Source of the DNA: Blastocatellia bacterium
GTDB lineage: Bacteria > Acidobacteriota > Blastocatellia > RBC074
Length of the DNA: 51,309 nucleotides
Direction of reading: 5' to 3'
NCBI GenBank assembly: GCA_035275805.1
Contig: DATEMG010000282.1
Coordinates: 1-51,309 of the forward strand
This document shows, in pieces, positions 1 to 51,309 of the stretch. The notes under the pieces were generated by a model. That model was given only the letters and a program-made list of their open reading frames with translations, did not search any database and was not told the DNA's origin. How positions within the stretch are numbered: position 1 is the first letter of the stretch; the number at the start of each line of letters is the position of its first letter. Both the position numbers and the translations under genes were made by a program.

Positions 1-117
1 CGTTGGACTCAGAAGTCCAAATCGTAACTGGCGACTTAAGAGCCTGGTCACGATGTACCGCCGCAAACTTGGTTACGATGTGTGACCGCAGGCGGGACAC
101 CAAGTGTCACCGCCTAA

Positions 118-247
118 CAGTCAGATGTCAGATGTCAGATGTCAGATGAAGTCAGAAGTCAGAAGTTTGATGTTAGATGGTAGATGTTAGTGAGGGGCTC
201 CGGCGCTAGTCTTTCACTGACATCTGACATCTGACATCTGACATCTG
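118..247. repeat. Hairpin element with (GTCAGAT)n arms
   Basis: 122-148 is the exact reverse complement of 221-247 (27 bp), each arm about 4 tandem heptamers. Degenerate heptamers continue into the 72-nt interior. The element ends 13 nt before the ftsA ATG. Confidence 0.9.
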
Positions 248-260
248 GAGAGGGAAGACA

Positions 261-1514
<1,254 letters not shown>

Positions 1515-1658
1515 GCTATTGGCGTCACGACCTCTTGTGTTAAAATCCGCCGCCTGCTACAGGAGCGTGCGCCGAATTGAAATGCAGAATCATACGGGGT
1601 CTGCGGTTTCCTCGGCTAGATAAATCAGCAGACTACTGAAACACCAGTAGGAGGTAGG

Positions 1659-2816
1659 ATGTCGTTAGATGATCGCACAGGGCTGAATTTCACTTTCGGT
1701 GACGAGCCGCCACAGGCGGGCGCGCGAATCAAAGTCATCGGCGTCGGAGGCGGCGGGAGCAATGCCATAAACCACATGATCGACGCCCGCATCGAGGGCG
1801 TCGAGTTCCTGGTGGCGAACACGGACCTTCAGGCGCTCAACAGGTCACAGGCGCCGGTCAGAGTGCAACTCGGCGCGAGGCTCACCAAAGGTTTAGGCGC
1901 CGGCGCCAACCCCGAAGTCGGGCGCGACGCCGCGCTCGAAGACACCGAGAAGATACTGGAGGTGTTGGAAAACTCCGATATGGTTTTCGTCACCGTCGGC
2001 CTGGGGGGCGGCACCGGCACCGGCGCAGCGCCGATCATCGCCTCGCTCGCGGCCGAACTTGACGCGTTGACGGTAGCCGTCGTCACGAAACCTTTCCCTT
2101 TTGAGGGCCGCCATCGCATGCGCCAGGCCGAGGCCGGTTTGGAAGAGCTGCGATCGGTCGTCGACACTTTGATCACGATCCCGAACGAACGGCTGCTGCA
2201 TGCCGCCGACCGCAGCACGTCGCTTTCGGACGGGTTCAAGATGGCCGACGACGTGCTGCGCCAGGCCGTCCAGGGCATCTCCGACCTGATCACCATCCCC
2301 GGCTTTATCAACGTCGATTTCGCCGACGTCCGCGCGATCATGAAGGGCATGGGCTTTGCGCTGATGGGCACCGGGCATGCGGTCGGCGAAAACCGGGCCA
2401 TGGATGCGACGCAGCGCGCGATCTCCAGCCCGCTCCTCGAAGAGGCTTCGATCAACGGCGCCAAAGGCGTATTGGTGAACATCACCGGAGGCGGCGACTT
2501 GACGCTCTTCGAATTCGACGAAGCGATGAGGGTCATTCACGACGCAGCCGACCCCGAAGCCAATATCATCACCGGCATGGTGACGGATGAACGCATGCAG
2601 AATGAAATGAAGATCACCGTCATCGCTACAGGCTTCGAAAGTCATAAAAAGAACGAGAAAGTTCATAACATGCCGGTCCGTCAAACCACGGCCGGCGGTC
2701 ACAGCAATTTGAACGCCGCGCAACCCAGAATCGCTCCTCCTTCCCCAGGCTCAATCCCCCTCAGGACGGAGGCGGATCTTGAAATTCCGACCTTTATGCG
2801 GAAGAAGGCTGACTAG
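1659..2816 (+). CDS. ftsZ: Cell division GTPase FtsZ
   Basis: [13 protein letters not shown] and the tubulin signature [18 protein letters not shown] upstream. Conserved ftsA-ftsZ order. Confidence 0.97.
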
Positions 2817-3224
2817 TCGGATTTTACGATCTCCCCTGCCATCCCTCTTGCGTTGACAAATTTCATAAGGTAGCATTGCTTTATCAACGAGCAACAGTAA
2901 TCGTGAGGCGTCTGAGCAAATAGCGCTATCGCTGATTCCCGCAAAGTCCACCGTTGATCTCACGTGGGGAAGTTGTCATACCTGTGTTGGCCCTTGTCGG
3001 CTCCAGCTTAGTCTGACGACGGGCTTTTAAATCGGCTCTTAATAGTTGGCGCGCTTGTCGGTTGATTTCAATCCTCATTCCCGCTGGCTACGACGTGCGA
3101 AATTGACTTGTTGGACAATCCGCTCGAATAAGGCGGGCTTACGGCTCGTTACTGTCGCTCTATTCAGGGGCAGAGGGTCAGACTGTCCCTTCACTTTTCA
3201 ACAAAACTCACAGGAGAAGCGATC

Positions 3225-3599
3225 GTGAATCGGAAATTAATTCGCACCACACTGGCAGAGGTCAAAGAGAGAGAGATGCAAGCGCAGCAGGCGCGCCGCA
3301 TCGTCCCTGAACCGCGCCCGGAACCTACCACTCCGTCGCCGCACCACCCACACCAGCCTGTTGGGCAGAAGAAGAAAATTCCCCCCGAGCAGACCAATGC
3401 GGAGAGCTTCTATTATAAGAAGCAGATGGACGCGCACACGCCGATGGTCCTAGTATTGCGGGACAATGAGGAATTGCGCGGCACAATCGAATGGTACGAT
3501 AAAAACAGCATTAAACTGCACCGCGACGAAGGCCCGAACCTGCTCATCCTCAAACATAACATCAAGTATATGTACAAGGATGAGAAAAACCGCGACTGA
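3225..3599 (+). CDS. hfq: Hfq-like (Sm-fold) RNA-binding protein with a Pro-rich N-terminal extension
   Basis: The C-terminal 65 aa fit the Hfq pattern: helix [10 protein letters not shown], Sm1-like [26 protein letters not shown], Sm2-like [11 protein letters not shown] (cf. YKHAI). GTG start preceded by AGGAGA. Confidence 0.55.
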
Positions 3600-3637
3600 T
3601 CTGCGCGAGCGCGCGCATTGACAATGAATAGCGGCGC

Positions 3638-4675
3638 ATGAACGCACAAGCTCCTGCAGCGGCAAGGACGAGGCCGCGCATCGGCCTCACCATCGGCGAC
3701 CCGGCCGGCATCGGCCCCGAGGTGACGCTCAAGGCCGCGTCGGAAGAGGAAGTCCTCGCCGTCTGCGCGCCGGTGATAATAGGTGACGCCCAATATCTGT
3801 CGCATTGGGCTCGGGTTTTCGGCTTGAGCCGGGGGTTCGATTGCGTAAACGCCGGCGCCCCCATCCCCCACGAACAAAACACGCCAATCATTTACAACTT
3901 GAACAACATTCCCGGCTCGATCGAGATGGGCCGTGAACAGGCGGAGTGTGGCCGCGCCGCCGCACAATTCATCGAGGTTGCGTCCTGGCTCTGTCTTTCG
4001 GGCCAATTGGACGCGGTGGTCACCGCGCCCATCAACAAAAAGTCGCTTTACCTGGCGGGATACCCTTTCCCAGGTCACACGGAGTTTCTGGCCCAGTTGA
4101 CGGGGACGGATGAATTCGCCATGGCGTTCATCACGCCGACGTTGCGCGTGGCGCTGCTCACCACACACTTAGCCCTCTCCGACGTTCCGGGCCACGTCAA
4201 AAAAGCCAAGCTCGAAAGTTTGATTCGCCTGGTATATCGCGAATTGACGGCTTATGGCGTCGAACGCCCGCGCATCGCCGTGGCCGCGCTGAACCCGCAT
4301 GGAGGGGAGGGGACTCTCTTCGGATTTGAGGAGGCTTCGGAAATGATTCCGGCCATCGAGTCATGCCGCGACCACGACAGGATCGATGTCAGCGGCCCGC
4401 ACTCCGGCGACACTATTTTCCTTCGCGCCGCGCGCGGGGAATTCGACATCGTCATCTCGTGTTACCACGATCAGGGTCTGATCCCCGTGAAATGCCTTTC
4501 ATTTGGCGAAGCGGTCAACGTCACGTTGGGGCTTCCGTTCATTCGCACTTCCGTAGACCACGGCACGGCGTTCGACATCGCCGGGCAAGGCAGGGCCGAT
4601 CATTCGAGTATGGTCGCGGCCATTAAACTCGCCGCCGAGCTTTTCAATCGTAAAAAGCAGGCTAATTCGGCATAG
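3638..4675 (+). CDS. pdxA: 4-hydroxythreonine-4-phosphate dehydrogenase PdxA
   Basis: GLTIGDPAGIGPEV N-terminus, FPGHTEFLA, HGGEG, YHDQGLIP and TSVDHGTAFDIAG motifs typical of the PdxA family. Confidence 0.9.
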   Translation: MNAQAPAAARTRPRIGLTIGDPAGIGPEVTLKAASEEEVLAVCAPVIIGDAQYLSHWARVFGLSRGFDCVNAGAPIPHEQNTPIIYNLNNIPGSIEMGREQAECGRAAAQFIEVASWLCLSGQLDAVVTAPINKKSLYLAGYPFPGHTEFLAQLTGTDEFAMAFITPTLRVALLTTHLALSDVPGHVKKAKLESLIRLVYRELTAYGVERPRIAVAALNPHGGEGTLFGFEEASEMIPAIESCRDHDRIDVSGPHSGDTIFLRAARGEFDIVISCYHDQGLIPVKCLSFGEAVNVTLGLPFIRTSVDHGTAFDIAGQGRADHSSMVAAIKLAAELFNRKKQANSA

Positions 4676-4763
4676 ACAGGATGAACAGGATTTTTCAGGA
4701 TGTTCCAGTGATCTATTGTCAGCCCTTCTATGGGCAATCCTGAAAAATCCTGTTCATCCTGTC
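4675..4763. repeat. Hairpin element with CAGGAT-unit arms
   Basis: 4675-4701 is the exact reverse complement of 4737-4763 (27 bp). It starts on the last base of the pdxA stop and lies between convergent genes. Confidence 0.9.
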
Positions 4764-4780
4764 TATAATCCTGTGCATTT

Positions 4781-5515
4781 TTAGCGCTTCTTCGCTGCCT
4801 TCTTTGCGGGTTTCTTAGCGGCTTTCTTAGCAGCCTTGGCGGCCTTCTTGGCCGGCGCTTTTTTAGCAGCCTTCTTAGCCGGTCTGCTCGCGACTTTCTT
4901 GGCGGCTTTCTTAGCCGGTTTCGCAGCCTTCTTTGCGGGCTTGGCGGCCTTCTTCGCAGCCTTCTTTGCGGGCTTGGCGGCCTTCTTGGCCGGCTTAGCG
5001 GCCTTCTTTGCGGGCTTGGCAGCCTTCTTTGCGGGCTTGGCGGCCTTCTTTGCGGGCTTGGCGGCCTTCTTGGCCCGTTTCTTCGCGGGTTTTGCGGCCG
5101 GAGGTTGGACTGCCGGCGCGGTCGGCGCGGGCGCGGGCGCGGGCTCGGGCGCGAAAGGCACGGGCTCGGGCGCGACGCTGGAAACTACTGGCGCGATCCC
5201 TACTTCCTCTTCTTCTTCCTCTTCCTCTTCCTCGCGAATAGTCCAGGCGGGGCGCTCCTCGCCTAATACTTCATCGTCTTCTTCAATGTCCATATCGTCT
5301 TCGTCCTTCAGGTAATCTTCCTCTTCGTCATCGAGGTCTTTTTTACGGCGGTATTCATCATCGTAGTTCCATGAATCGCGGTCGTCGTCGTCGAACTGAA
5401 GTGAATAGCCTCGCGGCTCGCCGTCCCGTTCTCCGCCAGCGATGTATTCGTCTGGCGGGGAAAATTCATCTGCTTCGTGTTTCTCCGGGGTGTTCATGTC
5501 GTCAGTCTTTACCAT
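4781..5515 (-). CDS. Charge-segregated protein: acidic N-terminal half, Pro/Ala linker, histone-H1-like (KKAAKPA)n C-terminal tail
   Basis: 244-aa ORF. Residues 1-105 are D/E-rich, including an E10 run. A PAPEP linker follows, then about 100 aa of AKKAAKPAKK repeats. AAGGAGAA SD upstream of the ATG. The antisense ORF 4836..5315 is its low-complexity mirror. Confidence 0.7.
   Translation of the reverse strand: MVKTDDMNTPEKHEADEFSPPDEYIAGGERDGEPRGYSLQFDDDDRDSWNYDDEYRRKKDLDDEEEDYLKDEDDMDIEEDDEVLGEERPAWTIREEEEEEEEEEVGIAPVVSSVAPEPVPFAPEPAPAPAPTAPAVQPPAAKPAKKRAKKAAKPAKKAAKPAKKAAKPAKKAAKPAKKAAKPAKKAAKKAAKPAKKAAKPAKKAAKKVASRPAKKAAKKAPAKKAAKAAKKAAKKPAKKAAKKR
4784..5101 (-). repeat. In-frame Lys/Ala/Pro tandem repeat (AAKPAKK units)
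   Basis: Repeated GGCTTGGCGGCCTTCTT(T/G)GC(G/C)GG blocks on the plus strand. They translate on the minus strand to (KKAAKPA)n. Confidence 0.9.
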
Positions 5516-5566
5516 ATCATTGTTCTCCTTAAGAGGGGCCCCTTTGCAGGTCCTATTGTCAAGTTT

Positions 5567-5594
5567 TTGCCATTGAGATTGAACCTCTTATACT
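5567..5594 (+). promoter_or_regulatory. Possible promoter (TTGCCA-16-TATACT) upstream of the oxidoreductase gene
   Basis: Hexamer match only. About 185 nt upstream of the ATG at 5778. Confidence 0.3.
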
Positions 5595-5777
5595 ACTGGC
5601 AAAAAGACGGCGCGATTATAGCACGGGTGTCTTAATGGAAAAGTAACGTGGAAAGGCGAAAAATGAAATGCGCCGAAAATTTGTTTGGCCTTCAGCTTTC
5701 CGAAATCGGGATGCTACAATGCGCCTCCTTAGGGTTTCTACGAGACAACGAGCTGACACTTAAGGTGAACTACTAAG

Positions 5778-6887
5778 ATGAAAGAAGAGAAGATCGGGGT
5801 CGGTTTGATCGGAACCGGCTTTGCGCGTAACGCCCAAGCCCCAGCTTTCAGCGTCTGCGAGGGCGCGGAACTACTTGCGGTCTGCAGCGGACGAATGGAA
5901 AATGCGCAGCGCGTGGCCGCCGAATTCAACATTAAACACGTCTGTGAAAGTTATGAGCAACTGCTCGCGCTCGATGAGGTTTCTCTGGTCGTAGTCTCAA
6001 CGCCCCCGTATTTGCACCATCCAATCACTACGGCCGCGCTCGAGGCGGGAAAGCACGTGATCTGTGAAAAGCCTATGGCGATGAATGCCGACGAGGCGAG
6101 TCAGATGGTCAAGTTGGCCGAATCGCGCCCGGGCCAGCTTTCGATCATCGATCATGAGCTGCGATTCAATCCGACCTGGAGGCGGATGAAAGAGCTGGTT
6201 GACGACGGATTCCTGGGCGATCTTTACCACATTAATATTGTCATCGCCTCCGGGTTTCGTCATTCCGCGCTGCGCCCGTGGAACTGGTGGTCGCAGGAGT
6301 CGGCGGGGGGAGGGTTGCTCGGGGCGCTGGGGTCGCATGCGATTGACGCCGTGCGATGGCTCTTCGGTGAGATCGAGTCGGTCTGCGGGGCGGTCGAGAC
6401 GCTGGTCCACGAACGCAAAGATCCGGTCAGCGGCGAGATGAGGCCGAACGAAACCGACGATTACTGCTCGTTCTTGATAAAACTCATCCCACATGACAGG
6501 GGTCGGCGCGCGGGCGCGGCGCGCGGCGTGGTTTCGCTCTCCGCGATGTATGCGAGCGGCGGCAAAAATCAAGTCTGCGCGGCGGGGAGCCTGGGAACGC
6601 TGGTGCTGGACGGCGAAGAGACCCTATCGGGCGCGCTCGGATACAACCACTCCTTCGAGGACCTGTCCTTGGGGGACCGCGCGCAAGAAATTTCAATCCT
6701 TCCGAACAATATCTGGGCGCGCTCTTTCTATCACCTGGCCCGTGAGACCGTTCAGGCTTTGCGCGAAGACCGCGCGGAGATCGCGCACGCTGCGACCTTC
6801 ACCGACGGCCTGCGCTGCCAGGAAGTCCTCGACGCCGTGAGGCGCTCTAGTGAGGAGCGCCGGTGGGTTGACGTTGGGGAACGTTAG
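5778..6887 (+). CDS. Gfo/Idh/MocA family NAD(P)-dependent oxidoreductase
   Basis: N-terminal Rossmann IGVGLIGTGFARN, conserved VICEKPMA motif, family-typical length. Confidence 0.85.
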   Translation: MKEEKIGVGLIGTGFARNAQAPAFSVCEGAELLAVCSGRMENAQRVAAEFNIKHVCESYEQLLALDEVSLVVVSTPPYLHHPITTAALEAGKHVICEKPMAMNADEASQMVKLAESRPGQLSIIDHELRFNPTWRRMKELVDDGFLGDLYHINIVIASGFRHSALRPWNWWSQESAGGGLLGALGSHAIDAVRWLFGEIESVCGAVETLVHERKDPVSGEMRPNETDDYCSFLIKLIPHDRGRRAGAARGVVSLSAMYASGGKNQVCAAGSLGTLVLDGEETLSGALGYNHSFEDLSLGDRAQEISILPNNIWARSFYHLARETVQALREDRAEIAHAATFTDGLRCQEVLDAVRRSSEERRWVDVGER

Positions 6888-7044
6888 GCCAAGAATTAGG
6901 CCCCGGTGTATACTCAAGCCCTGAGTTTTCCACACAGGTTATTGGCGCCGGAGGCGCTAGAGGAGAACATCCGGCGTCCCTCCGGAACAAAGAGAAAATA
7001 CCGGAAACGAATTTATCAATATCAACATAGGGAGTCATTCGATT

Positions 7045-7254
7045 ATGGCGACAGTCAAACGCTACAGCGTATTTTGTCAGAAGTGCAATCAAAAATTTCC
7101 GATCTTCGCCATGTTGCCTCACACGGTTAATGTGAACACCTGGATGAAAGATAAGGCCGACAACCATGACTGCAAGGCGTACGCCGATCAGTTGGCCAAG
7201 GAACGGGCGCCTCGTCCGATCAACCCGCTCAAGGCCTCGAAGAAGGGCGCGTAA
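7045..7254 (+). CDS. Small hypothetical protein (Cys-containing, basic C-terminus)
   Basis: 69-aa ORF with ATG and a weak GGGAG upstream. CQKC...DC cysteines. No family recognised. Confidence 0.35.
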   Translation: MATVKRYSVFCQKCNQKFPIFAMLPHTVNVNTWMKDKADNHDCKAYADQLAKERAPRPINPLKASKKGA

Positions 7255-7261
7255 ACTAATG

Positions 7262-7380
7262 GTGGCGTGGGCTTTAGCCTACGCTGTAGCGCCGGCGCAG
7301 GCCAAGGCCCGCGCCGCGCCAAAACGACTAACCTTGGTGTGGGAGTTTGTATGGCAGGCGCAGGCTAAAGCCCGCGCCAC
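7262..7380. repeat. GGCTAAAGCC-core inverted repeat (three copies of a roughly 22-bp unit)
   Basis: 7262-7284 pairs with 7358-7380. An additional same-sense copy lies at 7294-7315. Confidence 0.8.
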
Positions 7381-7392
7381 AGGATTAAATCT

Positions 7393-7623
7393 ATGGCGAC
7401 GAAAATTACCGTAAACAATAACGGCTCGCTGAAGATCGAGGGCGAGATCGAGATCTACGACGGCGCCGGAAACAAATACGACCTGGCAGGTCGCACGATC
7501 ATCAGTCTCTGCCGTTGCGGCCAGAGTAACAACAAACCATTCTGCGACGGATCGCACGCTCGCTGTGGGTTCGAGTCGCAGGTAGTGGCGACCGTGCTCC
7601 CGGCGCCGAAACCGAAACCGTAA
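7393..7623 (+). CDS. CDGSH iron-sulfur domain protein
   Basis: Exact CDGSH signature CRCGQSNNKPFCDGSH. 17 nt upstream of citrate synthase, so probably co-transcribed. Confidence 0.85.
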   Translation: MATKITVNNNGSLKIEGEIEIYDGAGNKYDLAGRTIISLCRCGQSNNKPFCDGSHARCGFESQVVATVLPAPKPKP

Positions 7624-7639
7624 TAGGAATGAATCAACT

Positions 7640-8800
7640 ATGACGAAACCAGCATCCACTTCAGGCGGGGGCGCAGGCGCCGGTTTGCGCGACGTGGTCG
7701 CCGCGCCGAGCAGCATCTGCTACATTGACGGGGAACAGGGCATCCTCTCTTACAGCGGGTACAACATTCACGATCTGGCTCAGCATTCGACCTTCGAGGA
7801 GGTGGTCTTTCTTCTCTGGAACGGGCGCCTGCCGAAGCGCAGAGAGCTGGACGAATTGAACGACCGGCTAGTCGGCGACCGCGCCCTTCCCGCAGAGATC
7901 GTTTCGATGTTGAAGTCGTTTCCGAAAGGCGCCGTCCCCATGGACGCGCTGCGGACGACCGTCTCGGCCCTGGCGTTTTATGACCCCGAGCGCAGCGACA
8001 ATTCTCTCGATGCCAACCGGCGCAGGGCTCAGGGACTGACAGCGCGGTTTGCGACGCTGGTGGCCGCGATCGACCGCATCCGCAACGGCAAGGATCCGCT
8101 CGATCCGAAGCCGGAACTGTCACACGCCGCTAACTTCCTTTACATGCTCAACGGCAAAGAGCCGACGGACGTTGAAGCCCACGCGTTCGACATCGCGTTG
8201 ATCCTCCACGCCGACCACGAGTTCAACGCCTCGACATTCGCCGCGCGCGTGACCGCCGGGACGCTCGCCGACATGTACGCCGCGATCACATCGGCCGTCG
8301 GCGCATTGTCAGGACCGCTGCACGGCGGCGCCAACGAACAGGTCATGAAGATGCTGCTCGAGATCGGCTCGCCCGAAAGGGTCGACAAATACGTGCAAGA
8401 TAAACTCGAAGCCGGCGGAAAGATTATGGGTATCGGGCACGCCGTCTATCGCACCGAAGACCCGCGCGCCACGCATCTGCGCCGGATGTCCAAGGAGATC
8501 GGCAAACGCCAGGGCGACACGAAATGGTTCGATATGTCGCATCGCATCGAAGAGATCGTCGTCGAGGAGATGACCAGGAAGCAGAAACCTATCCGGGCCA
8601 ACGTGGATTTCTACTCCGCCTCGACCTACTACATGCTCGGCATCCCTGTGGACCTCTACACGCCGATCTTCGCCGTCAGTCGAATCGCCGGCTGGACGGC
8701 GCACGTGCTCGAACAACTCGGTAACAACAAACTGATCCGCCCGCGTTCCGAATACACCGGCGAGATGGATTTGAAATACATACAGATTGATCAAAGATGA
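7640..8800 (+). CDS. gltA: Citrate synthase (short, type I-like / 2-methylcitrate synthase-like)
   Basis: HADHEFNAST, GPLHGGAN and GHAVYRTEDPRA catalytic-region motifs. Confidence 0.92.
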   Translation: MTKPASTSGGGAGAGLRDVVAAPSSICYIDGEQGILSYSGYNIHDLAQHSTFEEVVFLLWNGRLPKRRELDELNDRLVGDRALPAEIVSMLKSFPKGAVPMDALRTTVSALAFYDPERSDNSLDANRRRAQGLTARFATLVAAIDRIRNGKDPLDPKPELSHAANFLYMLNGKEPTDVEAHAFDIALILHADHEFNASTFAARVTAGTLADMYAAITSAVGALSGPLHGGANEQVMKMLLEIGSPERVDKYVQDKLEAGGKIMGIGHAVYRTEDPRATHLRRMSKEIGKRQGDTKWFDMSHRIEEIVVEEMTRKQKPIRANVDFYSASTYYMLGIPVDLYTPIFAVSRIAGWTAHVLEQLGNNKLIRPRSEYTGEMDLKYIQIDQR

Positions 8801-8862
8801 TTTGATAAAATAGGATCTATAGGGCCTATGAGCCTTATAAATCCTATTTGGAGGAGGGAAAC

Positions 8863-9081
8863 ATGGCTAATGTAGTGATCTACACCAAACCCGGTTGCCC
8901 TTACTGCTCGAAAGCGATGGCCTGGCACAGGGAACATGGTGTCCCGTTCGAGGAACGCAACGCGCAGGACAACCCGAAATACCGCAAAGAGATGTTTGCG
9001 TACTCCGACAACGATCCGACGGTGCCCGTCATCGTCGTCGACGGAGTCTACAAACAAAGCGGCTGGGAAGGCCGTGGTTGA
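8863..9081 (+). CDS. Glutaredoxin-family thiol-disulfide oxidoreductase
   Basis: VVIYTKPGCPYCSKA active site (CPYC), TVPVIVVDG. Start moved to the ATG at 8863, which follows GGAGGAGGG; the track's TTG start is at 8848. Confidence 0.8.
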   Translation: MANVVIYTKPGCPYCSKAMAWHREHGVPFEERNAQDNPKYRKEMFAYSDNDPTVPVIVVDGVYKQSGWEGRG

Positions 9082-9231
9082 ACGGTTCACGACTAGGTCA
9101 GCCGTGAGCTGACCATCGACGAAACCAGAAGCGAAGGCGGTTTGAGTCGGCAGGCTCGAGCCGCCTTTTCACTTGCCGGATGATTACCCGTAGTAGCCCG
9201 ACCGTGAGGGAGGGCGTATGTCTCCGCCCTT

Positions 9232-10326
9232 ATGCGAAAAACAACGCGACGCGACATTCTGCGGGGCGGCCTCGCCGCTACCCCATTCGCCTTTATCAAT
9301 GAACTGGAATTCGCCATGAGTTTGAATCCTCTTGTCCAAAATGAACGCGGCTCGATCACTGACGTCGTCGGAATCAAAGTCGGCCACTTCACCGATTCAC
9401 GCCGTCCGACCGGCTGCACAGTGATCCTGTGCGAGGAGGGCGCGGTCGGGGGAGTCGATGTCCGCGGCGCGGCTCCCGGCACGCGCGAGACCGATCTGCT
9501 CGACCCAATCAACACTGTCCAGCAAGTTCACGCGGTTGTTCTGTCGGGCGGCAGCGCGTTCGGACTCGACACGGCGACCGGAGTGATGCGCTACCTGGAA
9601 GAGCATGGGATCGGATTCGACACGCGGGTTGCGCGCGTGCCGATTGTTCCGGCGGCGATCCTCTTCGACCTTGGAGTCGGCGATCCGAAAATTCGGCCCG
9701 ACGCCGAAGCGGGCTACAGAGCCTGTAAGGCCGCGACGGCGGACGGCGCCGCCGAAGGCAACGTCGGCGCCGGCGCGGGCGCGACCGTGGGTAAACTCTT
9801 CGGGATGGATCGCGCCATGAAGGGCGGGCTCGGAGCCGCTTCGATCAAGCTAAGCGACGGAAAATCGAGTTTGACCGTGGGCGCCATTGTGGCCGTCAAC
9901 GCCGTCGGCGACGTGATCGATCCGGGCGCGGGCAAAGTCATCGCGGGCGCGCGCACGAAGGATGGCAAGGCGCTGCTCGGATCGATGAACGCAATCCTTC
10001 GCGGCGAACCCCTGCCGCCTTTGCTCGGAGGCTCGGCGACGACAATCGGCGCGGTCGCGACCGATGCAAGACTCGACAAAGCCCAGGCGACGAAGGTCGC
10101 TCAGATGGCCCACGACGGATTGGCGCGCACGATCAATCCCGTTCACACGCCGGCGGACGGCGACACGATCTTCGCCCTCGCTACCGGCAAATCATCGCGG
10201 CAACCGAACGTGGCCTTGATCGGGGCGCTCGCGGCGGAGGCGATGGCTCAAGCGGTAGTGAGGGCGGTGAAAGCGGCGAAGGGAATTTCGGGATTGCCGA
10301 GCGTGGCGGAGATGAAGACGGCGTAA
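9232..10326 (+). CDS. P1-family (DmpA/S58-like) aminopeptidase, Tat-type signal
   Basis: RRDILRGG twin-arginine leader. GIKVGHFTD, GCTVIL and GVDVRGAAPGTRETDLL resemble the DmpA/L-aminopeptidase family. Confidence 0.75.
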   Translation: MRKTTRRDILRGGLAATPFAFINELEFAMSLNPLVQNERGSITDVVGIKVGHFTDSRRPTGCTVILCEEGAVGGVDVRGAAPGTRETDLLDPINTVQQVHAVVLSGGSAFGLDTATGVMRYLEEHGIGFDTRVARVPIVPAAILFDLGVGDPKIRPDAEAGYRACKAATADGAAEGNVGAGAGATVGKLFGMDRAMKGGLGAASIKLSDGKSSLTVGAIVAVNAVGDVIDPGAGKVIAGARTKDGKALLGSMNAILRGEPLPPLLGGSATTIGAVATDARLDKAQATKVAQMAHDGLARTINPVHTPADGDTIFALATGKSSRQPNVALIGALAAEAMAQAVVRAVKAAKGISGLPSVAEMKTA

Positions 10327-10398
10327 TCCGAATGTCATGCTAAACTTTGTTCGCTGGCGGCGGCGCCTGACGGCCTATGAAAATAAATGTGACAACAG

Positions 10399-10468
10399 TG
10401 TAGGGGCGGGTATTCCCCGCCCGCGTCATAATCGAGGCGATTGGGCGCGGAATACGCCCCCCTGCGCC
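10399..10468. repeat. GGGGCGGGTATTCCCCGCCC-type inverted pair
   Basis: Copy at 10399-10425 (itself a small hairpin) and an inverted degenerate copy at 10443-10468. Confidence 0.7.
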
Positions 10469-10513
10469 ATCATAAGATGAATAAGACGTATTGACCTTCA
10501 GTTTTACACTGCA

Positions 10514-12535
10514 ATGAAGATGAAAATGAATCATCCACATCATTTGTTAGGAACGTTGGCGTTGGTGGCGCTCGCGTTCTTTAATGCACAGGCCGGCGTC
10601 ACCCGCATAGATATCATCTCCCGCGCCGACCTGCTCAACGGCAAGGAGTTTGGGCTGGCGGGCGCTTACGAGAAGATCGTCGCCAAAGTCCACTTCGCCG
10701 TCGACCCGAACAATCCGCACAATAAGGTCATAGTCGATATCGACAAGGCGCCGCGCAACGAGCAGGGCCTGGTCGAATTCTCCGCCGATCTCTACATCCT
10801 CAGGCCGAAGGATTTGAATCGTGGCGCCGGCGCCGCGCTGTTCGAGATTCCGAACCGAGGCGGCAAGGCTATGGTTCGCTTCTTCAATCATGCGCGCGGC
10901 TCGGCCGACCCGACGACCGAGGCTGAGATGGGCGACGGATTTTTGATGCGGCGCGGCTTTACGCTGGTCTGGCTGGGCTGGCAGTTCGACGTGGCTGACG
11001 GCGAGCAATCGTTGCGGCTCTATGCGCCTGTGGCGACCGACAACGGCAAGCCCATAACCGGTTGGGTAAGATCGGATTTCGTCTTTGCCACGAAGGTCTT
11101 CGACGCCTCACTCGGTCATCGCGGCCAGAAGGCGCAACCCGCGATCGAGCCTGACAGCGCCGAGTACAAGTTGACGGTACGCGACGCGGTGTTGGGCGAG
11201 CGACGTGTGATTCCGCGAGGCGACTGGCGTTTCGCGCGCTTCGTCGACGGGCAAGCCGTTCCCGACCCGACCCGCATCTATGTCAAGGGTGGATTCGAGC
11301 CAGGCAAGATTTACGAGGTCGTTTATCGCGTCCAGAATCCGGCGGTCGTGGGATTGGGCCTTGCGGCGACGCGCGACCTGGCGTCGTATTTCAAATACGA
11401 GCGCAACGACATGGCGTCGGTCAAACGCGCTTTGGCTTTCGGCATCTCGCAATCGGGCCGCTACCTTCGCCATTTCGTCTATCAAGGCTTCAACGCCGAC
11501 GAAAAAGACAGGCAGGTCTTCGACGCCGTCAACCCGCACGTCGCCGGCGGAGGGCATGGCAGCTTCAATCATCGCTTCGCCGAGCCGTCCCGCGACGCCA
11601 GCCCATTTTCGACATTCTTCTACCCGACCGACATCTTCCCGTTCGCCGATCTGGAGCAGACTGACCCTGAGACGGGCGAGAAAGACGGCATTCTGGGGCT
11701 GGCGATCAAACAGAAGGTCGCGCCGAAAATCTTCTACACGTTTTCGTCCTATGAATATTGGGGGCGCGCGGCGTCGTTGATTCACACTGGCCTCGACGGC
11801 AAAGCGGACGCGCCGCTGCCGGAGAACGTGCGCGTCTACTATTTCGTAGGCGGTCAGCATGGGCCGGGTCAATTCCCGCCGAACAAAAATCAGACGCAGA
11901 ACCTGGCCAGCCCGAACGACTATTCATGGTCGATGCGAGCCCTGCTCGTCGCGCTGGACGCATGGGTGAAAGACGGAACGCAACCGCCGCCGAGCCGGTA
12001 CGCCAAAATCGCCGACGGATCGCTCGTCAGCCCGCAGGCGATCAAATTCCCGAAAATCCCCGGCGTCAATTTCCCTCGCACGATTCACGAAGCCTGGCGC
12101 GTCGATTACGGCTCGGGATTCAAAACAAAAGGCGTCGTCACAAATGAACCGCCGCGCATCGGCAAGCCGTTTTCGGTGATGGCGCCGCAGGTCGATCAGG
12201 ACGGCATCGACATCGGCGGAATCAAAATGCCAGAAGTCGCCGCGCCATTGGCGACTTATACCGGTTGGAACCCCCGCGACCCGCAGACTGGCGCGCCTGA
12301 TCAGTTGGTAGACTTCGCCGGTTCATACATTCCCTTCGCAAAGACAAAGTCCGAGCGCGACCGCACGGGCGATCCGCGATTGTCGCTGGAAGAACGATAT
12401 ACGAGCCGAGCCCACTACCTCGGCCTGGTGGCGGAAGCGGGATTGAAACTGGTCAAAGACGGCTACCTGTTGGCTGAAGACTTGCCGGCATTAGTCGAAC
12501 GCGCCGGGCGGCAGTGGGACTACACAGTGAAGTGA
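10514..12535 (+). CDS. Secreted protein, probable alpha/beta-hydrolase-domain protein
   Basis: 673 aa with an N-terminal signal peptide. GISQSGRYLRHF resembles a GxSxG nucleophile elbow. Family assignment is from memory only. Confidence 0.5.
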   Translation: MKMKMNHPHHLLGTLALVALAFFNAQAGVTRIDIISRADLLNGKEFGLAGAYEKIVAKVHFAVDPNNPHNKVIVDIDKAPRNEQGLVEFSADLYILRPKDLNRGAGAALFEIPNRGGKAMVRFFNHARGSADPTTEAEMGDGFLMRRGFTLVWLGWQFDVADGEQSLRLYAPVATDNGKPITGWVRSDFVFATKVFDASLGHRGQKAQPAIEPDSAEYKLTVRDAVLGERRVIPRGDWRFARFVDGQAVPDPTRIYVKGGFEPGKIYEVVYRVQNPAVVGLGLAATRDLASYFKYERNDMASVKRALAFGISQSGRYLRHFVYQGFNADEKDRQVFDAVNPHVAGGGHGSFNHRFAEPSRDASPFSTFFYPTDIFPFADLEQTDPETGEKDGILGLAIKQKVAPKIFYTFSSYEYWGRAASLIHTGLDGKADAPLPENVRVYYFVGGQHGPGQFPPNKNQTQNLASPNDYSWSMRALLVALDAWVKDGTQPPPSRYAKIADGSLVSPQAIKFPKIPGVNFPRTIHEAWRVDYGSGFKTKGVVTNEPPRIGKPFSVMAPQVDQDGIDIGGIKMPEVAAPLATYTGWNPRDPQTGAPDQLVDFAGSYIPFAKTKSERDRTGDPRLSLEERYTSRAHYLGLVAEAGLKLVKDGYLLAEDLPALVERAGRQWDYTVK

Positions 12536-12558
12536 AGCCAGGAATGCCGAGTGTAGTA

Positions 12559-12641
12559 GATCGAGGATCGAAGTTAGGAAACCACGGATAATCTATATCG
12601 ATCCTCAATCCTCAATTCTCAATCCTCAATCCTCAACCTCG
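12559..12641. repeat. Asymmetric hairpin element with an (ATCCTCA)n expanded right arm
   Basis: The left arm GATCGAGGATCGAAG pairs with CGATCCTCAATC. The right arm carries 5 heptamers. Confidence 0.8.
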
Positions 12642-12876
12642 TCCAGAAGCAATTCCATTTAGACCTGAGTTTATACTATATGGTATGCGGGCGAAGCCGC
12701 TGGTCCTTTCTCCAAAATTCACCGCGAAATCGTATATCATTTAGGAAGAATAATTTCTGCTCGCCATCGAGATGCGAATCCGTGTGGTACGCCGGTCGCA
12801 ATACATGTCCGGCGAAAGGAGACCTCGGCACAGTTGCACTCACGCATTCTGATAGACACTCCGGGGAACTAACTAA

Positions 12877-13251
12877 ATGAACATTCAAAATATAAAGAAG
12901 TACGCATTCTCGTTGGCTCTTGCAGTAGGCTTTGTTATCGCTCCTGGTCTATCGAGTCTGTCCACCGTTCAGGCGCAGGGATGGGGCCGTGACCGCCGGG
13001 ATGACCGCTGGGATGACCGGAGACGGGATCGTTGGGACGACGACCGCTGGGACGATCGTCGGGAACGCAGGGAGGAATATAGAGGCTATCGCGACGGATT
13101 GGACAGAGGGCAGAGAGACGCTCGCACGAACAGGCGTCCCGACCCCAATAACTCCAGCCATTATCGTAACGGCAACCATGATTATCGAGAAGGATTTCGC
13201 AGGGGTTATTTTCGGAGCTACCGTGAATATGACCGCTACGGGAGGCGGTAA
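12877..13251 (+). CDS. Secreted Arg/Asp/Trp-rich low-complexity protein
   Basis: Signal peptide ending VQAQG, then DRRDDRWDDRRRDRWDDDRWDDRRERRE and a YR/GY-rich tail. A strong intrinsic terminator follows. Confidence 0.55.
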   Translation: MNIQNIKKYAFSLALAVGFVIAPGLSSLSTVQAQGWGRDRRDDRWDDRRRDRWDDDRWDDRRERREEYRGYRDGLDRGQRDARTNRRPDPNNSSHYRNGNHDYREGFRRGYFRSYREYDRYGRR

Positions 13252-13273
13252 TCTCTTGACGGTTTTGATTTAG

Positions 13274-13308
13274 AAAGCCGCCGGCTGAAAAGTCGGCGGC
13301 TTTTTTTT
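13274..13308 (+). terminator. Rho-independent terminator
   Basis: AAAGCCGCCG-loop-CGGCGGCTTT stem followed by a T8 run, 23 nt after the stop of 12877..13251. Confidence 0.75.
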
Positions 13309-13358
13309 ATCGTAACAGTGGGAAAGAATTCGGTCTGTCCGTACCTTGAATTATGACG

Positions 13359-13536
13359 TACAGACTGATGGTCTTTGAGAAATAAATGGCGGCGCCTTCG
13401 CGCCTTTGCGTCTTTGCGAGAAATGGGCTTCTTCATTTGGGCTGCGGTTCTCGCCAAGGCGCAAAGACGCAAAGGCCGCGAAGTATAGACGCCGCTACTG
13501 CGGCGCCACATTATTCTCAAAGACCATCAGTCTATC
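13359..13536. repeat. 178-bp nested palindrome (MITE-like) containing a CTTTGCG-unit hairpin
   Basis: The outer inverted repeat ACAGACTGATGGTCTTTGAGAA(A)TAA lies at both ends. The inner hairpin (13396-13421 / 13460-13494) belongs to the same family as 32568-32654. A 20-bp direct repeat TGAAAAGTCGGCGGCTTTTT flanks the element at 13286-13305 and 13543-13562. Confidence 0.85.
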
Positions 13537-13594
13537 TCACTGTGAAAAGTCGGCGGCTTTTTAGTTTGTCATCTACCGCGCGCGCTGGCAGTAT

Positions 13595-15031
13595 TTGGCA
13601 ATGACCTACCTTTTCATCCTCATCGGCTATGCGGCTTTGATGATCGCGTTCGGCGTAATCTTCTCCCGACGCGTGCGTAAGAGCGGCGATTTTTTTGTCG
13701 CCGGTAGGGAATTGAACGCAGGGCTTATATTTTCGACATTGCTGGCGGCCAACATCGGCGCCGGTTCGACGGTCGGCGCGACGGGATTGGGCTATCGCGA
13801 CGGATTGTCTGCCTGGTGGTGGGTCGGGTCGGCGGGGATAGGGTCGTTGATCCTCGCTTTCACAGTCGGGCCAAGGATATGGCGCATCGCGCGGGATAAC
13901 AATCTGTACACTGTCGGCGATTATCTCGAATTCCGTTACAACCGGACGATGCGCGGACTGGTCGCTGCGCTGTTGTGGTTCGGGGCGCTGGCGATCCTGG
14001 CCGGACAGTTGATCGCGATGGAGCAGATATTCAAAGTGACGGCGGGCTTGGGCAGAATCGAAGGCTGTTTGCTGGCGGCCGCTGTGATCACCGCCTATTT
14101 CGCCTCCGGAGGCTTGCACGCGACTGCGCGTGTCAACGTCATCCAGATGATTGTCAAGTTGTCCGGCTTCACGCTGGCGTTGATCTTCCTGCTCACGGCT
14201 TCGGGAGGCTGGGGCGTGATACGAGCCGGCGTGTTGGCCGGCGCCAGCGCGCCCGACGCAGAAAGATATTTCAACTTTATGGGCGGCGGCTTATCGGGGG
14301 CGCTTGGTTACATCGCGCTGCTTACGCCCTCTTTCATCGTTTCGCCTGGGCTGTTGCAGAAATTGTTCGGCGCGCGTGACGAAAGCGCCGTGCGGCGCGG
14401 CGTGGGATTGAACGCGCTGGGCCTGCTCGCTTTCGCCATCATACCGGCGTTGATGGGAGTGATCGCGCGCAGTCAATTTCCTGATTTGGGGAACAGAGAG
14501 ATGGCGTTGCCTGCGCTTCTGACAGGGGCGCTGCCCGTTTGGTTGGGCGGGTTGTTGCTGGGGGCGCTCTTTTCGGCCGAGCTTAGCGCGGCTGACGCGG
14601 TGCTTTTTATGCTTACTACTTCGCTCAGCAAAGATCTCTACAAAACATTCATCAGACCTGACGCTGACGACAAGAGCCTGTTGCGAGTGTCGCGGCTGAC
14701 GGCGGTAGGCTGCGGTGCGATTGGGGCGGGACTGGCCATCTGGTTCAATTCGGTAATCTCCGCTTTGAAAATCTTTTACACTCTGCTCGCGGCGGCGCTG
14801 CTGCTGCCGTTGATATTCGGTCTCTATTCGCGACGCGTGACGGCGCACGCGGCTATCGCCGCGACTCTAGTTTCAGTGGCAGTGACATTCGCGCTCGAAC
14901 TTCTGACCAAAGGGCAAGGTTATGCGGGACTGCCGTCGCTGATTTGGGGGACGCTGGCCGGAATGGTTGCGACAGTTTTATTGATCGCGGCGCCCAAATT
15001 AACTAGGAGCGATTCTATACAAAACCATTGA
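13595..15031 (+). CDS. Sodium:solute symporter (SSS) family transporter
   Basis: 478 aa, about 12-13 hydrophobic segments. FFVAGRELN...ANIGAGSTVGATGLGY is typical of the SSS family. Confidence 0.85.
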   Translation: MAMTYLFILIGYAALMIAFGVIFSRRVRKSGDFFVAGRELNAGLIFSTLLAANIGAGSTVGATGLGYRDGLSAWWWVGSAGIGSLILAFTVGPRIWRIARDNNLYTVGDYLEFRYNRTMRGLVAALLWFGALAILAGQLIAMEQIFKVTAGLGRIEGCLLAAAVITAYFASGGLHATARVNVIQMIVKLSGFTLALIFLLTASGGWGVIRAGVLAGASAPDAERYFNFMGGGLSGALGYIALLTPSFIVSPGLLQKLFGARDESAVRRGVGLNALGLLAFAIIPALMGVIARSQFPDLGNREMALPALLTGALPVWLGGLLLGALFSAELSAADAVLFMLTTSLSKDLYKTFIRPDADDKSLLRVSRLTAVGCGAIGAGLAIWFNSVISALKIFYTLLAAALLLPLIFGLYSRRVTAHAAIAATLVSVAVTFALELLTKGQGYAGLPSLIWGTLAGMVATVLLIAAPKLTRSDSIQNH

Positions 15032-15313
15032 CGCATTTGTCTGAGCTCTGTATCCTCTGCATCGCTAAATTTTCCCGTCGGCCTCGCGGGAAGCCGCGGT
15101 ATCTTTATAATCGGTTGAAAGCGGCGCCGCGAAAATATATATATCGAAAACAAGCAAGATTTGAATAGTAACGATAATTGTCTAAAAGATGCTACCAATT
15201 GTCACGAGTAATCCAAGCCAGACAGTAACATCCGAGTAAATCCACAGTTGTTATTATATCAATCTCGCGTGCTTTGAATTTGGCCCCCATACGAGGGACA
15301 ACCTATAGTTATC

Positions 15314-15342
15314 TTGACCGCATCAACTCCGCTCAATATACT
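15314..15342 (+). promoter_or_regulatory. Sigma-70-type promoter upstream of nusB (TTGACC-17-TATACT)
   Basis: -35 at 15314-15319, 17-nt spacer, -10 at 15337-15342. Implies a leader of about 110 nt before the nusB ATG. Confidence 0.45.
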
Positions 15343-15460
15343 CACTGTGAGTGATTTGAAACTGAATCCCCCGGTACAAAACACTCAACGCTCGTCTCCG
15401 TCCCCCAGATCTCATCGACCTGGACATATAAAAACTATTAACTAAAGTTGTAAAAAAAAT

Positions 15461-15919
<459 letters not shown>

Positions 15920-15923
15920 TGGA

Positions 15924-16760
15924 TCAGTCCATCAACAATCGCACGCCAAGCGATTCGGCCAGTCTGACCGCCTTAGTGAATCTCACGAATTGAGCGTAGG
16001 TGGATCCCTGGTTGTGCAGGCGCGCTCGTTCGCTTGGGGTAAGGCCGTTGATCAACGTGGCTTCCAGAAACTCCGCGTAGTCTGACAACGCCATTACCGG
16101 CAGTTCTCGCTGATAACCTAAAGCCCCGTCGTCGGAGGCGGCGAATCCTGCGAGCAGGTCGAAAAGATTATCGGTGGTCAGTTTTGCGGCCTTGCGCGCC
16201 AGGGAGATTGGCGTACGCATCTCGAAGAACCTCAATCCTTCGGGAGTCGTCACGCGTCTCAACTCCTTAGTAACCTCGCCGTCAAACGGCGATTCGGGAT
16301 CGACCAGAATAAGAAGCAGATTTGGCCATTGTTCCTGTGGCAAGGTATCGCTCAGCAGCTGAGCGCGATCGGCCAGGAAACGCTCGAAGCGAGCCTCGAT
16401 TGGGTAGCGGATGCGGCCCAGACATCCGATGGCCTCGCCGCGCGACGCTCCTTGAGGCGGGTTCAAACTCTCGTCCTCGCAGCCGAGTTCGTCTTCGTCG
16501 GAGTCATAATCGAAGTTCTGTTCGATGTGCGCGGGGCATCGCGTGCGGCAGTATTCGGCCACCCGCTCCGTAATTTCCAGCTCCTCCGAGAGCTCGGTCG
16601 TGAATCTGACACTCTCTTCCGATGGCGGGCGGTCGTCTTTCAGCGCCATATTGACGATCTGCGAAACCAGCGACCCGGCGCGTCCCAGGGCGCGCAGCGT
16701 CTGTTCGCCGTATAGTCGCCGCATCTCGCAAGGATATTCGATTGCATATTCGAGAGACAT
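15924..16760 (-). CDS. Hypothetical protein (Cys-containing, acidic insert)
   Basis: 278-aa ORF convergent with nusB (stops 4 nt apart). Codon usage resembles its neighbours. No family recognised. Confidence 0.6.
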   Translation of the reverse strand: MSLEYAIEYPCEMRRLYGEQTLRALGRAGSLVSQIVNMALKDDRPPSEESVRFTTELSEELEITERVAEYCRTRCPAHIEQNFDYDSDEDELGCEDESLNPPQGASRGEAIGCLGRIRYPIEARFERFLADRAQLLSDTLPQEQWPNLLLILVDPESPFDGEVTKELRRVTTPEGLRFFEMRTPISLARKAAKLTTDNLFDLLAGFAASDDGALGYQRELPVMALSDYAEFLEATLINGLTPSERARLHNQGSTYAQFVRFTKAVRLAESLGVRLLMD

Positions 16761-16911
16761 AAAATCATAAAAATCAGGGAGTGTGCGAGAGTGGGTTATT
16801 TTAACATCAGTCAGGGCGTTCCGGGCGAGACCGTCCGGCTTTAATCACCCGTCGCTTTTGATTCCGGTCCGGCAGTCAAGTAAAATCTCAGGCGCGAGGA
16901 GTCATGCTTTT

Positions 16912-18141
16912 ATGAACAGATTTATGTATCCCCAGTCGCTCTGGACGCGGACGGCTCTGGCCGTTCTGACTTTATTTGCCGCCGCTCTCCCGGTCTTCGG
17001 ACAGGGACAGGAAGAGAAGCCACAGCAGGATTCGCAGCAACCGAGCATTAAAATCGGGACAAATCTCGTGACGGTGCCCGTCATCGTCACAGACCGCTAC
17101 GGCCGCTTCGTCACCGGATTGACTCGCAATGAGTTTACCGTGCGCGAAGAAGGCGCCCCGCATAGGATCGAGGATTTTTCTTCGACCGAAGCGCCGTTCA
17201 GCGTCGCGCTGCTGATAGACACCAGCCGCAGCACTCAGAACAAACTCGGCAAGATTCGCAAAGCCGCCGAGACCTTCATCAAGCAACTGCTGCCGAACGA
17301 CCGCATCATGGTCGTCAGCTTCGATGAAAAGGTACGGTTCATATGCGATTTCACCAGCAACCACGCTGAACTCGAACGCGCCGTCAAGTCGCTGAAGAGC
17401 AGCTACATGACGAGTCTGTACGACGCGATCCACCTGACCATCAATGAGAAGATGAATAAGATTCAGGGGAGAAAAGCCATTGTGGTGCTGACGGACGGCG
17501 TCGACACCGCGAGCAAACAGGCGACATATGAAAGCGCGATCGAGCTGGCGGCGAGCGCCGGAATCATCACTTATGCGGTCCAGTACGAAACGCGCAACGA
17601 CGGCGCCTCGAAACCGGTGTATATACCGGGCATCGGCAGTAAGTTCGCGCCGCGCTCGGGCCTGAAATGGCAGGACACGCAGCAACAAAAGCCGAAGCCG
17701 GAATCCGAGGAGTCAAAATCCGAATCAGAGGAGAAATCGAATACATCCCAACCCAAAGAAGGCGCCCCGACGTCGACTCCCGGCGCCCCTCCGTCCTCAC
17801 GCGTCAACAGCCAACGCCAGCAACCGATTCGTGATCGCTACCTGATCGCGACGGATTTCCTTCGCACACTGGCCGCTCAATCGGGCGGACTGCCTTTCCG
17901 AGCCGAAACCATTGAGAGCACTAGCTACGCTTTCCAACTCATCGCGAACGAATTACACAATCAATATACGCTGACTTACATCTCTACCAACGAGCGGCGC
18001 GACGGCAATTACCGCACGATCGCGGTCGGAGTCAATAATTCCGACCTAGTAGTGCGCGCGCGACGCTTCTATCGCGCGCCGAAAGACGAAGCCCCCGGCG
18101 CCGAGCAGGACAAAAAGATCGACCCGAAGCCGGGACAATAA
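16912..18141 (+). CDS. VWA-domain protein with acidobacterial-type N-terminal beta-sandwich
   Basis: Signal peptide, then IKIGTNLVTVPVIVTDRYGRFVTGLTRNEFTVREEG...IEDF and MIDAS LLIDTSRS. Start set at the ATG preceded by AGGAG. Paralogue at 40277. Confidence 0.8.
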   Translation: MNRFMYPQSLWTRTALAVLTLFAAALPVFGQGQEEKPQQDSQQPSIKIGTNLVTVPVIVTDRYGRFVTGLTRNEFTVREEGAPHRIEDFSSTEAPFSVALLIDTSRSTQNKLGKIRKAAETFIKQLLPNDRIMVVSFDEKVRFICDFTSNHAELERAVKSLKSSYMTSLYDAIHLTINEKMNKIQGRKAIVVLTDGVDTASKQATYESAIELAASAGIITYAVQYETRNDGASKPVYIPGIGSKFAPRSGLKWQDTQQQKPKPESEESKSESEEKSNTSQPKEGAPTSTPGAPPSSRVNSQRQQPIRDRYLIATDFLRTLAAQSGGLPFRAETIESTSYAFQLIANELHNQYTLTYISTNERRDGNYRTIAVGVNNSDLVVRARRFYRAPKDEAPGAEQDKKIDPKPGQ

Positions 18142-18152
18142 TTTATTCGGGG

Positions 18153-18400
<248 letters not shown>

Positions 18401-18406
18401 AAGCGG

Positions 18407-18435
18407 AGTATATTCACTCGCCCCTTGCGAGTCAA
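18407..18435 (-). promoter_or_regulatory. Sigma-70-type promoter (TTGACT-17-TATACT)
   Basis: Read on the minus strand: -35 at 18435..18430, 17-nt spacer, -10 at 18412..18407. Confidence 0.45.
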
Positions 18436-18517
18436 GAAAGCTTTAGCTTTTCTTCATAGCGTTTTTTCCAAATCTTTTCAGGCCCCCTCCATTCTAATTT
18501 TCGACCCCTGACTTATT

Positions 18518-18640
18518 GAGAGACGGGGCGACGAGGCGACAGGGCGACGGGGCGAAAAGGAGAATGGGGGAGAAAGCAACGCTACTTTCTCCCGTTCTCT
18601 TCATCGCCCCGTCGCGTGAGTCGCCTCGTCGCCCCGTCTC
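18518..18640. repeat. GGCGAC-unit hairpin element (family copy 1)
   Basis: The G-rich arm 18518-18555 pairs with the C-rich arm 18604-18640. The loop starts AAGGAGAATGGGGGAGAAAGC. Confidence 0.9.
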
Positions 18641-18769
18641 TTCTTCTCTCATTGGGCTTCGGTGTCAACGCGTCTTTTTTGTGCTAAGCTACGCCTCCCC
18701 TCGACTCTTGCAATTACGTCAGCAACCGGGCCCTGGCGTGTGGCCAGGCTTTCATTGTAGGAGGTAAGT

Positions 18770-19531
18770 GTGAAGCTAAGAAAGCCAGTTGTCAGTTTGA
18801 TCATCTGTCTCGCGGCTGTTTCATTGATCGGCTCGTCCTCCCTTGCGGATACAGTCAAACTCAGAGACGGTAGCGTACTGAAAGGCAAGGTCGTTTCGTA
18901 CACTCAGCGCAAATTCACTATCGAGGTATACATCGGAGGAGCCATTTCACAGCACGTGGTTCCAGTCGAAGAGGTCGAGAGTGTCGAGTTCGATCAGAGC
19001 GGTCAGGGAGCGATCAGCCGCGCCGAACCCAGCCGCGCCGAACCCACAGGAGCCAGCCAGCCGACGGAGGCGCCTCCGCGCAGCGGAATCCCGCGCGACC
19101 CCGCTCCGGAGGTTGCGACGCCTGAGCCGGGGCCTCCGCCTGGCGCCGACAACGGGGGCTCTTTAGCAGTGATTGCGGAAAAAACTGTCAGCGTCGCGGC
19201 CGCGGCCGACTGGACCAGCACTGAAATCCGACTCCAGCGTGGACAGCGCATTGTGATAACCGCTACCGGTGAAGTCGACCTGGGTGACAGCCAGCGTACA
19301 GGCCCGGACGGCATTTCACTCACCGATAGCCGCAAACTGGTCGCCGCTCGGCCTACCGGATCCTTGATCGCAGTCATCGGCGACGACAATGACGATTTCA
19401 TCTTCGTGGGCAGCGCGATCGCATTCGTCGCGCCCCACAACGGCATCCTCTTCCTGAGCGTCAACGAGGGCAATCTCAAAGACAACACTGGCGCGTTCGT
19501 GGCGAGAGTCAAGGTGCTGAGCGGCAGATGA
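18770..19531 (+). CDS. Secreted protein, Pro-rich linker, C-terminal beta-sandwich (possibly PA-IL/LecA-like)
   Basis: GTG start after AGGAGG, then a signal peptide. The domain guess for the C-terminal 110 aa is from memory only. Confidence 0.55.
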   Translation: MKLRKPVVSLIICLAAVSLIGSSSLADTVKLRDGSVLKGKVVSYTQRKFTIEVYIGGAISQHVVPVEEVESVEFDQSGQGAISRAEPSRAEPTGASQPTEAPPRSGIPRDPAPEVATPEPGPPPGADNGGSLAVIAEKTVSVAAAADWTSTEIRLQRGQRIVITATGEVDLGDSQRTGPDGISLTDSRKLVAARPTGSLIAVIGDDNDDFIFVGSAIAFVAPHNGILFLSVNEGNLKDNTGAFVARVKVLSGR

Positions 19532-19614
19532 TGTTTCCGTGGTAACCGGAGTAAGTTTATGAAGAGGCGCCGCACGAACCGATCGCGCTCCCAGCGCTGG
19601 AGGTCTTGCGACTA

Positions 19615-19857
19615 CATTTGATTGTTTTTGATGCGGAAAAGGAGTTGATCGTCTTCACGGTCCCGCCGATGCCAGCCTATCCACTCGACCATCGTTTTGG
19701 CCGTCGCCCGATGCTCGCGGGCTTTGTTGCGATCGCCTTGCGCCAAACACCACCTCGCGCATTCCAAATGGCGATCGCACAGACGCAAGCCTATTTCGCC
19801 GCGCTCGGCGATACGCGGCGCTTCGGCCAGGTCGCGCCGGTTACGTAGCTGTCTTTG
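19615..19857 (-). pseudogene. Possible 3' remnant of a TPR/STAND-type gene (no usable start)
   Basis: 81 open codons between in-frame stops. They read ...RRDLAEAPRIAERGEIGLRLCDRHLECARWCLAQGDRNKAREHRATAKTMVEWIGWHRRDREDDQL..., resembling terminal TPR helices. No ATG/GTG near the 5' end. Confidence 0.25.
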
Positions 19858-19940
19858 TTAACTCTCCTTGCCTGTCGGTCCGCGGCGCCGCACAATGCTG
19901 GGGCGTCATACAACTACACTTTAATCACGGAGAACAATGT

Positions 19941-21419
19941 ATGTCAGCGCGTTTCATCCCTGCGCTCATTATCGCTCTTTTTTGCGGCGGCCAGGCAATC
20001 GCGAACGACAACGAATGGTCGCGTTTCCGCGGCCCTAACGGCACGGGCGTTTCCGACGCGACGAACCTTCCGGCCGAGTTCGGCCCCGAGAAAAACGTCG
20101 TCTGGAAGACCGCGCTGCCGCCGGGTCATTCGTCGCCGGTGCTGGCCCGCACGCGCATTTACGTCACCGCCCATACTCAGATTGACCCGAAGAACAAGGC
20201 CGATTACCAACTCTTTGTCATCGCGCTCGACCGCAAGACGGGGAAAGAGCTGTGGCGGCGTGAAATCCCGCGCGCGCACAAGGGCCGCCTTGAGAACGTC
20301 AACGGCCCTGCGTCGGCCAGCCCCGTCACCGACGGCGAGAACGTCTACGCATTCTTTCAGGATTTTGGGCTGATCGCATTCGACGCCGGCGGCAAGGAGA
20401 AGTGGCGGGCGCCGCTGGGGCCGTTCAATATTTATTACGGCTACGGCGCGTCGCCCACCCTGGTTGACGACAAGCTGATCCTGCCCGTGGATCAAGACCT
20501 CGGGGCCTACCTGCTGGCCGTGGACAAGAACACCGGCAAAATTAAATGGAAGATTGATCGGCCCCAGGTCATTTCCGGTTACTCGACGCCGACCCTCTAT
20601 CAACCTAAGCAGGGCGCGAAGCAGTTGATCATTCCCGAATCGTTTCAACTCTCGGCCTATTCTGTGGCCGACGGGAAGCGCGTCTGGTGGGTGCGCGGGC
20701 TGGCTTGCGAGATGAAGTCGGTCGTCAGTTACGACAACGAATATTTGTACGTCAACGGCTGGGGCTTCCCACAGAATCAACCGGGCCAGCAGATCCCGAC
20801 CGTTCCCCTCGCCGAAGGTCTGGCGAAATACGACGAGGACAAAGACGGCGTGATAGCCAAGTCTGAACTCGAAAAAGTCGATCGGGCGAGCGGCGACAAG
20901 ATGGGCTTCTTACTCAAGGTCGCCTTCGAGGCTTTCGATCTGGATCGCGACCAGAAGCTCAACGCCAGGGATTGGGAGATCTTCCGCGCGATGATGGCGT
21001 CGGAGAATGGGTTGCTGGCGATCAAACTCGGCGGCGAAGGAGACATGACCGACAAGGCGATCCGCTGGAAGTATCAACGCCCGGTGCCGCAAGTGCCTTC
21101 AACATTGCTTTATCAAGGGGCGCTGTTTATGGTCAATGACAGCGGCATTCTGATCTCATTCGATCCGGTTACGGGCGCCGTCATCAAGCAAGGGCGGTTG
21201 AAGGGCGCGATTGACAAGTACTTCGCCTCGCCGGTGGGCGCCGACGGCAAAGTCTACTTGATCAGCCAGGACGGAACGGCTTCGGTCGTGAAGGCTTCGG
21301 GCGAATGGGATGTGTTGGCGGTCAACGCTCTCGACGACGAAGTCTTCGCCACGCCCGCGATCGCCGATGGGAAGATTTACGTGAGGACGAAGAGCGCGTT
21401 GTATTGCTTCGGGAAATAG
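19941..21419 (+). CDS. PQQ-like/BamB-like beta-propeller repeat protein with an inserted EF-hand pair
   Basis: Signal peptide, repeated G.vyv...dg.l.A.D..tGk..W blades, canonical EF loops DEDKDGVIAKSE and DLDRDQKLNARD. Confidence 0.8.
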   Translation: MSARFIPALIIALFCGGQAIANDNEWSRFRGPNGTGVSDATNLPAEFGPEKNVVWKTALPPGHSSPVLARTRIYVTAHTQIDPKNKADYQLFVIALDRKTGKELWRREIPRAHKGRLENVNGPASASPVTDGENVYAFFQDFGLIAFDAGGKEKWRAPLGPFNIYYGYGASPTLVDDKLILPVDQDLGAYLLAVDKNTGKIKWKIDRPQVISGYSTPTLYQPKQGAKQLIIPESFQLSAYSVADGKRVWWVRGLACEMKSVVSYDNEYLYVNGWGFPQNQPGQQIPTVPLAEGLAKYDEDKDGVIAKSELEKVDRASGDKMGFLLKVAFEAFDLDRDQKLNARDWEIFRAMMASENGLLAIKLGGEGDMTDKAIRWKYQRPVPQVPSTLLYQGALFMVNDSGILISFDPVTGAVIKQGRLKGAIDKYFASPVGADGKVYLISQDGTASVVKASGEWDVLAVNALDDEVFATPAIADGKIYVRTKSALYCFGK

Positions 21420-21489
21420 GGCTGCCGCGCGAAACCGATCGTGATAGAATTCCGGCTCCAAATCCGCATATCAACAATTCAGGGTCAAA

Positions 21490-21969
21490 ATGAACAAGGA
21501 GAAAAAAAGCTCTATGCTTTGGGTAATGTTCGCCATCGGCGCTGCCCTCTCGTGGGGAGTTTACGGCGCGATGTTGCATCAGGGACAGGTCAAGCTCGGC
21601 AGCCCGGTTCGCTCGCTGCTTTGCGTTGGCGTCGCGTACTTTTTGATCGGCGTCATCGTACCGGTCGCCATGCTCTACTCGCAGGGGCAGTTGACCGTCC
21701 AGGGGTGGAACGCCTTCGGGGCGACGACGGCGACGGGCGCCGGCGCGCTCGGCGCGGTCGGCGCGGTCTGCATCATCCTGGCTTTCAAGAGCGGCGGCCT
21801 GCCGACTTACGTAATGCCGCTGGTGTTCGGCGGCGCGCCGGTGATCAACGTGTTGGTCACGATGGTGCTTCACCCGCCGAAGACCGCGCCGAACCCGCTG
21901 CTCTTCCTTGGGTTCCTGCTGGTCGTGCTGGGCGCGAGCATGGTTCTCTATTTCAGACCGCAGTCCTAA
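21490..21969 (+). CDS. Small integral membrane protein (4-5 TM)
   Basis: 159 aa and hydrophobic throughout. No family recognised. Confidence 0.6.
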   Translation: MNKEKKSSMLWVMFAIGAALSWGVYGAMLHQGQVKLGSPVRSLLCVGVAYFLIGVIVPVAMLYSQGQLTVQGWNAFGATTATGAGALGAVGAVCIILAFKSGGLPTYVMPLVFGGAPVINVLVTMVLHPPKTAPNPLLFLGFLLVVLGASMVLYFRPQS

Positions 21970-22080
21970 TCAGTACCGCGAGCGGTAGCGAGCGTGGCCG
22001 AATCAGCCGACGCATTGATGAAATCACGCTCGTTACCGCTCGCGGTACTGATTACGCTCGTTATCACTCGCGGTGCTGAT
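21968..22080. repeat. ATCAGTACCGCGAGCGGTAGCGAGCG hairpin element (family copy 1, extra half-arm)
   Basis: 21968-21996 pairs with 22025-22053 (one mismatch). A further degenerate right-arm copy lies at 22054-22080. The element starts inside the stop codon of the upstream gene. Confidence 0.9.
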
Positions 22081-22109
22081 AAATACTGATCAAATAATAG
22101 GAGAGGGAT

Positions 22110-22994
22110 ATGTCTACGCCAAAAAGGTTGATCGAATCGAGATTTGCGCAACGAGGGTCTCCATATATCTTCGCGAATTTTTTGTCCTGGCCGGGGGTGA
22201 AAGTCAAGCACGGACGCTTTCTTCCCGGCGAGTCGACAAACATACATTTGAACAGGCACCACATCTTCATCCCGTTGGCCGGATCGTACGAAGGTTCGAT
22301 GGTGATGGCCAGCGGCAATATCGGTTACAGCAGACGGACCGTCGGCCAGGCGAGCATAGTGCCCGCGGGCCAGCAATATTCCGCGTATTGGGAAGAGGAG
22401 TTGGAAGACCTTGGAATTCACCTCGACCCTGATTATGTCGCGCGCCAGGCGAGAGATCTCGTTCAGACCGACCGCATCGACTTGATCGCCGAGTGCAGTG
22501 TCGGCGACCCTTTGGTTCATCAAATCGGACGGTCGCTGGCCGCCGAAGTGGACGCCGGGGCGCCGGCCGGAGCGATTTACGCCGAATCGCTGGTCAACAC
22601 GCTGGTGGCCCATCTGCTCAGGCATTATTCGAGCGCCGGCGAAAGATTCCAATATCATCTCGGCGGGCTGCCGAAACATAAGCTGCGTCGCGTGACCGAA
22701 TTCATCGAAGAAAACCTCGAACACGATTTGACGCTGGCCGAAATCGCCGAGATCGCCGAATTGAGCCCGTTCCACTTCGCGCGGTCTTTCAAACAGGCCA
22801 CCGGCTCGACGCCTATTCAATTCCTGACGCGGCGCAGGATCGATCTCGCCAAACGGCTGCTGGTCGAAAGCGAGCTGCCGATAGTCGAGATCGGGCTGCG
22901 CGCCGGTTTTAAGAATCAGAGCCACTTCACGACGCTGTTTCGCAAGACCACTGCGATGACGCCGAAGGCTTATCGCAATGAACACCTGCGTTGA
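22110..22994 (+). CDS. AraC-family transcriptional regulator
   Basis: C-terminal dual HTH: LTLAEIAEIAELSPFHFARSFKQATGSTPIQFL...GFKNQSHFTTLFRKTTAMTPKAYR. Confidence 0.9.
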   Translation: MSTPKRLIESRFAQRGSPYIFANFLSWPGVKVKHGRFLPGESTNIHLNRHHIFIPLAGSYEGSMVMASGNIGYSRRTVGQASIVPAGQQYSAYWEEELEDLGIHLDPDYVARQARDLVQTDRIDLIAECSVGDPLVHQIGRSLAAEVDAGAPAGAIYAESLVNTLVAHLLRHYSSAGERFQYHLGGLPKHKLRRVTEFIEENLEHDLTLAEIAEIAELSPFHFARSFKQATGSTPIQFLTRRRIDLAKRLLVESELPIVEIGLRAGFKNQSHFTTLFRKTTAMTPKAYRNEHLR

Positions 22995-23025
22995 GCCGGC
23001 GCTAAACAAATTTTCAGCAATCGCA

Positions 23026-23068
23026 GAAAAAAAGCGGCAATCAACCGAAAGATTGATTGCCGCTTTTT
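23026..23068. terminator. Bidirectional intrinsic terminator
   Basis: A7-GCGGCAATCAA-loop-TTGATTGCCGC-T6, just after the AraC gene stop. Confidence 0.7.
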
Positions 23069-23247
23069 TCTTACACTCCAACTCTGATCGAACTAGATCG
23101 GTTTGCGTGCGTCTACGGCGCCGGGCGATTTGTTTAATCGCCCTGTTTGAGGCTTTGTCCCATCAGGAAAGAGGCGCGAGGCGAACACCTCGCGCCCGGA
23201 GCTCCCGTATACCCAATCGCAGACAGCTCTAACTGAAGGGAGGCCCG

Positions 23248-23688
23248 ATGGACCCAAAACAACAGGATGTAGGACTCATCCTCAAACTATATGAATTGCG
23301 GCGCGACGAGATGATGCGCCGCGCGCGCAACTGGTATGTGACCGAATTTCAGCCAGAAAGCGCCAAAGACATCATCCGGTTGATGCTCAGCGGCCAGGAA
23401 CAAAGTTCGTATTACCGGATGGTCACTTCTTACTGGGACATGGCCGCGTCATTCGTCAACAACGGCGGAATTGACGAAAAGATGTTCCTGGAGGCCAACA
23501 CCGAACATATAGGCATTTTCGCCAGAATCGAGCCGTTCATCGCCGAAGTGCGCGAAGCTTTCGGCGAAGCCGATTACCTGATTCATCTGGAACGGCTAGT
23601 CATGAAAATCCCCAACGCCAAAGAGATCTTGGCCAACCGGCGCAAACTCTTCGAGCGATGGACGAAGGCTAAACAGACGAGCCAGTAA
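23248..23688 (+). CDS. Hypothetical protein
   Basis: 146-aa ORF with GGGAGG SD. No family recognised. Confidence 0.6.
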   Translation: MDPKQQDVGLILKLYELRRDEMMRRARNWYVTEFQPESAKDIIRLMLSGQEQSSYYRMVTSYWDMAASFVNNGGIDEKMFLEANTEHIGIFARIEPFIAEVREAFGEADYLIHLERLVMKIPNAKEILANRRKLFERWTKAKQTSQ

Positions 23689-23742
23689 CACTCGACAACC
23701 TAACTATACATACTCGCCGATCTAGAGCGGGAAGGAGGGAGC

Positions 23743-24468
23743 ATGCTAAATCGAATCACCATTACATTGTTGTTCCTTGCGCTGGCGGCAGGCGCCGTGG
23801 GCGTCAAGGCCCAGATAAACGACGCAAACGAGGCGATAGAGCGAGGGAACGGGTTTTTCCATCGCGGGCAATACGAGTTGGCGATCTTCGAATATCGGGG
23901 CGCTCTGAATTGGCCCGGCGGGCATCAGGCCCGCGCCCTTTTCAACATCGGAGTTTGCAAACATAGGCTCGGACGCCCGCGCGAGGCCGTGGCCGAATAC
24001 CGCGCGGCGCTCGAATTGAGCGAAGGCCAATATCCATCGGCTTCTTACGCGTTGGGAATCGCACTTCAGGATTTGCGGCGATACCGGGAAGCCCGCGACG
24101 CCTTCGCGCAGGCGGTGAAGATCTCGGGCGGGAAGCACGCCGAGGCTCTATTCGAACTGGCGCTGGAATCGCAGCGCGTTGGAGACGACAGCGAGGCGGT
24201 CGAGCATTACCGCCAGGCCGTCGCGCAGTCGAAAGACGGCATCCCCGCCTGCCACAACAACCTGGGTGTGATTATGGCTAAGGCGGGTCTGTTCGAAGAG
24301 GCGGCGCGCGAGTTTGAGCGCGCGATCAAGCGGTCGCGCGGCAAATTTGCCGAAGCCAGTCAAAACCTGGCGCGGCTTCGACAAATGCTCGACGGCCCGT
24401 CGCCAGCGATGATCGCCAGCCTGAAGACGGTCGAGAGCGCGTCGAGAAGCGGAATGAAGGCCGAATGA
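23743..24468 (+). CDS. Secreted TPR-repeat protein
   Basis: Signal peptide plus several 34-aa TPR-like units (A..Y..AL.....A.. pattern). GGAGGGAG SD. Confidence 0.75.
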   Translation: MLNRITITLLFLALAAGAVGVKAQINDANEAIERGNGFFHRGQYELAIFEYRGALNWPGGHQARALFNIGVCKHRLGRPREAVAEYRAALELSEGQYPSASYALGIALQDLRRYREARDAFAQAVKISGGKHAEALFELALESQRVGDDSEAVEHYRQAVAQSKDGIPACHNNLGVIMAKAGLFEEAAREFERAIKRSRGKFAEASQNLARLRQMLDGPSPAMIASLKTVESASRSGMKAE

Positions 24469-24523
24469 TTCAACGCCAATTTCCCATATGCCATTTTAGG
24501 TTTTCCAATTATCATTGTTGACA

Positions 24524-24611
24524 GTTCGTAGTCCCGCCTTTAGGCGGAAGAGTTTGGTAGCACGGGATAGATTTACATCTGACCTTTCCGCCTAAAGGCG
24601 GGACTACGAAC
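24524..24611. repeat. GTAGTCCCGCCTTTAGGCGGAA hairpin element (family copy 1)
   Basis: 24524-24549 is the exact reverse complement of 24586-24611 (26 bp). Confidence 0.9.
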
Positions 24612-24636
24612 AGATTTTCCGAGGAGCGTCAACTTA

Positions 24637-25179
24637 ATGATCTATCACACCATTACCGACATTCTGTCTGCGAACGAACAGGCGCAGGACCGTTTCATTG
24701 CCGCAGTCTCGAACTTGACCGAGGCGCAGGCCAATTTCCGAGCAGATGAAAATCAATGGACGATCGCAGAAATCGTCGAACACATCAGCATCGTCAACGG
24801 CGGCTTCCTGCGGCTCACACACAAGCTGTTAAAGGAGGCCGAATCGGCGCCCAAGCCGACTAAAACCGATTTGAATCTCGGCCACACATCGCTTGATAAA
24901 AACGGTCAGCAGCGGGGGCCGTTTCCGGCGCCTGAGCAGGTGCGTCCAAAGGGAGGCGTGAGCGTCGAGGATTCGTTGGCAAAGATGCGCGTGGCGCTGG
25001 CTGGTTTCGCGGATATTCAACCACGACTCGAAGCTGTCGATCTGTCAGAGCAGGTGTTCCCGCATCCCGCTTTAGGGCCGTTCAACGCTTATCAATGGAT
25101 GGTCCTGCTGGGCGAGCACGAAGACCGCCACCGCGCCCAGATCGAGAGGGTGAAAACGGCCTCCGGGTTTCCTCTCTAA
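24637..25179 (+). CDS. DinB-family (four-helix metalloenzyme-like) protein
   Basis: WTIAEIVEHI and LGEHEDRHRAQIE, a His triad arrangement typical of the DinB superfamily. Confidence 0.8.
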   Translation: MIYHTITDILSANEQAQDRFIAAVSNLTEAQANFRADENQWTIAEIVEHISIVNGGFLRLTHKLLKEAESAPKPTKTDLNLGHTSLDKNGQQRGPFPAPEQVRPKGGVSVEDSLAKMRVALAGFADIQPRLEAVDLSEQVFPHPALGPFNAYQWMVLLGEHEDRHRAQIERVKTASGFPL

Positions 25180-25188
25180 AGTAGCGCG

Positions 25189-26571
25189 CTAAAACAATGC
25201 GTCGAGCGCATCGCCCACCGAGCGCACGCCGATGACTTCCAAACGGTCATCTTCCGGCAGCCCGCTCAGGTTATTCTTCGGCAACACGACGCGCTTGAAC
25301 CCCATTCGGGCGGCCTCGCGCAAACGCACGGCGGCGTGGTTAGTCGCGCGAATCTCGCCGGCCAGCCCGACCTCGCCGAACACGACCGTGTGTTCGTTGA
25401 TCGGTATGTTGCGGAAGCTCGAAGTCACCGCCGCGACGATCCCCAGGTCTACAGCTGGCTCGTCCAGGGCGATCCCTCCGACCAGGTTGACGAAAATGTC
25501 GTCTCCGGAGAGATGAAACCCGGCCCGTTTTTCGAGCATCGCCACCAGCAGCGCCACGCGGTTGATCTCGACTCCCTGGGTAGTGCGCCGGCCCGTCCCG
25601 AATTTCGACGAACTGACCAGAGCCTGGATTTCGACAAGCATCGGGCGCGTGCCTTCCATCGCCGCGATCACCGCCGAGCCTGAGGCGCCGATCGGGCGCT
25701 CGTTCAAAAATACCTCCGAAGGGTTGGGCACGCCGACCAGCCCCGCGCCGGTCATCTCGAAGATGCCGAGTTCGTTCGCCGCCCCGAAGCGGTTTTTGGC
25801 CGCACGCAATATGCGGTGATTGTGATGGCGTTCGCCTTCGAAATAGAGAACCGTGTCGACGATGTGTTCCAGCGCCTTCGGCCCCGCGATCATTCCCTCT
25901 TTGGTCACATGGCCGATCAGAAAAACGGGCACGGTCAGATTTTTCGCGAGCAGCAGGAATTGCCCCGCGACCTCGCGGACTTGCGAGACAGATCCCGGCG
26001 CGCTCTCCAGCTTCTCGGAGAAGATGGTTTGAACCGAGTCGATGATGATCGCCTGCGGCTGCAGTTTATTGATCTCGTCGAAGACGCGTTCAAGGTTGGT
26101 TTCGGAGAGCAGATAAAGCCCCGCCGGATTGACGCCCAGCCGCTCGCCGCGGAGCTTGATCTGGCGCTCGCTCTCTTCGCCTGATACATAGAGCGCGCTG
26201 CCGTAAAGCGCGCTGAGCCTGTCGGCGACCTGGCTTAGTAATGTACTTTTCCCAATCCCCGGTTCGCCACCAATCAACACAAGCGATCCCGGCACGATGC
26301 CGCCGCCGAGCACGCGGTCGAACTCTTCAATGCCGGTGACCTCGCGCGAATCGTCCTGCGCTTCGATCTCTGTGAACGGGACCGGCTTGGTTTCGCGCAG
26401 ACGAAGCCCCCCGCGCGGACCATGAGCGCCCTCTTTCGGCGCAGCGCGTTCGCGCTCTTCGACGAACGTGTTCCATCCCCCACAGTCGGGGCATTTACCC
26501 AGCCACTTGCGCGATTGATTGCCACAGCTCTGGCAGGCGTAAACTGTGCGTGGTCCTTTCGTTGATGCCAT
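25189..26571 (-). CDS. radA: DNA repair protein RadA/Sms
   Basis: Zinc ribbon CQSCGNQSRKWLGKCPDCGGWNT, Walker A GGEPGIGKST, KNRFG motif, Lon-like C-terminal domain. Confidence 0.96.
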   Translation of the reverse strand: MASTKGPRTVYACQSCGNQSRKWLGKCPDCGGWNTFVEERERAAPKEGAHGPRGGLRLRETKPVPFTEIEAQDDSREVTGIEEFDRVLGGGIVPGSLVLIGGEPGIGKSTLLSQVADRLSALYGSALYVSGEESERQIKLRGERLGVNPAGLYLLSETNLERVFDEINKLQPQAIIIDSVQTIFSEKLESAPGSVSQVREVAGQFLLLAKNLTVPVFLIGHVTKEGMIAGPKALEHIVDTVLYFEGERHHNHRILRAAKNRFGAANELGIFEMTGAGLVGVPNPSEVFLNERPIGASGSAVIAAMEGTRPMLVEIQALVSSSKFGTGRRTTQGVEINRVALLVAMLEKRAGFHLSGDDIFVNLVGGIALDEPAVDLGIVAAVTSSFRNIPINEHTVVFGEVGLAGEIRATNHAAVRLREAARMGFKRVVLPKNNLSGLPEDDRLEVIGVRSVGDALDALF

Positions 26572-26594
26572 GGCTGCATTTTAAGCTACTGCGC

Positions 26595-26726
26595 TGAGGA
26601 AGAGGAAGATGGAGGATGGAGGACGGAGGATGGAGGATGGAGGATCGAAAATCGCGCCATCGCGCATAAGAAGATTCTCGATCTTCGATCCTCGATCTTC
26701 GATCCTCGATCCTCGATCCTCGATCC
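26595..26726. repeat. Hairpin element with (GGAGGAT)n versus (ATCCTCG)n arms
   Basis: Roughly 55-nt arms of tandem heptamers, about 80% complementary, with a mismatch recurring once per heptamer. Central core GAGGATCGAAAATCGCGCCA...GATTCTCGATC. Confidence 0.85.
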
Positions 26727-26728
26727 CT

Positions 26729-27568
26729 TCAGGCCATCACCGCGAGCATTCCCAGAATCGGCTTGCCGAGGCGGTCGTCGCCGATGATTTCGATTCGCGC
26801 CGCGGCTTCTTCCTGCGACAGCCCTTTAGTCAACAGGCGCCATGCCGCGTCCTGATCCATCCGAACCTCGCAGGCGGCGCCTTCGCCCTCGCCTGTATAA
26901 AGGCTCCATGATCCGCCTTCGCGCCTCAAAGTCCAGGCCCCGCCCGCCTCGCCCGCGATGATGAAGACGACGCTCAATCCTTCATCGGCTTGCGTCTCCC
27001 GGTACGTGTGGGGCAGCGCTCTGAGGAAAGTGTCGAGTGCGGGAAATAGCCATTTGCGGCTGGTTAGCGCCGGCGCGCCGACGGCGTCGCGAATCTGCTG
27101 CTGATGATGCCATTTCTCGGTGTATTCGCGCGCGATGTCGAACCAGTTCTGTGATTCTGGCTCACCCGCCCACGCGACGCCGAACAGCGCGGGCGCGAAA
27201 GGATCGAGCGACCTAAAAAGCTCGCAGACTTGCGCGCCTGTGACTTCGAGAAATTCGATCAGCAGTCTCGGGCTGATTCGCCGCGCCGCTCTGATCCAAT
27301 CGGCGTTGAGCCGATTCAGAAAATCGACCAGATCGCGGTAACTTTCAACCGGCGATTCGGGCGGGGCCATCGGCGCTTTATCACGCTGGTATGAGAGTCG
27401 CCGGACGTCGCTGTCTAGCAGATGCGCGGCGACGTCTTTCACGGTCCACTGGCGCGCCGCCGTGGGTTTGCTCCAATCGTCGTCGGATAAGTTCCTGAGC
27501 AGAGACAAAAGCTCGCCGTGAATCCGGCAGAAAAGTTCCGTGACAAAAATAGGTTCAACAGATTTCAT
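26729..27568 (-). CDS. DinB/maleylpyruvate-isomerase-like N-terminal domain protein with SCP2-like C-terminus
   Basis: WTVKDVAAHLLDSD metal-binding helix pattern. Start placed at the ATG (MKSVEP); the track's TTG start at 27676 adds 36 unconserved-looking residues. Confidence 0.6.
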   Translation of the reverse strand: MKSVEPIFVTELFCRIHGELLSLLRNLSDDDWSKPTAARQWTVKDVAAHLLDSDVRRLSYQRDKAPMAPPESPVESYRDLVDFLNRLNADWIRAARRISPRLLIEFLEVTGAQVCELFRSLDPFAPALFGVAWAGEPESQNWFDIAREYTEKWHHQQQIRDAVGAPALTSRKWLFPALDTFLRALPHTYRETQADEGLSVVFIIAGEAGGAWTLRREGGSWSLYTGEGEGAACEVRMDQDAAWRLLTKGLSQEEAAARIEIIGDDRLGKPILGMLAVMA

Positions 27569-27750
27569 ACGCGTCGCCGGTGATTGTCCATGAGCTATAA
27601 GAAAATGTCCATCGCCGCGCATTGGCATATGCCTTGCTCGAATGAAGTCGAGCGTGATTACGCGAGTATCGGTCAAAAGGCGCGGAGGGCGCGCATAACG
27701 CCCTTCGCGCTATCCCTTTATAAACCGCTCCCTGCTTTGAGTGAATCGCC

Positions 27751-28278
27751 ATGAATAAACAACATCTGATGATTGTTTTGGGAGCGCTCCTCGCGCTGGC
27801 GAGCGCGAATTGCGAAAGGCGGAGCGTCGACGACTCCGCCATCACCGCCATAGTGAAAAGCAAATTGGCGGTTGACAATGAGACCAGCTCGGCCAACATC
27901 AACGTGGATACGATGAACGGCGTAGTCACACTGACCGGCATTGTCACGACGCGCGCCAATAAAGAGCAGGCCGAGCGGATAGCCAGGAACACCGTGGGCG
28001 TAACGCGCGTCATCAATAACATAACGGTCGAGACAAACGGCGATCACGACGCCGGAGAGGGCGCGGGTATGTCGGCGAGCGACCTGGCGATTTTGTCTAG
28101 GATCAAGACACGGTATGTCGCGGAAGGCGTCATCGGCCCCAAGGTGGAAGTGAAGGACGGCATGGTCACGCTCACGGGGAATGTAGAAAACCCTCAGATC
28201 AGGATCAGGGCCGAAAACATCGCCAGAGCCACAAGCGGCGTCAAGGAAGTCAATAACATGATAGAAGTCAGCCAGTGA
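27751..28278 (+). CDS. BON-domain (OsmY-like) periplasmic protein, two BON domains
   Basis: Lipoprotein-like signal, then twice ...V.V....GVVTLTG.V.....R..AE.IAR...GV..V.N.I.V. Confidence 0.85.
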   Translation: MNKQHLMIVLGALLALASANCERRSVDDSAITAIVKSKLAVDNETSSANINVDTMNGVVTLTGIVTTRANKEQAERIARNTVGVTRVINNITVETNGDHDAGEGAGMSASDLAILSRIKTRYVAEGVIGPKVEVKDGMVTLTGNVENPQIRIRAENIARATSGVKEVNNMIEVSQ

Positions 28279-28300
28279 CGCTTGGATTGCGCCATGTGTA

Positions 28301-28318
28301 GTATTTCATATGAAATAC
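28301..28318. promoter_or_regulatory. Perfect 18-bp AT-rich palindrome GTATTTCATATGAAATAC (candidate operator)
   Basis: Exact dyad symmetry between the BON gene stop and the PBP gene start. Confidence 0.3.
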
Positions 28319-28409
28319 GGCGCATGCGATGGTTTATCTGGCATAGTCGTTGCACCTTTCATTTCTGAACTCGCCTGGAACCGCGGCGAGCGATCGGAAT
28401 GGAGGGGCC

Positions 28410-30926
28410 ATGAGCGACAGGAGAAGAAGGGGCAGAAGGCGTCGGCTTCTTGATGAAGATATCAGAAACCTGCGCGCCGCGCCGCGCCCTATTCGCCTAG
28501 CGCCCGAGTTTACTCACATTCATTTCAACCAGCGCCGCATTTTGACCGTCATTGCGGCGGCTCTCATTTCGATTGCGGCCATTGGTGGTTTTAAACTCTA
28601 CGAAGTATACGCTTACTACGCTGGGTTAGTTGACGAACGACTGGATCAGCGGACGCTGCGGCATCGCCCCGGCGTTTACGCCGCGCCGCGCCGCGTGAGC
28701 GTCGGGCAACAGATTTCGCAGGACGAATTGCGGGAGCGATTGCTGCGAGCCGGTTATAGACAGGGGCGATGGGGCGATCCTGTCGACCACTTCTCTTCGG
28801 GCGTCTTCGTTATTGCAGGCGACGTGGCGCAATTGCGGACGAATAAACGTGGGGGGGGCGCGAGCGCGCCGGAGACCGTCAAGATCAAATTCAACCGTAG
28901 GAAGGGATCCCAGATCGTCAAAATCGAAGACGCCGCCACGGGAAAGGACCTCGAGAGCTTCGCTTTACCGTCCGAGTCGCTCACTGCGGAAAGCGGCGAC
29001 GCGACACTTCCAATGGGCGGGGGAATTCAGGCGAACTTCGAAGATTTCCCGCCCTCACTGGTCAACGCTCTGATCGCTATCGAGGATCGGAGCTTCTTCT
29101 CGCACCGGGGGGTGGATGTGAAAGCCATCTTCCGCGCGTTGTGGGAGAACTGGCGTCACGGCGAAATCCGCGAGGGCGGATCTACAATTACGCAGCAGTT
29201 GGTAAAGACGAACTTCCTGACGCCGGAGCGGACCTATCAACGCAAATTTGCGGAGGCGATGATGGCGGTGGCCGTCGAACGGCGGATGAGCAAAGAGGAG
29301 ATCCTCACGCTCTACGCCAACCACGTATACCTGGGGCAGAGCGGGATAACTGCCATTTATGGATTCAAACAGGCGGCGCGCATCTATTTCGGCAAAGAAT
29401 TGCATGAACTCACGCTCGCGGAGTCGGCGCTGCTCGCCGGTCTGGCGCAAGCCCCCAACCGTTATTCGCCCTATCTGCGTCCCGACGCGGCCGTCGCGCG
29501 TCGCAACACAGTGCTTGATGCGATGGCCGGGGTAAATCTGGTCGGCCCCGAAGACGCCGAGCCCGCAAAGTCGGAGAGATTGACCCTGATTCCCGCCGGG
29601 AATTTCGATGAGTCGTCCGCGCAGTATTTCGTCGATTATCTGAGGCGCGAGCTGGCCGGCCGGAATATCGACGAGGGCGAGGCGTCGAACCTTGAAATCA
29701 GGACGACGCTCGACCCCGATCTGCAGCAGGCCGCGAACATAGCGGTGAAAAATTATCTTGCGAAACTAGATCGCGTCTTCAGCCGGCGCGCGAAAAGAAC
29801 CGGGGGCGGAAGGCCTGAAGCCGCTCTGATCGCCATTGATCCGCACACTGGAGAGATTTTGGCGATGGTCGGCGGACGCGATTACGCGTCAAGCCAGCTT
29901 AATCGCGTCACCGACGCGCGCCGCCAGCCGGGATCGGTATTCAAACCGATCGTTTACGCCGCCGCGCTCGCCAACGGCGTGTCGCCGGAGTCCGTCTTCA
30001 TTGACGCGCCTCACGAGATCATTTTCGGCAATCAAATCTACCACCCGCAGAATTACGGCGGCAGGTTTTCGAATCAGTCGGTGACCTTGCGCGAGGGAGT
30101 CGTGCGGTCGTTGAACGTGGTAGTGGTGGACGCCGCGATACGGATCGGGTTGTCCAAGGTGGCCGACATCGCCGAGAAAATGGGATTGCCCCGGCCCGAA
30201 CCTTACCCCTCGATGGCGCTCGGCGCTTTCGAAGCCACCCCGTTTGATATCGCGCGGGCCTATTCGACGTTCGCAAACGGCGGCGTGAGTGTGGCCCCTT
30301 TCGGAATCAAATCAATTACACACGACGGCGTGACCGAAGAGATCACAGCTGCGGAAACCGGTGTAATTCACCCCTCAGCAGCCTACGTCGTCACCGAGAC
30401 GTTGGCTGAAGCAGTCGATCGCGGCACGGCTACAATCGTCAGGAGCATGGGGTATCGCGGCCCGGCGGCGGGCAAGACTGGCAGTTCGCACGACGCATGG
30501 TTCGCCGGTTACACCCCGAAGCTGCTGGCGGTCGTTTGGGTCGGATTCGACGATTACCATAACCTGGGTATGGTGGGTGGCCACGCGGCGGCCCCGATCT
30601 GGACAGATTTCATCAAACGCGCGCTCGCCTTGCGCCCCGATCTGAGAGCTGAGAAGTTCACACCGCCAGCCGGCGCGGAAAGGATAGAGGCGGAAAAGAT
30701 GAGGATCAATAATCAGCCTGGTCAAAACCGGTCGGCCCGGTCATACAAATATTCGGCGCCGGCCGGCGCCACGCAGCGACGATTGGTTAGAAGAGCCAGA
30801 CCGGCGCCCCAGCCGGCGCCAGCCAACGACCAGATGGTTCAACCCCTCACTAATCAGGATCAACTGGCGCCTCAGCTTTTCCCTCAGAGGATCAGAAGAC
30901 AGGTTCAGCCTGTGATAAGGAGATAG
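28410..30926 (+). CDS. Class A penicillin-binding protein (transglycosylase/transpeptidase)
   Basis: GT51 motifs IAIEDRSFFSHRGVD and GGSTITQQLVK. Transpeptidase SVFKP (SxxK) and KTGSS. Start at the ATG after GGAGGGG. Confidence 0.9.
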   Translation: MSDRRRRGRRRRLLDEDIRNLRAAPRPIRLAPEFTHIHFNQRRILTVIAAALISIAAIGGFKLYEVYAYYAGLVDERLDQRTLRHRPGVYAAPRRVSVGQQISQDELRERLLRAGYRQGRWGDPVDHFSSGVFVIAGDVAQLRTNKRGGGASAPETVKIKFNRRKGSQIVKIEDAATGKDLESFALPSESLTAESGDATLPMGGGIQANFEDFPPSLVNALIAIEDRSFFSHRGVDVKAIFRALWENWRHGEIREGGSTITQQLVKTNFLTPERTYQRKFAEAMMAVAVERRMSKEEILTLYANHVYLGQSGITAIYGFKQAARIYFGKELHELTLAESALLAGLAQAPNRYSPYLRPDAAVARRNTVLDAMAGVNLVGPEDAEPAKSERLTLIPAGNFDESSAQYFVDYLRRELAGRNIDEGEASNLEIRTTLDPDLQQAANIAVKNYLAKLDRVFSRRAKRTGGGRPEAALIAIDPHTGEILAMVGGRDYASSQLNRVTDARRQPGSVFKPIVYAAALANGVSPESVFIDAPHEIIFGNQIYHPQNYGGRFSNQSVTLREGVVRSLNVVVVDAAIRIGLSKVADIAEKMGLPRPEPYPSMALGAFEATPFDIARAYSTFANGGVSVAPFGIKSITHDGVTEEITAAETGVIHPSAAYVVTETLAEAVDRGTATIVRSMGYRGPAAGKTGSSHDAWFAGYTPKLLAVVWVGFDDYHNLGMVGGHAAAPIWTDFIKRALALRPDLRAEKFTPPAGAERIEAEKMRINNQPGQNRSARSYKYSAPAGATQRRLVRRARPAPQPAPANDQMVQPLTNQDQLAPQLFPQRIRRQVQPVIRR

Positions 30927-31058
30927 GACCTAAATTGCCGGACCTATAGGACTAATAGGACTTATGGGGAGTTCATGACAGGCGTCCTCCTTGTGTTGTT
31001 TGCGGGCGCGAGTCTTTTGGCGGCGGCGGACGCGATTGTCAATGGTATCCTTGTTCCC

Positions 31059-32567
31059 ATGCAATTGACAGACATCTTCGACCTCTCCCTAAAAGGACGC
31101 GCGTCGGCTGATGCGCTCGAATACGATCGCGCGGACGGCTCTGTCGACACGCTCACCTTCGGCGATCTCGACGCGCGGAGCGACCGGGTTGCGAGCCTCA
31201 TGGCGTCACGCGGCGTCTCTCGGGGCGACCGCCTCTGCTTTTTCATGCCGAACCGCGTCGAATTCATCGACCTCTTTCTGGCCTGCGTCAAAGCCGGCGT
31301 GATCGTCGTTCCGATCAACGCGCTCTACCGCGAACGCGAAATCGGTCACATCGTCGCGGACTCAGAACCGAAAGCGGTCGTGACGACGCGCGAGCTTGCG
31401 CAGTTTGCGCCATCGGGCGTTCCGATCTGGGGCGTGGATGAGCTTGCCGCCGCAGCAGGCGCGCTCGACGGCGCGCGCATACGAACTGCGCTCGACGGCG
31501 ACGACCCGGCGGCGATCGTTTACACGTCGGGCACGACGGGGCGCTCGAAGGGCGCGATTCTCACTCACAACAACTTCGCCGCCAATGCGGTCAATCTGCT
31601 CGCCTGCTGGCGCATCACCAGCGAAGACCGCTATTTGGCCGTCTTGCCGCTGTTTCACGTCCACGGCCTCGGCAACGGCGTCCACGTATGGCTCCTGAGC
31701 GGGTGTCGCATGCGATTAGCCGAACGCTTCGACATCACGCGCGCGGGGGCGCTCTTCGAATCTTTTCGGCCTACGTTGTTTTTCGGCGTCCCGACGATCT
31801 ACGCGCGCTTGCTGGAACTGCCTTCCGATCATGCGCGGCGCATCGGCGAGCGGATGCGGCTGTTCGTCTCAGGCTCCGCGCCGCTTCCGGCGAGTGTGTT
31901 GGAGGCGTTCTGCGCGAAGTTCGGACACACGATCCTCGAACGTTACGGGATGAGCGAGACGCTGATGAACATCAGCAATCCGTATGAAGGCGAGAGGCGC
32001 GCGGGATCTGTCGGGTTCCCGCTTCCCGGCGTCTCGGTCAGGATACTCGACGGCGCCATGCGGCCCGTCTCTGAAGGCGAGGTAGGGGAAGTGTACCTAA
32101 GCGGGCCGAATGTCTTCGCGGGCTATTGGCGGCGGCCAGATGCGACGGCTGAGGCGATGGTCTTTGGCCCTGACGGGAATTGGTTTCGCACGGGCGATCT
32201 GGCCGAGCGCTCGGCCGACGGCTACATCACGCTGCGCGGCCGCCGGACCGACCTGATCATCTCCGGAGGCTTCAACATCTACCCGCGCGAAATCGAAGAG
32301 GTGTTGCTTGAACAGCCCGGCGTGCGTGAAGCCGCCGTTTGCGGCGCGCCGGACGAACTGCGGGGCGAACTGCCCGTCGCTTACGTCGTCGCAGACGAGA
32401 CATTCGACGAGAAGGCTGCGGAGGACGCTTGCCGCAAATCTCTCGCGTCGTTCAAAGTCCCGCGCGCCATCATCCGCGTCGACAGCCTGCCGCGAACCGC
32501 GCTGGGCAAGATTCAAAAACATCTGCTGCCGCCCTGGAAATCCCGGCGCTCTCTCGTTGAAGAATAA
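31059..32567 (+). CDS. AMP-dependent acyl-CoA synthetase/ligase
   Basis: AMP-binding motif YTSGTTGRSKGA, TGDL...DGY..L.GR..D, C-terminal GKIQK. Start set at MQLTD, because the longer version adds a hydrophobic non-family N-terminus. Confidence 0.85.
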   Translation: MQLTDIFDLSLKGRASADALEYDRADGSVDTLTFGDLDARSDRVASLMASRGVSRGDRLCFFMPNRVEFIDLFLACVKAGVIVVPINALYREREIGHIVADSEPKAVVTTRELAQFAPSGVPIWGVDELAAAAGALDGARIRTALDGDDPAAIVYTSGTTGRSKGAILTHNNFAANAVNLLACWRITSEDRYLAVLPLFHVHGLGNGVHVWLLSGCRMRLAERFDITRAGALFESFRPTLFFGVPTIYARLLELPSDHARRIGERMRLFVSGSAPLPASVLEAFCAKFGHTILERYGMSETLMNISNPYEGERRAGSVGFPLPGVSVRILDGAMRPVSEGEVGEVYLSGPNVFAGYWRRPDATAEAMVFGPDGNWFRTGDLAERSADGYITLRGRRTDLIISGGFNIYPREIEEVLLEQPGVREAAVCGAPDELRGELPVAYVVADETFDEKAAEDACRKSLASFKVPRAIIRVDSLPRTALGKIQKHLLPPWKSRRSLVEE

Positions 32568-32654
32568 CCTTTGCGTCTTTGCGCCTTTGCGAGAATCCTC
32601 TCGTAAAGGGGGCGGACCGGGTCGAGTCTCTCGCAAAGGCGCAAAGACGCAAAG
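32568..32654. repeat. CTTTGCG-unit hairpin element (same family as 13396-13494)
   Basis: 32569-32594 is the exact reverse complement of 32629-32654 (26 bp). The element starts 1 nt after the acyl-CoA synthetase stop. Confidence 0.9.
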
Positions 32655-32700
32655 TTCGCGAAGGCTCTTCCGATTCCGCCCGTGCGAAAATACTTGCGCC

Positions 32701-34566
32701 CTACTCGACCGTCACCGACTTCGCCAGATTTCGCGGCTGGTCGACGTCGCAGCCTCTGCGCACCGCGACGTGGTAAGCGAGCAGTTGCAGCGGTATGGCG
32801 GAGAGCGCCGGCGACAGCAGCTCGCTCGAGGGCGGGACTTCGATAACATAGCTGGCCGAATCGCGCGTGTCCTTGTCGCCTTCGGTGACGACCGCCACCA
32901 CGATGCCGTCGCGCGCCTTGACCTCCTGGATGTTCGAGATCGTCTTTTCGTAGCGCAGCCGCGATTTTTCGTCGTTCGGGTCGAGCGTGTTGATGACGAC
33001 AACCGGCAGCCGGGAATCGATTAGCGCGTTTGGCCCGTGCTTCATCTCACCCGCCGCGTAGCCTTCCGCGTGAATGTAGGAGATCTCTTTGAGTTTCAGC
33101 GCGCCTTCGAGCGCGATAGGGAAGTTGATGCCGCGGCCGAGGTAGAGGAAGTCGGTCGAGAGCACGAATTTCTTTGACAGCTCTTCGTAATCGATTTCGG
33201 GATTGTTCAGCAACTTTTCGATCTTGACCGGCAGTTCCGAAAGCCGCCACACATGCCATTTCAACTTCTCATCGTCGAGCGTCCCACGCTCCTGCGCCAG
33301 GAAGAGAGCGAAGAGATAGGCTGCGACCATTTGCGAGGTGAACGCCTTCGTCGAGGCGACGCCAATCTCGGGCCCGGCGTGCGTGTAGACCGTACAGTCG
33401 GCCTCGCGCGTCATCATCGAGCCTTGCACGTTGCAGATCGCCAGGCTCCGGCATCCTTTCCCCTTGGCCTCGCGCAGCGCGGCCAGCGTGTCTGCGGTCT
33501 CGCCTGATTGCGAGATGACCATCATCAGCGTCGTCGGCGAGAGGATAGGGTTGCGGTAGCGGAACTCCGACGCGTAATCGATCTCGACGGGGACGCGCGC
33601 CAATTCCTCGATCAGATATTTGGCCACCATCGCCGCGTGCCAGGCCGTGCCGCAGGCCGCGATCTTGATGTCGGTGAAGCGGCCGAACTCCGCGCGGTCA
33701 ATAGCCATCGTGTCCAGGAATACGCGGCCCGTGTCGAGCGAAACGCGGCCTTGCGTAGTGTCGCGGATGGCGCGCGGCTGCTCGTAAATCTCCTTGAGCA
33801 TGAAATGTTTGAACCCGCCCTTTTCGGCCTGGACCGGGTCCCAATTTATGCGCTGGACCTGCGGCTCGACCTCCGCGCCCTGCCCGTTGCTGACGCGCAC
33901 GCCGCCGCGCGTCAGAGTGACGATTTCGTTGTCGCCCAGGAAGAAGATGTCGCGAGTGTAAGGCAGCAGCGCCGGAATATCCGAGGCCACAAAATATTCG
34001 CCGTCGCCCATTCCGACGACGATCGGCGGACCGAGCCGGGCGGAGACGAGTTTGTCAGGTTCGTCTGCTGACATCGCCACGATCGCATATATCCCGCGCA
34101 GCTCGGCCAACGCGCGACGGAAGGCCGTTTCAAATCCGCCGGCTGCATCCTGAATCAGATATTTCTCGATCAGGTGCGCGACGACTTCGGTGTCGGTTTC
34201 GGTCTGGAAGGCATGGTCCTGGGCCTGCAACTCGCGTTTGAGTTCGAGATAATTTTCAATAATTCCATTGTGGACGACGACGATCCGTCCTCCGCAGTCG
34301 CGGTGCGGGTGCGCGTTCTCTTCAGTCGGCCTGCCGTGCGTTGCCCAGCGCGAATGCCCCAAGCCGGTTCGGCCTTCCAGCGGCTCGTTTTGTATCGCCT
34401 TCAACAGGCCCTGCAACTTGCCGGGGCGCCGGCGAACCTCGATCTTGCCGTCGTTGATGACGGCGATCCCCGCCGAGTCGTAGCCGCGATACTCCAGCCG
34501 CCGCAGCCCCTCAATAACGACCGGGACGGCCTGCTGGCTACCCACATATCCAATGATTCCACACAT
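32701..34566 (-). CDS. glmS: Glutamine--fructose-6-phosphate aminotransferase GlmS
   Basis: Ntn start MCGIIGYVG, two SIS domains, C-terminal [11 protein letters not shown]. Confidence 0.97.
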
Positions 34567-34590
34567 AAAATCTCCTCCGAAAATGGGTTT

Positions 34591-34676
34591 GTAGTCCCGC
34601 CTTTAGGCGGAAGGCCAAGCTATAAATCACATTCTGAGGCGCCAAAGGCTTCCGCCTAAAGGCGGGACTACGAACC
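34591..34676. repeat. GTAGTCCCGCCTTTAGGCGGAA hairpin element (family copy 2)
   Basis: 34591-34613 is the exact reverse complement of 34649-34671. It lies between the zinc-ribbon gene and glmS on the same transcript strand. Confidence 0.9.
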
Positions 34677-34744
34677 GCGCTTTTCATTATTTTTGGGCGT
34701 CGCCGTAGCGACTGAACCACTCCTGTAAAAGTGGGGGTGTCCGA

Positions 34745-35266
34745 TTACCGAAGCTCTCGCGTCGTGTGTTCGGTGACGTCGATCATCTCCGGTTCTGGTT
34801 TCATCCGTGGAGATTGGGGAATCGCCTGGTTGATGGGAGAGTTCATTTCTTCCAGCGCTTTGCGCTTCTGTTCGAGCATCGCGAGTTCCGCGCGCAACTG
34901 GCGCTCGCGGATGTTCTTGAAAAATCCGCTGGAAATGAGATTGAATGCGCCGACCGCGCCCAGCGCCAGTGAGACGAACAAGAAAGTCAACAGCACGATG
35001 AGACTGGCCCGAAACGCCTTTCCATCCAGATGCGACAGAGTGACCGAGCCGAAGACGATCAGGAAGATGATCAGGTCGAAAGCCGTGACCATCATCAGCG
35101 TGACGCCGGCCATCATCCTCTTTTCGCGCCGCCACTGCTCCTGAGTCATACGTTCGGCTTCGCGCGGCTCTTCCAGCAGGCGCGCATGACCCGCCAGCTT
35201 CAGCCCGCACGATTTGCAGAATTTCGCCTTCTGTTCAGTTTGCGTTCCGCATTGTGGGCAGTACAT
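34745..35266 (-). CDS. Zinc-ribbon membrane protein (2 TM) between glmU and glmS
   Basis: MYCPQCGTQ...FCKSCG zinc ribbon, two hydrophobic helices. Stop-to-start distance to glmU is 4 nt. Confidence 0.6.
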   Translation of the reverse strand: MYCPQCGTQTEQKAKFCKSCGLKLAGHARLLEEPREAERMTQEQWRREKRMMAGVTLMMVTAFDLIIFLIVFGSVTLSHLDGKAFRASLIVLLTFLFVSLALGAVGAFNLISSGFFKNIRERQLRAELAMLEQKRKALEEMNSPINQAIPQSPRMKPEPEMIDVTEHTTRELR

Positions 35267-35270
35267 TCGG

Positions 35271-36653
35271 TCACTCTTTCAGTTTTTTCTTCACCTGCGC
35301 AGGGACGCCCGCGACCAGCGAATCGGGCGGCGTGTCTTTGATGACCACCGATCCCGCGCCGGTCACCGAGCCGCGCCCGACGCGCACCGGCGCGACCAGC
35401 ATCGTGTCGGAGCCGATCTTGACGTCGTCTTCGATGAACGTCGGGTTCTTCTGCTTGCCGTCGTAATTGCAGGTGACGGTCCCGGCGCCGATGTTGACCC
35501 GGTCGCCGATGGTCGCGTCGCCCAGATAAGTCAGGTGCATCGACTTCGTTTTGCGGCCCAGGCGCGATTTTTTGACTTCGACAAAATTGCCTATCGTGGC
35601 CTCCTCGGCCAGTTCGGTGTGGAGCCTCAGGTGGGCGAACGGCCCGACGGTGTTGCGCGCGGTCAGTTTGCTGCTGACGATCATGCAGGAGTTCAGAATC
35701 TTGCACTCGTCGCCGATCTCGACGTTGGCCAGCCGCGACCAGGAATAGATTTCGCAATGGCTGCCGATCCGCGAATCGCCCTCGATGATCACCTGCGGGT
35801 GGATCACGGTGTCGCGCCCGATCTCGACCGTATCGTCGATGTAGGTCGAATCCGGATCAATTATGGTTACGCCGTCGGCCATAAGACGGTCAATAGTCTC
35901 GTGGCGCAGCCGTTTCCACATCGCCGCCAGCTCGGCGCGCGTGTTGATGCCGTCCAGTTCGCATGCGTCCTCGTGGAATACAGTCGATACTCTGAGGCCG
36001 GCTTCGAGCATGAGCTGCGGAACGTCGGTCAGGTAATACTCGTTCTGGGCGTTGTGCGGCGAGAGCCGATCGAGCGCGTCGAGCAGCGGCGGGATGTCGA
36101 AGCAGTAAAATCCCGGATTCAACTCGGTGATCGCGCGTTCTTCGGGCGAGCAGTCGCGCTCCTCGACGATCTTCAGGAAACCGCCACGCGCGTCCCGGAT
36201 GATGCGCCCGTAAGCCGGAGGCGGATCGATGCGGATGGTGATGAACGTGGCGGCGTTCCCGGCGCGTTCATGTTCGGCCACCAGTTTGCGCAAGGTTTCG
36301 GCCTTGACCGCCGGCGTGTCGCCGTAAAAGACGACCAAACGTCCGCTCGCGTTCTTCAACGCGTCGCTCGCGCATTTGACGGCGTGGCCTGTGCCGCGCT
36401 GCTCCGATTGAATGACGAATCGCAACTTGTCGGCGTCCGCGGGGGCGAGCGAGGCGCGAGCGGCTTCTTCGACCTTGCCCGCCTGATGGCCGACGACCAC
36501 GAAGATGTTTTCCGGCTCCAAACCCGCTGCGGCGCGCAGCGGGCGCGCGATCATCGGACGGCTTCCGATCTTGTGCAGAACTTTGGCCTGGCTGCTCTTC
36601 ATTCTCGTCCCGAGACCTGCGGCCAGGATCAGCGTATTGATAGGACTTTTCAC
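35271..36653 (-). CDS. glmU: Bifunctional GlcNAc-1-P uridyltransferase / GlcN-1-P acetyltransferase GlmU
   Basis: [13 protein letters not shown] nucleotidyltransferase motif and C-terminal left-handed beta-helix hexapeptides. Start set at the GTG at 36653, preceded by GGAGGA; the longer start at 36680 lies inside a repeat arm. Confidence 0.92.
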
Positions 36654-36671
36654 TGCGTCTTCCTCCGGAAG

Positions 36672-36783
36672 ATCAACCACGAAGAAACGAAGAACACGAA
36701 GAAAGTCGAGGATAGAAAATCACGGCGCCACGTCTATGGCGATTCTCGATCCTCTTCGTATTCTTCGTTTCTTCGTGGTTGAT
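36672..36783. repeat. Hairpin element with CGAAGAA-unit arms and the GAGGATnGAAAATC core
   Basis: 36672-36721 pairs with 36741-36783 (the first 23 nt are exact). The core resembles that of 26595-26726. Confidence 0.85.
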
Positions 36784-36846
36784 TTTCATTGTTTCTCCTG
36801 TGTCGCTGCAACGACATGTACAACTACTATATATGGGGAAAACCCG

Positions 36847-37917
36847 CTAGGGTGAGGGAAACCCGCCCCTGCTATAAATGTCAAATATCGCGTCGCTGAG
36901 CTTTTCGGGCGCATGGCGCACGGCCCGCGATTCCGAAATGAGGGGGAGGGAGATGAATTGAATGGCGCCGGATTCGCGGTAGGTCGGATCGTCGGCATTC
37001 GGCGCGTCCGGCGGCTTGAGCGCGACGGCCTTTTCAGCCGCGTAACGTTCGAGCATCTCGGCTGAAATCGGCGCGGAATTGAACAGCGCATAATCCAGCT
37101 TGAGCTTCGGGGCGTAAGCGAGCAGATATTTGACATGGTCCAGGGCGGTCATCCCTTCGGTTTCGTCAAACTCTGTCATCGCGTTGCAAACGTAAATCTT
37201 CTTCGCCTTCGATCGGGTGAGGGCATCGGCGATGCCGCGGACGAGCAGGTTGGCTATGACGCTGGTGAAGAGCGACCCCGGGCCGAGCGTGATCAGGTCG
37301 GCGTTGAGTATCGCCTCGACCGCTTCGTCGAGGGCGCGCGCGTCCGGCGGCGAGATCGTTAATTCGCGTATCGGCGCGTTCCGCGATTTGATGGCCATCT
37401 GGCCGCGGATTAGCCTGCCTTCCGCTTGCGCTACCAGATCTACGCCGTCGAGCGTAGAAGGCAATACGCGAGCCGTGATGCCCAACATCGACCTTGCCTG
37501 TTCGATCGCTTGGAGAAAAGACCCGCCCATCTGGTTGAGCGCCAATATGATTAGATTGCCGAGCGAATGTCCGCCGATCGCCCCATTGCCGGGAAAGCGA
37601 TGCCTGAAGAGCCGAGTAATGAGTTGGTCTTCGTCGGCCAATGCGACCAGACAATTGCGAATGTCGCCCGGCGGCAAAACCGAGAACTCGCCGCGCAAAC
37701 GCCCGGAGCTTTTTCCGTCGTCAGTCACTGTGACGATAGCGGTCAACGAAATTCGAGGGCCAATCTCGGCCCTCTCGGGGCGCCTCGCTGGCGAACGCGC
37801 GTTCGAGCGCGCCTCCGAGACCAGAGGCTCTATATAAGGTTTCAGACCTTGCAGCAGAGTCGAAAGACCTGTGCCTCCGCCGATGGCGACAAATTTAATC
37901 GGGGCGATTCCTGACAT
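36847..37917 (-). CDS. YvcK-like (CofD/UPF0052 family) gluconeogenesis-factor homologue
   Basis: FVAIGGGTGLSTLLQGLK, VTVTDDGKSSGRLR, GPGSLFTS. Start set at MSGIAP. Confidence 0.85.
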   Translation of the reverse strand: MSGIAPIKFVAIGGGTGLSTLLQGLKPYIEPLVSEARSNARSPARRPERAEIGPRISLTAIVTVTDDGKSSGRLRGEFSVLPPGDIRNCLVALADEDQLITRLFRHRFPGNGAIGGHSLGNLIILALNQMGGSFLQAIEQARSMLGITARVLPSTLDGVDLVAQAEGRLIRGQMAIKSRNAPIRELTISPPDARALDEAVEAILNADLITLGPGSLFTSVIANLLVRGIADALTRSKAKKIYVCNAMTEFDETEGMTALDHVKYLLAYAPKLKLDYALFNSAPISAEMLERYAAEKAVALKPPDAPNADDPTYRESGAIQFISLPLISESRAVRHAPEKLSDAIFDIYSRGGFPSP

Positions 37918-38192
37918 AATTGATTCCTGACTTAAACGATGGTGAGTCTGCCTTAGCCATTTCGGAGGCGTCAAGATGGGTTGATATTTTTAATGCTACC
38001 GCGCGCGACAGTAAGCGATATTGTGGTGAAAGCCGGAAAAACGCCAGCGCGCTGTAACTTGACAGACAGACCCAAGGGATAGCGTCTTACTATACTGCCG
38101 ATTATCGGCCTGAGCGGAGTATACGTGAATCTCCCGCAGTTAAGCGGTGGACGGTTTAAACAAAAAATAATTGGCTCGGAAGGACTTTTTTG

Positions 38193-38220
38193 TTGGCAAA
38201 TTACGGGCATTCTGTATATT
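38193..38220 (+). promoter_or_regulatory. Possible promoter (TTGGCA-16-TATATT)
   Basis: Hexamer match only. About 135 nt upstream of the small ORF at 38356. Confidence 0.25.
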
Positions 38221-38355
38221 CACGTTCATCGCGGCGCCGCGCGAGCGGCGGGCGCGATAGCTGCTGGGATAAGCTTCCCGCATGACGAAACACTATTGGT
38301 CGGCGGGGGGTAAATAAAGGATTAACTTAGGATACAGGAAAGGGGGAAGACGCAA

Positions 38356-38619
38356 ATGGTGAAAATATCAAGTGACACGTTGAAGATGATAAACAAGTTG
38401 CCCAAGAAAAAGAAAGAGAAAGTGGACGCGATCGTGCGTCGCCATGTCGCGGCATGTCAAAGGAATGGATTCGATCCGGAGAATTTGGACCGCGTCTACA
38501 TAGAGGCAATTGAGATGATCGATATAGAGGTCAGATTCCCGGAACCGGACGCCGAAGAGTCCCGCGATTGGGAACCGGCGCGCCATTATGACCAATACAT
38601 CAGCCCGAAGGCCGCATGA
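38356..38619 (+). CDS. Small hypothetical protein
   Basis: 87-aa ORF preceded by GGGGGAAG. No family recognised. Confidence 0.45.
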   Translation: MVKISSDTLKMINKLPKKKKEKVDAIVRRHVAACQRNGFDPENLDRVYIEAIEMIDIEVRFPEPDAEESRDWEPARHYDQYISPKAA

Positions 38620-38623
38620 GGCG

Positions 38624-38655
38624 CCCGTAAGCCTTTCAGCCCGTAAGCCTTTCAG
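38624..38655. repeat. Perfect 16-bp tandem duplication CCCGTAAGCCTTTCAG x2
   Basis: 38624-38639 equals 38640-38655. A related GTAAGCCTTTCA lies at 46223-46234. Confidence 0.85.
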
Positions 38656-38663
38656 ATTGATAC

Positions 38664-38710
38664 GGCCTTTAGTCTGTCCGCTCACACAACGTCACGGGCA
38701 GACTAAAGGC
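38664..38710. repeat. CAGACTAAAG-core hairpin
   Basis: GGCCTTTAGTCTGTCCG (38664-38680) pairs with CGGGCAGACTAAAGGC (38695-38710). Confidence 0.8.
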
Positions 38711-38850
38711 TATCCCAAAATTCTCCGATTCAGTTAAATCAAAACACCTCAGTGTGGGGTAGGCTAATTAGCCTGTCTCATAATCTCAGCACTGCGCCGC
38801 GCCTCCAGATTTGCTATCATCTCCGCCGCAGACCCCGTCAAGTTTCGACA

Positions 38851-40212
38851 ATGAATAGCGAGAGTTTCATAAACATTGTAGGGGGCGGACTGGCCGGTTC
38901 CGAAGCCGCTTGGCAGGCGGCGCGACGCGGTTTGCGCGTACGTCTTTTTGAAATGCGCCCGAATCGAGCCACGGGCGCGCACCGCACCGGCGCGCTAGCC
39001 GAACTGGTCTGCAGCAACTCGCTAAAATCCGACGTGGCCGACACGGCGCCGAGGTTGCTGAAGGACGAATTGCGCGCTGGCGGCTCGCTGCTATTGCGGT
39101 TGGCCGGAGAAGCGGCCGTGCCGGCGGGCGGCGCGCTCGCCGTGGATCGTGAAAAATTTTCGGCCCTCGTGACCGAGACCTTATCAAATCATCCGAACGT
39201 CGAGCTTCGCCGCGAAGAGGTTGCGGCTATCCACACCGACAGGCCTGATGAGGTCACGGTTATCGCTGCGGGGCCGCTTGCCTCGCCCGCGCTGGTCGAG
39301 GCGATCGGGCGATTGACCGGGGAGCGCGACCTATATTTCTTCGACGCGATCTCGCCGATCGTCGACAGCGAAACGATCAATTACGACGTCGTCTTCAGGG
39401 CGGCGCGCTACGGCAAGGGCGGCGACGATTATGTCAACTGCCCGATGTCGAAAGAGGAGTACGACCGGTTTTATGACGCCCTGGTGTCGGCGGAGAAAGT
39501 CAAGCCGCATGAGGGCATGGGCGGCGAGGAGAAGTTCTTCGAGGGCTGTCTGCCGATAGAAGAGATCGCGCGACGCGGCCGCGACACGCTGCGCTTCGGG
39601 CCGATGAAGCCCGTCGGGCTCCTCGATCCGCGCACGGGGCGAGAGCCTTACGCCTGTGTGCAACTGCGGCTGGAGAATTTGATGGCCGGCGCTTACAACA
39701 TCGTCGGGTTCCAGTGCCACATCAAATACGGCGAGCAGAAGCGTATTTTGCAGATGATACCCGGTTTGGAGAACGCCGAATTCATCCGCTTCGGCCAGAT
39801 GCACCGGAACACGTACATCTGTTCGCCGAAACTTTTGCGCGAGACGCTGCAAATGCGCCAGCATCCGCGCGTTCTTTTCGCAGGCCAGATTTCGGGCATC
39901 GAAGGCTACACCGAAGCGATGGCGACCGGGATGATCGCTGGGATGAACGCGGCGCGGCTGGCTCGCGGGCTTGAACCCTCCCCGCCGCCGCGCGAATCAG
40001 CCACCGGGTCGTTGACTTTTTATCTGGCCAACGCCGATGGGAAAAATTTCCAGCCGGCCAATACAACCTTCGCGCTGTTGCCGGCGATCGAACCGGAATT
40101 GAGAAAGCTATTGAAACGCAAAGCCGACCGCTGTCATTTTCAAACTGAGCGCGGATTGAAAGCGTTCAAAGATTGGCTGGCGCGGATCGGAGAACATGAA
40201 TGGGGCTTATAA
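38851..40212 (+). CDS. trmFO: Folate-dependent tRNA (U54) methyltransferase TrmFO
   Basis: IVGGGLAGSEAAWQ FAD motif, LVCSNS and FAGQISGIEGYTE motifs. Start set at MNSESF. Confidence 0.92.
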   Translation: MNSESFINIVGGGLAGSEAAWQAARRGLRVRLFEMRPNRATGAHRTGALAELVCSNSLKSDVADTAPRLLKDELRAGGSLLLRLAGEAAVPAGGALAVDREKFSALVTETLSNHPNVELRREEVAAIHTDRPDEVTVIAAGPLASPALVEAIGRLTGERDLYFFDAISPIVDSETINYDVVFRAARYGKGGDDYVNCPMSKEEYDRFYDALVSAEKVKPHEGMGGEEKFFEGCLPIEEIARRGRDTLRFGPMKPVGLLDPRTGREPYACVQLRLENLMAGAYNIVGFQCHIKYGEQKRILQMIPGLENAEFIRFGQMHRNTYICSPKLLRETLQMRQHPRVLFAGQISGIEGYTEAMATGMIAGMNAARLARGLEPSPPPRESATGSLTFYLANADGKNFQPANTTFALLPAIEPELRKLLKRKADRCHFQTERGLKAFKDWLARIGEHEWGL

Positions 40213-40276
40213 GTCTTGCGAGCCTTTGTGAGTCCTGTTCAGGCTGTTCCAAGGAAGTTTTCGCAGGAGAATATAG

Positions 40277-41395
40277 ATGGAGAGCGAGTTCACCGGCGCG
40301 GACGCGAAGACGAGGAGGCGCCGCAGAGTCTTTTTCACGACGGCGCTTCTTCTTGCCGCCGGGGCTTTCATATTGGGGTCGCTTCAATCGGCCTTCAGCC
40401 AAAGCGGACGCGGCCCGCAGCCCGATCCGAAGGAGCGGAAGACTGACAAGCGCAAAAATCCGGGCCCTGCGCCGAAAATCCGCCTGCCCGAAAACCCTCC
40501 AGAACCAAAGGGGAAAGACGGCGAGGACATAATTCGCATCAACAGCGACCTGATCAACGTCGTCGTGACCGTCGGCGGTCTTCCGCCGAGCGCCTCGCTC
40601 GATCTGAAGCCGGAAGATTTCGAAATCCTCGAAGACGGCGCGCTGCAGGAGATCGCCAACTTCTCCCGTAACGCCGACCAGCCGCTGAAGATGGTCATGC
40701 TTTTCGACACCAGTTACAGCGTCGCCCAGCGGCTCAATTTCGAGCGCCGGGCCGCCGCGCGTTTCTTCGAGCGCGTGATCCGCCCGCAGGACCGCGCCGC
40801 CGTATTTTCGGTCTCTACCGACGTGGCCGTTTTGCAGGAGTTCACCAACAAGGTCCCGCTCCTGGTGGACGCCACGCGGCAGCTCAAGGCGCAGGGCGCG
40901 ACCTCGCTTTACGACGCCATTTACCTGGCGGCCGACTATCTCAAGCCCGCTGAAGGCCGCCGCGTGATCGTCATCGTTTCGGACGGCGGCGACACCACCA
41001 GCAGCAAGGGATTGCTCGAATCCATAGCCCAGGCGCAAAAATCCGACTCGGTCATTTTCGCCATCTTCACGGGCAGCCCGTGGCCTTCCGAGAACCTTCG
41101 CGACCTGGCCGCTGAACGCGCTCTCGAATCGTTGACCAAAGAGACCGGCGGCGAATTGTTCAAACCCAGGCTCCCGGACGGGAGGCGGCCTGGCGATGAA
41201 TCCGATGAGGCGTCGCTAAAAGAACTCGACCGCGCCTTCGCCGATCTCGCCGACCGGTTGCGCACCCAATACGTCCTCGGGTTCTTCTCGACCAACGAAA
41301 AACGCGACGGCTCTTTCCGCAAACTTGACGTCCGAATCAAAAAGACCAACTACGTCGCGCGCGCCAGAGTAGGGTATTACGCGCCTAAGGAGTGA
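40277..41395 (+). CDS. VWA-domain protein with acidobacterial-type N-terminal beta-sandwich (paralogue of 16912..18141)
   Basis: Signal/TM, IRINSDLINVVVTV...LKPEDFEILEDGALQEIANF, MIDAS MLFDTSYS. The C-terminal YVLGFFSTNEKRDGSFRKLDVRIK matches YTLTYISTNERRDGNYRTIAVGV of the paralogue. Confidence 0.8.
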   Translation: MESEFTGADAKTRRRRRVFFTTALLLAAGAFILGSLQSAFSQSGRGPQPDPKERKTDKRKNPGPAPKIRLPENPPEPKGKDGEDIIRINSDLINVVVTVGGLPPSASLDLKPEDFEILEDGALQEIANFSRNADQPLKMVMLFDTSYSVAQRLNFERRAAARFFERVIRPQDRAAVFSVSTDVAVLQEFTNKVPLLVDATRQLKAQGATSLYDAIYLAADYLKPAEGRRVIVIVSDGGDTTSSKGLLESIAQAQKSDSVIFAIFTGSPWPSENLRDLAAERALESLTKETGGELFKPRLPDGRRPGDESDEASLKELDRAFADLADRLRTQYVLGFFSTNEKRDGSFRKLDVRIKKTNYVARARVGYYAPKE

Positions 41396-41401
41396 GGAGG
41401 T

Positions 41402-41489
41402 GACGGGGCGACAAGGCGACGGGGCGACAAGGCGACGAGGAGAATGGGACAGAAAGCGCCCCCTGTCGCCCCGTCGCCTTGTCGCCCCG
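41402..41489. repeat. GGCGAC-unit hairpin element (family copy 2)
   Basis: The G-rich arm 41402-41440 pairs with the C-rich arm 41464-41489. The loop GGAGAATGGGACAGAAAGC is shared with copy 1. The element starts 7 nt after the VWA gene stop. Confidence 0.9.
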
Positions 41490-41529
41490 CCTCTTTCTCC
41501 CCGGCGCTCTCCCACTCTTCGAAAGCTCG

Positions 41530-41538
41530 TGCTAGAAT
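41530..41538 (+). promoter_or_regulatory. Possible extended -10 element (TGcTAGAAT) upstream of the yacL-like gene
   Basis: TGCTAGAAT matches TGnTAnAAT. No good -35. Confidence 0.25.
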
Positions 41539-41679
41539 CGCGCCCGCGTTCAGAGATTTTCCACACAAATTTTGCTCATTCACTGATCGGACGATCGCTC
41601 CTCCCGCGTCTTTCATATCACAATTTATGAGTCTCATTTTGGGAGGATCGTCCGAGCTTAAAAGAAAGTCTTATGTTTT

Positions 41680-42783
41680 ATGCAAGCCGACATAATTTTG
41701 ATACGTTCAGTTTTCATCGTCATTTTCGTCATCGCCGGCTACCTGATTCAGCCAATTCCTGAATCCTTGGGTAAGGAGCTGGAAATCCCCGGCGGGGCGA
41801 GGTCGCTTTCGGCGATCGCCGGCGCGTTGTTGGCGAGCGGTATAATCTTCTTCGAACTCCGCATCCGGCGGGCCTCGCTGAAGACCCTGATCGGGGCGGC
41901 GGCCGGCTCGATCCTCGGCATCATCGGCTCGACGCTGATCGGGTTCCTGATCACCGCGCAGCACTGGGATCAGCCGATTAAATCCTTCCTGACCTTGACG
42001 CTCACGCTCTTCATGGCTTACGTCGGGTTACTGGTCGGCGCGGCGAAAGGCGACTACCTCGACCTCTCGGCGCTCGGCGGCATCCTGAGCGAACGCGGGG
42101 CGAAGCAGAGCTACAGGATTCTCGACACCAGCGTGATTATCGACGGGCGCGTCGCCGACATCTCCGAGGCCGGCTTTATGGGCGGCACGATTCTCATCCC
42201 GCAATTCGTCCTGCGCGAATTGCAGCAGATCGCCGACTCGTCCGATTCCGCCAAGCGCAACCGGGGCCGGCGCGGACTGGATATCCTTCAGCGCATCCAG
42301 AAAAACAGCAACCTCGACGTGCAGATTTACGAAGCCGATTTCCCGAACGTACGCGAGGTCGACCTGAAGCTGATCGAACTCGGCAAACAACTCAACGCGC
42401 CCATTGTGACCAACGACTTCAATCTCAATAAGGTTGCGCACCTGCGCGGCGTCGAAGTGCTCAACATCAACGAGCTGGCCAACGCGCTCAAGCCAGTCGT
42501 GCTGCCCGGCGAGATAATGAGGGTCTTCATTCTCAAGGAAGGCAAGGAATACAACCAGGGCGTGGCCTATCTGGACGACGGCACGATGGTCGTGGTCGAC
42601 AACGCGCGCCGCCTGATCGGCAAAAATGTCGACATGGTCGTGACCAGTGTCCTGCAGACCACGGCGGGCAAGATGATTTTCGGACGCGTCGAAGACCAGA
42701 AGACCGAAGTGCGCGAGGCTAAGGGCGATTTCCGCGACCGCCCGTCGCGTCCGCTCCCGGCGCCGGCCCCGTCGGTTGAATGA
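41680..42783 (+). CDS. YacL-like membrane-anchored PIN + TRAM domain protein
   Basis: N-terminal TM helices, PIN core RILDTSVIIDGR, C-terminal TRAM-like segment. Gene order with ispD-ispF matches the yacL-ispD-ispF arrangement known from Bacillus. Confidence 0.8.
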   Translation: MQADIILIRSVFIVIFVIAGYLIQPIPESLGKELEIPGGARSLSAIAGALLASGIIFFELRIRRASLKTLIGAAAGSILGIIGSTLIGFLITAQHWDQPIKSFLTLTLTLFMAYVGLLVGAAKGDYLDLSALGGILSERGAKQSYRILDTSVIIDGRVADISEAGFMGGTILIPQFVLRELQQIADSSDSAKRNRGRRGLDILQRIQKNSNLDVQIYEADFPNVREVDLKLIELGKQLNAPIVTNDFNLNKVAHLRGVEVLNINELANALKPVVLPGEIMRVFILKEGKEYNQGVAYLDDGTMVVVDNARRLIGKNVDMVVTSVLQTTAGKMIFGRVEDQKTEVREAKGDFRDRPSRPLPAPAPSVE

Positions 42784-42784
42784 A

Positions 42785-42876
42785 CCAGTGGACAGTGGAC
42801 AGTGGACAGTAGAGAGTGATTAGCGCTTTGCTGCCCACTGCCCACTGCCCACTGCCCACTGCCCACTGCCCACTGC
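42785..42876. repeat. Hairpin element with (CAGTGGA)n versus (CCCACTG)n arms
   Basis: Left arm of 3-4 heptamers, right arm of 5 heptamers. Complementary except one position per heptamer. It fills the yacL-like/ispD gap and ends 3 nt before the ispD ATG. Confidence 0.9.
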
Positions 42877-42879
42877 TTT

Positions 42880-43566
42880 ATGAACGTTGCTATTATTCCC
42901 GCCGCCGGCAGCGGCAGCAGATTCGGCGGCCAAACCCCGAAACAATTCATCGAGATCGCAGGCGCGCCGATCATCATCCATACGTTGAGGAAGTTCGACG
43001 AGTGTGAAGACATCGGCGCCATCGTCGTTGCGCTGCGGCGGGAAGAGGTCGAACGGTTTGAGCGCGCGTTTCGCGCCCACAAAATCCGAAAACCGGTTCG
43101 CCTCGCCGCCGGCGGCGCCGAGCGCAGCGATTCGATTTTGAACGCGCTTGAAGCGGCGAGCGAGTTTCGGCCCGAAATCGTGGCCGTTCACGACGCCGTG
43201 CGCCCCTTCGTCACGCCGGAGCGGATTTCCGCCGTCATCGCCCGGGCGCGCGAGATCGGCGCGGCCATCCTGGCCATGCCCGCGACCGACACAATCAAGG
43301 AGGTCGATGACGGGCTGATCCATCGCACGCTCGACCGCCGCCGCGTCTGGCGCGCTCAGACTCCGCAGGCGTTCCGCTACGATCTGCTGATGCGCGCCAA
43401 CGTTGAGGCGCGCGCCGCCGATTTGCCGCCGGCGCAGGCGACAGACGATTCATTTCTGGTCGAACGTCTCGGGGCGCCTGTGGCCGTCGTTGAAGGCATG
43501 GCGAACAACATCAAGATCACCACGCCGGAAGACCTGGCCCTGGCGGAAAAACTTTTAAGCGCTTAA
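42880..43566 (+). CDS. ispD: 2-C-methyl-D-erythritol 4-phosphate cytidylyltransferase IspD
   Basis: [15 protein letters not shown]-loop-like motif and VHDAVRPF motif. Confidence 0.92.
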
Positions 43567-43577
43567 GCAGAGACATT

Positions 43578-44075
43578 ATGAGCCAGTTTCGCGTGGGCAT
43601 AGGAAATGACATCCACCGCCTGGTCGAAGGTCGCAAACTGATCCTCGGCGGGGTCGAAATCCCTCATGAGCGCGGGCTGCTCGGACATTCCGACGGCGAC
43701 AGCCTGACGCATGCGATCACCGACGCGCTGCTCGGCGCGGCCGCGCTCGGCGATATCGGCTCGCATTTTTCCGACCGCGACCCGCGGTGGGCCGGCGCCG
43801 ACAGCCTCGTATTTCTGCGCCACGTCCGCGGCCTGCTCGAAGAGCGAGGGTTCGAGATCGCCAACGTCGACGCGACAATCCTGGCCGAACGCCCGAAAAT
43901 GGCGCCGCATATTTCGGAAATGAAAGTGAGACTTGCCGAAGCGATGAAAATCAGCGAGTCGCAGATCAACGTTAAAGCGAAAACGAATGAAGGGCTTGAC
44001 GCGATAGGGCGAGGCGAAGCGATTGCGGCGCAGGCGGTTGCGCTCATAGTGGGACAGACTTTAGTCTGTCAGTAG
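43578..44075 (+). CDS. ispF: 2-C-methyl-D-erythritol 2,4-cyclodiphosphate synthase IspF
   Basis: [24 protein letters not shown] motifs. The last about 8 codons and the stop are supplied by a repeat arm. Confidence 0.93.
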
Positions 44076-44110
44076 CATGAATTGAGGGCGGACAGACTAA
44101 AGTCTGTCCC
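44051..44110. repeat. GACAGACT-TT/AA-AGTCTGTC double palindrome
   Basis: GGGACAGACTTTAGTCTGTC (44051-44070) and GGACAGACTAAAGTCTGTCCC (44090-44110). Each is self-complementary and they complement each other. The first copy encodes the ispF C-terminus. Confidence 0.85.
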
Positions 44111-44121
44111 ACGATAATCTT

Positions 44122-44826
44122 ATGTTCGACGTAATCGCATTCGACGCCGATGATACGCTGTGGCACAACGAGCCGATCTATCGCGGCGCGCAGAGTCAGG
44201 TCCTCGACATCATGGCGCATTATCACGACCGTGATTGGATAGAGCGCCGTATGTACGAGACCGAAATCCGCAACCTCGAACATTACGGTTACGGCATCAA
44301 AGGCTTCACGCTCTCGATGATCGAAACGGCGATCGAATTGACCGAAGGACGCATCAGCGGCGCCGAGATAGGCCGAGTCATCGAATTGACCCGCGAGATG
44401 TTTAAAGCCCCGGTCGAACTCCTCGACGGCGTCGAAGAGACGATCGCGACGCTCGCCGCCTCGCACGACCTGATGCTGATCACCAAAGGCGATCTTTTCG
44501 AGCAGCAGGCCAAGATCGCGCGTTCGGGGCTGGCCGACCATTTTGGCAAGATCGAAATCGTCCCGGTCAAAATCAGAGAGACCTACCAATCTATCGTCAC
44601 CAGGCACGAGATCATCCCTCATCGCTTCCTGATGGTCGGCAATTCGATCAGGTCGGACGTCCTGCCCGTGATCGAGATGGGCGGCCATGCTGTTCACATT
44701 CCTTACGAGACCACCTGGGAGCACGAAATCGTGCCTGAAGAGGAACTCGCGGGCAGGGAATTCATCAGGCTCGCTCACATCCGCGAGCTTCCGGCATTGA
44801 TATATGCGACCACAAGATCTGATTGA
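44122..44826 (+). CDS. HAD-superfamily hydrolase
   Basis: Motif I FDADDTLW (DxDxT), ITKG, VGNSIRSD. Confidence 0.8.
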   Translation: MFDVIAFDADDTLWHNEPIYRGAQSQVLDIMAHYHDRDWIERRMYETEIRNLEHYGYGIKGFTLSMIETAIELTEGRISGAEIGRVIELTREMFKAPVELLDGVEETIATLAASHDLMLITKGDLFEQQAKIARSGLADHFGKIEIVPVKIRETYQSIVTRHEIIPHRFLMVGNSIRSDVLPVIEMGGHAVHIPYETTWEHEIVPEEELAGREFIRLAHIRELPALIYATTRSD

Positions 44827-46105
44827 AAAAAAACGGGACCGCAAGGAGTTGACGCGCGACGAGATCGCATTCCTGATCCGCGGCTACACGCGCGACGAGA
44901 TCCCCGATTACCAGATGGCCGCGTGGCTGATGGCCGCTTTCCTGAACGGGATGAGCGAGGCCGAAACGCGGGCGCTGGTCGAAGAGATGCTCCAGTCCGG
45001 CGTCACGCTCACGCACGATCATGTGGCCGAGCCGAAAGTCGACAAACATTCGACCGGCGGCGTCGGAGACAAGACCAGCCTGGTCATCGCGCCCGTGGCC
45101 GCCGCGTGCGGCGTCGCCGTGCCGATGATCTCGGGCCGCGCGCTGGCCCACACCGGCGGCACGCTAGATAAACTCGAAGCCATCCCGGGATTCCGAACCG
45201 GCCTCTCGCTCGACGAATTCCGCGACGTGTTGAAGCGTTGCGGCCTCGCGCTGATCGGCCAGACGAAAGAGGTCGCGCCCGCCGACCGAAAGCTCTACGC
45301 CTTGCGCGACCTGACCGCAACCGTCCCGTTCCGCCCATTCATTTGCGCTTCGGTCATGTCGAAGAAATTGGCCGAGGGGATTGACGGGCTCGTGCTCGAT
45401 GTGAAGACTGGCAACGGCGCGTTCATGCGCGAATTCGAAGACTCGCGCAAGCTGGCCGAGATGATGGCCTCGACGGGCCGCGCGATGGGGAAACGCGTCG
45501 TCGCGCTGATCACCGACATGGACCAGCCGCTGGGCCGTTGGGTCGGCAATGCGGTTGAGACGATGGAAGCGATCGAAACGCTGCGAGGCGACCTCGAAGG
45601 CGATTTCGCCGAGTTGTGTTTGGAACTGGCCGCGCGGATGCTGATCGTCGGCGGAGTCGAGAGCGACCTGGAAATCGCCCGCGACCGCTCGCGCGACGCT
45701 ATCACTTCGGGCCGGGCGCTGGAACGTTTCCGCGCCTGCGTCGAGGCGCAAGGCGGCGACCCGCGCGTCCTCGACGACACGGCGCTCCTGCCGCAGGCGG
45801 ACAAACAACGCGCGATCACCGCCGGCCGCGCGGGCTTCGTCAACGGCATTGAGACCGACGAGATCGGCCGCGTCGTGATGGATTGGGGCGGAGGGCGGCG
45901 AAGGCTTGAAGACAAGATCGATTACTCCGTCGGCCTGCGCCTTCACGCCAAGATCGGCGACCATGTGAACGCGGGCGACCCACTCGCTATTGCTTATTAC
46001 AACGACGAATCGAAATTTGAAGAGATGGGCGCCCGGCTGCGAGCGGCCTATAGGATTGGAGGATCGGCTCCGAAATCCGAACCCCTGATCAAAGCGGTAA
46101 TCTAG
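44804..46105 (+). CDS. deoA: Thymidine / pyrimidine-nucleoside phosphorylase
   Basis: KHSTGGVGDKTSL and SGRALAHTGGTLDKLE motifs. Overlaps the HAD gene by 23 nt. Confidence 0.92.
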   Translation: MRPQDLIEKKRDRKELTRDEIAFLIRGYTRDEIPDYQMAAWLMAAFLNGMSEAETRALVEEMLQSGVTLTHDHVAEPKVDKHSTGGVGDKTSLVIAPVAAACGVAVPMISGRALAHTGGTLDKLEAIPGFRTGLSLDEFRDVLKRCGLALIGQTKEVAPADRKLYALRDLTATVPFRPFICASVMSKKLAEGIDGLVLDVKTGNGAFMREFEDSRKLAEMMASTGRAMGKRVVALITDMDQPLGRWVGNAVETMEAIETLRGDLEGDFAELCLELAARMLIVGGVESDLEIARDRSRDAITSGRALERFRACVEAQGGDPRVLDDTALLPQADKQRAITAGRAGFVNGIETDEIGRVVMDWGGGRRRLEDKIDYSVGLRLHAKIGDHVNAGDPLAIAYYNDESKFEEMGARLRAAYRIGGSAPKSEPLIKAVI

Positions 46106-46149
46106 AAAGGATTGCAACTCAATTTACGCCATACTGAGATGACAGTACG

Positions 46150-46219
46150 AATCAGTACCGCGAGCGGTAGCGAGCGGGCTTCACGCTGAGACGCGCTCGC
46201 TACCGCTCGCGGTACTGAT
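46150..46219. repeat. ATCAGTACCGCGAGCGGTAGCGAGCG hairpin element (family copy 2)
   Basis: 46151-46176 is the exact reverse complement of 46194-46219 (26 bp). It lies between convergent deoA and the STAND gene. Confidence 0.9.
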
Positions 46220-46368
46220 CCAGTAAGCCTTTCAAGAATCGCAAACACCTTCTCAACTCGTCATTCAAAACCGCCGGATACTTTTCGATCTCCTGCGTAG
46301 TCATAACTCGTCCGAATCGCCGCCTCCATTTTATACTTCAGAATCGTGTTCCTGCACTGCTCCCAGAC

Positions 46369-49300
46369 TCATGGCTCTTTGTCGAAATAGCGCAGCTTGT
46401 GCTTGACCTTCTCCACCGCCGCGCGCGCCGCTTCTTTTACCTCATCCGACTCATCGGTCGCCGCAAGTCGCTCTAACTCAGTCAGGCAAGGCTCCTTGAC
46501 GTAATAGCCTACCACCTCCGCCGCCTTGCGCCGGACGGAATTCTTCTTATCGTCCAGAGCTAGCATCAATCCCGCCGCGAAATTTTCGGCCTTATCAGCG
46601 GCTATGCTGCCCAGCGCAGATGCCGCGCGCCCTCGAACATCAGACTCCTGAGCCTCAAGCAGAGCTTTGAGCAAAGCGTCCACGGCTCGCTCCGAACCGA
46701 TGCTGCCCAGCGCCTCTGCCGCGTCCCCTCGAACATAAAACTCCTGATCTTCGAGCAGAGCTTTGAGCAAAGCGTCCACGGCTTGCTCCGAACCGATGCT
46801 GCCCAGCGCCTCTGCCGCGCGCCATCGAACATCAGACTTCTGATCTTCGAGCAGAGCTTTGAGCAAAGCGTCCACGGCTCGCTCCGAACCGATGCTGCCC
46901 AGCGCCTCTGCCGCGTTCCCTCGAACATAAGACTTCTGATCTTCAAGCAGGGCTTTGAGCAAAGCGTCCACGGCCCGCTCCGAACCGATGCTACCCAGCG
47001 CCTCTGCCGCGCGCCATCGAACAGAAGGCTCCTGAGCTTCGAGCAGAGCTTTGAGCAAAGCGTCCACGGCCCGCTCCGAACCGATGCTGCCCAGCGCCTC
47101 TGCCGCACTCCCTCGAACACCAGACTCCTGAGTTTCGAGCAGGGCTTTGAATAAAGCGTCCACGGCTCGCTCCGAACCGATGCTGCCCAGCGCCTCTGCC
47201 GCGCGCCCTCGAACATAAGACTCCTGATCTTCGAGCAGGGCTTTGAGCAAAGCGTCCACGGCCCGCTCCGAACCGATGCTGCCCAGCGCCTCTGCCGCGC
47301 GCCCTCGAACAGAAGAATCGTTGGCGCTGTCCAGACGTGCGGCGACGCCGAGCGCGACGGGGTCGAGCGCTTCCCCTCGCGCTTGAGCGAATGCCCGGAC
47401 GACGGAGTGGAAATAAGGCGTCGCTTCGGGTTTCGCGGAGGTGATGAAATCATCGAGACGCTGGAGCATCTTTTGCAGCGTTTGCGGTTTTACCTTTGCC
47501 GAGGCCAGGCCGCGAGCGCGAAGCCGCAGCAGTTTGTGATCGAGCGATTCGGGCAATTGCTCCAGCGTTTCGTACATGCGGTCGGGATTGCGAACAATGC
47601 TCAGCGCCATCGGCAGCGTCTCCATCTCGACCAGCAGAGGATGGAAACAGGCGCGGACGAAGACGCTTTCGCAATCGGCATGGGCAGCCAAAGCTTTAGC
47701 GGCCAGGTATTCCTGCAAGGTCAGGTGCGAAAAAGACCAGACGTTTTCGGCCACTTCGCGCACCATCGGCGTGGCCGTCACATCGGCGGCCAGAGTGAAC
47801 GCTTCCCGAGCGTCCCGGCAAAAGCGCCGCGCCGAGGCTTCGATGAAATCGGTGGTGAAGGCGACACGCTCAGCCTCTTTGCCCTGTTCGACGCCGTCGT
47901 CGAAAAGACGATCGAACGCCAGTTGATTGAGGAAAGCCAGCTTCAGACGGCCATCGTGATCGTCAAGCCTGAATCGTTCGACATTCTTCTGGCTGTCGAT
48001 CCTCGCGGCCAGGTCAGCGACAATGCCTTCGTAAAGTTTCAGCCGGTCAGTTTCGACTTTACCACTTAGACGGATACGCCGCACGATGGCGCTAATCAGC
48101 GTCGGCACGCTGACCAGATCGCTCAGGTCGGGGCTCACCAACTTGGGCAAAAGCTTTCGGCCTTCATCCTTGCCGAAGTAATGATCGAGGAAAAGCGCGA
48201 TCTGGTCGCGGTTGAACGGGGCGATCTCCATCTCTTCAGCCTTGCCGAACCGGCGGTCGCGTAACGCGAAAGGCCGCGACGAGATGATCATCAGGTTATT
48301 GCCGTGATCTTCGACAAAACGATTGATCGAATCGCAGAGATGAGAGAAATGCTTCTCCCATCCGCGGACTTCATCCAATCCGTCGAGTAACGCGACGATC
48401 TCGCCCGATTCGAGCCGCCGCGCAAATTCGTCCCGCAACCGTTCACGCCCTGCTCCGTTCGCGTCCGGCTTCTTCAACAATTCCGTGGCGGCGTGGTCGA
48501 ACAAGACGGATTCGAGCCTGACATCGGCGCCATTGAACGATTCCTTGTTGAGTCCTTTCATCTCGACGAAGATCGGAATGCGTTTCGGATCGTTGTCGCA
48601 GACCTGCAGCGCCAGCCATCGCATCAACGTCGTTTTGCCGCATCCTGGAGCGCCCGCAATCACCGCAGGCTCCCGGCGTTTCAACAGGTCTTCAGGCTTG
48701 ATCCGGCGTTGGGCTTCCCGGTCTTTGCGAGGCCGGGAACCGAAAGCAGCGTAGCGGGCGCGTAACTCGGAGTCCCACATCCCCATCCATTCATCGTTGG
48801 CGGTCGGGCGGCTGTAACTCTCGTTGATGGACAATTCGACGAAGACCCGTTTCAGTTCATGGGCTTCAGTTTCGCCGAGCAGCGTTATCTTGCCGTACTT
48901 TTTCCTGATCTGATCGCGGTAAGCTGTGAGCAGGTTTTCGATTGATTGCGCCGAAGCTGTCTGCGCCGAGTCATTCCGTAAAGCGGCGGGCGAACCGAGT
49001 TTGAATTTGTCGCGGATGAAGTTGGTCAGGTGATTGCGGACTATGTCTTCGAAATCCTTTTCATCGTTGTAACCCCACCACAATCCTTTGGCGGGGAATT
49101 TCTCTTTGAACCCCAGCACTTGCACCCACTGTTCGCCCTCGCTCTTCGATTGCGGGTAGTAGGGTTTTTGGCTGAAGTAGACGAAAATTTGCGGGCTGCG
49201 TTTCTCGTTCCAGGCGCAGATGGCTAGATTGATCTCGTGCTCGGTTCCGGTCTGGCCGTCGGCGGTCGGCGTGCCGAATTTTTTCCAGAAAATTCCGATC

Positions 49301-49530
49301 AGCAGGTCGCAGTCCGTGATTTTTATGATCGGATCAATCAGACCTTGCGGGCCTTCGGGGTGAAATCCGGGATACGCGTCTGTTTCCCAGCGCGACAACA
49401 CGAGGCTCAGCCCGCGGTCGGCGGCGACGCCGCGATTCAATTCCTCGATCACATTCGGCAATAGATCACGTTCGGCTTTCACATCACTGGGCGATGCGAC
49501 TACGATTCTGAGGTCTCGCTTTTGCACCAT
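46369..49530 (-). CDS. STAND NTPase: TIR-like/DUF4062-like N-terminal domain, NACHT P-loop module, C-terminal HEAT-type repeats
   Basis: The N-terminal domain reads IVVASPSDVKAERD...CDLLIGIFWKKFGTPT...GTEHEI...IFVYF. Walker A is IAGAPGCGKTTL and Walker B is VALLDGLDEV. Nine units of VRxxAAEALGSIGSERAVDALLKALL follow. Start set at the ATG at 49530, preceded by AGGAG at 8 nt. Confidence 0.85.
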   Translation of the reverse strand: MVQKRDLRIVVASPSDVKAERDLLPNVIEELNRGVAADRGLSLVLSRWETDAYPGFHPEGPQGLIDPIIKITDCDLLIGIFWKKFGTPTADGQTGTEHEINLAICAWNEKRSPQIFVYFSQKPYYPQSKSEGEQWVQVLGFKEKFPAKGLWWGYNDEKDFEDIVRNHLTNFIRDKFKLGSPAALRNDSAQTASAQSIENLLTAYRDQIRKKYGKITLLGETEAHELKRVFVELSINESYSRPTANDEWMGMWDSELRARYAAFGSRPRKDREAQRRIKPEDLLKRREPAVIAGAPGCGKTTLMRWLALQVCDNDPKRIPIFVEMKGLNKESFNGADVRLESVLFDHAATELLKKPDANGAGRERLRDEFARRLESGEIVALLDGLDEVRGWEKHFSHLCDSINRFVEDHGNNLMIISSRPFALRDRRFGKAEEMEIAPFNRDQIALFLDHYFGKDEGRKLLPKLVSPDLSDLVSVPTLISAIVRRIRLSGKVETDRLKLYEGIVADLAARIDSQKNVERFRLDDHDGRLKLAFLNQLAFDRLFDDGVEQGKEAERVAFTTDFIEASARRFCRDAREAFTLAADVTATPMVREVAENVWSFSHLTLQEYLAAKALAAHADCESVFVRACFHPLLVEMETLPMALSIVRNPDRMYETLEQLPESLDHKLLRLRARGLASAKVKPQTLQKMLQRLDDFITSAKPEATPYFHSVVRAFAQARGEALDPVALGVAARLDSANDSSVRGRAAEALGSIGSERAVDALLKALLEDQESYVRGRAAEALGSIGSERAVDALFKALLETQESGVRGSAAEALGSIGSERAVDALLKALLEAQEPSVRWRAAEALGSIGSERAVDALLKALLEDQKSYVRGNAAEALGSIGSERAVDALLKALLEDQKSDVRWRAAEALGSIGSEQAVDALLKALLEDQEFYVRGDAAEALGSIGSERAVDALLKALLEAQESDVRGRAASALGSIAADKAENFAAGLMLALDDKKNSVRRKAAEVVGYYVKEPCLTELERLAATDESDEVKEAARAAVEKVKHKLRYFDKEP
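46639..47310 (-). repeat. Seven near-identical 96-bp tandem repeats (32-aa HEAT-type units) inside the STAND gene
   Basis: The ATGCTGCCCAGCGC landmark recurs at 46700, 46796, 46892, 46988, 47084, 47180 and 47276 (exact 96-nt period). Two degenerate units follow toward 46440. Confidence 0.95.
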
Positions 49531-49714
49531 AAGCAAAACTCCTGATTGGCCTGAATCAATGCGTCGCAATAGTGCGACATTCACGGCGAATGTTTCAAGG
49601 TTTTCTTTGGCGGTTGCCCGTGGGGAATCGAGTGGGCGATAATCGCCGCGCCCACAAAAAAGGCGCGCCCCTTGCGCCTGGTCCGGTGAAAGAAAGTCTC
49701 ATCAAAGAAAGTCA

Positions 49715-50731
49715 ATGAACATAAGACGTATTGATCTCTGGGTTCTGTTGATTTGTTGTTCGCTGCCGTTTGGCGGCTGCGCCACGCGCGAATTCGTCGC
49801 CGAGGCCGACGCGGGGAAAAAGAAGGTCGGCATCGTTTTCGACATCGGTGGCAAGGACGACCGTTCGTTTAACGCCGCCGCAAACACGGGCGTAGTGCGC
49901 GCGAAAAAAGATTTCCCGATCGTCCTGCGCGACGTTGAGCCTGGCGACCCGACTTCGATCGAGCCGGCGCTGCGAGTTTTCGCGCAATACGGCTACAACC
50001 TTATTACCGGTGTGGGATTCGCCCAGGGGCCGATCCTGAGAGAAGTGGCGAAGGATTACCCTCAGCTACATTTCGTGCTGATTGACTCTGTGGCCGATTC
50101 GCCGAACGTAGCCAGCCTGGTGTTCAGAGAGCACGAAGGGTCGTTCCTGGTCGGGATGATTGCGGCTTACGCCTCGAGGACCGGCGCGATCGGCTTCGTC
50201 GGCGGGATGGACATCCCGCTGATCCACAGGTTCAAGACCGGGTACGAGGAGGGCGCGCATTACGTCAATCCGAACATCAGAGTCATGCACAATTATGTCG
50301 GCATCACCGACGCGGCCTGGAACAACCCGGGCAAAGGGCGCGAACTGGCCAACGCGCAGTACGAGCAGGGCGCGGACGTGATCTTCCAGGCTGCCGGCAA
50401 TTCGGGGCTGGGCGTCTTCGACGCCGCCGAGGCTTACGACAAATTCGCCATCGGGGTCGACGCCAACCAGAACTGGGTCAAGCCCGGTCACGTCCTGACC
50501 AGCATGCTCAAACGGATCGACAACGCCGTTTACAGCATCGTCAAAGACGAGGTCGAGGGGAAATTCAAGGGCGGCGTTCATGTTTACGGCCTGGAGAACG
50601 ATGGCATCGGCTACGCGATTGACGAATACAACAGACATCTGATCCCATCTATAGTGATTGAAAAGGTCGAACAGGCTCGTCTCGACATCATCGCGGGCAA
50701 GATCAAAGTGACCGATGCAATGGCGAAGTGA
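49715..50731 (+). CDS. BMP-family (PnrA/Med-like) ABC-transporter substrate-binding lipoprotein
   Basis: Lipobox LPFGGC, VGIVFDIGGKDDRSFN, GVDANQ. Confidence 0.88.
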   Translation: MNIRRIDLWVLLICCSLPFGGCATREFVAEADAGKKKVGIVFDIGGKDDRSFNAAANTGVVRAKKDFPIVLRDVEPGDPTSIEPALRVFAQYGYNLITGVGFAQGPILREVAKDYPQLHFVLIDSVADSPNVASLVFREHEGSFLVGMIAAYASRTGAIGFVGGMDIPLIHRFKTGYEEGAHYVNPNIRVMHNYVGITDAAWNNPGKGRELANAQYEQGADVIFQAAGNSGLGVFDAAEAYDKFAIGVDANQNWVKPGHVLTSMLKRIDNAVYSIVKDEVEGKFKGGVHVYGLENDGIGYAIDEYNRHLIPSIVIEKVEQARLDIIAGKIKVTDAMAK

Positions 50732-50732
50732 A

Positions 50733-50769
50733 GCGACAGGGCGACAGGGCGACGGGGCGACGGGGCGAG
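50733..50769. repeat. GGCGAC-unit G-rich arm (family copy 3, left part)
   Basis: GCGACAGGGCGACAGGGCGACGGGGCGACGGGGCGAG, starting 2 nt after the BMP gene stop. Confidence 0.85.
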
Positions 50770-50813
50770 AAAATCCAGGTTGGACTGAAAAATATGACAG
50801 AGTAGGCGCCCGC

Positions 50814-51188
50814 ATGGAAAAGATCAAAGGTTACAAAGATCTTCGCGTTTATCAGGCTGCTATTGATGCAGCCATGTCAATCTTTACTCTGACGAAACAT
50901 TTCCCGCCCGAGGAGAAATACTCGATGGTTGACCAGATGCGTCGCTCGTCTCGCTCTGTTTGCGCCAAGATCGCTGAAGCTTGGCGCAAACGGCGATATC
51001 CCGCACATTTTGTCAGCAAGTTGAGCGATTCGGAAAGTGAAGCGGAAGAGACAAGGGTTTGGATCGAACTCGCGCATCGTTGTGGCTATCTGAAGAAGGA
51101 GAGGGCCGATGAACTTGATGACTGTTATGACAAGATCCTCGGACAGCTTGTTCTGATGATTAACGCTCCAGAGAAATGGACTCTGTGA
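50814..51188 (+). CDS. Four-helix-bundle protein (23S rRNA intervening-sequence protein / Avd-like family)
   Basis: YKDLRVYQAAIDAAMSIFTLTKHFPPEEKYSMVDQMRRSSRSVCAKIAEAWRKR...E is the family hallmark. Start set at MEKIKGY; the upstream part of the track ORF translates a repeat arm. Confidence 0.8.
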   Translation: MEKIKGYKDLRVYQAAIDAAMSIFTLTKHFPPEEKYSMVDQMRRSSRSVCAKIAEAWRKRRYPAHFVSKLSDSESEAEETRVWIELAHRCGYLKKERADELDDCYDKILGQLVLMINAPEKWTL

Positions 51189-51212
51189 CTTGAAGACTGA
51201 AAATGAAAATCT

Positions 51213-51260
51213 GGCGATGTGGCGACCGGGCGACCGGGTGATTTGGCGACTGGGCGAGGG
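51213..51260. repeat. GGCGAC-unit G-rich arm (family copy 3, right part, same orientation)
   Basis: GGCGATGTGGCGACCGGGCGACCGGGTGATTTGGCGACTGGGCGAGGGG. Any C-rich partner arm would lie beyond the window end. Confidence 0.8.
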
Positions 51261-51309
51261 GAGAAGGCGAAACGAGGGTAGGCAAGAATGAAAGCAAAAA
51301 TCTTCTTGT

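Follow-up and report, generated by a model that had tools for sequence, protein, structure and literature searches.

A single large gene stands on the minus strand between two nucleoside-salvage genes in the stretch of DNA analysed here (51,309 nucleotides, referred to as the window), and the question that it raises is whether its NLR-like product serves immunity, another form of signalling or the metabolism of its neighbours, or whether the gene is no longer of service at all. The host is an uncultured member of the Blastocatellia (Acidobacteriota), a soil acidobacterium. The gene and its borders are as follows:

46369-49530, minus strand: complete NLR-like coding sequence of 1053 aa, with its stop codon at 46369-46371 (from the ORF list)
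49539-49543, minus strand: Shine-Dalgarno-like AGGAG, 8 nt 5' of the ATG at 49530 (read in the sequence)
44804-46105, plus strand: thymidine phosphorylase gene deoA, left border of the insertion site (Pfam match of the orthologue in the closest relative, L001, and synteny)
49715-50731, plus strand: gene for a Bmp/PnrA-like nucleoside-binding lipoprotein (bmp), right border (Pfam Bmp, E 2.1e-63)

The 3.2-kb reading frame is uninterrupted from the ATG at 49530, which is preferred over a GTG at 49584 because the aligned homologues begin at the same MxQxRILRIVVASP as the 1053-aa protein. A preliminary description of this DNA had presented the gene as the sole one on the minus strand, which is true between 41.6 and 51.3 kb of the window. 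It had also divided the product into three parts, and this division is confirmed: a DUF4062/NIR head is followed by a NACHT switch and a HEAT-repeat putative sensor, the reading frame is intact, and the motifs named in that description are found where expected (GTEHEI at residue 95, GAPGCGKTT at 293 and LLDGLDEV at 381). The parts are listed from the N-terminus:

49006-49518, minus strand: N-terminal DUF4062/NIR (TIR-like) predicted effector domain, residues 5-175 (Pfam, PADLOC, AF2)
49234-49245, minus strand: putative catalytic motif T96-E97-H98-E99 (alignments A1 and A2)
48676-49005, minus strand: linker and pre-NACHT helical segment, residues 176-285
48166-48675, minus strand: NACHT nucleotide-binding domain, residues ~286-455 (Pfam, AF2)
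48628-48654, minus strand: Walker A, GAPGCGKTT, residues 293-301 (motif position)
48367-48390, minus strand: Walker B, LLDGLDEV, residues 381-388 (motif position, conservation)
47326-48165, minus strand: helical domain, winged-helix domain and helical spine, residues ~456-735 (full-length model)
46639-47310, minus strand: seven near-identical 32-aa (96-nt) HEAT/alphaRep-type units, residues 741-964
46384-46638, minus strand: two degenerate HEAT units and a C-terminal capping helix, residues 965-1049

The earlier NACHT and HEAT-repeat calls are both upheld by Pfam. The NACHT profile (PF05729) matches residues 289-454 over profile positions 3-166 of 167 with 40.4 bits (E 3.5e-10), exceeding its cut-off of 26.7 bits, and a weak match to NPHP3_N falls on the same module. 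All 29 aligned homologues share the Walker A residues G293, P295, G296, G298, K299 and T301, and Walker B holds, as D383-G-L-D-E387, the sequence D[GAS]hDE, a NACHT signature according to Kibby et al. (10.1101/2022.07.19.500537), which is conserved in the same 29. The full-length AF2 model (mean pLDDT 80.2) places the NACHT strands at 289-292, 318-323, 378-383, 413-418 and 432-436 and a beta-hairpin at 590-600, in the region between the NACHT domain and the repeats, and the modelled arrangement of nucleotide-binding, helical and winged-helix domains is like that of solved NLRs. Foldseek matches this model to NLRC4 (4kxf), NLRP3 and NOD2 at E 1e-9 to 1e-7 over 860-1050 aligned columns, with low global TM-scores of 0.22-0.31, such values being usual when proteins of several domains are compared in different conformations. 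Profile, Walker motifs and NLR-like fold together identify the NTPase as a bacterial, NLR-related STAND protein of the NACHT clade. No defence model of PADLOC or NCBIfam is matched over the full length of the protein; among the antiphage NACHT models of NCBIfam the nearest is EruA, with a weak match (about 59.6 bits against a cut-off of 1000).

The repeat array scores 281 bits with HEAT_2 and 143 bits with HEAT_PBS, and its units (repeat family D1, period 96 nt) share 87-90% nucleotide identity. The solenoid is the part of the model with a pLDDT of 88-95, and alphaRep chains match the array at E 1e-104 to 1e-35 with 43-53% identity (Foldseek), so that with its tandem VRxxAAxALGxIG units the array belongs to the PBS-type HEAT/alphaRep family and is modelled as an alpha-solenoid. 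The likeness to the artificial alphaRep binders (Urvoas/Guellouz et al.; PMC3754942) extends to a common repeat motif, AVxALxxALxDxDxxVRxxAAxALGxIG, and the positions that vary naturally here coincide with the randomised positions of those binders (18, 19, 22, 23, 26 and 30), although the latter are engineered 31-aa repeats devoid of signalling domains, whereas the units described here are of 32 aa and are carried on an NLR body. By unit table and per-codon variation, unit positions 3, 4, 28 and 30-32 are hypervariable. The six unit positions that correspond to the binding surface of alphaRep account for 29 of the 46 extra amino-acid types, a concentration equalled by 3 of 100,000 random position sets, and the framework positions show a pN/pS of about 0.27. 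The number of units varies as well: of three orthologues one has 7, another 2 and the third at least 10. Against the 100%-identical P0001 the difference in unit number (4 units fewer) could be an assembly collapse.

The identity of the head is less immediate. Pfam DUF4062 (PF13271), the sole family matched by the N-terminus, covers residues 10-103 over profile positions 3-82 of 82 with about 19 bits (E 1.5e-3), which for this single sequence lies under the gathering cut-off of 24.7 bits, an operational threshold rather than a biological feature. The DUF4062 assignment, made originally from the sequence alone, thus needed family-level evidence, and this was obtained: all 31 members of the subfamily alignment match PF13271 and no other family (best E 4.3e-8), most of the 120 relatives listed (52-86% identity) carry a precomputed PF13271 match, and several of these are named DUF4062 by NCBI or JGI. 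The PADLOC model PDC-S60 matches residues 6-212 at E 6.5e-33, over profile positions 4-207 of 906, and so covers the DUF4062 head alone rather than the full-length protein; a second PADLOC model matches around the P-loop (E 1.6e-4). The PDC systems of PADLOC are candidate systems. The head is confirmed, on the strength of a profile relationship at the level of the family and with no family in competition, as a divergent DUF4062/NIR domain.

In the AF2 model (pLDDT 79.5) the head consists of five beta-alpha units, the five-strand, five-helix topology reported for KpSwz. Foldseek against the PDB, proposed earlier as a check for TIR or nucleoside 2-deoxyribosyltransferase folds, gave neither among the 50 best matches of the modelled head, and only generic flavodoxin-like folds (WrbA, lumazine synthase; TM 0.3-0.45). 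The loop presumed to be catalytic is modelled with low confidence. In the model a helix spanning residues 96-110 begins with the T96-E97-H98-E99 motif. None of 29-31 homologues departs from E99, after which comes I or F, and E97 is nearly invariant (at least 90% conserved). Published catalytic glutamates of DUF4062 domains, situated in an 'E-Y' region, are E97, E98, E103 and E108 (2026 preprints), a numbering that either E97 or E99, the putative catalytic residues here, would match. Three preprints of 2026 describe DUF4062, of a superfamily related to the nucleoside 2-deoxyribosyltransferases, as a TIR-like NADase effector in Avs2, Vulcan (DUF4062+HEAT), Swarozyc and Evangelion. The earlier guess of an NAD+-directed effector agrees with these reports by analogy; the accompanying remark that no functional work was known still holds for the exact NACHT+HEAT combination but no longer for the effector domain.

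The position of the gene was examined by synteny. About 25 related Blastocatellia genomes without the NLR-like gene have deoA followed by bmp at a distance of 5-400 bp, and by this comparison the gene is an insertion in an otherwise contiguous pair, 'wedged in' as had been proposed. Its neighbours, which encode thymidine phosphorylase and a PnrA-like nucleoside-binding protein, and the kinship of its head with nucleoside 2-deoxyribosyltransferases could suggest a functional tie to salvage, for example as a regulated nucleosidase that supplies deoA and the Bmp transporter. We regard this as most improbable: the gene lies on the strand opposite to deoA and bmp, those relatives retain the adjacent pair in its absence, a TIR replaces the head in sister genomes, and unrelated insertions occupy the site in other lineages (a SEC-C protein, 976-aa and 543-aa ORFs, PIN, DUF5678). 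The deoA-bmp locus is, in the relatives, a small hotspot of accessory genes. Nor does the gene behave like a housekeeping gene, an alternative that the preliminary description had asked to be checked: it is restricted to one sub-lineage and absent from most relatives, only a 3' remnant is kept in one (L055), and the repeats differ in their number and at specific surface positions.

Two further features lie between the gene and deoA:

46151-46219, no strand: REP-like 69-nt palindrome between the convergent deoA and NLR-like genes (inverted repeat I9)
46200-46304, minus strand: 34-aa ORF, remnant of a small gene

The multi-copy hairpin noted at the 3' side of the gene is real, with a second copy at 21967-22054 and four palindrome arms in the window where 0 are expected by chance. 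Copies stand at other intergenic sites in L001, L002, L003, L009 and L012, and the element, being dispersed, is therefore not tied to the NLR-like gene. L001 has a longer counterpart of the 34-aa ORF (38-aa and 107-aa ORFs) that has no Pfam match, and the 34-aa ORF is probably non-functional island debris. Since this remnant and the REP element stand in place of the L001 neighbours, the island is eroded here, and the NLR-like gene might itself be decaying or silent, a relic of an island undergoing loss; the 3' fragment in L055 and a stop or frameshift within the repeat array of the L002 orthologue lend themselves to the same view. We nevertheless consider decay very unlikely, as the reading frame is unbroken, the catalytic-type and NTPase motifs are all intact, the Shine-Dalgarno sequence is present and the repeat framework has the low pN/pS given above.

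In orthologues at the same deoA-proximal locus the DUF4062 head is replaced by a TIR domain, on a NACHT-HEAT body that is 87-90% identical in close orthologues. The TIR-bearing proteins are P0006 (L002/L003), P0007 (L085) and P0010 (L083), with bodies given as 74-88% identical, and they possess a catalytic-type C-Q-Q-E-L motif. Nucleotide homology with the TIR-bearing L002 orthologue (blastn) begins at window position 48921, and the protein alignment resumes at LLTAYRDQIRKKYG, which places the breakpoint of the swap at about nt 48921, residues ~199-204, within the linker. TIR and NIR heads are interleaved in the NACHT tree, and more distant relatives bear SIR2 or PF14280 heads on the same chassis. 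The TIR_2 heads are of about 150 aa as against about 200 aa for the NIR head, and next to the TIR-bearing genes stand CcbP-like, Metallophos, PIN and DUF5678 genes, which this window lacks. The description of the gene as 'lone' accordingly stands for this genome, the window holding no partner gene, but not for the relatives, whose orthologous loci have additional neighbours. Housekeeping genes flank it on both sides, the window has no known defence gene in its vicinity, and ten large ORFs gave no PADLOC match.

The swap bears on the chemistry of the head. With the same architecture and conflict role, the domain might hydrolyse another nucleotide or nucleoside, as an N-glycosidase of CMP or dNMP type ('deoxyribohydrolase'), or it might, rather than simply deplete NAD+, derive from it a signal that acts on an effector whose gene lies elsewhere. 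The subfamily is divergent enough to score under the Pfam threshold, the Metallophos phosphoesterase gene that follows TIR-bearing orthologues could process a nucleotide product, and the related 'DrHyd' head is placed among NAD-targeting domains by Kibby et al. on prediction only. However, all DUF4062 domains so far tested (PsAvs2, Vulcan, VstA, KpSwz, Eva01 and human TEP1) cut NAD+ to ADPR and nicotinamide, no candidate downstream effector adjoins the gene in the window, and replacement at the same locus by TIR, a known NADase, points to an equivalent output; a different chemistry is in our judgement rather unlikely.

NAD+ depletion leading to abortive infection is, because of the three preprints, the most likely mechanism, and the protein as a whole is probably, though by no means assuredly, a single-gene NLR-type anti-phage immune sensor. 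By analogy with studied systems, an ADP-bound NACHT module would hold the resting protein monomeric with its head inactive, and the HEAT solenoid would offer an alphaRep-like surface for binding a phage protein or an infection-altered host protein. Binding may then lift autoinhibition and permit nucleotide exchange and oligomerisation, by which the NIR domains would be clustered, and the resulting loss of NAD+ would arrest or kill the infected cell before phage release. Architecture and intact motifs are matters of observation, as are the accessory and variable status of the gene, the exchange of effectors and the diversification of the repeats; from the accessory distribution, the effector swapping and the hypervariable sensor positions we infer, indirectly, membership of an anti-phage class. 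The overall interpretation of the preliminary description is in this sense supported, its single-protein immune role resting on analogy.

The same protein could instead be a non-immune STAND switch governing cell death or dormancy in stress or development, or kin discrimination, its HEAT array sensing an endogenous ligand; such proteins are expanded in complex soil bacteria. Paralogous NIR-NACHT-HEAT proteins form a large family of 40-48% identity across Blastocatellia and Pyrinomonadaceae, and the same head occurs on more than 50 LRR-Roc-COR proteins, which suggests a broad signalling toolkit; the gene has no surrounding defence island, and the eukaryotic DUF4062-NACHT proteins TEP1 and NWD1 are not classical immune receptors. 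Against this, the gene bears marks of antagonistic co-evolution rather than of housekeeping signalling: it is present in some genomes and absent from others, one copy is a remnant, its effector has been swapped, and the hypervariability of its repeats centres on the surface. Genome-wide, 20% of DUF4062 genes lie near defence genes where 3.9% are expected (2026 preprint), and we hold a non-immune role to be unlikely.

Among the known systems close to the protein in plan is PsAvs2 of Pseudomonas chlororaphis (DUF4062/NIR-STAND-TPR), which requires its catalytic glutamate, converts NAD+ to ADPR and nicotinamide and acts by abortive infection (Le Mouellic et al., 2026 preprint, 10.64898/2026.09.04.749371). 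Both join an N-terminal DUF4062/NIR domain, a central STAND NTPase and C-terminal helical repeats in one polypeptide, but the NTPase here is of the NACHT clade (DGLDE) and not of the Avs2 clade, and the sensor is a HEAT/alphaRep-type array and not TPR. The trigger of Avs2 is the terminase. Assignment to the Avs family sensu Gao et al. was rejected on account of the NACHT-clade NTPase, the HEAT sensor and the lack of any Avs model among the PADLOC or NCBIfam matches; the protein may be Avs-like in its predicted working but is not classed as Avs. Vulcan of Enterobacter roggenkampii, in which NIR is fused directly to HEAT and E98 is catalytic (10.64898/2026.09.04.749371), is likewise a single gene and agrees in both effector family and class of sensor repeat, its E98 comparing with the putative E97/E99, yet it has no NTPase switch; identity with Vulcan was rejected, as about 500 residues of NACHT, helical and winged-helix domains separate head and repeats here. 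The bNACHT proteins, as presented in the text of Kibby et al. (10.1101/2022.07.19.500537), share the NACHT signature, NAD-targeting N-terminal heads (TIR, SIR2, 'DrHyd') and 'antigen-receptor-type' C-terminal repeats including HEAT, and none of the experimentally tested proteins named in that text combines a NIR head with a HEAT sensor. The predicted suicide switch belongs to a kind first tested in 2026, the type of system itself not being new. In TEP1, NWD1, NWD2 and NPHP3, too, DUF4062 stands directly N-terminal of a NACHT ATPase, but their C-terminal parts are WD40, TPR or TROVE and their roles lie in eukaryotic cell biology; the DUF4062 domain of TEP1 is an active NADase.

The NLR-like gene, from an uncultured Blastocatellia (Acidobacteriota) bacterium, lies on the reverse strand and encodes an N-terminal DUF4062 (PF13271) TIR-like head, termed NIR, a NACHT module and a C-terminal HEAT array, a three-part architecture that is shown by computation and can be regarded as practically certain. 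The reading frame, the three motifs and the NACHT and HEAT assignments of the preliminary description were all recovered:

46369-49530, reverse strand: NLR-like gene, uninterrupted, 1053 codons from ATG
Residue 95: GTEHEI
Residue 293: GAPGCGKTT
Residue 381: LLDGLDEV

Read from the sequence, AGGAG stands 8 nt upstream of the ATG, which is preferred over an upstream GTG at 49584 because homologues start at the same MxQxRILRIVVASP. Counts in a promoter and terminator consensus scan were at chance level.

Taken alone, the N-terminus has DUF4062 as its sole Pfam match, with the whole profile covered at 19 bits against a threshold of 24.7 (E 1.5e-3); the earlier DUF4062 call thus stays below threshold on the single sequence and is backed by relatives, 31 of 31 of which match PF13271 and no other family when scanned singly (best E 4.3e-8; alignment A1, 49-70% identity). 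Profile search gave 647 relatives, and among the matches listed most carry a precomputed PF13271 assignment, several being named 'DUF4062 domain-containing protein' by NCBI or JGI. The PADLOC PDC-S60 model matches residues 6-212 at E 6.5e-33, covering only the first 207 of its 906 positions, PDC systems being untested 'guilt-by-embedding' candidates. The AlphaFold model of the domain (pLDDT 79.5) comprises five beta-alpha units:

Residues 5-13 strand, 15-33 helix
Residues 41-49 strand, 65-69 helix
Residues 76-81 strand, 96-110 helix
Residues 114-120 strand, 129-144 helix
Residues 151-154 strand, 157-175 helix

KpSwz, a DUF4062 protein solved by cryo-EM, is reported to have the same topology. 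These four lines (the 31-relative scan, the 647-relative search, PDC-S60 and model topology) put the domain in a divergent branch of DUF4062. T96-E97-H98-E99 opens the helix at 96-110; in two alignments E99 is invariant and E97 at least 90% conserved, and the residue after E99 is I here and F in most relatives. The published catalytic glutamates of DUF4062 proteins are E97 in KpSwz, E98 in Vulcan, E103 in VstA and E108 in PsAvs2, in what one group words the 'E-Y region'. The TIR or nucleoside deoxyribosyltransferase fold proposed for this domain did not appear among the best 50 Foldseek matches in the PDB, which were generic flavodoxin-like only (TM 0.3-0.45); sequence and profile searches of PDB sequences gave only cholesterol oxidase and NTR2 at E >0.04, and the KpSwz structure was not detectable among them. 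An unchanged conflict logic that acts on another substrate or gives a signalling output is improbable.

The NACHT module (residues 289-454) scores 40.4 bits against a Pfam gathering score of 26.7. Conservation across 29 full-length homologues extends to Walker A residues G293, P295, G296, G298, K299 and T301 and to the Walker B D383-G-L-D-E387, the latter matching the D[GAS]hDE signature that, in Kibby et al. (10.1101/2022.07.19.500537), sets NACHT apart from other STAND clades. The full-length model (pLDDT 80.2, pTM 0.62) runs from the head through a disordered linker, a P-loop domain, helical and winged-helix domains and a helical spine to a long solenoid, and its Foldseek matches include NLRC4, NLRP3 and NOD2 at E 7e-9 to 1e-7; phmmer with the NACHT region found no match in the PDB, so that these NLRs were reached by fold comparison only. 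The PADLOC check proposed at the outset gave no full-length defence-model match, nor did NCBIfam defence models, and with 59.6 bits the match to EruA, a model of an antiphage NACHT protein, falls short of its cut-off of 1000. A non-immune STAND switch is unlikely.

In three 2026 preprints DUF4062 is established as an effector of anti-phage defence, a TIR-like NADase. PsAvs2 (DUF4062-STAND-TPR) is triggered by terminase, requires E108 and converts NAD+ to ADPR and nicotinamide; phages oppose it with a pathway that reconstitutes NAD. In Vulcan, where DUF4062 is joined directly to HEAT repeats, E98 is required (10.64898/2026.09.04.749371). Other such systems are Vesta, Swarozyc (portal-activated, E97) and Evangelion. 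The bacterial NACHT catalogue of Kibby et al. (10.1101/2022.07.19.500537) includes NAD-targeting heads (TIR, SIR2 and 'DrHyd') and HEAT 'antigen-receptor-type' sensors. The protein here recombines modules each already characterised, and no functional test of the exact NIR-NACHT-HEAT combination was found in the literature consulted. The preliminary reading of an NLR-type immune sensor is supported, with ligand, oligomerisation, substrate and phenotype assigned by analogy: the HEAT surface would bind a phage-derived or phage-altered protein, NACHT would exchange nucleotide and oligomerise, the clustered NIR heads would hydrolyse NAD+, and the infected cell would arrest. This chain as a whole is, on balance, probable.

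The chromosomal site was compared across 80 loci around homologues of deoA (thymidine phosphorylase). In related genomes with both genes in view, bmp, a Bmp/PnrA-like lipoprotein gene, follows deoA at 5-400 bp (at locus L004, with deoA 91% identical, the gap is 185 bp), and since this order recurs wherever both are seen, the NACHT-HEAT gene interrupts an ancestral pair, in agreement with the earlier description of it as wedged between them. A functional tie to nucleoside salvage, the role its position in the window would suggest, is rejected on this adjacency in relatives, and such a role has next to no probability. The gene is accessory in its distribution across related-genome loci:

L001: NACHT-HEAT gene at the site; deoA 97% identical, orthologue P0002 91% identical
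L002 and L003: NACHT-HEAT gene at the site; deoA 91% identical
L083/L084 and L085: NACHT-HEAT gene at the site
L055: last 107 codons of the NACHT-HEAT gene all that remain

Unrelated insertions occupy the site in other lineages. A decaying gene is very unlikely in the window. Small genes beside the NACHT-HEAT gene vary (CcbP-like, Metallophos, PIN, DUF5678, SEC-C, PDDEXK_3), and none of these companions is left in the window, where only two features separate the gene from deoA, given here with further copies of the second:

46200-46304: 34-aa ORF remnant
46151-46219: REP-like palindrome, recurring at 21967-22054
L001, 3943-4022 and 14991-15130: copies of the palindrome
L002, 68-147, 5669-5734 and 16185-16250: copies of the palindrome

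The multi-copy hairpin claimed 3' of the gene is real and recurs, but is not specific to the gene, relatives carrying it at other intergenic sites. With arms of ~33 nt and the core ATCAGTACCGCGAGCGGTAGCGAGCG, intergenic and at sites that differ between genomes of the Blastocatellia lineage, it is a dispersed element and no part of the NLR-like system. PADLOC matched none of ten other large ORFs in the window; the surroundings are therefore not a classical defence island.

Small ORFs adjoining the L001 gene, considered as a nucleotidyltransferase-type toxin-antitoxin pair, had no Pfam match and were left unnamed. The Metallophos gene, a 221-aa calcineurin-like phosphoesterase (L083 4608-5273, L085 10583-11248), stands directly after a TIR-bearing orthologue with the reading frames overlapping or adjoining, and the two may form a two-gene unit; the window, with its NIR-bearing locus, lacks the phosphoesterase gene. 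At L002, a CcbP-like (PF11535) 224-aa gene (9264-9938) on the strand of the TIR-NACHT-HEAT gene precedes that gene by 62 nt, and its C-terminal motif PLCDLEAT..KSKNYQ.L.DYVVW.ANR is kept as a fragment in L055 (~12453-12540), adjoining the NLR remnant.

Head swapping is observed by comparison of orthologues. P0006 (L002), P0007 (L085) and P0010 (L083) have a NACHT-HEAT body 74-88% identical to that of the NLR-like protein and a TIR_2 head of ~150 aa in place of the ~200-aa NIR. At the DNA level the match to L002 begins in the repeats, holds at 90% and breaks off at window nt 48921, protein alignment with the TIR orthologue resuming from LLTAYRDQIRKKYG (~residue 199); the C-x-x-E-L glutamate is retained in the TIR copy, as read from the alignment. 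When the NACHT modules are placed on a neighbour-joining tree, which has no support values, TIR- and NIR-bearing proteins are interleaved inside the clade with identities of 71% or more, implying more than one swap. More distant members of the chassis bear SIR2 or PF14280 heads. In Blastocatellia and Pyrinomonadaceae, more than 50 LRR-Roc-COR (ROCO-type GTPase) proteins carry a C-terminal domain 70-76% identical to the NIR head (set P0058-P0119; in P0063, NIR occupies residues 665-836 of 838). Identity of the NIR head to its counterparts in paralogous NIR-NACHT-HEAT proteins is only 48-60%; the head therefore moves between scaffolds. The main text of one DUF4062 preprint makes no mention of ROCO-NIR fusions. 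P0040 bears two tandem NIR domains, and P0079 and P0114 (NB-ARC/NACHT+HEAT) carry NIR at the C-terminus.

The array (HEAT_2 281 bits, HEAT_PBS 143 bits) is organised as follows:

Residues 741-964: seven 32-aa HEAT units, period 96 nt, 87-90% DNA identity
After residue 964: two degenerate HEAT units and a cap

Of the 32 unit positions, 24 carry a single amino acid throughout the seven units, and changes concentrate at positions 3, 4, 28, 30, 31 and 32. The orthologous array of L001 has 2 units and that of L002 at least 10; variation in them falls on these positions and also on 7 and 11. The array shares 43-53% identity with alphaReps, engineered binders designed from its natural repeat family, in which positions 18, 19, 22, 23, 26 and 30 were randomised for binding (PMC3754942) and the binding face is shown by crystal structures. 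These align to unit positions 31, 32, 3, 4, 7 and 11. Taken together, the three arrays have 46 'extra' amino-acid types, of which 29 fall on the six mapped positions, a count reached by only 3 of 100000 random six-position sets, which over three related arrays is indicative and not a strict probability; natural variation thus sits on the surface equivalent to the alphaRep binding face, a putative binding face here. A pN/pS partition of unit positions is descriptive only, its set having been picked after viewing the data, with 27 for 28, and the alphaRep mapping is relied on instead. P0001 is identical to the NLR-like protein but for exactly four units fewer and one substitution, giving 925 aa against 1053 aa, which may be a real polymorphism or a collapsed assembly. 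Within the array of the L002 TIR orthologue (12751-12945), a stop is followed by a frame change, the gene being called as 948 aa + 285 aa, through either recent pseudogenisation or a long-read assembly indel error.

Fungal and plant NLRs evolve by repeat shuffling and head swapping. A tentative joint reading, still short of probable, is that the deoA-bmp site is a long-lived hotspot in which the NACHT-HEAT body stays fixed, recombination at one constant breakpoint in the linker swaps the NADase head (from TIR to NIR and in reverse, two or more times, with a NIR donor closest to LRR-Roc-COR heads), and the array is re-tuned by unit gain and loss and by substitutions confined to the putative binding surface. 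If true, a bacterial NLR would follow the logic of its fungal and plant counterparts, and NIR and TIR would be supported by natural evidence as functionally interchangeable outputs, as argued from the occurrence of either head on one receptor body at a single chromosomal site, a natural experiment that also marks the linker where chimeras could be engineered. To our knowledge, Acidobacteriota have almost no experimental phage-defence data, and the newly characterised DUF4062/NIR NADase effector is here extended to a NACHT+HEAT chassis in that phylum. The gene fits well into modular NLR-like immunity as already known and does not overturn current understanding; what it adds is a natural TIR/NIR exchange at a fixed breakpoint and an alphaRep-family sensor in which the variable residues predict where the ligand would bind, in concrete terms that can be tested.

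Downstream of bmp lies a further element:

50814-51188, forward strand: ORF for a 23S-rRNA-intervening-sequence/bAvd-like four-helix protein (IVP), Pfam 8e-31
50715-50776 and 51204-51265: flanking GGCGACNG octamer arrays

At L001 an ABC-transporter gene directly follows bmp with no IVP gene between, and the region (50715-51265) therefore resembles a small cassette that has been inserted; L002 has a comparable IVP gene at another place. Because this bAvd-like gene lies 1.2 kb from the NLR-like gene, a diversity-generating retroelement acting on the HEAT repeats was considered and rejected, as no reverse transcriptase was seen, changes in the variable codons have no adenine-specific pattern and the IVP genes of these genomes occur as scattered cassettes. 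Similar hairpin-forming octamer arrays lie at 18510-18615 and 41374-41502, and the window is rich in short tandem heptamer/octamer arrays and hairpins built of them (42831-42879, 120-247, 12600-12638/26673-26725), including GATCCTC arrays, CTGCCCA x3 at the ispD start and CAGATGT arrays that form, at 122-247, an inverted repeat of 27 nt without mismatch. Another long repeat, with a 9/12/21-nt period, spans 4778-5110 and would read as Lys/Ala/Pro-rich codons on the reverse strand. A second hairpin element, GTTCGTAGTCCCGCCTTTAGGCGGAAG plus its complement ~36 nt away, occurs at 24524-24626 and 34572-34676, and this pair, 10 kb apart, is a second REP-like family.

Follow-up and report, generated by a model that had tools for sequence, protein, structure and literature searches.

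Seven tandem 96-bp units encoded on a stretch of 51,309 nucleotides (the whole of which is called the window here) probably make up the solenoid with which an NLR-like (STAND/NACHT) receptor, a single-chain protein of an uncultured bacterium of the Acidobacteriota, senses its ligand. The scaffold of these units is under strong purifying selection, and in a small patch of codons dN lies well above dS. The units of one array have diverged from one another more recently than the orthologous genes have, and both the number of units and the residues in the patch differ between near-identical genomes.

The protein consists of four parts, arranged in the order DUF4062/NIR, NACHT, helical linker, and HEAT_PBS repeats, and it scores 40.3 bits for NACHT, 280.7 bits for HEAT_2, and 145.2 bits for HEAT_PBS in Pfam (Table 1). 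The start codon, ATG at 49530, was assigned by the N termini of homologues (MVQKRDL / MEQK...), the mechanical open reading frame extending to a GTG at 49584, and the stop codon occupies 46369-46371. The N-terminal domain matches PADLOC PDC-S60 (1-230) with E = 6.6e-33. The score of the protein against Pfam DUF4062 itself, 18.7-19.3 bits, is below the cut-off of 24.7; DUF4062 is matched by all 11 aligned relatives of the domain (62-69% identical), with the best E value of 6.8e-7, and a profile search of the domain against PDB sequences returned nothing meaningful. The family alignment contains an invariant motif, G95-T-E97-H-E99, at a distance from the N terminus comparable to that of the catalytic glutamates of characterised NIR enzymes, which are E97 in KpSwz, E98 in Vulcan, and E108 in PsAvs2 (bioRxiv 10.64898/2026.05.01.722283, 10.64898/2026.09.04.749371). 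In Avs2, Vulcan (NIR-HEAT), and Swarozyc, experiments have shown that the DUF4062/NIR domain is an NADase and serves as an effector against phages (bioRxiv 10.64898/2026.05.01.722283, 10.64898/2026.09.04.749371), and by analogy with these systems the N-terminal domain described here is a putative NADase effector.

Table 1. Location of the described features within the window
Feature	Coordinates	Strand	Basis of assignment
NLR-like gene, 1053 aa	46369..49530	minus	ORF list, Pfam, homologue N-termini; exact product is P0121 of the protein collection
Putative N-terminal effector domain, ~aa 1-185, DUF4062 ("NIR", TIR-like NADase) family	48976..49530	minus	PADLOC PDC-S60, Pfam of relatives
NACHT NTPase module	48169..48666	minus	Pfam PF05729 E = 3.6e-10, above gathering score; invariant alignment columns
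Helical linker, NACHT to repeats	47407..48168	minus	Alignment; AlphaFold helices at the C-terminal end of the linker
Degenerate N-terminal cap unit (SVVRAFAQARGEALDPVALGVAARLDSANDSS)	47311..47406	minus	Register table; model helix-loop-helix, residues 19-50
Seven highly internally conserved HEAT_PBS units, 96 bp / 32 aa	46639..47310	minus	Tandem-repeat search, codon register, unit alignment
Degenerate C-terminal cap repeats (VRGRAASALGSIAADKAENFAAGLMLAL... to ...KLRYFDKEP), conserved across orthologues	46372..46638	minus	Register table, homologues, model
Palindrome, 33-nt arms, 91% complementary	46151..46219		Inverted-repeat search; between the convergent NLR gene and pyrimidine-nucleoside phosphorylase gene

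The match to PF05729 (cut-off 26.7 bits) covers residues 307-472 of the 1071-residue reading frame. The module has the features of a NACHT-type STAND NTPase, with a Walker A motif of the GxxxxGK[ST] type (GAPGCGKT), in which G293, G298, and K299 are invariant in 121 homologues, and an acidic Walker B region (LLDGLDE), in which D383, D386, and E387 are nearly invariant. The linker that follows is 100% identical in amino-acid sequence in one orthologous locus, L001, and 88-92% identical in two others, L002 and L003. In homologues, the N terminus is exchanged for TIR, SIR2, PNP_UDP, a cyclase, or a metallophosphatase, and in sister genomes an 88%-identical chassis of NACHT and HEAT, located at the same site of the chromosome, bears TIR instead of DUF4062, which fits a modular NADase effector. 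The protein thus combines an N-terminal effector, a central NOD, and C-terminal repeats that form a superstructure, and the repeats are candidates for the sensor because in this tripartite NLR architecture the repeat domain has that role. Its relationship to experimentally tested proteins is a distant one, the match to NCBIfam EruA reaching 59.6 bits against a cut-off of 1000. The function of a phycobilin lyase or NblB was discarded, since the NCBIfam matches are far under their cut-offs and reflect the shared type of repeat only.

A single array was located by Tandem Repeats Finder at 46604-47316 (period 96, 7.4 copies, 90% matches, zero indels). In the frame of the minus-strand gene, seven units fill exactly 47310 to 46639, unit k extending from 47310-96(k-1) down to 47215-96(k-1), while the eighth, 46543-46638, is a degenerate C-terminal cap. 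The hypervariable codons of each unit are 3 (G/W), 4 (R/S/N/D), 28 (D/T/A), 30 (E/K), 31 (S/P/F), and 32 (Y/G/S/D), and outside this patch the amino acids differ only in unit 6 (R16Q) and unit 2 (L22F). The repeat search, the in-frame register, and the unit alignment thereby confirm what the initial annotation had stated of the seven consecutive units, their translations, and the restriction of amino-acid variation to six positions and two single substitutions. In addition, six scaffold codons (10, 16, 21, 24, 26, and 27) show purely synonymous differences that were absent from that annotation. The alignment has 19 variable nucleotide columns, and any two units match at 85-92 of 96 bases. All seven units are distinct, and the longest exact repeat inside the array is 67 nt, so that each unit is unique for reads or k-mers above that length. 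With a mean pairwise amino-acid identity of 0.87 over 224 residues, the array falls within the highly internally conserved (HIC) repeats as defined by Dyrka et al. 2014 (units >85% identical, at least 100 residues, in one protein). Two reading frames overlapping the array (46602-47453, minus; 46783-47154, plus) are stop-free alternative frames of the repeat and were rejected as genes.

The seven PBS-type HEAT units are predicted to form an alpha-solenoid similar to that of the designed alphaRep proteins, with one small hypervariable patch in each unit. They have the marks of PBS-lyase-type HEAT repeats, i.e. helix-loop-helix units of 31/32 residues, the motif VRxxAAxALGxIG...A...L, and stacking into a solenoid. 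The AlphaFold2 model (mean pLDDT 83, >90 in the repeats) consists of regular helix pairs in which helix A comprises positions 31, 32, and 1-12, and the loop from helix B to helix A comprises 28-30. Positions 31, 32, 3, and 4 form the first two turns of helix A, and the model thus bears out the earlier proposal that the variability maps to one inter-repeat turn and helix start per unit. Sequence matches to alphaRep entries in the PDB have E values of 1e-64 to 8.5e-104, and alphaRep structures are also the top Foldseek matches, with target-normalised TM scores of 0.61-0.75. The positions randomised in alphaRep (18, 19, 22, 23, 26, and 30) correspond to positions 31, 32, 3, 4, 7, and 11 of the window unit, and in crystal complexes they belong to the concave surface by which the target is held (PMC3754942). 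Four of the six patch positions (31, 32, 3, and 4) therefore coincide with alphaRep positions 18, 19, 22, and 23. Positions 28 and 30, variable in the window array, are fixed (D/E) in alphaRep, whereas the equivalents of alphaRep 26 and 30, that is 7 and 11, are invariant in the window array, yet vary in L002 and in the wider family, so that variation here is limited to a single edge of the alphaRep-type face. Across 17 arrays, within-array entropy is highest at positions 3, 4, 7, and 11 and over the final three or four residues. Judged by the periodicity of the helix, positions 32, 3, 4, 7, and 11 lie within ~100 degrees of arc on one helix face, and the predicted placement of the variable residues on one face of the solenoid rests on this periodicity together with the homology to alphaRep.

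Among the window units, dN/dS calculated by the method of Nei and Gojobori reaches 5.4 for the patch as against 0.08 for the scaffold, the patch having been defined from the same data, and the value for the patch is imprecise since it contains only ~4 synonymous sites; moreover, pairwise dN/dS makes assumptions that gene conversion breaks, and the method takes no account of recombination. The corresponding patch ratios in other arrays are 7.8 (L002), 5.4 (L004), and 3.75 (L007). Of the eight amino-acid-variable codons, six fall inside one circular nine-codon window (permutation P = 0.037, post hoc), and non-synonymous and synonymous variable columns are distributed differently between patch and scaffold (Fisher P = 0.006, post hoc). 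Synonymous changes as frequent as non-synonymous ones, which the initial annotation had named as grounds for abandoning its proposal, are thus not what the ratios of patch and scaffold indicate, and the diversification of a putative contact surface gains support from the patch ratio and from the match with alphaRep positions.

It is unlikely that the pattern reflects neutral relaxation, i.e. a recently expanded, structural HEAT solenoid in which the patch is merely the least constrained exposed loop, free of ligand recognition and diversifying selection. Positions 28-30 do lie in a loop, loops and helix N termini tolerate substitutions, and the sample is small. However, neutrality predicts a ratio of ~1, whereas dN in the patch reaches 0.43, above the dS of the patch (0.08) as well as that of the scaffold (0.12), an excess seen again in L002, L004, and L007. 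Exposed positions elsewhere in the scaffold, those of the convex helix B, are invariant, the variable set coincides with the residues through which alphaRep proteins bind in their complexes, and the tripartite NLR architecture has the repeat domain as its sensor.

Scaffold dS within arrays is 0.13 in the window and 0.18 in L004, whereas dS of the non-repeat part between these two orthologues, both of which contain an array, is 0.47. All four gametes are found at 20 of 28 pairs of informative sites, including purely synonymous pairs, which identifies the units as mosaics. The concerted evolution postulated earlier is upheld by these two observations. Among the window, L002, and L003, no genome-specific homogenisation was seen (dS of 0.13 within and 0.11-0.14 between arrays); since the two values are about equal in close relatives, homogenisation is visible only on a deeper timescale.

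In related genomes the gene occupies the same position on the chromosome, and the orthologous loci contain 1, 2, 3, 7, 12, 13, 14, or 16 units, several of the contigs being short-read assemblies. One pair is formed by the window and L001, which differ by one SNP in ~10 kb of flank and by none in 1578 nt of the non-repeat part of the gene. L001 has three units as opposed to seven in the window, and its last unit is unlike any window unit. This L001 allele cannot be derived by a simple unequal crossover between units 3 and 7 of the window (W3 x W7), as codon 28 of its last unit is GAT, present in neither parent unit; the allele is therefore either a more complex mosaic or a descendant of an unsampled allele. 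In another pair, L007 and L013, the sequences are 99.9% identical through unit 13 and 82% identical beyond it, with three extra units, placing a recombination breakpoint inside the array. The polymorphism of repeat number and patch residues anticipated by the initial annotation is thus real among orthologues and near-identical populations (1-16 units), and, with the proviso that several contigs are short-read assemblies, the array shares with HIC repeats both polymorphic repeat number and unit shuffling. That annotation further suggested that the repeat count could act as a specificity switch, which would be a hypothesis beyond the polymorphism itself.

An assembly artefact, in which the array or the differences in count would result from collapse or expansion in short-read metagenomes with no real polymorphism behind them, is judged quite improbable. 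The window, L001 (a MEGAHIT-style k141 contig), and the short contigs are probably short-read assemblies, and some counts from 1 to 3 may reflect collapse. Members of the cluster that lie on contigs of 2-3 kb have only 1-2 units, and at least one of them, P0122, is visibly mis-assembled at the array, which it enters in the wrong frame or orientation. Against this explanation, ordinary reads can resolve seven distinct units with no exact repeat longer than 67 nt. The L001 junction "VRGS...EDQESD + cap", with three base differences in the 20 bases before the cap, is absent from the window, and since a graph with k = 141 holds only k-mers that were actually read, a different L001 allele does exist. 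Furthermore, L002 and L003, contigs attributed to the Nanopore-derived Microflora Danica MAG set, contain 14 and 2 units, respectively, at this locus, and the array with its hypervariable positions recurs in hundreds of homologues.

The neighbours of the gene in the window are housekeeping genes (ispD, ispF, nucleoside phosphorylase, and Bmp lipoprotein), and no recognisable defence island surrounds it there, while orthologous loci do have toxin-antitoxin-like and metallophosphatase genes among their neighbours. The palindrome listed in Table 1 is a dispersed REP-like element separate from the repeat array, with a second copy at 21973-22048 and others in related loci, and it may possibly serve as a bidirectional terminator. 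Promoter and terminator scans around the NLR-like gene gave matches no commoner than those in shuffled sequence.

A non-immune NLR-like regulator, sensing an endogenous protein or metabolite in the manner of STAND proteins of the AfsR/MalT type, with the variation reflecting co-evolution with a self partner, is a very improbable reading. Non-immune bacterial NLR-related proteins exist, according to one report (bioRxiv 10.64898/2026.09.02.748808), and the gene is kept at one chromosomal position amid housekeeping genes in several genomes. Nevertheless, it has no DNA-binding output domain, its putative output being a DUF4062 or TIR NADase module, both typical effectors of abortive infection. The extreme polymorphism of unit number and patch between near-identical genomes would not be expected for a conserved self ligand, and the flanks of its relatives are variable and rich in toxin-antitoxin-like genes. 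Finally, mutagenesis of the patch by a diversity-generating retroelement (DGR), through template-directed, adenine-specific reverse transcription, almost certainly does not take place here. Diversification of bacterial NLR-like sensors by such elements is known (PMC10907252), and the neighbouring gene at 50715-51188 has weak similarity to bAvd (Pfam E = 4.3e-5) and, with 24.3 bits, to the Avd family of NCBIfam. The latter score compares with a cut-off of 80, however, and the neighbour is no bona fide Avd but an ordinary four-helix-bundle protein of the TIGR02436 / 23S_rRNA_IVP type, which the orthologous loci L002 and L003 lack. Elsewhere in the window the unit has no template copy, and the ten largest other reading frames are housekeeping genes with no reverse transcriptase among them. 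The variable columns have G, C, T, or A as their consensus base, with no adenine specificity, and seven dispersed patches in tandem units do not resemble a single variable region.

The reading of the array as the sensor of an NLR-like receptor suggests the following mechanism. The scaffold would be kept homogeneous by unequal crossing-over and by gene conversion over short tracts between the 96-bp units, and the same processes would reshuffle, add, and delete units, while selection would maintain the diversity of patch residues, the patches being aligned along the solenoid as a target-binding surface. Binding of a phage protein or another non-self protein would release the autoinhibition of NACHT, the released protein would oligomerise, and its clustered N-terminal DUF4062/NIR domains would hydrolyse NAD+, leading to growth arrest or abortive infection. 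We can also speculate, much more tentatively, that the locus represents a natural, rapidly recombining "alphaRep library", a population-level anticipatory repertoire of receptors at a single site, with the NADase effector (DUF4062 or TIR) swapped independently. If this were true, units would be shuffled on the timescale of strain divergence, which here corresponds to one SNP per 10 kb of flank, and each lineage would carry a different combinatorial binding surface.

The NLR-like defence proteins of bacteria have so far been described as recognising conserved phage proteins, and the diversification of their sensors has been little explored. The locus offers a compact and tractable case, with a 32-residue scaffold of a kind proven in the laboratory as a platform for binders (alphaRep), natural variable positions that match engineered ones, and alleles that diverge in unit count and patch among almost identical genomes. 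Should the sensor role hold, the diversification known for highly conserved repeats of fungi would extend to HEAT repeats and to Acidobacteria, and the same mode would be linked to the newly characterised DUF4062/NIR NADase effector. Natural data on tolerated combinations of patch residues would also be useful for the engineering of repeat proteins.

Among known systems, the array resembles the fungal HIC NLRs, which include the WD-repeat proteins HET-E, HET-D, and the HNWD family of Podospora, as well as loci with ANK, TPR, and HEAT repeats (Dyrka et al. 2014, PMC4986451). Common to both are the effector-NOD-repeat architecture, units >85% identical, polymorphic repeat number, and concerted evolution with unit shuffling. 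In the fungal proteins, a few hypervariable positions per unit are under positive selection and lie on the binding face; the window array resembles them in the selection on its patch, and a comparable placement is predicted for it. The differences lie in the acidobacterial host, the PBS-type HEAT repeat of 31/32 residues, and the putative DUF4062 NADase effector found here. In addition, exchange between paralogues has been documented for the fungal genes. Prokaryotic NLR-like proteins with WD and TPR repeats also have units that are 80-90% identical; Dyrka et al. 2020 (bioRxiv 10.1101/2020.01.06.895854), a study that cites Marold 2015 and Hu 2017, proposed for them a rapid diversification like that of fungi. 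The precedents named in the initial annotation for fungal and bacterial NLR-like repeats therefore agree with the literature (PMC4986451; bioRxiv 10.1101/2020.01.06.895854). The term "HEAT" occurs 0 times in the latter study, which contains no per-site or population analysis; in contrast, a HEAT_PBS repeat and an acidobacterial host are described here, and selection, mosaicism, and polymorphism are measured.

The arrangement of effector, STAND NTPase, and C-terminal repeats is the same in bNACHT (Kibby et al.), Avs (Gao et al.), PsAvs2-NIR, Vulcan, and Swarozyc. Conserved phage proteins are what the characterised sensors of Avs and bNACHT recognise, and the texts consulted on them describe no near-identical repeats that carry hypervariable patches. 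TALEs likewise consist of near-identical tandem units of ~33 residues that vary in a few residues and are prone to recombination, with the number and order of units setting specificity. Their fold is different, and they read DNA at one base per unit, whereas the likely ligand of the window array is a protein surface. The window units are of the PBS HEAT type by sequence and predicted structure, and do not have the TALE fold of 33-35 residues with an RVD at 12/13; the likeness to RVDs may therefore serve as an analogy only, with no one-to-one code expected. DGR-diversified NLR-like sensors (PMC10907252) have the same apparent goal, hypervariation of the sensor, reached by a different mechanism, since the diversity of the window array would consist of point substitutions retained by selection and of recombination between units.

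The nearest solved structures are those of alphaRep (PDB 3LTJ, 4JW2, 4XL5, 6FSQ; PMC3754942), which have the fold predicted for the repeats and, at 47-53% identity, a scaffold nearly identical to theirs. Both share the motif VRxxAAxALGxIG-ERAV-LikAL and a variable number of units; the alphaRep unit, however, was designed with 31 residues, whereas that of the window clade has 32, the extra residue being located in the B-to-A loop. Taken with these comparisons, the array belongs to the known class of highly internally conserved NLR repeats and reveals no new principle.

The NLR-like gene of the window lies on the minus strand and encodes, in order, a putative DUF4062 (NIR) domain, a NACHT domain, a helical linker, and HEAT_PBS repeats. 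The ATG at 49530 aligns with the MEQK... start of the homologues, which makes the product 1053 residues long; this exact sequence is present in a public protein collection (P0121). Pfam profiles identify NACHT (40.3 bits, above the cut-off), HEAT_2 (280.7 bits), and HEAT_PBS (145.2 bits), and in PADLOC residues 1–230 match the defence candidate PDC-S60 (E = 6.6e-33). By sequence comparison, the N-terminal domain probably belongs to DUF4062: the window protein falls slightly short of the Pfam cut-off for this profile, all 11 aligned relatives match it (best E = 6.8e-7), and a GTEHE motif (residues 95–99 of the window protein) is invariant among the aligned family members. Two 2026 preprints show DUF4062 ('NIR') to be a TIR-like NADase, with its catalytic glutamate at around residues 97–108, that serves as the effector of anti-phage systems that include an Avs2, Swarozyc, and Vulcan, a NIR-HEAT fusion (bioRxiv 10.64898/2026.05.01.722283; 10.64898/2026.09.04.749371).

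The DUF4062 domain is 50–70% identical in most of the more-distant relatives, proteins that are otherwise ~40–45% identical, and in some cyanobacterial homologues it is found at the C terminus and therefore behaves as a mobile module. Another 2026 preprint on DUF4062 reportedly deals with a system called Evangelion. Domains of DUF4062 type, 57–68% identical, are also present in the proteins P0081, P0093, P0116, P0112, and P0095, being C-terminal in cyanobacterial NACHT-HEAT proteins and internal in an LRR/Roc-GTPase protein; the module moves between receptor chassis and between protein ends. At the orthologous locus in related genomes (contigs numbered with L) the N terminus is TIR in L002, L005, L006, and L007, and DUF4062 in L001 and L003, as in the window. 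Either domain is joined to the rest of the protein immediately upstream of the conserved segment YRDQI.KKYGKITLLGE, and outside the swapped N terminus the TIR-bearing proteins are 76–88% identical to the window protein in amino acids. In bacterial NACHT proteins, the effectors that target NAD+ include TIR domains, and the exchange looks like the replacement of one NADase effector by another through recombination at a single locus.

The gene contains a single array (46604–47316; period 96, 7.4 copies, 90% matches, no indels in Tandem Repeats Finder), situated within the minus-strand ORF 46369–49584, in whose frame seven units fill 47310..46639 exactly. Each unit reads VR[G/W][R/S/N/D]AAEALGSIGSERAVDALLKALLE[D/T/A]Q[E/K][S/P/F][Y/G/S/D]. 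Outside a patch of six codons (3, 4, 28, 30, 31, and 32), the scaffold of the other 26 codons carries only two amino-acid changes, R16Q in unit 6 and L22F in unit 2; the unit sequence, patch positions, and both exceptions given in the initial annotation agree exactly with this in-frame translation. At the DNA level, any two units have 85–92 of 96 bases in common, with 19 variable columns, and synonymous-only differences occur in six scaffold codons (10, 16, 21, 24, 26, and 27). All seven units are distinct, and exact repeats inside the array reach 67 nt at most.

Positions of features in the window and at homologous loci
Feature	Location	Strand	Basis or remark
Degenerate N-terminal cap	47311-47406	minus	frame register of units
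Seven conserved units	46639-47310	minus	Tandem Repeats Finder and in-frame translation
Degenerate C-terminal cap units	46372-46638	minus	frame register of units
Helix A	unit positions 31-32 of previous unit and 1-12		AlphaFold2 model
Loop A-to-B	unit positions 13-14		AlphaFold2 model
Helix B	unit positions 15-27		AlphaFold2 model
Loop B-to-A	unit positions 28-30		AlphaFold2 model
Swapped effector region	window 48976-49530; L002 6001-6500; L005 1042-1550; L007 300-800		same chromosomal locus
Metallophosphatase and toxin-antitoxin-like flank genes	L004 4757-6156; L005 64-983, 4608-5273; L007 3905-5001
REP-like palindrome	window 46151-46219, 21973-22048; L001 10380-10440; L002 1671-1732; L003 10984-11137		33-nt arms, core GTACCGCGAGCGGTAGCGAGCG
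Short tandem repeats	window 41398-41437, 42786-42818, 42831-42876, 50733-50768		near gene boundaries

An AlphaFold2 model of residues 691–1053, obtained from single-sequence input (mean pLDDT 83, above 90 through the repeats), places patch positions 28 and 30 in the loop leading from helix B to helix A, and positions 31, 32, 3, and 4 in helix A, within its first two turns, at the inter-repeat turn and helix start to which the variation had been assigned from the DNA. With a helical periodicity of 100 degrees, positions 32, 3, 4, 7, and 11 fall within an arc of ~100 degrees on one face of helix A. The closest solved structures, by both sequence and fold, are those of alphaRep proteins (E values of 1e-64 to 8.5e-104, identity 47–53%), artificial binders made of consensus PBS-HEAT-like repeats, in which positions 18, 19, 22, 23, 26, and 30 of the published numbering were varied in the library; in crystal complexes it is these residues, on the concave face, that contact the target (PMC3754942). 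By motif, the library sites comprise the pair of residues on either side of VR, the residue that follows AA, and the one that follows ALG, and reading the sequences against the published numbering equates them with window unit positions 31, 32, 3, 4, 7, and 11. Thus, four of the six variable positions of the window coincide with engineered binding positions; the other two, 28 and 30, are in the loop beside them, where the 32-residue clade of the window has one extra residue. Helical periodicity and the correspondence with alphaRep suggest that the patch residues share a single face of the solenoid.

Nei-Gojobori estimates among the seven window units differ sharply between the patch (dN 0.43, dS 0.08, dN/dS 5.4) and the scaffold (dN 0.010, dS 0.123, dN/dS 0.08). 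When the patch as defined in the window was applied to other arrays, its dN/dS was 7.8 in L002, 5.4 in L004, 3.75 in L007, and 1.4 in L005, with scaffold values of 0.46–0.58, and in 17 arrays of the family the within-array entropy is highest at positions 3, 4, 7, and 11 and at the last three or four. That the variation reflects neutral relaxation of the loop is an unlikely account of these values.

The 32-residue array and the same cap are common to all orthologues, so the array is older than their divergence. Within arrays, scaffold dS is 0.13 in the window and 0.18 in L004, lower than the non-repeat dS of 0.47 between these two genes, and the units were therefore duplicated or homogenised after the lineages split. 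In the window and its closest relatives, L002 and L003, dS within and between arrays is alike (0.11–0.14), and on this short timescale the units behave as a shared pool. All four gametes are found at 20 of 28 informative site pairs in the window array, including the purely synonymous pairs 48/72, 48/78, and 72/78, a pattern indicative of either short-tract recombination between units or recurrent mutation.

In the window, the NLR gene is flanked by a Bmp/PnrA-like lipoprotein gene on one side and a pyrimidine-nucleoside phosphorylase gene on the other, the same position as in L001, L002, and L003; in L004, L005, and L006 it is found just upstream of the phosphorylase gene, with the Bmp side not shown by those contigs. 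The number of full units, to be read with the shortness of several contigs in mind, is 1 in L009 and L010, 2 in L003, 3 in L001, 7 in the window, 12 in L011, 13 in L005 and L007, 14 in L002 and L004, and 16 in L013. Over ~10 kb of flank on the downstream side, L001 differs from the window at one site, and 1578 nt of non-repeat gene show no difference. Its units 1 and 2 are identical to those of the window, and its unit 3 equals window unit 3 over 82 nt and then ends in the tail EDQESD, absent from all window units and joined directly to the cap. In the JGI contigs L007 and L013 (1–3670), identity is 99.9% through unit 13 and ~82% beyond, with an offset of 288 nt (three units), which places within the array a breakpoint of recombination between diverged haplotypes.

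That such differences are artefacts of assembly is quite unlikely. Because a k = 141 assembly holds only sequenced k-mers, the L001 junction is a real allele even if its unit count were collapsed. The 14 units of L002 lie on a 1.14-Mb contig of the uncultured Acidobacteriota MAG MFD06229.bin.2.137, and deep Nanopore sequencing underlies the Microflora Danica MAG catalogue (PMC12313526); the similar ENA accession and naming of the 539-kb contig L003 suggest an origin in the same long-read project. Caution is needed with the unit counts of short contigs: P0122 (2124-nt contig, same 90% cluster) is normal up to ...LDHKLLRL and from there reads the repeat in another frame or orientation (ILMSDGARQRRWAASVRSEPW...), being a chimeric short-read contig at the array. 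In L002, one extra T at ~8835–8850 (GAGTTCTGATGTT in place of the expected GAGTCTGATGTT) splits the array of the TIR-NACHT-HEAT orthologue into ORFs of 948 and 285 residues; it may be a Nanopore homopolymer error, or else the gene is a recent pseudogene.

The surroundings of the gene vary as well. In relatives, a metallophosphatase gene lies 3' of the NLR gene, overlapping its stop codon in L005–L007 and separated from it by two small genes in L004, and small toxin-antitoxin-like genes (PIN, UPF0175/DUF3368, DUF5678) also flank it; none of these neighbours is present in the window. The site behaves as a variable hotspot adjoining the nucleoside phosphorylase gene. A four-helix-bundle gene (23S_rRNA_IVP/TIGR02436; 50715–51188) adjoins the Bmp gene in the window and L001 and is absent from L002 and L003; at its 3' end, 22 of the mismatches between the window and L001 are concentrated within 100 nt (51152–51251) of an otherwise identical flank, after which the alignment stops. 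The core of a dispersed REP-like palindrome has four matches in the window versus 0.02 expected by chance, and the copy that separates the converging NLR and phosphorylase genes at their 3' ends may serve as a bidirectional terminator. The short tandem repeats comprise a 16-mer (x2.5), CAGTGGA (x4.7), a perfect CTGCCCA run (x6.6) between the PIN/TRAM gene and ispD, and GCGACAGG (x4.5). Region 1–39000 carries ordinary chromosomal genes (ftsA, a class A penicillin-binding protein, glmS, radA-like, an acyl-CoA synthetase, VWA proteins, trmFO, ispD/ispF), and no defence-island or mobile-element genes were found among the ten largest window ORFs scanned.

What is shown here is the domain architecture, the fold, the place of the variation, the contrast in selection, the mosaic nature of the units, and their polymorphism. 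Taken as a whole, it is probable that the HEAT array is the shuffled binding surface of a NACHT receptor with an NADase effector. The patches of successive units would align into a binding stripe. Exchange among the 96-bp units, by unequal crossing-over and gene conversion, would reshuffle this stripe while the scaffold stays uniform; binding of a foreign protein would lead to NACHT oligomerisation and, in turn, to hydrolysis of NAD+ by the N-terminal domain. That the protein is instead a regulator outside immunity is very unlikely. Diversification of the patch by a diversity-generating retroelement, an idea that originated with the four-helix-bundle neighbour, is scarcely credible and was rejected, as this neighbour falls in TIGR02436, far below the Avd cut-off, and is missing from L002 and L003. 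Beyond the array, the window has no copy of the unit that could act as template, its large ORFs include no reverse transcriptase, and the variable bases lack an adenine bias. As for the earlier proposal that repeat number could act as a specificity switch, the word 'switch' is speculation; in-frame gain or loss of units alters the length and surface of the solenoid, not the state of expression.

NACHT-HEAT and NIR-NLR architectures appear in surveys, and highly conserved WD and TPR repeats have been noted in bacterial NLRs (bioRxiv 10.1101/2020.01.06.895854). A search of open-access papers found no account of bacterial NACHT proteins whose PBS-type HEAT repeats follow such a regime, and none that links it to the alphaRep library positions. 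In fungal NLRs (WD, ANK, and TPR, including HEAT loci), repeats of high internal conservation with few positively selected positions, number polymorphism, and concerted evolution are established (PMC4986451). The window array has these same features, and its place in the known class of conserved NLR repeats is well supported.
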